Source of the DNA: Bugula neritina
Taxonomy: Eukaryota; Animalia; Bryozoa
NCBI GenBank assembly: GCA_964035545.1
Contig: OZ037768.1
Span: 4,434,741-4,498,740, forward strand
Direction of reading: 5' to 3'
Length of the DNA: 64,000 nucleotides
The notes below the pieces were generated by a model. It was not told the DNA's origin. It worked only from the letters and a program-made list of their open reading frames with translations, and ran no database searches. Positions 1-64,000 of the stretch are shown here, in pieces. Position 1 is the stretch's first letter. The number at the start of each line of letters is the position of its first letter. Both the position numbers and the translations under genes were made by a program.

Positions 1-88
1 CTGTGACAAAAATGCACAATATAGTAAATAATAATGAAATACATTTAAAAATGAAATTTTCTAAATAGCAGGTTTACAAAGCACTTAC

Positions 89-149
89 TTGTCTTTGCTG
101 AACAAAGAGCCAGCAAAACTGCACCAATAAGAATAGTAAGATACTTCAT
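89..149 (-). CDS. First coding exon (signal peptide MKYLTILIGAVLLALCSAKT) of a secreted/membrane protein gene continuing off the left edge
   Basis: ATG at 149, 20 codons +1 nt, then a GTAAGT donor (88-83). An 88-nt intron ends in TTTTTGTCACAG exactly at position 1. Classic n/h/c signal peptide; TATATAA lies upstream. Confidence 0.7.
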
Positions 150-218
150 ATTGCCTCCAATTTCTCTCTACTTTGCTCACAGCTGTTGTGTAAAGTTTAG
201 TGTATGCATGAGAGAGAC

Positions 219-225
219 TTATATA
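219..225 (-). promoter_or_regulatory. Putative TATA box (TATATAA) of the left-edge secreted-protein gene
   Basis: TATATAAG on the minus strand 70 nt upstream of the ATG at 149. AT-rich context lowers specificity. Confidence 0.4.
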
Positions 226-3200
226 ATTTAATATTCTTCAATTATCTGCATTGTTAGGAAACCGTGGCATGTGTTTGGTTGTTTAGCTAATATTGGTTCC
301 AAAAATAACTTGGCAACAAGATGGAGGTAAAGTTTTTATACTAATCAGTCATGGTTCAATTAGAGTGCTAAACTGTTTTAAAACAATTGTATTTATCTTT
401 TAGCACTCTCATTTTAAGCAAAAATACTATAGCGCCTGATTTTATTGCTAAGCAAGTATAGATTACTTGATGTTTTATGATAGGACTCTCACTGTACCTA
501 GATGCAGTCAATTGAGTTCTCTGCGTCTCTCAACTTTCAGAAGGTAATCTTTGTCCGCATTTCATAACACCATTTTCCTGCATCTAGACATAAACTTATA
601 CCTGTTGCTTAGTGAAGAATATAAGCATTAAATATATCAATTAATTATGTAGTATTTCTCCAATAAACATCAGCAGCGGGATGATGACATTATGGTGCAT
701 GAATGAGCAAGTTTTAGAATTTGCTATTTAATGTTGTATATAGTCAATTTCTTCTTTCTTTTAGACTCTAAATATGTTTATTAAACTAGTAGAGTTTTGC
801 TTGCTGCTAAGAGTAAAGCTGGCTTTATGCAAGTTGTTACATCTAGTTCATTAAACTCACTTTCTGTCAATCCTTCATTATTATTGCTAGATTGTAAAGT
901 AGCCTTATGGATAATTGGTCTGAATTTCTACTCTCCATTTAATGAACAAAGTTGCTGATTTTTGCATCTACATAGATTGAATGTATTCTCTTGGTAATGT
1001 TGTAACTTATTGTTGTGAGATTTAATAACAGAGCACATAATGTTTCTCTAACAACTACAACTTCAAGCTCATATCATTAAGTAATTTATTAAAATTATCT
1101 ATATGGTGACCATATATATAGAGTTGAGCCACGTAGTGAGTTTTCTGCCATTTATTAGTTTGTTGACAAATTCACAGTTTATATTTAAATCCAAGTTTCT
1201 CCATGAACCTTGCTATAATGGAGTGTATGCATTAAAGCTAGTGATGTCGGTGTGAGAAGAAATCTCTGTTGCCAAAGTCAGGTAATGGAAATACTGAAGA
1301 TACTGACGTTATAAATTGCTGCATGCTAAGTGCTAAACTGTCGATATTGTAGCATTTTATAATTTTGGTATACCTTATGTGACCCATTAAATATATTCAC
1401 TCAACAGCAGAAAGAGTTTGTGTACTTTGAGGCTATGTAGCACAACACTAGAAAAGTGAGTGTCCTTGATACCTATAGTCTGAAAGACAGGACCATAGAA
1501 ACGTGTGTGCTGCTACTGAAACAACTACAAAAGTCTTAATACCAAGGATATGGGAAATACCAGCCTAGAACTAATATAAATGCCACAAAGTACATCAGCA
1601 TAATTGAATATATAATTATATTTGTATACAAAATGTCAAATGTAAAAATACCATTTTAATAGCGGCTTTCTATAAAAGTTTTGTTGTCAAAGAATATGTT
1701 TACATTAAATTATTTTACTTAAATAGGCAATTAATAGAATAAAATATTACTTTGAATAAAATCTACAACAACCATAACTTGACAGCGTAAAGCTGTATAC
1801 AGCATTTAGAAGTTGTTTCGTTACAGAAGTTTGGCTGCCAGAAAAGTCCAAAGTGTTAGCAAATTCTAGAGACACGCCCACTGCCTACAACAGTTATATA
1901 ACATACATAATTTCAGTTGTAACTGATAACTTTTATGTATATCATAATAATCCAAGTACAATTCAGTTGACAAACTAAATGTAGTCAATTAACTTTTCTA
2001 AGCTTTCAATTTTAAAATTAATTTTATTGCCTGTTTTAATTATACTAGTAATAAATTAATTATACATATTGAAACCTTATTGCTTTTTCCAAAGGTTGAA
2101 GATGGAAAGAGTACACCTATAAGGCATTTTTATTGCATGCATCATACTATAGTTATTTTGTGAAGCTTCTAGGCTTTCTCAAATGCTTGCATTTTATTAA
2201 ACCAAATGCTAATCCAGTTATTGTATTATTCTGCTTGCATTACGGGAAGCCCACATGTACTTACCTTTCACATCAATGGTAAACTCTAGATCTGCCATGG
2301 AAATGTACAGTTAACTCATCTGAAGTTGTAGATAGAATGAACTCCTTAGAAATGGGCTCGTTTTTACTTATTTTTTCCTAAAAATAGATATACAATATAT
2401 ATAGAACTGATATACTGTAAGCTTACATATATGTAAAAAATATTTTTATTTTCTACATACAAGTGGTATTATAATACTGAAAACACACGCACACTTCAAT
2501 CTCTCCATTTATAGATGGTTATTACTTACTATTAGCTAACTTTTGTCTGCATAACTGGAATAAAAAAACTCAATGTAAGAGCTGTTGTCCTTTATAGTTC
2601 TGTTGCTAGGATTGAAACTACAAGGAAGCACAATAATAAACATAAGAGTTATTAACAGAATGTATGCAGGAAAAAGCTGTAGCAGCTGTATACACACATA
2701 TACAAGTATAATACATATTTTATTATTGGTTTATCCCATTCTATACTCATATAAGTTATACAGCACACATACACATACTCATTCACGAATGCACGCACAA
2801 GTATGATACTTTTTGTCATGAAATAAATAAAGGGAAATAGTAACAACAATTAAAATGTGAGATAATTCATTTTTGCTCCAACTTCTTGTTAAGTAAATAC
2901 GATTATGTAGCTCAGTGTATAACATGAGACTATTTGGAATCATAAATGATAAGCTTGTATTTCTGTTGAATCTAATTGTTAGTTGACAGCTAGGTTGCTA
3001 AATTGCTATCAAACAGCATAAGATAAGGTGTGGCCAAGAGATGTGGATGCTGATTATAGTCACACCCACTAGACGGGCTATTACAGTATGAACCAACTGA
3101 AACTTTTAGTTTGAAGATTATGTCCTAATTTTTAAACAAGACCATGTTTTAATTTTTAAACAAGATTTAGCATTTTTTCTAAAGCATCTGATGCAGATTG

Positions 3201-4407
3201 TGCATGAAGTGTTTGATTTTTAGTGCCATATAAATTACAGCTTTTGAAATTTTCTTTCAAACAAGCTAATGACTTTAAAAATCAAATTAAGTTTGTGCTT
3301 TATTAGAAAAGTTCGATCAAGGCCCATGCAAATTGGTTTAAACCAATTTGTACTCAATATAATGGTAGAAGCCTAAAGCATTATTTTAAGTTGCAAGAGA
3401 CTTACATAGATAAGTTGAACCTAATACCAGTAACTAAAAGAAGTATGTGAGTAACAGAAGCCCACAGCATAATCAGTGTTTTATTCTATCCATTGATTTG
3501 TATAAAAATGATCACTTTTCGCCTCAAAGTTTGCATCCAGTAACCATGCAAAACATTAAAAAAAAATATTTCTCAATATTTTATGCAAAGATGCAATTTT
3601 GGATAAGCCTAGATTCATTTGGTGATAGTTTTAAATCTTGGGGTTCAATTGCATGACCATTTACAATATTATAATTCTATGCTAAAATCTAACCTTTATT
3701 CTACTAGTGCAAGTACCAGCCTAATATATTATTTTGATGAAAGAAAATTTAACAAGTTACATTTAGCTAACAATCAAAGTTACCACCACCAATTCTATTA
3801 AAATACTGCACAATGTATTAAATATTGAGAAATTCTATAAACACAAACATGGGGGTCTGGTCACAGAACCTGTCTTTATCAGTATTTTACCTATCAGTTG
3901 GTGGTACAAAGTTTACAAAACATTGATAGTGCAAGAATATATAGCACAAAAAAATCTCAAGGTTGTGAGATAAAGGCTTGATATGTTTATCAACTTCAAT
4001 GCTGAGAGAATATGTACAATCTTTGATTGTCGTGATACACAGTTTCAACATGGTATGCATTTTATTGTTAAATTTATGTTGCTTGACTTGCATAAACCAC
4101 ATGAATATACAAGATTCAACTAATAATAATGTATTATGATATTAGCATAGCTTTCTTAAGTTATATAAACAAAATTAATGAAAGGGGGTGTTTAATGCAC
4201 CAAACATTTTGCGTGTTTTATGCTGAAAGATATTATGAGTCATAGATGCTGCTTTTACGTTGTAGAACTTTATTGTTGTAAAGGTAAAATATTAAACATT
4301 AGTTTACATTTTATTATATAATAATACAGTGCTGAGGTATGAATTTATGCAACTGTTTTATTATAAACATTGGCTTGAAACTGCAAATCAATCATCTAGA
4401 AATTGGA

Positions 4408-6469
4408 TTACAACATTTTTACTGCAACAGCCACTAGAAGAGCAAAGAGACTGACTCTGCTGATGTATCCGCTGCCTATAAAACAAAAAGAGAGATAATG
4501 TATCACCACATACAGAGTTCTCCTCTATCTCATCCATCAGGTTATCACAACATATATCACATTATGACCCAAGTTTCTAACCACTAGGCTATATGGTTGT
4601 TCCCTCAAATTAAGGAAAGAGAGATTACATTAATATCTATATATTCTAAAAGAGATTTCTGCAGTCAAGATATCATGAAAAGTTACTACAGGATAATATT
4701 GTTCTATGCAAAGACTGTAGCAACTTACTGACGGCAGTGATGGTGAATTCCACATCATGATTACCAGATTTAGGTGCTCGAAAACGGATAGTCAGGTCAT
4801 CACTCGTCGTAGACATAACTGTACTTTTTTTGATTGAATTTTTACTGTTGAAAGTTTCCTAAAAATAATTGCAATCAAGTTTTAGTGGCTTAAACTTTTT
4901 CTACAGCCTTTAACCTTTTGTCTTTTTAAACTCAACTTTTCAATACTCACAATCAAGTCATTGATATCTGTGTCATCATCATCGTAGAACTCAATGGAGG
5001 ATTTATCAGATATGCTTCTCCGATTTTTGTTGAACCTGTAAGCAATGACTACAAACTAAAAATTGGCAATTTTTTGTAAATGGCAATTTTAATATAATAT
5101 TTTGACAACATGGCATAACTGATATCCCTTCAAAGTAAGCACATTTTTTTTAATTGCAGGAAACAATATCTCTGACCTGTTTAAAAGATTTTAATTAGAA
5201 AAATATTGAAAGAACAAAAACAAGCCGCTAGTTGTTATGCCTTTGCTTGGATTGAAGCATTTGCATAATAATATATCTAAGTCCTAAAGTTGTCTTTATA
5301 AACGCAACTTAATACATATTATGTATTAGACATAGCATTATAATATACATATTATGCACGCGATCTGCAAAACTATATCTAGTGCCTAAAATTTTGCACA
5401 TATATGTATGAGATTGGGGAAAAGAGAAAGGTTTTTGGTCAAAATATTGCGTTTGTGGTACCAACATAGTTTTAGGCAATGCTAATGGTGTATAAATAAA
5501 CCTTAAAACAACTTAAGGGTTTCAACAAAAATTGCAAGTAAATTTATTTAGGAGGAAATTTTCATTCCAAGACAAATCTATAAACAATTGTGCAATAAAA
5601 TCACTTTAATTCTGGATTATATACTGCTAGGTTATTAAAAAGGGGAATAAATTTTTATCTATTTTTTAGTAAAATATTAAACTGATATACTTGATGCTCA
5701 AAGTTTTCCCGTTGTCAAATAAAGAAGTGGTGAACTTCATATAGCAATCGATGGACTTTTTCGCTAGGGTTGAACTGAACACAACTGTGGCCTGGTCTCC
5801 TTTTCTTATGGAATGTGATGGAGTAATAGATGAAAATGCTGAACAGTCTGACCCACTGTCGGCATAATACAACACTACAACAATACCAACAACACTACAA
5901 CAATACCAACAACACTACAACAATACCAACAACACTACAACAATACCAACAACACTACAAAAATACCAACAACACTACAACAATACCAATAACACTACAA
6001 CAATACCAACAACACTGCAACAATACCAACAACACTACAGCAATACCAACAACACTACAACAATACCAACAACACTGCAACAATACCAACAACACTACAA
6101 CAATACCAACAACACTACAACAATACTTTGTAACAAATCAACAACTTGAAAATGCTACAATTAGAGTAGCTATGTTTACCATTTACAAAAAAGTTGTTAA
6201 TAATGTAACAAGCAAGTAATACAAGCACGAATAACTATAATTATTATGATGAATTTCACAATTGTCAAGTATTTTAATAAATGGTTACATAACAGGTGAA
6301 TGTCTCAGACACACTCTACCTGGTTGAGAAACTGATGGTAGCACTCGCCGTTCTTTGCCAGACAAGGCACTAGTAGAAAGAATGTTGCTATTACTGTAAA
6401 CAGCTTCATCTCTGTTGGTAAAAGTAGCTAAATTTCTAAATTGCAACGAACCAGCTATGCTTTCGGTTA
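4408..6469 (-). CDS. Divergent single CUB-like domain protein with C-terminal hydrophobic (GPI-signal-like) tail; 5' exon(s) not identified
   Basis: Five phase-compatible GT-AG exons: 6469-6320, 5874-5691, 5035-4951, 4858-4729, 4475-4408 (TAA). Spliced protein: ...KERRVLPSVSQPVLYYADSGSDCSAF...IDCYMKF...TLSIKF...SIEFYDDDD...STTSDDLTIRFRAP...VEFTITAVSSGYISRVSLFALLVAVAVKML*. The beta-strand motifs follow the CUB pattern (DCxWxI, LxF, LEIYDG, SxxNxLxIRFRS, FxxxYxA). Confidence 0.7.
5871..6126. repeat. 20-bp minisatellite (CAATACCAACAACACTACAA)n, ~13 copies, overlapping a splice acceptor
   Basis: Exact 20-nt period visible in lines 5881-6120. Confidence 0.95.
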
Positions 6470-7799
6470 CTAAAATGACACACCTCAAATTTTGCAGCAC
6501 ATTTTATCTCAAGGTTAATGTTTATCTTGTACCTCTAAATTATTATTGAAAGCAGGTTATCTATTGACCCCTAATCAGCGGAGATATGTTTTGTGTATAC
6601 TGCAAGGAAAGTATTCAAACAGTTTTACAGCAGATTTGTTGACACAAGAGTTTTCACCAGATTATCTTTACTGTATTATGAGTTACTGTGACTTGTTGAA
6701 ACAGAATAACACATCATAAGTTGTGATTTTATGCTGCCCCCAAGTTATTGAGATTTAATATCTTATATATTAGTTTATTTGCTATAATGACAATATTTGT
6801 AGTTTGAACAATATTAGTTAGTAATTTAAATTGACCTGAATTGGGAAATGACTTGAAATGAGCAAAATTAGAAAGCATGTGCGTGTGAAGTTTTTCGTTC
6901 TCAGTTTTAGTATAGTTGGCAATGATCTTGTAGTGCAGAGTTTATTCAAGGACAGGCAACTTCCCTTTGCTATAGAATTGAGAATAGTTTCCCAGTTTAT
7001 ATTTTACTATTGTTGTAAGGTGTTTCCATAAAATCTTTCTTCTAGCTGTGTTTTTTTGCATATTGTGTCTTTCTACTGGTCATTAAAATCTCATTGCTAG
7101 TAATATAAATAAATAGATGAAATGAGGAAAAAGAGGAATAGATTCAATTATAACTGTGGCTCGAGGCTCGCCATATCTGTTAAAGCATTTGCCAGTATGG
7201 CTATTGACAGTGTTGACAATTGACATTGCTTTCAAAGTAACCAGGAACTCAGACTAGAGAGCAGGAAAGCTGGGTCATGGTTTGCACAGCCATATAATAT
7301 ATTATTTATATTTTATGATTACAGTGTTACAGTGTATAAGATACGTGCAGAAGGATGCTACATCAGAGCTCGGAGCAATTTGAGATAAATCAGTTATTAC
7401 AATAGGGATTTAAAAATTGTAGCTGTCGTTGGGTGGAATCATATCATAAAAACATAATTTGTGTGATCACTACGCAACTGTTTAGGTTGGTCAAAAACGT
7501 TCGAGTTATCTCTCCTATAATAAAAGCAATGACCACGCCCTACAATAAAAGACTGCGTTTTAGAGAATATATTATATGTCGTTAATATGTACCTGTAATC
7601 CTATAATGAACTAGTGTAAATTGTAACGATGAAGCAAGTAAGGTTCAGAGGCTTGATGTTGTATAGGAAATAAAGTTCGTGGAATTTTCATCAACTTTGC
7701 ATTGTTGTAACAATGTTGAGGCATCAATATGGGGAAAACTAAGTAGAATAGTAAAATACTAAATAACTACCATTATTCTGTATCTCATAAATGAAATTA

Positions 7800-8540
7800 T
7801 AGCCATTAGTTGCTATAGCCTATCATGTCAGGTCTAGAGTCAGACGTAGTTTACTATTCATTTAGTTGTTCTTGTCAAGACCAATTGGCCTTGGCCCTGG
7901 GGCTTGAGACTGAAACCGGTTTCACTTTCAGTTTAGTTTGTATGCTGAAAGGTGAAAGCTGAAGAGTAAAGGCCCAGGTTTTGGTTTTCTTTTACTCAGT
8001 CTCATTCATCATTAGTTATTATTGTGTCTTTTAGTGCTAGCGCTAAGACTAAGCAAGTACTAGTAACACTTGCACAGCTATGCCTATTTATATTCAGATT
8101 CATATTGCTAACTTAAACTTACTACCACTCTAATTTGTACTATAACATTAGGTTTAACTATTAAATTTACTAGTATTATTATTACTATTAGACTTAGTAC
8201 TACATTAACTTTTAGTTCAGTAATACTAAATCTAATAGTAATAGTTATAGTAATACTAGTTCTAATACTAATAGTAATACTTATAGTTATTAGTTATTTG
8301 TTAGTTTTTTACTATGACTTTTACTTTATGTCTAACTATTACATTTACTGGCTCTCTCTTAGTCTTATTCTTGCTACAGTCAGTTTTAATGTACTCTTAC
8401 TTTTAGAGTTAGCCTAATGGCTATTGTTTACTACTAATATTTGGCATAGTTTTACTTTTTGATTTTTAATTTGGTAATAATAAATTAAATATAATCATAA
8501 TGCTACACATTTAATTTTAAATATCAATGTGAATATTTAT
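7800..8540. repeat. Cryptic 3/6-nt-periodic low-complexity tract (drifting hexamers, TAG/TAA/TAC-rich)
   Basis: e.g. CCTTGG CCCTGG GGCTTG AGACTG AAACCG GTTTCA CTTTCA and TAATAG TAATAG TTATAG TAATAC TAGTTC TAATAC. Confidence 0.5.
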
Positions 8541-9611
8541 ATTAATGTTAAAAGTTAAAATTAAAAAAAAAGTGATTCTCACTTGAGTATAATTAAAATT
8601 GATTAGCCACTAGTCACCATGACTATCATATTAACATACTAATTATTTTCCAACTATTTAGTAGATGATATTCAGTTGAAACCTGAATGTAAGTCAGTTA
8701 CTTGCAGACTGCAGTTACTTGGACTATCACATCTCACTAAACTTGATTGCTAATGTATATCAATCACTGTTATAAAAGCCACATTGTAAATAATTTAATG
8801 TCCATCAGAAATACTCTTGCTAAGAAATTGCTGTCAGGCTTCAGATGTATTTACATTAAAAGAAATACTAAGCTGGCAATCTTAATAAGATGCTTTTTAC
8901 CATCTATTACTCGTGATTTTTATAAATAAAAATATCATTGAAGTGAATAATTTGAAGAAAAATACATTATTCAAAGCATAAGTGTTAGAAAAATAAATAT
9001 AATGGAACACAAGGTACCACTTACTATGGTATGTGATATGTTGTTAGTGCCTTTAATCTAACATCAACCCAAAAATGTGCGATTGCAAATTTAGCATAGC
9101 TTGCATTGAGAGTATGCCAAAAAGCTGAAACTAGTAGTATAACTAGTAGTAATTTTGGGCCAATTTTAAAAATTATTGAATATCGATAGGAGCTTTCTTG
9201 ATCATAGGCCATGTTGTTAACAAAAATAGGAGGCAAACCAACATAAAAGAAGAATTACGCTGCATCTTATAATAGTTATTGTAACTACATTAACTTTTTA
9301 CAAAAGATCATAATATTTATTGTGTAGCAAACTCTGTTTACAAAGTTCAGTCTATTGGCAGCAATATTATGTTCTGTTTGCCGAAAATGAATAACCATGT
9401 TGTGCTATGTTAACTACTGAGAAGTCAATACATGGGTTTACAATTTAAATATTTTTCTAATAATAGTTTTACAACTGCTAATATATCCAGAAGTTAGGTA
9501 CCATTTGTTTCTGTGATATACCTAGTGAGTGTGTTTTAATAAGTATGCGTTGAATTGCACAGTTTCCTAGGTTTATTTTTTGCATCCTGTTGTTTCCCAG
9601 AAGCTGCCAGC

Positions 9612-12600
9612 ATGGCTGGTTTTCACGAGGATGAAGCACAGTATGGAAGAGAAGATTTTGTACTCCTGGATAATGTAGATATTGACAGTTTTGTGGCCAA
9701 CCTTCGAAAAAGGTGATTCTTAAAAATTAAAACTTTGATTTGCCATATATAATTTACCAATAAAACCTAATTTCCCTTATTTTAGTTAAGGTAACATTTC
9801 ACGGTTCAATTTTTTAAATAGGTACAACACATCTAGAATATACACGTACATAGGAGAAGTTGTCGTATCTGTCAACCCATATCGTCCTTTAAACATCTAC
9901 GATGACAATGTGATAAAGGATTATAAAGGCCGGGAGATTTATGAGCGACCACCACATGTGTTTGCTCTGACAGATTCTGCCTATAAAACTATGAAAAGAA
10001 CTGGAAAAAGTACTTGCATAGTGATATCTGGTGAGTGCTATTGAAACTTGCATACACTTGTATATAATATTTTTAAAAAATTTGATAGCAATTAGTTGTA
10101 TGCAAATGATGACAGCGTTGTTGATCGTTTGCTATATCTTTAATGATTTGCGTTGTTTATTCTGATTTTTTCGACTATATTGTTTTATTTTTGTTTTTTA
10201 TTCGCAGGTGAAAGTGGTGCTGGAAAGACAGAGGCTTCTAAGTATATCATGCGATACATTTCAGCGGTTACCAATGTGAAAGGTCAAAGAGAAGTGGAGA
10301 GGTGAATTATGAACACATCTTTAGGCTATAAAGTCTATAGTCCGTGTAATAGAAGAACAAGTCGTGTAATAGAAGAACAAGTCGACAAGTTGTTGATTGT
10401 TGGAGTAATTTAGTTTTGTGAAGTTGTTTTCAAAGTAAGCTGAAGTAATGGCTCCAGAATTTGTGATCGTCAATTGTTTTTGGTTGTGTTTACATTCTGT
10501 TTATCTTTTTCCAGGGTGAAAGACATTTTGATCAGATCAAACGTGATATTAGAAGCTTTTGGAAACTCAAAAACGAATAGAAATGATAATTCTAGTCGAT
10601 TCGGCAAATACATGGATATTAACTTTGACTTCAAGGGGGACCCTGTTGGAGGCCATATTAACAATTATCTTTTAGAAAAGGTGAGTTCTGTTAGCATTTA
10701 CTAGTAAAATACTTGTGGTGTAAGTAAATTTAGTAGTTCTTAGATTAGAGAAACACGGGTTTAATACTCAATACTCAATTTTAATACTAAAATATAATAA
10801 TTACAGAAAACACAGCTCTGCACCAGCTATAAGTTAATTTCCTTTTTTGCTAAATGTATTTATTAAGTATTTTTTAAACAAACACTTTAGAATATTACTT
10901 TTATTTTGGGTAATTAAAAGGTTTCTGAATGAGTTTTAATGAACTTTTAGTAAATGTTGAATTGAAGTAGTTTTTTGCTGAATAACTATCTTTCAGAACT
11001 GCAGTTGTTTTATTTAAACAGTATTAGAGCTACATATCCTATTATAATTGGCAAGCTTTCCTGTATTTTGGTAGGCAATTAGTTTAAGTTAATTAAAATT
11101 ACAAAGACTAATAGTTGTTGGATCCATAAACGGTATTTCTATGACTATATCATTCAATGTGACGTAATAATTGTATCTCTTTGGTGATGTGTGATGGAAC
11201 ACATTGTGTAACTGAGAACAAAGAACTAATGGTAGAGACCTGCACACTGAGGTCATTGGTCCTGATTAGATGCTGTAATCATTGGTTACAAATACTCCTA
11301 TGCAACATCGTGCTTTAAACTGTCAGAATGGCATAATTTCCAAATTATTCAAAGGCCTCAGCTCTCTATTTGTCAACTCAAAGTTGTTAGGGATTTGCTG
11401 ATTGGGTGATTATAATGACAAAAGGTAGTATGTTTGCTAAGCTCTCTGACAGCCTATTTTTAGAGTACCTCATTGACAAAATGCAATGCAAAAACTCTCG
11501 CCCAATACTGTACTTTTGCCTGATGCAACAGCTCCATATAGCACATTTCATTGTAAAAACACTTTTGCACTTTAACTTACTGATTGTTAATACATATAGT
11601 TTTTATACTCAACACTCCATGAATAGTGATAAAACATAGTCACTCCTTTGTATTTAAAATATGCAATTACATTTAATAAGCTAGCCTAATGGTAAATCCA
11701 GTTTTGATTATGGCACAATAAATGTATTCGTCAAAACGGAAAAATTTATTGAATGCAACTGTGTTTATATATATTAAACATAGGAGATTTTAATGGTAAT
11801 CATTAATAAGTTTAAAGTACGTATATGCAGAATTGGTAAAGAGGCTGATTTCTGAACTATTGTAGTCGAGAGTCGTGCACCAGCAAGCTGGGGAAAGAAA
11901 CTTCCACTCATTCTACCACGTAAGTAACTACTCACTATGACTTATCTGTGCATCAAATAAACCTCTAAGATTTTTACATGTATAATATCAGCTATATTAG
12001 TCTACGAGATTTAAAAACACTCATTTCTTTAAACCAACTAGGGCTGCAAACATGGTGCAAAAGTCTATCTTTGAAATTAAACTGTCATACTACGAGCTTA
12101 TAACAACTTTACGAAGTGGCACCCAGACTTTGTATGATGTCTGAGCTGTAGTCATTCAGCTGGTCTGCTACTGTATTGTTATCTAGCAGTGATATATAAG
12201 TACAGCGTGCAACTAGCTGCTGCCTGATAACCCGTGCTCTGATAATGCTGCCTATGTTATTATATCTTCTGAACTGACTTAACAATATTGAGTAGCAACC
12301 GGTAGTAGGTTTGCACAAGGTTATCTGGAAGATTGTGTTTGGAGGTTGTCAAAGTGCAAGATAGTTTATGTACAAGTTTTGACTTATGGGATAATCTGTT
12401 GCTGTACAGAATCTTCTGCTCAAAAGATGGGTAAATGCCTTACTGTTGGACATTTTATTATAGAAATATAGTTTTTTGATGGTCATATGCTAGTGTAGCC
12501 TCTGTTTTGGTTTGCAGCTGTTGACGGGTGGTTCTGAAGACCTCATCTCTAGACTGCACTTGAAGAAAGACCCCTCAAGCTACCACTACACCAACCAGGG

Positions 12601-15600
12601 TGGAGACTGGAAAGTGACGACTATAAATGACAGGAAACTGTTCAGAGACGTAGAGCAGGCTCTCAAGTCTATGGGGGTTGGTGCTGCAGAATCTGAGACC
12701 CTGTGGAAAGTGGTGGCAGCAGTTCTCCATCTGGTGAGAGTAAATTCAACTTGTTTGAACGTGACATTTAATGAGAGAATCCAATTGGCAAGGTCATAGC
12801 ACACAAAGCAAAGGTCAAAACTAAAGCACTGCTATCAGTTAGAAATAAATTTTTTTTTATAACTCATTAGCTAGACTGTGATAAGCTTGTTTGCTTCAAA
12901 TCAGTAAGTCTGTTTGGTATCATGTTTGTTTTGTGACGTCGTAATGGGTTTGATTTACTACTGTTACTTGCAAAGATGTAATATTATACCTGGACTATTG
13001 CTTCATGGGTGTGCATCATTTCATCTCACTGTAATAATAATTTACTCTTTTATGAATGCTTTAGCTACCGTGTTCAGTGAAGTGAGGTGAGGTGGAACCC
13101 CACACCTCACTGACTCACACATCACCCCATCACATCCCCTAATAACTTATGGCTGATGTATGCCAGCCTTACTCACTGCTCATGATCTCACCTCTGATTC
13201 ACACCTCTTCCTGTTGATCTGTTGTGTGTTTACTAGTCTTTCAGCTGCACAATAAACAGTTTCTGAATAAACTATATTTTTTGTGTAATCTAATTTTTCT
13301 TGCAGGGTGCATGGACTTGAAAACCACTGCTTTTGTAGTAGACAGGTATTGAAATGCGGACTTGTTTCTTCTCTACGAACTACACAATCATTTTCGTGAT
13401 GCGTGTAGCCTGTAGCTCATGTGAAATGTTCTAATTTTTGCAGGGTGAGCTAAACTTTGAAGAGAAACCCACCCGCAGCAATGCCCATGAGGTTGTGGTG
13501 ACAACTAAGGCCGTGGCAAAGCATCTCGCAGAGTTGCTGTCGGTGTCGGAGGAAAAGCTGCTGAAAACCTTGTGTTTCAGAGTTGTGGCAGCGGGCGGTG
13601 ATGTCGTTGAGAAAGGACATACTGAAAAAGAGGCTTTGTTTGCTAAGGATGCCTTTGCTAAGGTGAGCAGTGATAAGATACGTTCTATGTGCTATAAACA
13701 CCCTCCTTTGTGAAAATTGAACTTCTGAATGACTTTTCTTATTATCAAATTGAATTTCTACGCATCATGTAGCAAAGATTATTGTTTATTTTACTTCTCA
13801 CTTGGACCATTGTTTGATATCGTGCTATAACCCATATTTTGTATTGACATTTTACACAGAATTCCTTTATTATTATAACATAATCCATCATATGAAGGCC
13901 GAAGAATTGTACATCTGCTGCATATACTGCATATACTGTATATACATCCTATACTAATGACTACAAGGTGTTAGTTAGTTGTTACACAACAATGCAGTGT
14001 ATAGATACAGTATATGTAGAAAGGTCCATCAGCCAGTACATACCCTGCAAGGGTGTATTTCCCTGTCCTTATCTTCTAATTACTGTGAGATAACTGGCCC
14101 ACGCCAAATCTGCATATTTTATGATAAATGCAGCACATTTACTGTTACTTTAAAGACTTCTGTTTTAGTAATACTGGCATATATTATACATTATTACTCA
14201 TGATACAGAAGCTATGTAATCTCAACGTGATAGTTTTATCACTACTGTTGTCATAGAATGCTGTTATCTGAAGCTGCAGTAGTTTTGCAAGTTTATAGTT
14301 CTCATTATTTATTCATGTAAAGAGAATATTTTACTTCTCTGCTCGAATGCTTCTATAAGCACTTTGTCGCACAAAGCGACAGGAAATGAATATAATACCG
14401 TTTGCCGTCTCCTGGTACACATAATATATGTAACAGCATCTGCTAAGTTAACGTCAGCAACTGCAACCCATTGTTCCTCATGCAGAGGATTTTGGCTACA
14501 ATCTTTTTATTGTTTGTGTTGGCTTATTTCTCCTCATTATAGCTTTTGTTATTAGACATATGATGTCATATCTATCTTCATTAATATCAGAGTTTGTAAT
14601 CACTACTTATTCCTGTGTATCTTTGCACGTAACTTTGTTGTTCTCTTTGTTGTGTGGTACTTAATTGGTTGCCGTTTGTTGTAGAATCTGTATGACCGCA
14701 TGTTTACCTGGGTGGTAGCTACGTTGAACAGTGTAATACACTTAGAGAAAGATATTCGTAGGCACGGGGCTGGCTCCGTTATCGGCGTGCTTGATATTTA
14801 TGGCTTTGAGATATTTGATGACAACAGGTATGCAAATTGTGCAAGGTGCCCTCTCATTTGACATGTAATGACAAGTTCCCCTATCAGTTGTGTCTGCTAC
14901 ATGTTATACACTCAAGAATGCTGGCTGCATGTTCTTAATCTGCTCTATAATTGACTTGCAGTGTGTTCAGCACTATATGCACAAGTATAAAGCCCATAGT
15001 AAAGGACTATATGTCTATTGTCAAACTCCTAATGTTTAACCTGTGACAGCCAACCAAACCAAGTCATGCTAAAGTTGTTGGTGCCCATCCCTTTTATACT
15101 TATTAAAAAGTAGTTTATTATTCGAAACATTGACTTTGGCATGAAAGTATGTGTAGAAAATAATTGCATTTTCACAACTCCTAGCTTAGTTCTCTGTTCA
15201 CTTGAATATTGGTTTTTATTATATTGGTTTTAATACTTGGACTAGTTTTGAGCAGTTCTGTATCAACTACTGCAATGAGAAGCTGCAGCAGCTGTTCATA
15301 GAGTTGGTGCTGAAGCAGGAGCAAGATGAGTACACGAAGGAAGGGATTACCTGGGTACAGGTCAGTGATACTAACTCGTAATAGTAATACTAGTAGTACT
15401 ACTACTAGCAATAGTACTACTAGCGATAGTACTACTAGCGATAGTACTACTAGCGATAGTACTACTAGCAATAGTACTACTAGCGATAGTACTACTAGTG
15501 ATAGTACTACTAGTGATAGTAATAATAGTAATAGTACTACTAGTGATTATAATACTAGTGATAGGACTACTGATACTACTGGTGATATTACCTCATCACT

Positions 15601-18600
15601 CTTGCTGCTAATAATTCTAAATATACTTCACTATGAGATTTAAACGCTGTGTTATCTGTCATAATTTTTCTAATAATTCAGTTTCTAACCGGCAGAGATA
15701 TTGTCAAGGTTATTGCTAGTGGTTGTCATAGATGTGCTCCGGTGAATGGCCCTCACATATATAAATGCACACTATGAATAAATTGAGTATAATTTATATA
15801 GGTCACACTGTAATACATGTGTATATAGGTCACACTGTAATACATGTATATATAGGTCACACTGTAATACATATGTATATAGGTCACACTGTAATACATA
15901 CATGTATATAGGTCACACTGTAATACATGTGTATATAGGTCACACTGTAATACATGTATATATAGGTCACGCTGTAATACATGTGTATATAGGTCACACT
16001 GTAATACATGTGTATGTAGGTCACACTGTAATACATGTGTAGATAGGTCACACTGTAATACATGTGTAGATAGGTCACACTGTAATACATATGTATATAG
16101 GTCACACTGTAATACATATGTATATAGGTCACACTGTAATACATACATGTATATAGGTCACACTGTAATACATGTGTATATAGGTCACACTGTAATACAT
16201 GTATATATAGGTCACGCTGTAATACATGTGTATATAGGTCACACTGTAATACATGTGTATGTAGGTCACACTGTAATACATGTGTAGATAGGTCACACTG
16301 TAATACATGTGTAGATAGGTCACACTGTAATACATATGTATATAGGTCACACTGTAATACATATGTATATAGGTCACACTGTAATACATATGTATATAGG
16401 TCACACTGTAATATATGTGTATGTAGGTCACACTGTAATACATGTGTATATGATACTGCATTACATACACCTACACCACAATGTTGCCCATTTACCAACT
16501 CAATTTGAGTTGCAGTTTTTTCTAATATGTTATTTTTTGCAAGAGTCTCGAAGCCATATCTGTGTTGATAACACTCAGTTGATAGTCTCACAAACTCAAC
16601 ATGTTTTGTTTACACAGAGCATTTACTGAGGTACTTGTAGGAGTTGAAGTTCTTCAATATTTGGTTTAATCTTATTCATCAACATAGTGTTGTTACCAAT
16701 CAATAGATATTCAATTTAGTTGTATCATTTTAATGTTTCCTCACTGATGTTATTAGAATACCAGACCTACTTCATACTATATCTAAGATCACAATCTAAC
16801 CCTGTACAGCATATAGTATAAACTGTTCGAATGTATCATGATTTTAGTGTCTCTGTAACACAGTAATGGCTTCTTCAATTCTAATTCTAGATTGAATACT
16901 TCAACAATAAGCCTATCTGTGATTTGGTGGACAAGCCAAGACAAGGCATAATGGCTGTGTTAGATGATGCATGCTTCGGTGTGGGAAAGGTTACAGACCA
17001 GGTATATACCTGACTATCTTTCTGTATCAGACCGCAATGTTGGGGAACCCCTGCACCCCCCCCCCGCATGCATTGGTATATGTATCATGAAGAGTTGTCT
17101 TCACAGGAAATAAGTCATGTTATAAACCACAATACCCAGTCAAAAAGTTCAAACTCTGCTAAGCAAAAACTTTTAAGTAAATATTATTGGGTATAAGTTT
17201 AATATAATTGAAAATTGTATAGAAATTGCAAAGGTTTTCCCACATGTAATATATATTATTTCAGCCATGATTATATTTTGTTACTGAATAATAACATGTT
17301 TTACTTTAATCCTAGCTTGATGTAGTGAGATGATGTAATAAGTATGGTGTTACTTCATGGTTCTTTGAAAGAATTGCTCAGTTCTAATACAAGTAACCAC
17401 CCTCTCAAAATATGCAAATATTAGCTGATAAAAATGGAATCACCAAATGTTGTTTTGAGTATGGCTGTATCACTCGCCCACACTATTTAGGTCACGCCTA
17501 CACTATGTAGGTCATGTCTGCTGTTTAATTCTATGAAACTGATACAATATGATGTGACCTCTAATCAAACACAGCAGTTACCCTTTTTCTGTGCTTGTAT
17601 CAGTGCTGTTTACAACGAGATTCCTATTACTGTTTTCTCATTTCACTACAATTTCTATTTTTAGCTGTTCTTGGAAGCCATGGACAAACAACTTGGAAAT
17701 AATGCTCATTATAGCAGCAGAGGGGTGAGTGTTGCTCAGTGTTGAGTATACCAACATTACTGTGTGTTACTTTATGATGTACTTACACTATGACCAGGGT
17801 GTGTGCGGTATTATTATGTAGGCTTTTATATGTCCAAATAGATATACACGCCCCCTACACACTGTAGGCACACATGTATACACACTGCATACACACTGTA
17901 TGTTCACATGTATACAGTGTATACAGTGTATGTACACACTGTATACACTTACCATGTAGTTATAAAAACTGTTTAACTTAAATCACATGTACTTACCTTA
18001 CAGGTTATATATTATGTATACACTGCATAACATGCAGTGTGCATCTCAGTTTATTCCCAATGAAAATCTTTAATATTTATTACCTGAAATTCTATATTCA
18101 ATCTGTGAGAAAAGCTATAGTTTTTTCTTAATGTTTGGAGGAAATACTCGTACCTGATGGGTTTTTAATATTAAAAGCTCACTAGGTCTGTATTTGACAA
18201 AATTGGGCAAATCTTCTATTTTGACATACTTGGAGTTATGTCATCTTATACATTCATGAGAAGATAACTCCTGTGTGTTATCATATATATCTGCACAGCT
18301 GCTATTTGTTTGCAGACGGACAGGTCAGATAAGACGCTGGTTCATGGCAGAGACTTCAGAGTGAAGCACTACGCTGGAAACGTGACGTACAGCACGGAGA
18401 ATTTCATCATAAAGAACAAGGACACTCTGTTCCAGGACTTCAAGAGACTCATGTATGGCAGGTAGGTTTGTTTCACTTATTATGCTGAATCTGGGCTATT
18501 GTGTTATGCATTTAATTATTTTATTGGGTTTACGTTGTAAGATGTGTGGCATTTCTATTTCTCTAAACTATTGTTATTAGCTGTTAGGTAGGCATATTTC

Positions 18601-21600
18601 CATGTACTTGAGTATAAGGCCTACAGAATTTATGCTATTGTACTCTGTACTATCAGAAAATTGTGGGCCACTGAATGTACTGAATCGGCCATAAAACCTG
18701 AATTTCATGATATAGGAATGCAATGATGTCACATACGTGCATTATGTAAGGTTAATTGATACCCCAGTAATACTTCTAGAGACGTGTTTGCCCTCCAACA
18801 CTGTAAACTCTAGTTTTGCTCTGTAAACTATGCTAGTTGAATTCAGTAGACTTTCAGCTCTCTACTGGCATTAAGACTATATGTCAGAAGGCCTTTAGAA
18901 GTTTCCAAGTTTAGTATTTAAATGTAACCAGAGATATTTTCATTTAGTATGGAGTTATCTTCTCCTATGCATTATACAAATGTATCATTTAGTTCAAATC
19001 CGGTGCTGGCAGAGATGTTCCCAGATGGAGATAAGCATGTGCAGGAAGTCACTAAGCGACCAGAAAGTGCCGGTACTCACTTTAAGAACTCCATCATTTC
19101 TCTAGTTGACAACTTGGCTACAAAGGTGAATTTATTTATAGCTGCATTGTTTATGGGCAAGCCTCTCTCTTTAGCAAATGTAGTGCTCATAATTTCATCT
19201 TTGATTAGTAATAATTTTTTGCAATGTTGAGATAGTGTTTCCTCAGTTTTTTAAAAAGTAATTTTAAGCTAAATAAAATTTTGTTCCCTCTTTGAGTCTA
19301 GTTGGAGTTGTCTCTCTTTTCTACTTGAGTTGAAGTAACTAGAAATACTTTATTCAATATTATTTATTAATACTAGAGTTTGCTTTGCTGTGCTGTGTAT
19401 TAGCTGTACCCAGTGTTACTGTACTATATACTGTGTGTTACTGTACTATATACTGTGTGTTACTGTACTATATACCGTGTTACTGTACTATGTACTGTGT
19501 TACTGTACTATGTACTGTGTTACTGTACTATGTACTGTGTTACTGTACTATATACCGTGTTACTGTACTATGTACTGTGTTACTGTACTATGTACTGTGT
19601 TACTGTACTATGTACTGTGTTACTGTACTATATACTGTATCGTAATGTTTAGACACCACACTACGTACGCTGCATCAAGCCTAATGAGATTAAATCTCCC
19701 AACTCGTTTGACGAAGAGAGAGTGCGTCACCAAATTGCGTATCTGGGACTACTTGAAAATGTCAAGGTCAGGCGAGCTGGTTTTGCTTTCCGAATGCTCT
19801 ACACTAGATTTCTGGCCAGGTACGTTGCTGCTCTTATATTCCTGTTTGTGATATGACTAAGTTTTATAACTCGTACTAACGTAGTTGCGGTGTGTTTATT
19901 GATGAGTGTAAATGGCATTCAACTCAGCCAAGTAATGGTTTACTTTGCCTATCAATTTAATGCCTCCGGGGAATATCCGTTAGTTACTGACATACGTGGT
20001 GAGATAATTACAAAGGTCTACTTTAACTAAGACTAAGTTCTTCAAATATACTGCAGGTACAAGATGCTGAGTAAAGAGACGTGGCCCACATACCGTGGCC
20101 GAGTGGAAGACGGCTGTAGGGCTATACTCTCTAAAGAAGGTCTACTAGATGACGTGCAGTTTGGACTCACCAAAATCTTTATCAAGACACCAAAATCCTT
20201 GTTTAGTTTAGAAGCCAGTCGTTCGGCTAGAATACCTCCCATAGTTCTGTTCCTGCAGAAGGTACGCTTTCTCTGCTCTTTGCTGCTGGAGGTAGAAAAG
20301 CTCATTTTAACTGGCTGTTGTACTTGCGTGGGCCGCTGCCTTGTTTTTACTGGATGCTGCTGTCTCATCATGTTCTATAAATAATCCGCAAAGTTACGTA
20401 GCGTTGCTCTTACTTCCAGGCTATACTCTATAGGGTATTGTGCTTTCACTCAGTATTGATGTTGGCTTATAGAACACTGGTCAATATCTACGCTATGGGC
20501 ATTCAGTAGACTGCAGCTCTATTAGCTAATCAAACGCTGACATTCATGTTACTGTAACAGTCGTATCTTTAGCCTGACGGCAGCTTTGTACATCTGCCTA
20601 GTCAGCCGAAGTATAAGAGAGTTCAGCCGCTGACTATAAGATACCAACTAGAGTGCTGCCAGATTACAAACTGTTTCTTAGCCCTAGTTTTACAGTATAA
20701 ATTTGTCATTCAGAATAACACACCGACCCGTATTTAATATGGGTGAGTTGTTGGCTGGAATTCAGGCAAGAACTGTCGATGCCCATTGCCCAAATTTTGA
20801 AAACTCTTTAGATTTTCTTAGAAAACCCCCATTTTACCTGTATAAACTGTTGAGTATATCATAGCCAGACCTTGCAATAGATATGGTTATCTGTTACAGC
20901 ATTGGCGTGGTGGATTGGCAAGAAGGATGGTAGCTAAGATGAAAGCCATACGAATCATCGTCACTCGCTTCAGACGCTACAAGCTGAGAAGATATGTTGT
21001 GAGTTTGGTGGAAAAACTCAAGTGAGTATATCGTGCATTTCTGTGTGTATGCTGCAGTGTGTACAGTGTAGTGTGCATTGTATACTGTAATATGTATTGT
21101 ATACTGTAGTGTGTATTGTACGGTGTAGTGTGTATTGTACGGTGTAGTGTGTATTGTACGGTGTAGTGTGTACTGTATACTGTGTAGTGTGTACTGTGTA
21201 GTGTGTATTGTATACTGTGTAGTGTGTACTGTATACTGTGTAGTGTGTACTGTATACTGTGTAGTGTGTACTGTATACTGTGTAGTGTGTATTGTATACT
21301 GTGTAGTGTGTACTGTATACTGTGTAGTGTTGTATTGTACAGTGTAGTGGGTACTGTATACTGTGTAGTGTGGTATGTATTGTATACTGTGGCATATACT
21401 GTTTACTGTACAGTACGTACTGTTCATATACCAGAAATATATTATACGTATGTGTGTAGGTATGCAAAATCAATGAAGGATTATGGGAAGAGTATAGAAT
21501 GGCCGGCACCTCCTAAAGTTCTCAGTGGGTTTGTAGACGAGTTGCGCAGAGCCTACAGAATGTAAGTCTACGTCTATGTGTTTATGATAATCTTGCACTC

Positions 21601-24464
21601 TGGTCCCCGTAGCTGTTGGGAACACAGGCTATGTCTCTGCAAGTCGTATTGTGTGGGTTTACTGCTGTAGCTGGTATTGTGAATTCAGTATTGAAAACTG
21701 AAAAGTATGGTGTTTCACATGTTATACTGATGTAGTGTATTGTTATGTGGTGTTTTTATACACTATTAACACATAAGTTGGTATACTATGCTGATACATA
21801 GTATACTGACACATATTATACTGATACATAGTGTGTTGACACATAGTGTGCTGACACATAGTATGCTGACACATAGTATGCTGACACATAGTATACTGAT
21901 ACATGGTGTGCTGATACATAGTGTGCTGATACATATTATACTGATACATAGTGTGCTGACACATAGTGTGCTGACACATAGTATGCTGACACATAGTATG
22001 CTGACACATAGTATACTGATACATGGTGTGCTGATACATAGTGTGCTGATGCATGGTATGCTGATACATAGTATACTGATACATGGTGTGCTGATACATA
22101 GTGTGCTGATACATAGTATGCTGATACATAGTATGCTGACACATAGTATACTGATACATAGTATGCTGATACCTCTTGACAGATGGAGGGCCAGGATGAT
22201 ACTCTCCAAGGTAAAGTCAGACGAGTGGCCTGTGCTCAGGCTCAAAGTTGCGGCTGCAGAAGAACTCATGGGTAAAAGAAAAGACTGGGGCCAGTCGAGA
22301 AAGTTGTGGAGAGGATCCTATCTGGCCGGGGTATGTGCTAGGGCAGTACAGCTTCTTCTGTACTGTAGGGTGGGGCCTTGGATAGGGTGTGTCTTATATT
22401 GTAAGGTGTGGCCTAGGATAGGGTGGAGCCTTGGATAGGTTGTGTCCTAGGGTAGGGTGTGTAGTATACTGTAGGGTGTGCCAGAGCCCTGGTAGGAAAT
22501 AATATGGGAACATGAATATGTTGTGAAAACAACCAACTTTACTGGCTGAACAACATGTGTGTTTATTATTGAGTATGTTATGAGTAGTCATATGCATGTT
22601 TGATGTTCAATAAGTAAACACACTCGGGTATTATGACAGGAAATAGGATATTGGGTTTAAATTATATTACATGTTTGAGTTATACACCTGCAGTTGTATA
22701 TATCTTACTCGCTCTACCACTCCAGGTACTACATAGTATTATATTATCATGTGTTACCTTCAGTTGTGACATTTTGACATGTTTTTCGTTAACCTGTCAG
22801 CCTTTGCTTACAGGATGGCAACTTCCGTCAGGTGGTTGATGCTTTGCAGAGGAAGGATCACTTTAACTCAATACTTTTTTCTCACCGTGTGCTCAAAGTA
22901 AACAAGTGGCATCAAAATCATCAGCGAGCTGTGCTCATTACCGACCAGTTCATATATAAACTTGATCCTGGTAAAAAGTCCACTTACAAAATGTTGGAGA
23001 AATTTCCAATTGTCAATGTAAGTTGATGGCAGTTTATTGTTTTTAGAGAACTATTACAAGATTTTTTGACAATATTTACATTGTTCAGGATATTTCATTA
23101 TAGCTCATGTAAGTTTGATTTGTTTCACGAACAACTGAAAGAAATTGTCTCCCTCTGTCGTCTCCTTCTGTCTGTATGTCGAGCTACTATTTCATCTGTA
23201 GATCACGAGTATAAGTGTGACGGGCAACTCTGACCAACTGGCTATCATACACTTGGACGGCGGCAATGACCTCGTCTTCCATCTTGCTGCCGATGCCAAT
23301 GAGGACAGAGTGGGGGAACTTGTTGGCACCCTCAACAGTCTTTGGCAAAGGTTGGTTCCCTAGTTTAACCTTCTTCCTTCAACTTAGCTACTGGTAACCG
23401 TGTTTTATTGATGTCTTTTTGATACATTGGCAGAGCAGTCTTTATATAAGTCAATTATAGAAATTCTCTCTCTATTATCTCAATATATTCTAAAGTAAGA
23501 CAAATAAACGTTTTAAATGAGTTTTTTTTAAATGGACAATATTGTATCATTGAATATAATAGAAATATTGGTGATTACACAGGCTATTCAGATGGCGAAA
23601 TTATTCAGTCAGCTTTTAAAGGGTTTGGCTACACAAAACAATTTATTTCAGCATAAAAAATATTTTGTTAAAATATAACGATAATTTTTGCACTGGGCAT
23701 TTCTAATGTATACATGTATTTGTTAAGCCTTTTAAAACATTATGATATCAAAATTATAAATTATTCTCAAATTATTAAATTACTACTCTTCATTGAGGAA
23801 TTTTCTCTATTTTTTAGTTTGCTTTTAGATAAAAAAGTGAACTAAAAATTGTTTCTTCTGGCGCATCTCTTTGAGATATACAAGCTGACATGTTCTATTG
23901 CATCTTGTCTTGCCTCACTTTATCTTAACTGAGCGACATCAAGTGCAATATAATTCTGTTTTATTGATTTTAAACTGAACTTCATTCAGCCGAGAACAAG
24001 AGTTAAATTAAAAGCTGGCTGAATAGATTGAAATATAATTAGTTTAGCAGTTTGCCGTGAGATGCAGTGCAACTGTATTGATGCAAGTCTGTGCATTAAG
24101 CTACTGTTATATTCAGCTGGTATTCAGTAGAGGATTGTTAGCTATTAATCAATAGATGTCCATGCTCAGAAGACATGAAGGGTTGTATCTATTTACCTAC
24201 TCCATGTTGTTCAACTAATTATATTTACTGAAATATTAGCACTGCAACTCATCTCTCTCAGCTTCTTCAGTTAGCCTGTGGTCTAGCCACTATTCCATCT
24301 ATTTTAGAAAGCAAAACCGCAATCTACGAGTGAGGGTTGGTGACCAGTTATCATGTATGCTGGGGAACAAGCCGAAGTGTATTATGGTGCAGCCTGGTGG
24401 TGGTGGTAGTAATGTGACCTTCAAGAAGGGCAACGTATCCGGAGAGATTGTTCTCTTCTGCTAA
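9612..24464 (+). CDS. MYO1D: Unconventional myosin-Id (class I myosin, MYO1D/Myo31DF group), 21 coding exons, 3021 nt / 1006 aa
   Basis: Exons 9612-9712, 9822-10030, 10208-10301, 10515-10680, 11866-11919, 12518-12733, 13444-13662, 14685-14827, 15246-15360, 16891-17001, 17665-17724, 18316-18461, 18993-19125, 19653-19819, 20057-20261, 20900-21021, 21460-21561, 22183-22330, 22814-23017, 23202-23350, 24308-24464. All are GT-AG and phase-consistent. Motifs: P-loop [56 protein letters not shown] motif ([12 protein letters not shown]), TH1 tail (RVGELVG). N-terminus [10 protein letters not shown] and the TH1 sequence are MYO1D/G type. Confidence 0.95.
15377..15588. repeat. 15-bp tandem repeat (GATAGTACTACTAGC)n just after a MYO1D donor
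   Basis: Visible period 15; translates as STTSD repeats in the ORF track. Confidence 0.9.
15795..16450. repeat. 27-bp minisatellite (TAGGTCACACTGTAATACATGTGTATA)n, ~24 copies, with a 245-bp higher-order duplication
   Basis: Period 27. The diagnostic variant CACGCTG recurs at 15971 and 16216 (245 = 8x27+29). Confidence 0.95.
19414..19640. repeat. 20-bp minisatellite (TACTGTACTATGTACTGTGT)n ending ~12 nt before a MYO1D acceptor
   Basis: Visible 20-nt period with 22-nt variants at the start. Confidence 0.95.
21050..21415. repeat. ~21-bp minisatellite (TGTACTGTATACTGTGTAGTG)n filling MYO1D intron 16
   Basis: Visible period; 7-aa repeats in the antisense ORFs. Confidence 0.9.
21780..22171. repeat. 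15-bp minisatellite (CTGATACATAGTATG)n with 120-bp higher-order block, ending 11 nt before a MYO1D acceptor
   Basis: Period 15; the 60-nt lines starting at 21841 and 21961 are identical. Confidence 0.95.
22355..22495. repeat. Degenerate G-rich ~18-bp repeat (TAGGGTGTG core)
   Basis: Recurrent TAGGGTG/TAAGGTG/TAGGTTG just after the donor at 22331. Confidence 0.6.
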
Positions 24465-26292
24465 TTGTGATTGGTCGCTTCTTGGTGGTTCCTGCCGTAG
24501 GAAGTACTCAAGGCTTTGAATATGCTTCTGTCGAGTCCCCAACTGTGATACAGCTACTTCTACAATTGCTGATTCTTTAGTTTGCCATCTCTTTAGTCTA
24601 AATCTATTTATATAGGTTTGTTTAGGTCATGTGCAATAGTGTTCAGAGGTTATTAGTTGGTTTCCTGAGATATTTTTGCAGTCTTTCTTCATGCTAACTT
24701 CTTATAAGCTATTGGTTTTGTCGCCCTAGTCATTTTTTATTCCTATATGATTAAAGATTTATATTTTTCATTTGAAGGCAGAATTATATTTTTTCAGTTG
24801 GCTAATGTTTGTTTTTGTGTGTTTGTATGCAGTTAGAAGAAATTTTGATTCACTGTTTTTTGCATTTTGTAGCGACGCATTTAGTTTTGATGTCTTAGTA
24901 AGCAAACTAACAAATATTTTGAATTTAGCTACTATATTATTAGACAATATTGCAAAGCCAACTCATGTTATGAATGCTACCAACTCCCTTTATAATATTC
25001 CAGATCTTCCATTATGTCTACATTGCTATATAGCTTGTTTTTTTTTTGTACTAATCATGCCTGTAATTAAGATCAAATCTGTAACAAACTCAGAAATTTT
25101 GTGATTCGTTTTTCGTAACGTTTAGACATTTTATTATATAACCAATCCATTGATTCACAATATATCAATTATTATGAAGCATTTAAGAAATAAACATTGT
25201 TGTTGCCAACTGATTCTTGTGTGCATAGAGAGAGTATTTGTATGTTTAGAGAAAGCAATGGATATTTTCTACAGCTACTCTACTGAAAGCATGACACTCC
25301 AGCACTTGATACAAATTACACAGTTAGCTTATAGCTGCAAGTGCAAAATAATAATCTAATTATTTAAATAGGAATGAAGCAGCATAAATTCAACACGAAG
25401 TAGGCTCTAAGCTGTTCAATTCTTTGCATATGAAGGAAATGGGCAATAATTGTCTATTGTCTATTGGTTGAGCATCTGTATTGTATTTCATTATTGACTT
25501 ATTGACAGAATAATAATAGTCTACATTTGGCTGCAGTAAAACACTGCATTAGTTCTAGCAGTTTTACTACAGGCTGGTTGCTAGTCTAATTTTACCTGCA
25601 TTTAGAAAGTTTATTAAATAACACAAGTAAAGACTTTTCTGGTTGAACTGTCAAATTTATTCTGTAAATGAAATATAATATATAACAAAAGCCTTCTAAT
25701 ATAGAGTTACTAGCATCTATCAGCATGGTTTATTCTAAATGAGTATTGGAAGCCACTTAATACCAGGTGGAGGTTGACTGGGGGAAAGCTTTTAATACAT
25801 ACAACTGACTAGATGAGTTAGCAACACAAAGTTTGGCACGTGTACACCCCCTCCCTAGTCCCTACCCATAACCTACATACAAATTAACTAAGTCTCGTAA
25901 ATAAACTATGATGGCCGAATTATAATACAACATGGAGAAATTTTAACAACACACATTACATAGCATGCACATGTATACATAATCTCAAGATAGATTCCCT
26001 GGGGAATATAATAACAAAAAGATATTATAAAGCTTCAACATTGATTTTCCCACACATACACACACATTTAAGTTAGTTTGTGAAGCCTTGAGTTTCATCA
26101 AAAGTTATTGATTAGCTAAAACTGTGTTGGGGACTTCAACCCAATGGCAGAATATTAGTGTATGGTAGTAAAATATTTACTCTGCATATTGGTGAAGTTA
26201 AAAATACTTAATACGAGCTAGGTTTTACTTCACACAAACAATTTGAATATTCTGATATTTTTGTCAACAATTGTTGTGTAAATTCATAGCGA

Positions 26293-27273
26293 TTATAGCT
26301 GTGTGGCGTTTAATGTGATTTCCGGTTGTTGAGGTAGAAACTGTTTCAGCTCACTGAATATCATTGTGAAGAAGAATGGATCTGCGTTAATCTTCAACAT
26401 TTTGTCACTCATCTTGTTGATAATATTAACACAGCGAGTCCAAAACCTGTCTCTGTTGTTCTCTGTTAGGAATGGCTTAAGCGGGTAACTAATTTCATTG
26501 CCCATATATGAGTAGCTAAGATAAAGGCAAGTTAAAACAATTGCTTTCAACTGCTTTTCATCCTCGATACCTTCATCTACAAGATCTCTTAGCAACATGT
26601 ACACAAAAACCAAGTTTGCGGGATTAATAAAGCCAATGTCTTGCCACCCTTGAAATAATAGACTTCTATCTACCATTTTCAGCCAATTGGTGACTTCCAC
26701 AACCTGCAGTCGTTGGATCCTTCTGCATCTTTGACATACAAATACGCCAATACATGTAAGAAGTTCAGACGTTGATGCTTGAATGACTCGTTTCTTAGAT
26801 TTACCGATTGTTCCATTGTTGTTGTCTTGAAAGTTCGCAGGAAAAGTGTCAGATTTTTTGAGCAAGCTAATTGTAGCTTTACCTCGGCAATGAACGACGC
26901 CATTTTGTTTGGCATCTGTTGGAAGAGTTGAGCTGCTTATGTTGCTGCTGTCAGCTTTCTTGTGACTAGAGATTGTAAAGCAGCTGATAGATTTCTCTAG
27001 GCCTGTAGCTGTAGTCACTTTGCTCTCTACATCTTCAGAGCTCTTTGTTATCAGTGAACTTCTTTTGCCTAAACTAGAAAATTTCTTCAAACCGAATGTG
27101 CTAAAAAACACTGGAGGTTTTTTCAATCCATGCGACTTTTTTACACTGCCGTTACTCATATCACTGGCCGATGATAAAGACCCATAGCTGATACCAGAAG
27201 ATGACATACTTGATGGAGTTGATTTGGCTTTATGTAGCTTCTGAGTTGGTGAGACTGATAGCACAGTGCCCAT
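26293..27273 (-). CDS. CDK5R1: Cyclin-dependent kinase 5 activator (p35-like), single coding exon, 326 aa
   Basis: Starts MGTVLS (conserved myristoylation N-terminus). p25 core: [79 protein letters not shown]. The ORF-track start at 27327 lies in a probable 5'UTR intron (27311-27434, GTAAGT...TAG). Confidence 0.97.
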
Positions 27274-27984
27274 CGTTGGTCGACATGCAAGATCTGCACT
27301 TCCTTCACTGCTACACAATATAAACATCGCTTAAAACACACGGTCATGTTTTGTAAAGTTTAAACTATTCCAGCAAAAACTTTAATATTTAATAAAATAA
27401 TTTAAAGTATCAAGTAATTTTATATGTTACTTACCAGCTTATACAAGCGAGATCACCACTTCTTTGGCCTATAGCAAAATGCTAGTAGCAAACAGTAGTG
27501 AAAAGACTGGAATAGGAGTTACTTCATGGCTCTATACACTTGCATTGATTATCTTATCAACACATACAGTATCCTACTGAGAAATTTTCTTCCAATTTCA
27601 GAAATCGAGAAAAACTGGTGGATGAATTGAGATAAGTCAGCATACTAGTTGTAAGCGTTGATAAGATTTGTACTGACTCTCTTTCTCTCTACAGCATGCT
27701 CCAGCTAGCTGCCTATTTAAATAACAGAGGAAAATCAATTTTCATTGATTTTGCATTACACTAGAGTGTAATTATTGAACTGTGGTCTCATACGACAGTC
27801 TATTGGAGTGTATAAAAATGTACACATGTACATTGCACCTATACATATATGATCTTTTTGTTCATTCATTGTTATTTTACTGCATTTTACTATATATTAG
27901 CAAATACTACTTAATAAATGTTTTATAGTCTATACTATGCAGAACGTTTATTACGTAGTATGATTACACTATAGATGCTATATA

Positions 27985-28250
27985 TAGTATATACATATTA
28001 TATACTGCATACTATATACACTATATACTGTATACTATATACACTATATACAGCATACTATATACACTATATACTGTATACTATATACACTATATACTGT
28101 ATACTATACACACTATATACTGTATACTATATACACTATATACTGTATACTATATACACTATATACTGCATACAATATACACTATATACTTTATACTATA
28201 TACACTATATACTGCATATTATACACTATATACTGCATACAATATTATGC
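27985..28250. repeat. 23-bp minisatellite (CTATATACACTATATACTGTATA)n
   Basis: Visible period of about 23. Confidence 0.9.
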
Positions 28251-29599
28251 ATAGTATAGTTATTTGATTTGCTGGATCCTGTATCTAAAATTGGATATTC
28301 TATGACCTAATGATAACGCGAATAGGCCTATAATATAATATAGTATAATGCTATGCAATTCTAAACATTATAGGCAGCACATATGCTTTTTCTTAGAACA
28401 TATCATAATTTAAAAGAAGAAGTCATCTAATATATCTTTCCAGCGATTTGTTTATTCCTAAATTTGTTCTTTAAATCAGGTAAACCTATTCGTTTTGGGC
28501 AACATAAATTCTTATTATATCTCATATGCTATGTATTTAGCCTGCATTTCCAAATATATTTTATCACATTATTTACAATTATCTTGCTGGATACTAATTT
28601 TAAGAAAATTGTTAAGTATTAAATGTTTAGTATTGTGAAAGAAGGCCACAAGTTATTTTGAAATGCTAGCAACTCATCCATCATGGTTTTACTAAAAAGA
28701 ATAGTTTTTCACCATCTTATGTTTGTTGTGCACTCAGGTCAAGACTTAGGTTTGTCGCAATAATATTTTTTGTGAGAAATCCAACTGAAGATATTCTTTG
28801 AAGCCTCAACAATGCTCCTTGATTTGGTTTCACCACTAACCTGACAGCTCTTAGTGGTCTTTAAGAATGGAGTTATGTAAGAGTTTGGAAGATGGTGAAT
28901 GTATATAATACTTATTTGTGGCTTTCATACGCTCAACTAACACATTCCAAACTGCAAGGGACATAAATCCAATATAAGACCTACTCCTCACCATAATCAC
29001 ATATTATATAAAGTGGTGATATAGTTTGGTGTATACCAAATGAAATGGAAACAAATTATGTAAACAATGTAACTAACTTGTTATATAATGAAAGAACTAA
29101 TTATCTTAATATATTTTATATTCATATTTTATTTATATGTTTTAACTTGTTTAGATTTTTAACGAGAAAGCAAATTGTAAAACAATTAGATAGTAGTTGT
29201 CTGTAGTGTTAGTTCTCTACAGTATTACTCATCATGCAACTAGGATGAATGTAGAGAGCAACTATTTATAGGTTGTTCAACATTATCTATAGGAAGTGTG
29301 CATGTTGTTAATGAATATCATAGAATGTTTTTATGAGGAGTGTTTTTAATAGGTTGTGATATAAAATAGTTTTACTAAACTTCTCAATAACCGTAGTTGT
29401 GTGATAATTGTGACAGCCGATAGTGGTTACTGTATCAGCTGATAATTGTAGCTGCGTCAGCACGGGTGCTGTTTGGCACGGATGCCTATGTATTGTGATT
29501 CACTTAATGAAGGGTGAATGGATGGAGGACACAGATGCAGGCCACAACTCTATTTTTGTCTATTGCCAACAGTATATTTTCTAAGTTAGACTTCATTCA

Positions 29600-29676
29600 T
29601 ACTTAGACTCGTACTCGTACTCATACTCGTACTTTTACTTTACTTGTACTCATACTTTACTTTACTTTACTTTACT
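29600..29676. repeat. Compound microsatellite (ACTCGT)n/(ACTTT)n
   Basis: Direct inspection. Confidence 0.75.
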
Positions 29677-30990
29677 GTAACCTATAACCATGAAAATTAC
29701 AAGCATATTGTTAACTTAACATTAATTACATAGCTGACAAAACATTTAGTTAATGAAGTTCAAAACAAAAGATAATATAATACTTGATACTTACAATTAT
29801 TTTGACAATTATAAGTATAGATTGCCTGCATCTTCAGCAGGAGGAAAACTGAGCTACACTGACTCATCTACCAAAAACTGTCAGTAAATAGCTATCGTGA
29901 AAGCTTTCACAAATAGCTTTCGTTACACAATGATTTTTGAAAAGCTGCCAAAAAGCCACTGCAACAATAATACAGTGAATGTATTATTATCAATGTGTTC
30001 TAGTTATGTTTGTAAGAGTTGTCTGTCTCCAGTAAAGTGCTAAACCGGTGATATTGGCTTTTTAAAAATTTAGATTTAAACTAATCTTTACAAGTATAAA
30101 TAAATATATTTTGATGTAAAGGCTATTTTTAACTTGCTCTGACAAAATGTTATTGCCAGGAAGAGAACCATCCAAATCTCTGTTTCGTATCCCAGAAGCT
30201 TTTCCACGAGGGTTTGTGTTGTAACAGCCAATGACCACCTGCACATTATTACAGGAGAATCTCTTTTGACACAACACGGCTGGGAATCTTCCAGTTTATT
30301 GCCTCGGGTCCTGTGCCAAAATCTCTTAGTCCACGTGATACTTTATTAGTTGGCTATAATCTTTTTAGACCGCCAATTATGAGAATATTAAATATAAATA
30401 CTGTAGCTTGCTTTGCATGTACCATGCAGTGCTATGCTGATTATTAATGATAAATCAGTTAATTATACATAACAGGTGTAATTATAATCAGGGCTTTTAA
30501 GTGGAAGAGTAGAAAATGATATCATTAAGTTTTTGGCACAATTTTCAAAAATTAAACACATGTTCAAAATTTTGCCTGCATATTAATTTCTAGAGCCTAA
30601 AATTAATTCCATCTCCTATGTTTAATAAATTGACCAAAATGTGTACAATGGACATTTTGCATTTTATGGTTTCCAACACCTGTGCTGAGTGTTCGCTAAT
30701 ACTGCCCACAAACCTACCTGTGCTGGCTGTTGGCCAACTCTCTATCATACAATGGAGCAATTACCAAACTGCAACATGAGTATAAATAATATTATCTAGT
30801 AACATGTGTTTGTTCAAGGCATTGTGTTGTCATTTTTGTAACCACTTTTTCTGTGTTTGATAATAATTAACCCATTCATAATAATATATTCTTTGTATAG
30901 AAATTTCTTACATCATTTGTAGGTTTACTGAGCAAGTTTCACAAGTGCAATTCACTGCCAGCTGTCATAAGCTGTAACATGGTTACCACC

Positions 30991-31164
30991 TTTTTATTAT
31001 ATACAAAGTACCCATCCATGTGAGAACCCCAAATCTAAGGGTTGTTAATTAGGCTAAAGACTTGTGCGTACTGTGGCACTAGAGCAATTAGGATTGAATG
31101 CTGTTAAGACTCGAACCTATGACCTGTGAAGCCAGCGCTCTAACCACTGCACCACAACTACTCC
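30991..31164 (-). mobile_element. tRNA-derived SINE (or tRNA pseudogene-like head) with Pol III A and B boxes
   Basis: Minus strand GGAGTAGTTG-TGGTGCAGTGG(A box)-TTAGAGCGCTGGCTTCACAGGTCATA-GGTTCGAGTC(B box), followed by a ~110-nt non-tRNA body and an A-rich end. No acceptor stem and a shortened anticodon region, so not a functional tRNA. Confidence 0.7.
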
Positions 31165-33719
31165 TTTGCAGTACATGGTAAACTGAATTGTGTTTATTTT
31201 ACCTGTTAAATCCATGTAGATTGTAGGATTTAATAACTTAAGAAATCAAAATAGCTAGCAAAATAAACAAATTATGAGGACTGCAAGACAGCATGCACCC
31301 TAAAATGTTATTGTATATTTTGACATTTTAGTATGACAGTTTATTTAGTATATAAAAGTTTTGCACTTTTTTAGACATACTCTGTTAAATAACTTTAACA
31401 ATCATACGTTCACTAAGAAAAGCAAGATCTAGGTTGTCTGAATGGAGTATTATGCACGAAATATTTCTTCCTCCACACATTGCTGTAGCGGCACTTTCCA
31501 CTAGCTAATTCTCCTTTTCAATCACTTCAGAAGTTACAGCAATAATCCTTTTAGTGCAATTGTTATGCATTAAAACTTAAGATTAAATTCCAGCCTAGCA
31601 ACTACTATAAGTAGTTTACACTGTGAACAGTTTTTATCTCTGATGGGAATTTTTTTCAAAACTCAAACATTACAGATTTAGATTAACTGATATTATTGGA
31701 TTATGCAATAACAATGACTCTCAAGATAAAAATAACATCTGTATTGTCTCCACATTGTCTCTTATTTCTACCTCCCCAAGACAAGTGGGGTGGCATTCTA
31801 GTTAGGACGATAAGTTGATAGTCTCTCAAGTAGCTGAAATGCACCAGATTCTGTATTGTGGTCCAATTTGTTTAATGTTGTTGACAACCAGTTATGCTTT
31901 TTCTTCAGTGCAGTGATCAAAGATAGTTTGTTATCAAAAAATCTTTTAGTATTGTGAAAAAGGAAATGAGAATTCAAGCCAAATCTTTCTTATTTTTGTA
32001 TTCAGATTTCAAAGGCTTTTATTGGCCCTCAGTTAAGTAACATCAAACCTAAAAGCACATATTTCTTGTAAAAGAAATTGAGTAAAAAGAATTGTTTTAT
32101 GTTATAAACTGATATTTGAAAAGAATTTGTGAAAGAGGAATACATCCTGATTAGTATAGCTAGCCGAGAAAGAAAAACAATTAATTAGCTAAAAAACAGG
32201 TTGTTGGAAAACTTCTCTTGACAAGTTGGCACATTATTTATACAACTCGCAATATGATGGTTTTGGGTTCAATACCCTGTGATACACTCATCAATCGATA
32301 TAAGCACCACAGACTGATGAACTGCTGGCAAAGGTTTATTTTATTGCAAAAAAATCACTCAAGCAATTCATGTCATGACCATTGATTAATATTTTCATTT
32401 TAAAATCACATAGGATTACTACCAATATTATCTTATGTTGTAATATTATATTATACCTTTATGCATTATATTATATTATTTTATAATATTATGATATATT
32501 ATGATGCATAATATAATACTGTATATACTATATTATATGATACTATACTCTGGTAAAACTCTTTAGACTAAGATTTTTTGCTTTTGTCCAAAATTCATTT
32601 AAATAGCTAGTAGCTAGGTACTAAGCCTATGTGGGTAACATTCTATATTCTGCCTAATCTTTTTAGGTTTGTGTGCGGATAGTAAGTATGTTATTATATT
32701 TTCCTTTTTATTTTTGTAGCTTTCAAATCTAAGCAAACTATTACATAATAGTTTAGTATCATTATATATAGAGTTTCGCCAGTAATTATATAAGACAACC
32801 ATGCAGAAAAGCTTTTAAATGAATCACCATCTTTGCCTTCTTTTTTATATCGTTTAGATTAAGCTTAAAATAAAAATAAGATATTTTAGACACTTGCTAT
32901 GCATTTTATTGGTATATCATTGCTTGAATTTGTATATTAATTGTATACTATTTGGGCATCTGAAACTCAAGCGCATGTACTATAAGCTGCTATAACAGTA
33001 TAGTATATATAGACATTGAACAGAGATGAATATTACTTGCATCAATGTGTAGGTGATTAGATACTCAGAACTCCAAAGTATATAAATAGGAGTCTATTTC
33101 TACTGCAGCTACTTCAGAATGCATCTGGAGTTATCTTCTTCTATTGGTTGCAAAGTTTTATCTAAAACTATTCTTTCAAAATTTCATTTTGCTAAAACTA
33201 CAAATTTCAAACTTTGTTTTTTACCATTACCTTGTTTTTCTCCTACTTGCTTGTCAACTGAAAGTAAGAAAAATATTAAAAGTTTTATTTTTAAGAAAGT
33301 GATTTATACCTACTTAATTTATTGCTGAATTTTGTACTGCAGCCGACGCAAATTTGAAAAGGAACACTAGCTGCTACAGTTACATAGATGTATAAAGCAA
33401 ATATGCTTTTACAAACTTCTGCTGAACATATCAATGGAAACAAACACTTTCTCAGTGAATTTGACTCGTTGCTGTTAAATAAAATCATATCATTAATATT
33501 TCTTGTATTATTTCCATTTTTAGATGCGATAATTTAATCTATATACTATATAAAAGTCATATATAAGACAGACTATGAGCTGGATTCATATTACAGCTAA
33601 AGTTTGCAAGTTTGTTAATATTTTATAAATCATTAGTCAGTTTCTTTCCGCTTGGGGTTGACTGCTGAGAATTTTATTATATAAAACATAATACACTTTT
33701 ATACATTATATTACTCGGT

Positions 33720-33724
<5 letters not shown>

Positions 33725-33803
<79 letters not shown>
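33725..33803. repeat. (TA)n microsatellite, ~40 units
   Basis: Direct inspection. Confidence 0.98.
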
Positions 33804-33810
<7 letters not shown>

Positions 33811-35940
33811 TATAATATTAGTTGCATATTCTTGTTATATATTCCAATATGAATACAGACACCTGTAGAAGTAATGTATAAACCAGTGTTTAGTACCAGT
33901 ACATGCCAACAATAACTTTCAGCACATACAACAGTTGATGAAAATAAATGAGGTCTCTCAATTTTTGTTATGATTTCAGAGTTAAACACTTGCGCTCTGT
34001 CATCAACTCATAGACAAAAACTTATCAATGCATGTAATTAAACAAAACTATGATTTCATAAGTACAGAGTTAACTAAATGAGTGTATGTTGTTGAGAAGT
34101 TATGCTTGGCCGAAGTTAAGAGTTATTCTTCACTTATATTTTTCTTTTTCATCACCTCTTTCAACAGCTCAATAACCTTTAACCTATGCATTCCTAATGT
34201 ATCTATCATTGTTTTAGGCAGACGATTTAACTTTAATCCTTTAACTAATACTCATGATTGCATATCTGTAACTCAAAAACAATGACATGCACCAAGAAAG
34301 TAGTCGCCTTAAAACTGCATTTCATGCATAATAAATTTTTATTGATATGCATCAACACTGCATAAAAATATTGCCTTATAAAAGTACATCGCACATAATC
34401 CAATATAGTTTGCATAAAATATTGCGTAATATAATATAAAGCATAATATGTTGCAAAATATTAGAATATTATGTAATGTAATATAATATATATTCACTTA
34501 GCAAGCTGTGAAGAGAAATCTGTCTATATGCATGGGTATAACTTAACTTAATCTTACTTAGTCATGGCATCTCAATGCTACGAAATAAGCACAGACTCTG
34601 TGCAAGAGATGGATCTTGTGATATTAGAGACTTATTCAGAATGTTAGGTAAGGTTTCAGAGGAGTATATTATGATTTATCGATCATCAAAGGCCATTGAA
34701 ATGAAACGAATGATTAGACTATAGTGTCAGAGATACTGATCAGTATAAAATCATTGAGTGTAACACAAGTTGACCTTTTCTACATCATTATCAGTCTGCA
34801 GGGCTGAATGTGGCGCCTCCACACAAGTGTTTTGTGTCACGCTGCATGCATATGAATATGACTATAAATCGGTGGCTAAGTCTTTAGTCAAATGCATGTA
34901 TATTACCAACGCCAGCCCTCCCCACTCCTTAGTCCTTACTCCTTAGGATAGTCTCATATACTGACCACAACGTATTAATAGATGCAAGATATAATGTCAA
35001 CAGTGGCCACAAAAACCATTTTCTTGAATTAGAAATAACTGCTTGGATCTTTTATGCAAGGCTTTTTCAAGTCAGTGTAACAAATGAACAAACTGATCAC
35101 GTGGCCACATAGAGAACAAAATTTCCAGGTCATGAAAGTTACATAAGTGAAAATTCTTATGTTAGATAGATCTATGTCTTTTTATTTGAAGTTTCTAAAA
35201 AAATTAATGGTTTAAAGTTATATAAGCTAAATAGTTGTTAAAATGTTACCATTTGTTTCGTGTGTCCATGTGCTTTTTTTATTCAAACGAAGTTGAATTA
35301 TTTATTTCCATATGTAATTATGCAATATTTTTTCATCTTTTTCTAGGCATTCAATGTACAAAAATAAGATCAAATACCAAAATCAAAAAATACAATTATT
35401 TAATACTCTTATGTATTTAAACAGATTGTCAATAATAATGTACACACCATATCTCTTTATTATGTCAAATAAAAATGCATAACTCATTACTATAGTATAA
35501 TGGTACATCTTGTACCTATATGTCTCAATAGATCCCTTCCCTACATCAATATATTCAACTATTTTATGTTGTATCTAAGCTATTATTCATGCTTCCACGA
35601 GTCATAAACAGCTTATTTTTTATCACATGAGTTTATGCTAAGTCTCGTCAACATATTATCTCAGTTGGGTGCCTCTTCAGCAATACAATATGGGTGCATG
35701 CTGGGTTATATCAAATGGTGGCTAGGTTTGGTTGATTTTGGCAGACAGTGGGTTGACTAAACATTAATTTATATTAATATCCCTTCCCCTTACTCATAGA
35801 ACATTGTCTCTGAAGCATATCAACTAATATTACTCAAAGCCTACTGCAAAGAGGCCACTTAAAAGGTTGGCCTACCTGTCTCCACATTTAATAAATTCTA
35901 ATTGAATTATTTGCCAGGGCACATCAGTATCGGCTCTATG

Positions 35941-36004
35941 ATTGGCTATTAACATCAACGTTGGCTTTAATCTCTCGCATCTAATTGGCTAATGTGACCA
36001 CGTG
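35941..36004 (+). promoter_or_regulatory. Putative BAMBI proximal promoter: two inverted CCAAT boxes (ATTGGCT) and a CACGTG E-box
   Basis: ATTGGCT at 35941 and ~35984, CACGTG at 35999-36004, about 180-240 nt upstream of the ATG at 36185. Confidence 0.45.
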
Positions 36005-36184
36005 TCGAAAACATTCAGATTTCTGACTACTTCGCCTAAAATCCAATACCTCATGGAAAGTCATTTAGATATTAAAACATTAGCTGCGTGGTTGGGATTC
36101 TGAAGAGCTCAACAAGTTTTAAGTCTTGATAATCAAAGGGTTCAACTTCTGGTTAGTTAGAAGGAGGACGAAGTAAACTCAGCG

Positions 36185-39100
36185 ATGGCTGATCATCATA
36201 GAGTGTCATGGTGGAATAAGATAATCATATGCCTGCTTTGCTGCACATTAGCTGCTCAAGGTAAGTTAACATCGTGTGTAGTTACACTTACAACTAATCA
36301 TTTAATAGGTTAAAAGTAAATGTGAAGGTGAAGCAGCAAAGACCGATAAAATCACAATGATAAAATTTCTTGTTTTCTGTCTGTTAACTTGCAGTCATTA
36401 GCAATGGCTGCCACAGCAGTGTGTTGAATAGATATTCGCTAATATTATTGTTAAAAATGAACCTTTTCAATTTGTTGAGTTATTACAAGATGAATAACAC
36501 TTTGCCTGTTGAGATGTATTTATAATATAAATATTATCTTTAAGACTAGAATAATAAGTCGACTTAGTGCAACTTGATGTTGGTGTACCTAATAACTTTT
36601 GAGTTTTGACTTGAAATCCCGGCTTACTAAAAGTCACATAACATTGAATTTGTTGTTAAAGTGTATTAATTTGATCAAGGATTATCCATAAAAATACTAG
36701 TATAATAACGATTATAAACTTTCCAGCATTTTCTGCTAAGTAACGATGGACAAACTTCTTAACAATGCTGATAATTCTAATATCGGAAGCAGTGGGAAAA
36801 TAAAATCAGTATTATTTTGGCTTGTTAACTGTATCAACATTATTAGCATTCATGCAGTATTTTTCATTTAAAACATATATAGTAAGGGAGTGGTTCGAGA
36901 TTGGAGCTGCAGTGCCATTGCAACATTCTGTTGAATAGATACAAGATAGTTACACTTTAGGAACTATGTCTACTGAGTATTTACTTTGGCATCTGTTTTA
37001 ATTAGTTGAGTTCTTCCTCTGTGAGAATAATAAGATTATTAAGTACAGTTTCAACCAGCTACCAGAATGGTAAACCGGGAGGCATATTTTAGCCTGACCT
37101 GTAGTAGTGTTAGTGGATGACAGTTACCATAATAATGCACTGGTTGATCTTACATTGGTTTCCTGTGTTGGTACTCTTGCATAGCATTACTATTATTATT
37201 AAAATTCTCCTAAAGACTCAATGAGACAAATATGACAGCTGCCCTATTACCATGATTTATATTTTTCAGCCAGCCTATTAAAATCATTAAATATTAAGTT
37301 TTATTTGTGATATACAATTGGAAACCATCAGATTAATGGGAAAAGTTCTTTGGAGCATATAGAATGAGATCTGATAAAGCTGTTTATGGTTGAGTTGCTG
37401 GTAAATCGTAGAATATTATGCTAACCTTGAGATAGTCACCATCTTTGTGTGCGGACTTCCCTGTCATCTATTGTTATGTTTGTATACAGCTTTGATTTTT
37501 GTAATTGTTTGACAATGTAATAGTGAGGGAGTGTAGGGTTGCACATGTAACGTGATAGAATTGAGTTAGACGTAGAATTACCAGTTATTTCAGAGCATTC
37601 AACAGAACTATAGTCGAAGTAGTCGCACTGACTAGTGTTGTTGTAGTGTTGTAGGTGGGTACATCATGATAACACTAAAGAGAAACAATAACTTTACTTG
37701 TCTACAATTCAATGCTGAGACACTCAATAATGAGCTAGACAGTTAACTTGATTAAATCTAAAATTATCTGAGCAAAAGAGGTGGACTACATGTTTGCTTT
37801 TCTGAGTTGATACAGAGGCTCTAATGTATATAGTTCAACTAAATGCATAATCCACCAACCATAGAGTATTCTAAAGGGTGATATTTACCAATAGCTAATC
37901 ATTCCTATAAGCCACAACTTGCAGCAGTTTTATAATATATATACACTCGTCAAAAAATATAGGATATTGCTTTTGAGACTTATTGGTGAGATTTATTATG
38001 TGAGTTGACCAGGTTTATTAGGTTGACAAATTTTATAGAGTCTAATTTGAAAATGGCAACAAAGATATTGGGCACTCCCCCTTCTGAAACATATTTTGCG
38101 AATGCTTTCTGAGTTGGCCTAAAATGCTTATTAGAAAATCTTAATCATCTAAATACACTCTTTCATACATAAAACACTACGTAGTTAATTCTTCTTCTTT
38201 TGCTTCTTCAAACCACAAGTATGAATTTCAGTTTTAAACAGTGGCATAACTAACACTGATAAATAAACATTATGCATTGTTGGGTTTGTTTACCAGGCTT
38301 AGCCACTCTACTAGCAAAGCACTGATCCATAACAAGGAATCATCTACTAGGCATCAGTAGGAAAGAGACTTGAGTGCTTAATTGGTTTCATTTTCAAAAA
38401 TTAAACACAATAGTATGTGGTTTGTCTAAACTGTTAGCTCGAGGCAATCAAAAGTCGACTCAATTGGATCAAAGTGATTGTACAGCAGGAGTCCTTGTTA
38501 GTTACTCTTTTCATTTCACATAGTCAATGCTGCCACATTAGGCAGCATGAAAACGTTTTTAACTGTTAGTAAATTTTTACCTTTTATTAGTTGGATTTAG
38601 ATTATAAAAAATCAATAAATAATCCATGTTTTCTAAAGACTGCATCAATTTCTGGTTGGGCTTACTGTACTCATTGCCATCATTATTTCAGTATAAGCAA
38701 GCATACCATGAATTTGATTTGTTATAAAACCAACAAGGCGTGTGGTTTCATTCCACCTGCCACAGAACTCTGTCTGCCCCTTGTTTAACATAAAATATGT
38801 AAATAGAGCATATGGTTTGACATTTTATTTATTTGTATTTATAATCTATATTCTTACAACTATATGTAACTACAGCCTCTACTCATCATTAAGATAAATA
38901 AGTTACAAATAATTGATAGCTCATCTGCTGAGTCCAGCTAACTAATGAGTTTCAAGTCTATACAATGTTTACACCACCTAGTCAGGTGACACTGACTAAC
39001 TAGGAGGCAGCAGGGGTGGCAGGCAGCGGCAGCACCTCATTGTATATGATGCCGGATGCCAATGTTGCCTGTCAAATCTACTATTTTTTATCCAAAAGCC

Positions 39101-42100
39101 ATACTTGGATTGCAGTTGGCCACATATAACTAGATTATGGAGGGGCTGAATTATGCTTTCTCTCTATTAATATAAACAGGCACCTCTTAGTCTATACTGA
39201 AGGTATTTATATATTCTGAGCTGCTATGTAAACATACAGTTTAATACACTGTATGATTATTAGTGACCTGTATACACAAAATCTTCTCCATCTACCACTC
39301 CAGCCATTTCTATATCAATCTAAATCTTTTTGTTCATACTTAAATCATCTTCAACTAATCCAATGCATCAAGCCCCACTCATAATGCAAACCTTCTCTAA
39401 TATTTATCTTTAGTTTTGGCTGGCATTTTAGGAGAGGATTAGTTCATGTAGCATGGATTTTCAACATAGCAGGCTCTGCTATAACAAGTTGTAATAGAAT
39501 ACTTTGCATTCATCATCCAACATAGCTAAGCAATTCACCTCAGCCTTCGTGTCTCTACAAGTCATAATGTAATAAGCCAAAGAATCTTTGACACTCAAAC
39601 ATTAAATTGTTTTATTATCAACCAATGTTAGTCGCTACTAACAGAGGATATAAAAATGGCAGCAATAAAATTTCACATCTATTTATGTTGATGAGAAAAA
39701 GTAATTTGGGAGTCTTTGCCCTCATTTTATGACTCAAGGTATGTCTGGGAGATTTGGTGATAATTTCACAGGAAGCTTACAGAGACATAACGTGATAGGG
39801 TGGACAGAGGTTGACTGGTGATGAATGAACGTGAAGTGCCAGTGGCACATAGCCTCTCCTGTATATAATATTTATGAATAGTCAGGTATTTTATATCACG
39901 AGTCTGACAACTGTTTTGTGGAGCCCAGGGGAATATCTCCTCTTAATTACCGGCTCATTAGGCTCTCATACTAACAATACGGATTTTCAAAGTAGTTAGT
40001 GGTTTCTCAAATCACGCAGACTGTAGGTCTGCACGCAACCAAGTGTCTCTAACCTCTATAAAAACTCATTTGCCAATTATTATCTGTAGTCTAAATTCTT
40101 CAGAAAATAATAATATCGTAATAATAATTTCTTTTAATAACATGAAAATCATTGATGAGCTCTCACGGTTGAAGGGTGAAGAGATAAATAAGCCGATAAG
40201 AATAGCTATTTATAATGTTATTATGTTCCCTACTGACTGCTCTGTGAAAGCTGGAGTGCTTTTCTAGTCTTAGCTCCACACAGTTATTCATTTATTCTAC
40301 TAAATATTAGCCTTGTAGGAAAGGTTGGGGTATTTAGTTTTAATGATCCAGTCTAGGCTTAGAGAGCTGCACTAAGTAGTTTGCCGTTGTGGAAGTGGAT
40401 TAATTACATCTAAACTCCAGGACTCCTGCTTGCTTTTCAAGTCTGCCAGTCTTGTCATTCTACAGTCTACACATTCTATAACTAGAGTTAGATTGCCTGT
40501 TACAATTCTCTAGCACATCTAATACCTCTGAAGATTTCATTACCCTATAGAACTGAAAATAGATGAAATATTGCTTGCTAGGTCTCTCAAATGGATGTTT
40601 TTATGACTTTGGTACAATGGTGTGCGCAATAACCATTGTGTTGCTTGGACCCACACTCAGACTAGGAATGTTATTAGATCCTGTCAAGTATGTTACCAGT
40701 GCGTAGATAGAAAACATCCCGGCAGCGATAAGTCAGCGTCACATCAAACTGCATTGCACTGGCCGATTGTTTTCTTACACACTGTTAGTGCTCTACACAC
40801 TTTCAGTGGCTGATGCTACTGGCTGCATGTATGAAGGTTTTGTGGTCACTAATAGCCAGCATTTAGCTATTGGCTAAGAGGCGGTTAACTTAGCTTTTGG
40901 TCTGCTAGTATTAATTTCTGGTTTCGTGGTTAGCTTGTGTATTATTGTGGTTGTATGTTGGATATGTTTCCTACACGACTTTATGTCTATATGAAATACC
41001 ATCAATATAACTATTATTCATATGTACATCAAATAAAGTTGCAAGCAATCAGTTTTGGGCCATTTAGTTTTGCACAGTGATGATATATTACTTAGCAAAT
41101 GCTTCTACTTAGCAATGCTTTACATGGTCAAACATATATATGTTTTATAGCAGAACCTAAATTATATGAATATGCAGATTGCCATAAATAATAGCTATAA
41201 GCTAAGCTCCAGTATACCAAGTATGCAGGGAATAAGCACATGTTAATATTATATTAATTACAGTCCTATATAGCTGTGGGGCAGGGAATGTACCCTGCAC
41301 TTAATTACTGCACGTCACACTGGAACAGTATTTAAATTAATTATGAATAAATATTATTAATAAGGTTATTAGTATTTTGTAAGTACAGCTTATATTTGCC
41401 ATCTAAACATAATTCCCTGACCGTACATGTATACCACCGATCTATCACCAGCATTTTGTAATCCAGTTCAGGTGTTTAAGTCTAAATATACAGGGTTTAG
41501 TTTCCACCGGGTATGCTTAAATACCCCAGATTATTGTCTTGTACTTGATAACTTCAGGCTTTGCCTCAGTTTTTTGCTGGTTATGAAAAACATCCTGTCA
41601 GTCATGTATGTTGTAATTGGTAAACACCATAATTACTGCAGAATCGGTTCTTCTCTTACTTTATACTTCTCTTCCAGAATTCTTTTAACATGGTTTGGTT
41701 TTTGGTTTATTAAGTTGAACCATTTGCTAGGCAAGATGTAGATGGTTGTATTCTTTATCTTAAAAATACTGGCATGTTTCACAGGTGCTACAAGGTGCTA
41801 CTGCAACAGAGAGGAGTGTAAAGACACACACACATGCCTATCTCTCACAGAAACCTGCTACTCTAAGTTATTCACTGTACATCCACATGAAAACAGCACA
41901 ACACAGACCTCTTCAAGAGACGAGCATGGCTGCGTAGATCTCGTGAAATCAGATATTCCTGGAGGACCAGGTTTGTGCGATGGTAGAGGAGATGTCATCA
42001 AACAGCTGAAGGAGCTGCAACCTCTAATACTCTGTTGCTCAGACACTATGTGTAACTATAGAAGAAATCAAGACATACAAGTAGACCTCATGGACTCCTC

Positions 42101-43768
42101 TGCACCTGGCGTACCTAAAGGTGAGGAAAGCTAGCCTTTGGAGACATCAAGTTTAAATATCGAAAATAGTGGCAATAGAATTGTCAATAACAATTGGCCA
42201 TATTTTTTATCTAATTCTAATCGGCTTATGCATCGGCCACAGACAGCTGCACGAAGAAGACGCTTTAGAGTGCTAATAAATGTAGATATATACTTTAAGA
42301 ATAGATAACTCAGTGCTCACTGCTTATACAATATTCTGGCGACTGCTTAAGCCCTTATGTACAGACTAGTGAGTGTACATAAGTTATCAAAAAGAATTCA
42401 TTGCTTACACAGCCCAGTAATCTTGCATTGGTTCAAGGGATTATACTTATGATGGTGATGTATAAATGCTGTCTTATCTCCCAACCCGAGTGTTGAGGTT
42501 GAGACCTGAGCTACTCATATCTCAGTCCTAATTAGCAAAGATAATGATATGTGCATCACTTATCCTCCAATACTGAGTCATAATAACAAAGCAGTTTGGT
42601 AACCAAGTCCCACGAGTTTTAGAGCAATTTCAAAGAGATAGCCATCTATTTGTATAATAATATTATATATATATATAATTATTAGGAGCATACAAATTAC
42701 ATAAAAATATGCAACAGAAAGGCAATGGAGCTAGTTTAGACTAGAGTGTGCGTGTTAATATTATTACACGCTGGCTCCTAGTTGTTGTCTAGCATTGAAT
42801 GACTTGTGTTGTAGACAAAGTATTAAATTCACATTAAATCTGTATGCATAAGATATAAAGTGAATTTAAAAATAACAAAGAATGGCAGATGTATTAGTTC
42901 TACATTATAGTTATTGTTAAGAATGCAGTAAGATGATTTATTACACAAAAGCCCTGCCTTGTGATTTTATTATATTTCTACATGTACTGCATCGTGAACT
43001 TTTGGAACAAAAAATCATTTTTATCTATACAAAACACGTTTGCTTTTTAAACATGAGTATACTTTGTGATATGCAAACTATGGACTGTATCGGTTCATTG
43101 CACCGGTGCGTTACCTATATAAGTCTGTTTGCTTTCCATAAAATACGTAAGAAGCTTTCAACTTTTTAGAAGCCTAATCAGTTATACATACATTTCTATA
43201 TTACATCATATATTAAGCATAAAACTTGTAAGAATATGCATGAGACTATCGAAATGTATATCTTAAATTATTGTTTTATTTTACAGCACAATCTTCTAAA
43301 AGTTTAGACAACACGGTAACCGCACCTGAATCAGAAGCTGCTAGAAAAGATGAAGACGTTATGTTTCAAGCAGCAGTTATTGCAGTGCCAATAGCTGGTG
43401 GTCTAATCTTGGTTATTCTCATCCTATTGGCTGTTCGAATGCTGCGAGAAGATTACAGAAGGTCTGACAGTCACAGAGGACTAGTAAAAACCAGAAACTT
43501 TATAGAACAGCATTTCGTTAGAAAAGACGAGAAGAAAACTCATAATTATAATAATTCTCACCTGTTGGCGAATATAAAAACAGCAGAGCATACAGTAGCT
43601 CCTGTCCACCACAAACACTGTAGAGATCAGTGGTCAGAAGTGAATGAACGTCTCGTCGGAGAAGACTACAGGGGCTCACAACTCCCATCCAGCCCCAGCA
43701 AATCAACTGTAAAAGTGTCTTTACTGAACACTGCGACTTTGGAGCAACCAAGTCTAACTTTAGTATAG
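36185..43768 (+). CDS. BAMBI: BMP and activin membrane-bound inhibitor (pseudoreceptor), 3 exons, 297 aa
   Basis: Exons 36185-36260 (signal peptide MADHHRVSWWNKIIICLLCCTLAAQ, GTAAGT donor), 41785-42120 (RCYCN...HGC...CCSDTMCNYR) and 43287-43768. The TM signature FQAAVIAVPIAGGLILVILILLAVRMLR closely matches vertebrate BAMBI (FRAAVIAVPIAGGLILVLLIMLALRMLR). No kinase domain. Confidence 0.95.
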
Positions 43769-44891
43769 CTGCAGCCCTGCCCTTCTATATACATTTTTAG
43801 TTTATGAATTTTCTGTTTTTTTAGGTTCGCATACTATAAAAGTTCATAATTGTAATTTATTTCAGTGCATTACGCAAGCTTCTAGTCACTTATGACGATA
43901 ACATGGTAGTTGTCTTCTCATATCTATTATATAATTACAAGGTAAACATGATATTGTCAGTTGACATGACTCTAAACTATGAATCTAGTCAGGGTGCATA
44001 ATTAGTCACTGTCTCAAACTGGGTGATATCACATACATCCTGTTAGTATTTCACTGATGCTAGAAAGTCAATGTTTCACACTGGTGTTGAATTTTATTTC
44101 AAACAATTACTTGCTCAAATAGGTTTCACGCTATTTTGTAAAAAAACATGTAGCTAACTAATATGTCAATGTTCTATTCAATATTTTCAATATTTTCAAT
44201 GCTTTGTATTTATCATTTGTATATAAACTTGTTACCTTAAATAATAATTATAATACTTGAAACATAAATAATTGTAATCAGTTTCTCAATTTGAATTCAC
44301 AAACGTGCAGAAGGATTAAAAGATATTGTATGTATCCTATTGGCATATTAAAGTATATGCCTAAGTTGATCTTGACTATAATGTGGCTAGTTTGAATAAA
44401 GTTTGAAGCTGTAAATACATAGGTCATACCAGTATGTTCAATATTGCTAATTAATGTATTGCTAAAATATTAAAATATGAGCTGATGATTGCATATAGAT
44501 TATAATACATTGTAAGTGAACTGTTGTTGCTAATTTGCACCATCTTCAATTTGCTATCATAATTATAAATGACATTTAAATAGTTCATATAATTATAAAA
44601 AATGCATGTTTTATGAAATAATTATTTATGAAAAGATTTTATATTAATTATCAACTTCATCATATTACTATCCTTTAAGGCCTGTACTTTAACATCTAGT
44701 GCTAAAATGAAAGTTATTATCTTCTTAATTAATATAGTTGCATAAATGCATAATAATATGCAGTGTTTAGCAACTGTATACATTATTCCATGAATAAGCA
44801 GTATGGAAATTACTATCACAAGTCACAATATATAAAGCACTTGCTGTAATTAAACTATAATCACGAAAATATATAAACTGTTTGTAATATA

Positions 44892-44894
<3 letters not shown>

Positions 44895-44934
<40 letters not shown>

Positions 44935-44945
44935 CGCGCGTGTGC
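44895..44945. repeat. (TG)n microsatellite
   Basis: Direct inspection. Confidence 0.95.
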
Positions 44946-47438
44946 ATCTCACAAATATATATAACTATGTTTTGTAGTAGCTAATAATACTGAACCAAAT
45001 AATGGTAGTATCATGCATTGAAAAATTACAATTACAGTTTTACATTTTGAGTTGTCTGTCCATATATGTATCACTACTGGTAGATAGTGTAGACAACTTT
45101 TAATATAGCTACCTCTCGCTATTGAAAAGAACTAGCCCACATGGCTTGCATGCATAAGAAGGCCTTTTGGTCAAAATAATGTGTGATAATTTTATTATGA
45201 TAGACCTTCAAAATAATTTAAAAGATGTTAGGTAAACATATTTACAAATTTCTGTTTTCTCTATATGACATATTATGGTTGCGTGTGTTTTGACAATAGA
45301 TCACTGCAATGAAAATGGTAAATTTGATTTCATTATTGCTCCAGTATAATTATACCAATAGTATATATAATATTATATTCACATTTCAAAACTATAATAT
45401 ATGTACAAAAATATATTTATTGTAACATATTTGAAAATGCTGTTGCTGTTTATCATGAGATTTTAAGTTAATGACAACAGCAACTTTTATATACTATTCT
45501 TACAGTCAAGTATGATGTATTGCAAATGTATATTCAGCAATGGCTGTAATCATCAATCATATTATATAGTTGTATACATGTATAGTATATTTATAGCTTA
45601 TGTTTTTCTTAGTTGTCCTGTATTGGCAACTGACTTCATCTCATTACATTATGTAATTTACAAGTCTCTTTTTGTATTCATCCTTCAATGAAACTTCGTT
45701 GAAGGTTACTGAGTGCCATCAGTCAACTTTTATTTTGGTAGAAAATGAAAAAGATCGAGGTTGAAAATTCCTAAACTATACAACAATTATCAAATGGGAG
45801 CCTGGTTATGTCAATAAGGCATTTTCCTTATTTATAATGAGCAGAAAATAGAATGTTCAATAATTGTTTACTAACTATAGTGTTGAGAAGCAGGGCTAAT
45901 ATTTTGTTCCTCAATGGTCACATAACTCCTACACAGTTAAAAACTATTCCTTTCATAATATTTTTCCTATAAGCCTAATAACAGAAAAAGCTTCAACATC
46001 TTTCACTGGCCCTGCTTTAAGCATGCATAAGCCCTATGCTTATCCTGACAAAGTTAATTGTTTGAGGCTGCACTAAGCAATTATGAGACTTGTTTTTAGA
46101 AATAATAAGGTATATATTTATATTAAGTATATAATATATATTATATTGATTATATACGTAATATAACAGTTTGTTATGTTACTATAGGGATTTGAAGCTT
46201 CGTTTTACAGAATAATTGATGGTGATGAAAATGTATCAATATAATTTACTAATTAGGTTTATTTATGGCTCTTTTATCACTTGATATTTTTTTTCAGTAA
46301 TATACGGCCATAGTTTGAGTTTGAAGTAAGCAGGTCAGCTAGTTTTGAATAACCTTGTATAATATAGCATATTACTTATTTGGCAAAGTATGTTATGATA
46401 AATTATTCTGGAACCAACGCACAAACTACCAAACTGCTTATTTTTACTAAAATGGTCAAACAACAAGGCTGGTGAGCCACAAGAAAATCATCTTAGCTAG
46501 TGTATATTTGCAAGCAAGAATATAACCTATTTATAGTTGTGATTTAGGCATTATTTATATATATAACTGTATTGATGCAAGTTGTGAGAATTCGGTTTAA
46601 AGTAGTAATCAGAAATAAATGTGAGAAAATAACAGAATTGAAGCACAGGAAATTTTACAATAGTATCAGTCAAAAAATATATATCTATAACTTTTTGTAA
46701 TGTATATAACTAATAATAATACAATGAAAAATATAGTTAGATAAAATGCAAAATAAGTTAAAAATCAAACATTAATATTATATTACTGAAATTAAAGTGA
46801 AGTATAATACAAATTTATTTATTACATATTAGAGTAAAAATAATCCAAAAAGAAAGATTTCATAATTTATATCATAGTCAAAAATATATTTTGTACTATA
46901 AAAGTTATAAATCTCCCATTCATAGAATAATGACTGCTAGTACTGATTCATTTGAAATAGCCTACAATATAAATTTTAACTATATATGTTTCAAGGTTAC
47001 AATCAATTCGACTTTTTTTACTCAAATATATAATAAAGAAATGAATATTAACAAGAATATTTTGATATACTGAAACATTTCAGTTTAAATCAATGTTTAT
47101 AAAAAAAGCGTATAACAGCTAGACAAGATGGTTAACAAAAAGGCATATGATGTTATTAGATTAACATAGAGTAAGTATTTAAACTAATGAATTATCGTCA
47201 TACAGTTGCTGCATCTAGTTTTTAGTAAAAAAGATAGAATACAGAAAATTGAATAAAATGGCAGCTGCATTACTTTGACCTTTGAATACAGCAAACTGAT
47301 TGTCGTCAAAAATGAGCTATAAAATTGTTCAAACTGATCAGGCAGCAGAAGCCATTGTAGTGATTGCTGACTAGCACGAGAAGATGTCATTCAGTTGTCC
47401 ATTTATGTAACTTCTACTAAATGAAGAAAACCTCTATT

Positions 47439-50400
47439 TTAAGGCACATCATAGTCAGAGTTAAAGCTATTAGAGCTGAGTTCATGACATATAAGTGTAG
47501 ATTCATAGGGCTCAATGAGAGACGGTGTTACGGCCCCCTTTCCACGCTCCATTGTTAATAAATGTGACATTTGTGCTTTGCTACTCAACATCTTTTGCTG
47601 GATTATCCAACTTTTGCGGGACGTTGACTTTTTTCTTCTATAAACCCAAATTTTTATGATGACTAAAATTGAGGCTATAACTACTAAAATGAAGACAATC
47701 ACAAGTACTATTAGCAATAAGAACACTAGACGTAAGGTGCTGCTGTACTCATCGTCTGCTATCAAGTTTGATCTGTGTTCTTGTATTCCATTTAATGATA
47801 GAGTTGTCTTATCATCCAGTCTGGCAGATGGGTTTATATTCAAGTTTGTAGTTATCTCACCAGTGTCTACAAAGTTAGCAAGTTTCTAAAACTGAGATGA
47901 GAACATGGGGGGCAGATAAGTGTCTGCCTCTCAAAAACTTGTATATAAAACTGATGCCAATTTGAGGCTAACACAAAATAGTTGTCTTTTATATTTTTCA
48001 ACTTTTTTACTGTTGGTACTTTTATAGCAATAATTCACTTTAAAGAACATAACATAGGAGTAGTAACTTTATTTTATACTTATGTTTTCTAATATAAAAT
48101 AGATATTTCTATCAATAGGCCTATATAATTTATATAGCCAGATTAAAGAAAACTTTCATGCACATTCTGGTACCAATATTTGTTCTATGCCTGATACATA
48201 ATTTACATTAACTTTTATTATTGAATGTATGAGAGTTTATTCAAATCTATCATTACTGATAGTGCTAGATGCATACTATTATTCATTGATGCAATTTGCT
48301 CTTAATTTTTAACTCTTAATTCCAAAGTGCAATTGCGATTAAAATGCTTCTGTGTCAATCATACATCAACTAAATAAACAATAAAATCCAGACATACCTC
48401 GCATAACTTCAGGAGGCAGCGTCAGGTTCTTGTTACACAACTCCGTGTAGCAGCATTCGGTGTGAGGCCACTCTGAGGTGAACAAAGTCGGCTTCAATCT
48501 GGAGCTATCACAGAGTAGACCTGCTTTTACACATCCCATTGTGATGTGGGGTTCCATCTGTAAGAGAAAGATATACATGGCTTTATAAAAGATTTTAACT
48601 ATGAAGAGTAACATTACTAAATACAATTAATAAAAAAATATTCTACATACGAGTTCAATTTACTAAAATTTAGTTATTATTATATTAAATATAAATAATG
48701 ATATAGTTAACTTGGAATTATATTATTTTATTTTGATGTTATTTTATTAAAAAAAGTATTCAATAGTATCAACTATCATAATATAAGTATTATAATAACA
48801 TCTAGCATAGTGCAACATGTTGAAATGCGTAGGTATCTTAGCCAGTTGTCTTGTACGAACTTATTTTTGACATCTGAAATGCCACAGCAAGAAAAAATAT
48901 GATATATTAAGTGGCATGATATGCAAAGATTTTTAGACCAATCAGCTGCAACTAATTATTAAGGTGATGTGTGCAGCTAGGCTGTTGCTTAATAACCCAT
49001 TTTAGGTTTTTATGGCAGGTTTATTTGAGAATATACTATGAGCGTCTGCTTTGTACCATAAACTTGCAGAAGGCCTTCTTTCTAATGTAGATATGTATGT
49101 ACAATGTATATTATTACTAATAGCATTGTTTGCACAACTGCGCCAATAGCTGCTGTGAGTTACTGTATTCCAATGGAGGGGTCAGAGGTCAAATGGTGGT
49201 GTCCCCCATTAATAAATACATTAAAGAAATATTTTTATTTAAGTCAATTAGTTTAATTACATTCCTAATGTAATTTCTCCAATGCCCCAACTGCAATAGA
49301 CAAGTAGGTAGAGTAATTCTTTAACAATGCTTTCAGCTGATAACCTATTTGGTAATTATCTTACCATGTATTCAGTAACCCAGTAGGAAAGAGCTATGGT
49401 CCCAAGGACCAGGTGAACAAATAATGGCATTGTTTCTACCCATGGCGTTATATTTTCTAGGGCATATTGTGTGAGCCCTCCTCAATAAAACATGGATACA
49501 TATGCTATATAGAAAGTTAAGCAACCATGCTTTTTAAAGTCGGTTTATATTGACAAAGTTTAATTACTGCGTAGTAGTGCGCTGTACGGAACTTTGCATA
49601 TGGAAAATAAAACATATAAACAAAATTTCCCTCCCATACTGTGAGAATATGCTTTGAAATTTCTATTTAATTGAATTAGTATATAGAGTTAAAGTAATAC
49701 TAAAACCAATGCAGTTTATCTATTAGAAAAATGGAAGTAAATGCAATTGATTTACTTTTTTAATTATGTAATTCAACGACAGTACACATTAATTATCATT
49801 TTAGAATTTTTGTTGATTTCTGAAGCCATTATTTTTTTAGGTATCGCAAAAGCAATATGCTGGCCTGTTTCTACTGTCAACGCGTAATCCAATCAGTATG
49901 CAAAATTATTCATAAAAACTTCAGCTGGTGACTATTCTTTGTTTGCATTAGGATTATAGAAATATCAAAATTTCAAATCTATTTACACGAAACATTAAGC
50001 TTGTGAAGGATTCAGATTTTAGTCCATCTTCAGAGGTATTAAGTCCAACTGTCTACTCATCAGACACAAAGTTATACCAACTAAGAGACTAAAAGCACTG
50101 TGCCACGCACCAATAATCATGCATGTTAATGAGACTCTGTTGCTGGAATAACTAATTATTAAAAGTGAAAAGTTCAATAGTTTTTGTCATAACCTTGAAC
50201 ATGGGAAAAAGAAAATCAGATAGTTCAGTCAATAAGGAATGGTATTGAATTATATTGCTGTACTGATTCTATCAGTGTCCAACATTTGAATCAGAATGAA
50301 CAACTTTTCATGACAAAGAATATTTATTTTTGTCAAACTGGTCTTGATATTATCAGCCTAATCTCAATAAAATTACAGTTATTTTGTCTCTAACTGTTGA

Positions 50401-53400
50401 CACTAAATGAACCACAAGCCTTGCCAATCTTGGTCTAAACTCTAGTTTGAGCCAATTCACCAGGTAACCAGTAATTCTCTACTTCAAACAGATGAGTTGA
50501 TCAATAAAGAGACTCTGTGGTAGAAGATTGGTGATAATAAACCATGTGTTGACTGCTGATGGTAGAGATAAGCATTGCAGTGTTACAGCACTAGAATGTT
50601 TCCTCCAACCACCTATAGGACTGTCCACCAAAGCCATTTAGGAGCAGTAGTAGAGAAATTTAGATAGTTTAAGTTCTTTAATTTTTTTGGAATCTTGGTT
50701 TTGGGTCGAGGGTTAAAATTTTTGCAAGAGCGTAGCTTCCTTTGCTACATTTCATAATGTCTAGCACAGCTCACTGGATAATTACTATAGTAGGTAACTG
50801 AGAGGTAGGTGGAGTAATGGAGAAACTGAGAAAAGCCTGTGTTTCTAGATAAGAAATGTAGCATAAGAAGTTATGTTCAGAAAACTTCAATTTTGCACCT
50901 ATCTTGATAAACTTCAACTCACCCATGAATATAACATAGCAACATGCAACTAACTGGAGATTATTCTAGATAGTTAAAAGCAGCAACTAACCTTGGAGTA
51001 GTACTGTTTGTAGCACCCAAGTTCAGGCTTATCTTGGACACACATATTGGACCGTTCTTCACTCAAACACTTTTCCTCTGTGCAGTAGCACGTCAAGGAT
51101 TCTAAAAAAACAAAGTTTGCACTCTTTATAAAAAAATACTGACCCTGCTAATTAATGCAAATAATGTAGACTAGTACAAATGTAGTTCTGTTGAGTGCTA
51201 GAATAAAGCAAAATTGAAAAGCTCAAAATCCAAACTCTAAACTCTATACCAACAAATATATGTTCGAGAATTGCAATATAAGTTTTTATGAAGAGATTGT
51301 TTTCTATTAAAGTCAAAATTTACTAGTATTTTGGTAATTCATGTCCATTTTTTAAATGTTGTGGTCAATATCTTTACCAGCTCGATTGGGCAACTAAAAG
51401 GAGTTGAAATAAACACCACTGCAATATTTGCTTATCCTTTTCATATAAAGCTGCAGTAGATATTTTCAAGCCTTAAAAACATTCTTTTTAAATTTCTTCG
51501 GTTTTACTTGCTTCCAAGAATGTTGCTGTTTATGGCTCACACTAATTCAATTAATTCTATGATTCCCTAAAATTTTCAACAAATACGTTCAGCTATGGGC
51601 TCCATCAGAAAATAAAGCTCTGTTGAGATTTTACAAGTTAACTTCATTGCTTGAAGATCATGTTAAACCAGAGTTCACAGAGCTGATAGATCACTTTAGT
51701 AAAGCGATTAAAAATGTATTAAAATGTAAGGCTGCTTAAAATACTACATAAAGTGAATTGTTTTAAAGTAATACTGTGCAAATTTACTCCCACATAATCA
51801 GTAATCTACTGTAGGAATAATTTTGTACTAAAATGGCTGAAGGTAAAATCCTGCCCTTTTAATTGGACTTTAAAGAGGATTAAAGTAAACAGCAGTGCAC
51901 TGGTTTGCTCTACTCCACAGCGCTGTAAAACCTTCTGGCTTAGAATGATGAGGCAGTTAAAAAGTCGGGCTGTACTAGCAATAAACTGGTTTACAACATC
52001 TAAAAACAACAGAACTAGCTGTATAACATAAACAACCTAATAAAAAGTAATTATTTATATCATCTCAAATGTTTGATGGGATAAAAATTTGATGTCTTCA
52101 GAGCGTTGCCTACTTCTGCAGTTATGATTAGGAGTAATGAGTTTACAAATAAGCAGCCCAACATTTATTGCAATGGAATAAGCTTCATAATGCCTGACTC
52201 TGACTACCCAATGTTTATTGTAAGAATGTCTATCTAGTTGTTGTTTGTATAGCACTGGAGCCTACAAGCTGCTGGCATTCCTCCACTCATTACTGAACTG
52301 CATTTCAATAATTAATCATTGAACTGGTGGTAGACTTAGCATTGTTATGTTCCACCACGCCTCTTGGCTCCTCCAGTTTGAATATTTCTAATTTTTGTCT
52401 ACATCCTGACACTCCCCAAAAATTCTTTTTTGATTGCAATTATTAGTTATTATTTTTTGTTATAAAAAGTTTTAGCAAAGGGAATAGTATTGCAAAAAGC
52501 CGAATTGCAGAGGAATTTGGAAAAAAAACTTTGTTTAAGAAGTTATGTTCTCACAAAATCTTCACCAGCATTTTGAACCCATATAAATTTAGGTAATGGA
52601 AAATTATAGAATTCTGAACTTTTTCTGCTAATGCAGGAGAAAACAAAATTTGTATTTCTTTTGGCACGCTACAGTGCTATTAACAACCAGACAGCTGATG
52701 CTTTGTGCCAGTTGGTAATGAAATTAAAATCAACCCTCAACAATGACACTTTGCACTATAACCAACGTAATCCAGGTTGAAGTTGAAATATGCTAAATAC
52801 TTCATAGTGTTTATGAAAACAGGATTTTACGCATGGATAGACTAAATAACAGGCAGTTGATTTTTATTGCAACTTCATATCAGTTAGGCTCCATTTTAAT
52901 TGGCATGTTTCATTTATGATTAGTGGAGTTGACAATTTTTATTAACTTTATTGTTTGGTATTAGTCTGCAGTAGAAAATAGTACAGAGGACTGTCTGCTA
53001 GCCTGAATGCAGAGCCAACAGATTGAGGTGGATGTCTACTATAAATGCTTGACTTTGTCAGCTGTCAGCTGCTCACAACTGCTGCCGATTCACTAACACA
53101 TATCCTTTCTCTGTCAGCTATCCTTTCTATGCTGTTATTCCAGTCAAACCCTTTACTTATTGTCTGATTTTAGAAGATCTTTCGTCAAAACTCAGAAATA
53201 TTGTTAATTTTGATCGCAAAAAGAACTGCAGTTTGAAACCTGCATAACTTATTTTCAGCTACACTAAGCCATGAATAATAGATGATACTTGAAGAGAGAT
53301 AAATTTGATTATAAGCTGATCCTGATAGCAACAGCCACCTTTATAATTGAAACAAAATTGTTAGTTCTGCCAATATTAGGGAATATTATTGAAAATCAAT

Positions 53401-55810
53401 ACTTTTATCAAAATATTTTTTTCGATTTTGAAACCATACTCATCAGTTTTACATGTTTTCCCTCATGAGTAGAGCTACAACTCAAAACCATACAAAGAAC
53501 TTTGCTTTTATAAGAATACAAATGGCTTTTTGCTTAGCCTTTAGAGCTTAGAGCCATGACATGACAAAAAACTCCAAAAACATAACATAATGAGTTGAAT
53601 AAAATTTCTGTCATAACAGAATGTCTGACACCAGCATGCAAAATTGTTCAATTAGAGTTACATACGCAGTTAGAATGGTGCTTGAACTTCTAACAGTCTA
53701 AAATGTATAATATATATGCATACTATTTATATAATACCAAATATTTATGGAATATGCAAATTTGATCCAGGGCCTTACATATGGCCTCAAAACCATTTCG
53801 TAAATCACACAGCAGTTTCTTCACTGTAACATGCACTGTATTCAGCTAGTTCATTATCAGACAAACTGTACTAAAAGACTTGAAAAACATAATATACTGT
53901 TAATAAATAATTCACCATTTCCCTGAGTGAAACCTCTAGAAAGGATTGTCTTACAATTACTAAATTAATCTAAACAGTATTATTTGGAAGTTGTAGGTAC
54001 ATGATTATGTATATGTAGTACATGCATTTGTATATTCTCTTACTATGTACAGTATCCTCCTTGATTATAAACATATTTATAATAACTGGAATACATATGT
54101 GCTACCTAAGACTGTACCTTGTAATGAGAATAATAGCAGCTGTAAATTAATAACACTGATTAATAAATGTTAATAAAGGTATTGAAGTTTTGCAAGTTGA
54201 GTTATGTAACCTATAATCTGGCTTGCAATCTAGCAGCTTCACTAGTAACATTCTACTTTTTGCCTTACTTTTTAATCAGCATAAGAAGGGTTAGAAACTT
54301 GAAGCATTGGCATACAATACATTAGACTAATATTGTATATAAATTAATTGTAATACCTGTGTTTATATTAAACTCTGTACTGTAAGTTCTTCTTTATTTA
54401 ATTATTGAACCTGAGGTGCAGATAAAGTGTGTTCTCATGATATGATAAAATTAATATTTAGTAACCGCTGAAATCTGAGCTAGCTAACCTAACTTCCATA
54501 TTTGATATACCTTTGTTTTTTGAAGATATCAAATGACAGATGCACATTAAAAGATGATTTTTTCACACAGCTAAAGGCAGATTTCAAGCTGCCAACCACA
54601 TATGTTGAAATTTCTCAACTATAGTGAATCATTTAGAGAAATGACAGTCTATAGTTCAACACACTGAAAGAAATAGAGCCTATTTCGGTGTTGTAGTCTG
54701 CAATACTGTGCTACAAATATACTGCATGCAATACTGTGCTACAAATATACTGCATGCAATACTGAGTCACAAATATACTGCATGCAATACTGTGCTACAA
54801 ATAAACTGCATGCAATACTGTGTCACAAAGATACTGCGTGCAATACTGTGTCACAAATATACCGCATGCAATACTGTTGTTACGAATATACTGCACACAA
54901 TACTGTGTCACAAAGATACTGCCTGCTACAGATAACATGATTATGCAGTTTCTAAATTGCAGCAGTGAAACTAAATACTTTGGTTTATCAAGTTTGACTA
55001 AATGTGTCTATATTTCTATGTCCTATGCAGGCAACTAGCAGTTCAACAATCTATTGGATTATGCTCACAATAAAATATTCAAAATAAACACTTGAAGCCT
55101 TATCATTGTCTTATCAGACCCTTAGAAGGCCTTCTTCCCCTCTCATATATGTTTGCCAAGGTCTGGGATTAACATAAATAATGTAAACAATGCAAAGCCC
55201 CACTGCACATATCTTACAGTAACTTACTGTACCTGATGTTACCTATCCTTTTATTATCTCCAATAGTAACTTACTATTACTCCTGGTGTTACCTATCTTT
55301 ACGCTATTCCTCTTTTACATGCGCCCTATTTTTCTATCATGTGACTTTTCAGCAACATTATATAACCGACCCCCATTATATTTTTATCATATATATTATT
55401 TTATACTTGTAACTACTCAAATAGAATATAATATATACTTGAATCAAGATTATGTTTGCGAAAATACATAATATATATTCATGGGCAGTCAAAACCCACT
55501 ATAGCAACTTGCATGCATTTCTTATAATAGTTTCTTTGCACAATTAAATTTACTCAAACTTGGCATCATTTAAAAGGCGTTGACTAACTTTCACCAAAAA
55601 ACCTAAATTTTCTTGTATGCATGCAGTTTTACCTTTACAATAATGAACTACAAAACATCGCAATGGAACCTTGTCTGTAAAATAAGACTATCTATTCCAC
55701 CATAAAGTAGTTTCTATCTTAGCCGTACACTTACCACACATTGTTAAAGTGCATAGCAATATTGTCAGGCAGTATAAACACCGTATTAGCAGTTCCATTT
55801 CTTTAGCCAT
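47439..55810 (-). CDS. Kinase-less TGF-beta/BMP type-I-receptor-like (activin-receptor ectodomain) single-pass membrane protein, 4 exons, 257 aa; BAMBI-like architecture but not a BAMBI orthologue by TM sequence
   Basis: Exons 55810-55735 (signal peptide MAKEMELLIRCLYCLTILLCTLTMC, GTAAGT), 51101-50992 (ESLTCYCTEEKCLSEERSNMCVQDKPELGCYKQYYSK), 48557-48398 (MEPHITMGCV...LCD...ECCYTELCNKNLTLPP) and 47866-47439 (stalk, TM LVFLLLIVLVIVFILVVIASILVII, ~70-aa tail, TAA). All GT-AG with phases 1,0,1 consistent. Ten ectodomain cysteines with a CCxxxxCN knot. Confidence 0.85.
54700..54927. repeat. 28-bp minisatellite (GCAATACTGTGCTACAAATATACTGCAT)n, ~8 copies
   Basis: CAATAC recurs at 54701, 54729 and onward. 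Confidence 0.9.
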
Positions 55811-58800
55811 CTTCTCAACAGTATCCTGGTTGTAAAGTTGCTCCGGTAAAGCAGTGTTTCTAAAACAGGATCGTAAAATTAGTCTTCTTGTCAAATAAAC
55901 CTGAAAAGTGTCGCAGTTCATAAAATTTTCAATCTTCTATTCATTTGATGGAAACCCTGTAAGTTTATGCCATACTTGGCAGAGAGTTAGTTGAACAGAC
56001 TGGATGGCAGTAGCATTTGAAGATACCCCGAGTCTGTGAGTATCTGTTTGTCTCCGGTGATATTAGACACTAATATTCATAGACAATACTAAACAAGTTG
56101 TGAAAACTTATATGCCTAGTAATGAGTGGATAGCTTCTACTCGGGTATCTGAGCTCAAGTCAAAGGCATGCAATTCTACATTGGCCATATAATCTAACAC
56201 GGCTACATCTTGTATAGACACTCATATGTCTAATAACTCAAATATCATAAACAGGCAAGTTTAGGTATGCAGCAGCAGAAGAATATGTTGTTTTGATGAC
56301 CTAAATGGAAGCAATAAAGTGAATTGACCATATTTGAGAATTTTATGACATGCAATAACTAGTAAAAATGGCTGCCAAGTACAAATTTGGCACAACTTAG
56401 ACCATATTTGGATGTAGAAACAGAGGCATTGTAATAGCCCAAGTTCTTTAATTTTCTTATTAGCTTTGAGGCATGGGCAAAGGCTCTCGCCATAACATAA
56501 CTTATTTTGCTACGTTACTAATTTTAAACACAAACTTTTCTCTTTTTCTCCGTTACTGAGCCTACCTCTACATACTGATACACTATATTTGCAAATATAT
56601 TATATATCTACATAATGTATATGAACTCAAAGCATGTCTATATTTTTAATTGAATTCAAAAAGTTGACTATTAGAACTACTACAGCACTGTCATGACAAT
56701 TCATGACAGTTCACATAATTTGCTATGAGAACACCAATACTGATAGGGTAGTGCTAGCCATCAGCTCTTCAGTTTGAATGAATTGATGTTTTTGAAACTT
56801 CATACTATCTAATATCAGATGATATATAATATATTAAATCGCATAAAAACTATTGTATAAAAATTCATGTTTTCAAAACAATTTAAAGAGATGTTACATA
56901 ATAATTATAGACAATGTTATATAAAAATGAAAGGTAAATAAACTCTGCAAAGTATTACATCAACTCACATTACAATAACTGATACTTTTTGTATTTACCT
57001 TTTGAATTTAATGCTACTTACATGCTGTGACCCAGAATCTAGTTTCAACCTTACTTCTCCAACTTCTGCAGACTTTATGAAAACTGGTGATTATTTTAGT
57101 ATTTACTGTCATATTATAATCAACTCTGGTATAAATGGAGACAAGAATATGTGTAATTATACCATATCAACATAAACAACTTACCAAAATTTGATTATTC
57201 TAAGCATGATGTCTGGCTTGTGGTGATGAATATCCTCTGCTAATATAATTCTGTAACTCCACTGTCCTTCTGCTATTTCTGGCCACTTACTACCACACTG
57301 TAGAGAATCCACTACCACACTGTGATGATGATCTACCATAGACCAAGGTAACCTAGACTGTGCTAGCTGTAAGTTTAGCCAATGAGTGTGTATGCTGATT
57401 TATAACCGCATAAATCTAATTACCTGTCCCCCAATACCATGAAACAATTAACTTAATATTCTTTTAAATAATATAAGTTTTATGGTTATTAATAGATGAA
57501 GATTGATTTGTCTTTCGACTGAGCAGATTAAACTATTACCAATGTCTCAACCAGCTCATGCGTCTCTCAGTAAGATAGGAGTAATGTGCCTTCGCAACCT
57601 GTACAGCTAATAGATGTGTAACCCAAGCCTCATATAGACAAATGAATGATGCCTAAGACTTGAAGCGTCCACTTATAAGACTCTTAGCTTCCCTTTATCT
57701 GATGTTAATATAATACACACAAGCATGCAGACTGTGGCTGGCTGCAGTGGCATTATGGGGCATGATATGCATTCTTGGCAAAGGAGAATTTATGCAAATT
57801 TGCTAATCGAGTATACTAATATTTATAATTTTTTTTCATTTTTACTTTTTACTGTGAACAAGCTCTCCAAAAAAAATATTGTTGGACCATCATCAGTATA
57901 TTAAAACATAGACTGTGAGTTGTGTTCTCAAGGAATTAACATGATTATTCCTTCAATGTCATACATATTATTGCTAAAATACTAAATGAAGATTTTATAC
58001 ATAAATCACTGAAGTAAAGTTCTGCATTTTTAAATTATTTCATAGTAGAATTTATTTTAATTTATTTGCTAACTAAAAGAATTTCAACTGCCAATAAAAT
58101 ATAATTTGAAAACTTCTGTTAGGAGATTTGTGATGTATTATTTCGGAACTAAGTACAACTTTTAAGTGGTTATTTTGAATAATTTGAATATGCTATTAAT
58201 TCATCAATTCTGCTAAAACATATGAAATGGTCCTAAATTGAATTCTATTTATAGAAAATTCCTTGTATAATATATTGTGTGAACAAATGTTTTAAATCCT
58301 ACATTAATTAATTAGTTTTTTGTCTTACATAATGACACCAATGCAATCCAATATACAAAAGTGACAATAGGCAATTAATTCAATAAACTTTGAATTCATG
58401 GCTCTAGTTACTATAACAATGGTAAGCAGTTTGTCTATATAATATATAGTGTAGCAAATTCTTTAAAACAAGTTTAAAAGCACAAAACATATAATGGATA
58501 TTAATAGAAGTCCCAAAGTATATAATATATTTTTCAAATAGTTTTTGCTAGTTACACTGACACAGTTATTTAAATTCGAATTTGATATAAAAGAGTATTT
58601 TAAGAGTTATACTCACCTAGCTTAAATTTGGCTTTAGCTTCATGGATAGAAATAAATCAAACTTGTACATTGTAGGTGAGAAACTTACAGGCTATAAGAA
58701 TTTTCTTTGGAAATTTTCAACAATATGATATTTTGTCACAAAATCGGGTCATTATTTTTACAATATTATTGCCTTAGCTTAGGTTTCTCATTTATGTCTA

Positions 58801-60116
58801 TCCAACTCAGTAAATCACTCACACCAGCTACTTGTAGATAAAAAGCTACACTGATCAAGTAATGGCTATGTTAATTAGTAGCTTTCTGCAGCCCACATGT
58901 TAACATTGTTTTCAATGTACTTCATTGTATAAATACTGCTGTACACAAACGTCACACAACTCTTATAAGGTGCAAGTTATTGTAAAATCTGCGAGTGCTA
59001 AAGTAAATTAGTATAGCTTATTATGCTTTATTTAGTTTGACTTGAATAAATAAGAACAGCACTATATAAAAATATCTGTTGGCTGATCCACCATAACTAA
59101 GACTAATTAACTTCTGATAATTAGTAATTTTTGTTCTCACTCTGATTCAAGTCTAAATTTAGTCCTCGTTTCATCAATACTGTGTGATAGCCCATCGGAA
59201 ACTTTGTTCACATTTTACCGCCATGTTCCTGGTTATTAATTACTCTAATTCCAAGACTATACCCAATAGCAGACAGTCTTGTGCATAATTTAATGATATT
59301 TAAATATCTTCTAATGTATAATTAAAACACTTGGCGATGCATGCAAATTAAAAACCTAATAATAATGTGAATGCCAAGGCAACAGACACTTCCAATATTA
59401 CTACATTGTAGAGTGTATGATAAAAATAAGAAAATGTGTGTACTATGATGTGAATAAAAGATGAAACCTACATATTTATTACATAACTATTTAATCCATT
59501 AGTCACAATTTGAAACATTTCAAAACCAAATGTAAAAAGTATACAATATTAATTTTTTTTGTATATATTATATATATAGTTATTAGCTAGCAAGTTGCAA
59601 TGAAAGTGCATGTACATTGGTCTCTATTGGCAATAAATAAATAAAGAAGAGAAGACACACACACATACAGGTCTATTCAAACAGCTGATGTATTAATAAA
59701 AAAATATTCCTGAAAGTATAGATCTACTTTGTTGCATTAATGCTATTGTTTCCATTACGTATACATTTCAATAACTTTGTTCACTATTTCTCTTTAAGAA
59801 ATTAAATATTAGCAAAATATCAATCAATAAGTCCATATAAGATCAATTCGTTTACTATAACAGTTAAGCAATATTGGTTCTTCGAATTGTATGACAATTA
59901 AGGTGTGAAGAACGCTTCTTTTTAATAATAATAAGTTTCAAAGTGGGCGTAAATAGTTCATGCACGCAAACAAAAATTTTACTCTGCAATTAATTAGTTA
60001 CCAAAGTGCTATGGCCATTATAATTAGAACATCATCTTGTTCATAAATATTAAGCTAATATAAATGAGTTGAGAGTTGTCTCCTCTTTAAGTACTAAAGG
60101 TTGCGCTGCTTCAGTT

Positions 60117-60190
60117 TTGGCCCGAAGAGTTTTGGAAGGTTTTTCCTTCGCCCCGCCCCGCGTGATCTGCATGATGAGCTTGGCCCGTGC
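60117..60190 (+). promoter_or_regulatory. GC-rich proximal promoter of TADA2A (Sp1-like GC box CGCCCCGCCCCGCG, two TTGGCCCG motifs)
   Basis: CpG/GC-rich patch in AT-rich surroundings, 160-230 nt upstream of the ATG. Probable 58-nt 5'UTR intron at 60284-60341. Confidence 0.5.
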
Positions 60191-60352
60191 AAAGGTACCG
60201 TACCTTATCTTAACCTTGACATGTAATGTAAGTGTCAAGGCTGCAGTATTATTTTTGGGTTTTTACACTCACACTCGCTCACTGTAAGCATGTTTTCTTT
60301 CTGAGCATCGTCATCTGTTGTCCTTAAAATATTTTTTTAAGTTGACAACGCT

Positions 60353-63300
60353 ATGGCTGAATGTTCGATATGCCATAGTGTGCTATCTCCACCATATATT
60401 AAGTGTGCAGAGTGCGTATTTTTATCAGCCGTTCAATTTGAAACTGACTATCATTTTGACTTTGGCCTCGAAGTTGAAAACGAATCATTCACATTGTCGA
60501 GTATCACTATTCAGGATGAGAATGGGAATTCAGGTGACATTGAGAATCAGACCAAGAATAGACACAAATTAAAACGTCGAAATGACTTTAATGCTACAGG
60601 GCCATTGCTGTTATCATTATCACTATCAGCCTATGAGGATGACGCCAGTCAGATGGAAAATCGGGCTGAGCCTGGTTATAATCATAATGATGATGGTAAG
60701 ACTCTCTAAGAATCCTGAGAGTGAGACCAATTCGAAGACTTAGACTATTAATTAAAAGTAGGTTAGACTGAAAAACTGACGTTTTATGGTAAATAATAGT
60801 GACACTGACAGTATAACTATAAGTAAACGCAAGTCTCAAACTCGGAGTGAAAACAAAAACACAAGCTAATAGAAAGCAGTATGACTCTGAGTAACGTAAA
60901 GTGAAAATGGTATTTGCCTTTATGTTTAAGATTCAACTAAACTGTGTTAGTATGAGTAGGACTATGAGTACTAGTATGACTATGATTTTAAGTGTAAGAT
61001 TAAATATATTTTTAATTGCCATTGCTGTCAATCATGCCCATAGTAATCAGGATGTTGTTTTAAACTTAAAGTACATGGCTGTATACTGCTAGCAGTATGA
61101 TAAACAAATATTTGTAATAAAGATCACCATGGTTATGATGGAGTTTTGCAATTAAATATTTTTGAACATTTAAATAAATGTTCAGTTCAAATATTTTGTA
61201 TTACAATTAATCTTATTCGTAACCATAATGTTTTTTGACTTACACTTAACTTAAAATTGATATATTATTGTAGGATTAATAGCCACAACTTTACCTTGTT
61301 CAAAGTTTGTTTTCACTTCGAGTTTATTTATATATACTTACACTTACAGATACATAATATTATCATAATGCTGCTTTTTTAAAGTTTGATATTTTTTTAC
61401 TGTAAATTATATATTATGAAATTAAGTCTATAGTTTCTCTATCTTATAGTCTTTAAGTGGATCTCTGTACGTGAGAGCAGATGCTGTAACTTTGCAAGGT
61501 TTGTTTTCAGATTTTCAAGAACGTAAGTTTACTACCAAAAAAGAAGAAACAGAGTTAACAAGTTTCCTCATTTGTCTTGCCTGTTTCAGCTGCTCCAAAA
61601 CTATTGGATTACATGATGCTAACCACGATTATGAAGTCATTGTAAGTAAGTTAAAATCTAGCAGGTAGGTAAATCTGCCAAGTTTGGAGTATATACAGAG
61701 CCAATTGAGAAATACACACATTTCCCACAGTTGTGTGCCGTAGAATTTAACTTCAAATTTGTTTACTACTTTGCATCTTTTTTAAATTATCTTATTTTTA
61801 TTAATTACTGTGACTTTAATCAACACTTTTTAATCAAAGCTGGTTACTGGGTTACCAAAGCTTTGAACAATAAATAATGACTTCAAATGATGTCTCTTAA
61901 GTCAGTTGACACAGTTCTAGCTGATTAAACTGTTCTCAAAACTGAAGTATCATTTCAAACATTAAGAAATTTGAAAAATGGACAATTTAAATTTTGCTTC
62001 AAACGTTCGTATTTTACTGCAGAGAGATGATTTTTGTGTTGTTCCGGGATCAAAATGGTCTGCTAAAGAGGAGTTGAAACTTCTGGAATGCATTGAATCC
62101 TGTGGCTTAGGTAACTGGTAAGTGAAGCACTGATAAATAAAGTACAAGTAAATGAAATGCTGGTACATGAAGTGTTAATAGGAGTCACTGAAAGTTGCCC
62201 CTTGTACTTTAGCTCTAAATGTCTACCAATATAACAAAGGCAATGAGAGCCAGTTTCTTGTAATGAATCTTATTACTGAGTATAACTCTGTCTGTTTGCA
62301 TTTTACCTTTATTTAGAATCCTTTAGACATTTCCATTACTATTCAGTTTAAATTCAATTTCACCCCTGCGTAGAGGATGTATTATGGCAACAGATAGTAA
62401 TAAAAAGCTCCTAGATTTGTTTGTGTAGCAAGTTATTGGGGTTTTATGCTGTGCGTACCCACATTTTTGCTACTAGTTTCTACTCTTTCTATCACTAGAG
62501 GTTGGCAGCATGTGCAGTATCATCTCCCCATTCGTACAACAGCAGCGGGTCACAAGTCATCAGTATTTAATTATTTTGTTGACAGGTCTTCTATAGCAAC
62601 ATATCTTCCCGGCAGAAGTGCTAGGGAGTGTGAGAAACACTACAGCTCTGTCTTCCTATCAGTAGACATGATATCCTCAACACCAGGTGAGTACATAGTC
62701 TAGACTCTAGTACATCTACACTTGGTATACTATATGTGGATATAGTCTAGTACATCTGTACTTGGTATACTATATGTGTATATAGTCTAGTACATCTACA
62801 CTTGGTATACTGTATGTATATATAGTCTAGTACATCTACACTTAATATACTGTATGTGTATATAGTCTAGTACATCTACACTTGGTATACTGTATGTGTA
62901 TATAGTCTAGTACATCTACACTTGGTATACTGTATGTGTATATAGTCTAGTACATCTGTACTTGACTCTCTTTCTCTCTAACAGGTCTGAGGGACATGCC
63001 TGCTACTGGGTTAAGAAGGCCTATTCCATATAAGCATGTAGGTGAGTATACAGACACCATTTCTGCTGCCTTCTACCCTTTTATTATATCATGCCTCATC
63101 TCTACGTCTCTATGCAAATCTAAGCACAAAGCCTCATGGTTTGAAAAGCTTTAGGAGTTCACTACTCTGATATTGGCCTTGGTTATGCAAGAGCTTTGGA
63201 CTTGATTTTAAATATTGCTGCTTCATAAAATTACTTTTAGAAGTGTTTAGTAGTTGTCTATCCTCTGTATACATGTGTAAACAACTCCGTATCCTGTATT

Positions 63301-63860
63301 TCAAGTAGAGTGAATAATATTAATTGTGATGTTGCATACAGTTAGCAATCTACCTCCGAGGCCAGCCGTAATGTCTGCTGCTTACAACGAGATATCAGGC
63401 TATATGGCTGCTAGGGGAGATTTCTCTACTGAACACGACAACCATGCTGAGCTCATTGTCAAAGATATTGACTTCACTAAAGAAGCTGAAGGTGATTTGC
63501 ATGATATTTTAGATGATCAAAGAGGAAATACTACAGTTAATAAACAACGTTTAGTCCAAAATGGATGCGCTAAAATTAAATTAGATTTCACGTGACCTGC
63601 TTTTTTATAAAATTTTAGTATCACTGTGTGTCAACCTGTGTTACAATTTCATTATCATGTTTTTATTGCTTTTACTTTAGTAAACAGAAGTTTTCAGTTT
63701 ATTAATTTGCTGTTTACTAACTTTCATTCTAAGCTCTATTTGAGTGACTAATAAGTTCTGTGTGCCCTTCAGTAGAAGAGGTTGAAGGTCACATGGATCT
63801 CTGCCTAGCTCTGGTAGATATATACAGGTTCAGGGTCTTAGAGAGGGAAAGGAGGAAAAG
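60353..63860 (+). CDS. TADA2A: Transcriptional adapter 2-alpha (Ada2a; ATAC complex), 5' part; gene continues beyond the window
   Basis: Exons 60353-60695, 61511-61641, 62023-62117, 62586-62686, 62985-63041, 63342-63491, 63773-63860. ZZ finger (CSIC..PYIKCAEC..FLICLACF..HDANHDY), SANT domain (WSAKEELKLLECIESCGLGNW..ECEKHY), PPRP, GYMAARGDFSTEHDNHAE, ALVDIYRFRVLERERRK. PYIKCAEC and PPRP favour Ada2a over Ada2b. Confidence 0.88.
62701..62964. repeat. 40-bp minisatellite (TATAGTCTAGTACATCTACACTTGGTATACTGTATGTGTA)n, ~6.5 copies, filling TADA2A intron 4
   Basis: TATAGTCTAG recurs at 62741, 62781, 62821, 62861, 62901 and 62941. Confidence 0.95.
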
Positions 63861-64000
63861 GTATCTAATTTTCTTACTACCACAACACAAAATATCTTGT
63901 TACATCTTTTTGCTATTTTTTATTAAAAATAAAATTCATAATCCAATTAGCCGGCTACCAGCAACAGCTCATATAATTTATGCTAGCTATTAGTAGTAAT

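Follow-up and report, generated by a model that had tools for sequence, protein, structure and literature searches.

A putative second pseudoreceptor of the TGF-beta pathway encoded beside BAMBI in the bryozoan Bugula neritina

To our knowledge, BAMBI is the sole recognised transmembrane pseudoreceptor built of a signal peptide, a 10-Cys three-finger ectodomain opening C-x-C-x4-C, one transmembrane (TM) segment and a short kinase-free tail. The gene described here, found in a 64,000-nt stretch of the Bugula genome (hereafter, the window), encodes a kinase-less receptor of this same plan. Type I receptors (ALK1-7; Sax, Tkv, Babo) likewise have a stalk and a single TM segment but also a GS box and a kinase, both of which are missing here. 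Ly6/uPAR (LU) and Quiver proteins share with the kinase-less receptor the ten-Cys LU pattern ending in CN and a domain spread over two exons and split at loop 2. The mechanism of BAMBI is reviewed in PMC6895975 and PMC7175140, and in a survey of spiralian BMP genes from 2026 each of two bryozoans is credited with a single bambi (PMC13121700). A gene of the present kind would thus be outside current inventories, and our search of the literature for a description of it found none.

The gene is real, as originally described: the four-exon, 257-aa model of the earlier note, with a 10-Cys ectodomain, one TM segment, a tail and a stop, was reconstructed, and a RefSeq orthologue agrees with it. The minus-strand exons sum to 774 nt (257 aa plus stop), all introns are GT-AG with phases 1/0/1, and there are no internal stops. 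The protein consists of a signal peptide, the three-finger ectodomain with its ten Cys split 5 + 5 between exons 2 and 3, a stalk, a single TM helix and a 67-aa tail. A complete BAMBI gene, absent from the earlier note, lies tail to tail with the kinase-less receptor gene, the distance between its end and the stop of the latter being 3.7 kb. The features of both genes are as follows.

55735..55810, minus strand: exon 1, coding part, with ATG and signal peptide (76 nt, 25 codons + 1 nt, phase-1 donor)
50992..51101, minus strand: exon 2, ectodomain Cys1-Cys5 (110 nt; C-x-C-x4-C-x8-C-x8-C; phase-0 donor)
48398..48557, minus strand: exon 3, ectodomain Cys6-Cys10 with the CC-x4-CN box (160 nt, phase-1 donor)
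48516..48518, minus strand: invariant Leu two residues before Cys7 (5/5 sequences), equated by Cys register only with the BMPR1A Phe85 "knob" position
47439..47866, minus strand: exon 4, terminal coding exon, with variable S/T-rich stalk, TM segment, tail and TAA (428 nt including TAA)
47643..47729, minus strand: TM segment, long and hydrophobic, strongly conserved in the family, without the AVIAVPIAGG signature of BAMBI
47556..47573, minus strand: tail motif Q-x-x-x-L-L, a candidate dileucine sorting signal (Leu-Leu invariant in 11/11)
47442..47453, minus strand: C-terminal [FY]-D-V-P (DVP invariant in 11/11), with the stop directly after it at every locus read
36185..36260, plus strand: BAMBI exon 1, signal peptide (76 nt)
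41785..42120, plus strand: BAMBI exon 2, whole ectodomain (Pfam BAMBI, E 1.5e-7, above cut-off)
43287..43768, plus strand: BAMBI exon 3, TM segment and tail (Pfam BAMBI_C, E 1.7e-15, above cut-off)

Eight probable RNA runs, which belong to four studies, contain 5-7% of the words found in 45500-51400, a segment of which 10% is coding exon; this share is compatible with expression of the gene.

The RefSeq orthologue, XP_067933966.1 from Watersipora subatra, is uncharacterized, with no name or function attached. It is full-length and matches the Bugula gene in its four exons and their phases, in exon 2 (78% identical), exon 3 (60%), the C-terminus and the adjoining BAMBI, and differs in its length of 241 aa and in having BAMBI downstream on the same strand. 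The coding part of exon 1 measures 76 nt in Bugula, 79 nt in Watersipora and 73 nt at the locus L033, while exon 1 of BAMBI has 76 and 70 nt; the two genes thus have signal exons of equal length in the Bugula window only, and this match was discarded as evidence. Compared with four other species, identity is 66-78% in exon 2 and 47-60% in exon 3, with synonymous sites near saturation (pS 0.70-1.05; pN/pS 0.16-0.45); this substitution pattern indicates that the ectodomain is under purifying selection. The RefSeq model with matching exons and phases, together with the conservation of exons despite saturated synonymous sites, shows that the gene is not a product of chance. The earlier note had proposed a check for disrupted orthologues, and those found are intact. 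Word-limited ectodomain searches gave no homologue outside probable bryozoans, and in this restriction the gene is unlike BAMBI.

The lack of a kinase, which the earlier note had also claimed, was borne out. The TGF-beta-receptor kinase motif occurs nowhere in the window, including the 47 kb downstream of exon 4, and neither a GS box nor a Ser/Thr kinase stands behind the TM segment. The seven TGF-beta-receptor-like kinase loci of the genome are all located elsewhere, the nearest being 7.7 Mb off on the opposite strand. Behind the TM segment come basic stop-transfer residues and then a tail that is conserved across the family and 54-68 aa long, and in every homologue (11/11 compared exon 4 sequences) the stop comes immediately behind [FY]DVP. 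These observations largely refute the idea that the model covers just the first part of a kinase receptor or one of its short isoforms, or that we deal with a decayed gene or an assembly artefact; since the RefSeq orthologue ends identically and purifying selection argues against decay or artefact, we regard it as very improbable. Judged from its sequence, the product is a true protein of BAMBI shape that terminates without a kinase and is distinct from BAMBI itself.

The distinction from BAMBI concerns several characters. Profile and similarity searches were run exon by exon, with the database orthologue P0006 used for whole-domain queries; no match to Pfam BAMBI (PF06211) or BAMBI_C (PF19337) was obtained with the exons, P0006 or the alignment members searched, whereas the neighbouring BAMBI does match. 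The absence of AVIAVPIAGG and the intron inside the ectodomain, both pointed out in the earlier note, were confirmed, the latter as a phase-0 intron that separates C5 from C6 in five species. Both bryozoan BAMBIs inspected have three coding exons with the ectodomain in one exon; the kinase-less receptor has four, the loop-2 phase-0 intron being the extra one, while the phases of intron 1 and of the stalk intron are the same as in BAMBI. The CNY of BAMBI is missing, the C6-C7 loop with the ligand hot spot has 6 residues versus 13-14 in the two BAMBIs, the C5-C6 loop is also much shorter, and the tail motifs (Leu-Leu and the [FY]DVP end) are not those of BAMBI. Profile-profile comparison with bryozoan BAMBI is weak, giving a probability of 32% for exon 2, 2.6% for exon 3 and 0.8% for the TM segment with the tail.

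The signals of origin are split: exon 2 agrees best with BAMBI and the exon-3 Cys box with type I receptors; the intron within the domain is at the Ly6 site. The exon-2 profile scores highest on BAMBI (14.7 and 10.8 bits; p 0.010 and 0.038 versus Cys-fixed shuffles, uncorrected over 14 comparisons). The kinase-less receptor and both BAMBIs have in common C2-x4-C3, C7-x18-C8 and a Pro four residues before the CC pair, while the C7-C8 loops of three type I receptors have 13, 16 and 9 residues. Intron 1 is in phase 1 and lies 4 codons before Cys1 in all five kinase-less receptor genes and both BAMBIs, whereas Bugula BMPR1 has 5 codons there and one ACVR1-like gene about 12; since LU-domain genes in general carry a phase-1 intron behind the signal peptide (PMC6600238), this position is a weak character. 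Three species have the gene linked to BAMBI; the arrangement is tail to tail in the Bugula window and at L033, but head to tail in Watersipora. A feature search with the TM segment and tail in the Atlas placed two BAMBI clusters first (0.77, 0.76), which is a lead only. A TM/juxtamembrane likeness to BAMBI or ACVR1 was not upheld by shuffling controls. The "separate" pseudoreceptor of the earlier note is not established; conserved linkage, intron-1 position and loop-3 length point more to a diverged BAMBI duplicate. Our leading explanation, held tentatively and a little short of an even chance, is that the gene is an old, bryozoan-restricted tandem duplicate of BAMBI with rebuilt TM segment and tail, acting as a second pseudoreceptor which damps BMP/activin signalling.

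The view of the earlier note, which differs from the BAMBI-duplicate reading in origin and not in outcome, was that of an independent pseudoreceptor: a type I duplicate (BMPR1, ACVR1 or ALK4/5/7 class) that lost its GS/kinase exons, gained a short tail and became a natural dominant-negative. The ten Cys with the C-x-C start and the CC-x4-CN box represent the type I pattern, and among Cys boxes the exon-3 profile favours those of type I receptors, namely ALK4 in the PDB (E 0.003) and Bugula BMPR1 (p 0.002, uncorrected over 14 comparisons). Going by Cys register, the invariant Leu would put a hydrophobic residue at the Phe85 position of type I receptors (Asp84-Phe85-Gln86-Cys87 in BMPR1A, PMC2946932), which BAMBI lacks. 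Receptor duplication did occur, as Bugula has two ACVR1-like genes; both being kinase genes, a relic of a lost ACVR1 is ruled out here. The TM start HP-x-VFL resembles one of these genes, but this similarity is within composition (p 0.17). In the Atlas, the model comes closest to proteins of the ACVR1-like and TGFBR1-like kinds (TM-score 0.68 versus 0.62 for BAMBI), but its mean pLDDT is 0.54 and a difference of 0.06 has no discriminating power; AlphaFold gave the P0006 ectodomain a pLDDT of 41 (single sequence) and 37 (shallow alignment). Activin_recp (PF01064) stays under its cut-off of 20.9 bits with exon 3 (16.9) and P0006 (15.0), but this model is a weak test, as it also missed the true receptor exons of Bugula, its one match in the genome being a false one to integrin-beta. 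The ectodomain, proposed earlier to be type-I-like, may not be specifically so: its Activin_recp score is sub-threshold, and BAMBI or Ly6 would account for its C6-C7/C7-C8 spacing and loop-2 intron as well. A type I origin also requires a chance and lasting adjacency to BAMBI. The intron positions are unlike those of the three type I genes inspected in Bugula, the mid-ectodomain intron lying just before C7 in BMPR1, just before C5 in the ACVR1-like genes and between C5 and C6 here; we consider this origin fairly unlikely.

Improbable, too, is a TM-anchored three-finger protein of the Ly6/uPAR type working outside TGF-beta signalling, for example as an ion-channel modulator or junction protein. 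Ly6 proteins usually start with C-x-x-C and combine a short C6-C7 with a long C7-C8 spacing, e.g., CD59; the kinase-less receptor has Ly6-like spacing but the C-x-C start of type I receptors and BAMBI. The C5-C6 intron, at the tip of loop 2, occupies the archetypal LU-gene position (PMC6600238), although it is in phase 0. Sub-threshold Activin_recp, Ly6/Quiver models reaching a TM-score of 0.59 and about 41 three-finger proteins in each of two bryozoan genomes (PMC13719153) also suit this reading, whereas no UPAR_LY6 or QVR match appears even at E 10 (E 1 for P0006), a true TM segment and conserved tail replace the GPI signal, and the gene is BAMBI-linked, single-copy and outside any Ly6 cluster. 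We give as little credence to a TGF-beta-family co-receptor which aids signalling, either because it retains or presents one particular ligand or because it directs receptor complexes to signalling endosomes. The higher conservation of exon 2 than of the BAMBI ectodomain (71% versus 62%, one species pair) would suit a single constant partner, there is no inhibitory tail of the BAMBI type, and kinase-less co-receptors of both signs, such as Cripto and CD109, are known (PMC7175140). However, BAMBI, the known transmembrane protein of exactly this design, is inhibitory, and no sequence feature indicates a positive role. A poor chance likewise remains for a second TGF-beta pseudoreceptor class, not derived from BAMBI, which clears a specific bryozoan ligand by endocytosis via its own tail motifs.

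Under the preferred BAMBI-duplicate reading, the anatomy of the kinase-less receptor suggests that it is probably a decoy. Its ectodomain would join a BMP-, ADMP- or activin-type ligand and type II receptors, replacing the type I receptor, and such a complex, having neither GS box nor kinase, would be unable to phosphorylate Smads. The Leu at the putative knob position is counted in favour of this reading too. The protein would then be a dead-end subunit or an endocytic ligand sink. Since the tail has no detectable BAMBI likeness but carries the invariant Leu-Leu and [FY]DVP, the Smad7-linked mechanism of BAMBI is probably not copied, and adaptor-driven internalisation that clears ligand or receptors from the surface may be the more likely route. 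YDVP as a phosphotyrosine SH2 site is ruled out, as 8 of the 11 sequences have Phe.

The reach of the finding is limited to what is apparently one lineage and an already known design, with a putative decoy role. If the gene belongs to a second class not derived from BAMBI, animals would have arrived at the kinase-less decoy on two occasions and retained both forms next to each other. If it is a BMP/activin inhibitor, it would offer a natural test of whether a decoy requires the tail of BAMBI, and bryozoans would have one more conserved regulator of a pathway whose remodelling in the phylum is already reported to be unusual.

The gene under study consists of four minus-strand exons, and its plus-strand neighbour in the window is BAMBI, the known kinase-less inhibitor of BMP signalling:

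55810-55735, minus strand, exon 1 of the four-exon gene
51101-50992, minus strand, exon 2 of the four-exon gene
48557-48398, minus strand, exon 3 of the four-exon gene
47866-47439, minus strand, exon 4 of the four-exon gene
36185-36260, 41785-42120 and 43287-43768, plus strand, exons of a complete three-exon BAMBI gene

The four exons described in the earlier note are all present; their introns are GT-AG throughout (phases 1, 0 and 1), and the 774 coding nt yield 257 residues and a stop. The spliced product comprises a signal peptide, a ten-cysteine ectodomain (spacing 1-4-8-8-15-6-18-0-4, counted on the orthologue and identical in the window), a stalk, one long hydrophobic transmembrane segment and a 67-residue tail. 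The kinase exon said to be missing downstream is indeed missing from the window, where a six-frame motif scan revealed none of the TGF-beta-receptor type. The window corresponds to C4:4434741-4498740 in a genome of 216 Mb (321 contigs), in which the gene is single copy by exon-3 search. Four studies provide eight probable RNA runs, which contain 5-7% of the region's words; this is near the 10% share of coding exons in the region and would fit expression.

By eye, an imperfect tandem repeat of about 23 nt lies in intron 1 (54700-54940), and similar simple repeats fill several introns of the flanking myosin gene (about 9500-24500, plus strand; class I features, Myosin_head match). TADA2A/ADA2 (60341-64000, plus strand) is also a flanking gene, and the next clear minus-strand gene downstream is an intronless ORF (26296-27330, minus strand), CDK5 activator (p35/CDK5R)-like by eye.

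The searches used single exons as queries, with the natural database orthologue P0006 as the whole-domain query. Exon 4 retrieved 11 relatives, and the orthologue check proposed earlier was answered by intact genes: the one full-length relative, XP_067933966.1 (241 residues, annotated as uncharacterized) of the cheilostome Watersipora subatra, shares the four exons and their phases, and exons 2 and 3 were also recovered from three more species (L033, L035 and L038, loci in metagenome assemblies). Relative to the window, amino acid identity amounts to 66-78% for exon 2 and 47-60% for exon 3; in these exons, compared with the window, synonymous sites are near saturation and pN/pS is 0.16-0.45. 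Across the 11 aligned exon-4 sequences conservation of the transmembrane segment is strong, a Leu-Leu pair never varies and every sequence ends in [FY]DVP, followed immediately by a stop codon at every locus read. This is a real conserved gene. No homologue was found outside probable bryozoans by these searches, which are less sensitive for short Cys-rich domains; the other profile hits, P0013-P0016, were rejected as long proteins aligned through hydrophobic stretches only, the two that were domain-scanned being a cadherin-like and an SRCR protein.

Past the Leu-Leu pair the tail encoded in the window has a 12-residue insertion (47525-47555, minus strand), found otherwise only in the near-identical P0001/L007. 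At L037 a 966-aa reverse-transcriptase ORF (5988-8888, minus strand) sits some 1 kb upstream of the last exon of the orthologue, and probably inside the last intron; neither exon 2 nor exon 3 was found within 10 kb upstream.

The neighbouring BAMBI scores above cut-off for both Pfam BAMBI and BAMBI_C. The two genes stand tail to tail, with 3.7 kb between the end of BAMBI and the stop of the four-exon gene. L033 has the same arrangement (1.1 kb), whereas in Watersipora (L032) the pair is head to tail, BAMBI beginning 7.8 kb downstream in the same orientation, which implies a local inversion in one lineage. Mainly because the linkage outlasts both this inversion and silent-site saturation, we suspect a tandem duplication. 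The window's BAMBI ends in T-L-V (43745-43768, plus strand), a class I PDZ-binding type end that the L033 frame lacks. Bugula BAMBI is already known and is expressed in larval blastemas (PMC3133996).

The earlier interpretation, a type-I-like ectodomain in a separate pseudoreceptor, is partly supported. On the type I side, the Cys box matches ALK4 in PDB (E 0.003) and the genome's own BMPR1 (p 0.002, uncorrected over 14 comparisons), the Atlas model is slightly closer to ACVR1 and TGFBR1 (TM 0.68 versus 0.62 for BAMBI), and an invariant Leu stands, by cysteine register, at the place of Phe85 in BMPR1A, a BMP-2 binding hot spot (PMC2946932). On the BAMBI side, the exon-2 profile scores highest on BAMBI (p 0.010 and 0.038, uncorrected over 14 comparisons), and the four-exon gene and BAMBI have in common C2-x4-C3, a C7-C8 loop of 18 residues and a Pro placed four residues ahead of the CC pair. 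Intron 1 also sides with BAMBI, lying four codons upstream of Cys1 in all five genes of the family and both BAMBIs; the distance is five codons in BMPR1 and some twelve in one of the ACVR1-like genes. At lead level only, a language-model search with the transmembrane segment and tail places BAMBI clusters at the top. The equal length of the two signal exons in the window (76 nt) is coincidental: exon 1 measures 76, 79 and 73 nt in the family and the BAMBI signal exon 76 and 70 nt. Profile-profile comparisons with bryozoan BAMBI give low scores, and two AlphaFold models of the P0006 ectodomain were of too poor quality for use.

Seven TGF-beta-receptor-like kinase loci lie outside the window in this genome, four of them type-I-like and three type-II-like. 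Ectodomain exons of their own are present in BMPR1 and in two ACVR1-like genes, and the ALK4/5/7-like gene has a transmembrane exon of its own, so the four-exon gene is not the severed front part of a receptor. Two type I genes, at C2:19.21 Mb (L009, L020, L027) and C1:24.76 Mb (L021, L028), look ALK1/2 (ACVR1)-like by eye in the kinase L45 region, the latter without a match to the GS-box model; acvr1 was reported as not found in two bryozoans examined (PMC13121700). The type-II-like loci (C1:2.39 Mb, C4:12.17 Mb and C5:13.10 Mb; L022-L024), judged by their kinase exons only, comprise one BMPR2-like, one ActRII-like and a third, unassigned locus.

The product is a surface protein that is conserved, carries a three-finger domain and, unlike type I receptors, has neither GS box nor kinase. 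We suggest that it would enter ligand-receptor complexes as a dead-end subunit. A Smad7 route is doubtful because the tail resembles that of BAMBI in composition only. The invariant Leu-Leu pair, with a Gln four residues upstream in most sequences, is reminiscent of the CD4 dileucine signal of non-acidic type; this candidate signal suggests adaptor-driven internalisation, whereby the protein may serve as a ligand or receptor sink. [FY]DVP is unlikely as a phosphotyrosine site, being Phe in most species.

An inhibitor derived from BAMBI is the reading we tentatively prefer, at somewhat below an even chance. A decoy of independent derivation, which would have to keep its place beside BAMBI by chance, is unlikely. 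A Ly6-type protein outside the pathway is doubtful: the tip of loop 2, where the internal ectodomain intron falls, is the archetypal intron site of LU genes (PMC6600238), but the profile comparison proposed for this class returned no Ly6 match, and a transmembrane segment replaces GPI. A positive co-receptor appears just as improbable as the Ly6 reading, and a truncation or artefact, given the conserved gene, scarcely credible. Taking the two decoy origins together, a negative role in TGF-beta-family signalling is rather likely.

Most plausibly, the protein works like BAMBI, though by the tests run it is not a BAMBI member: it has no BAMBI or BAMBI_C match and, as the earlier note stated, it lacks the BAMBI transmembrane signature and has one extra intron, inside the ectodomain. 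For Membranipora and for Bugulina a 2026 survey records a single bambi, and it reports numerous BMP-pathway duplications and losses in bryozoans (PMC13121700); no published description of the four-exon gene was found in the literature covered. On present evidence the gene does not represent a novel type of system but a lineage-restricted form of a known design, held in RefSeq without a name, and is of note to specialists in spiralian BMP signalling.
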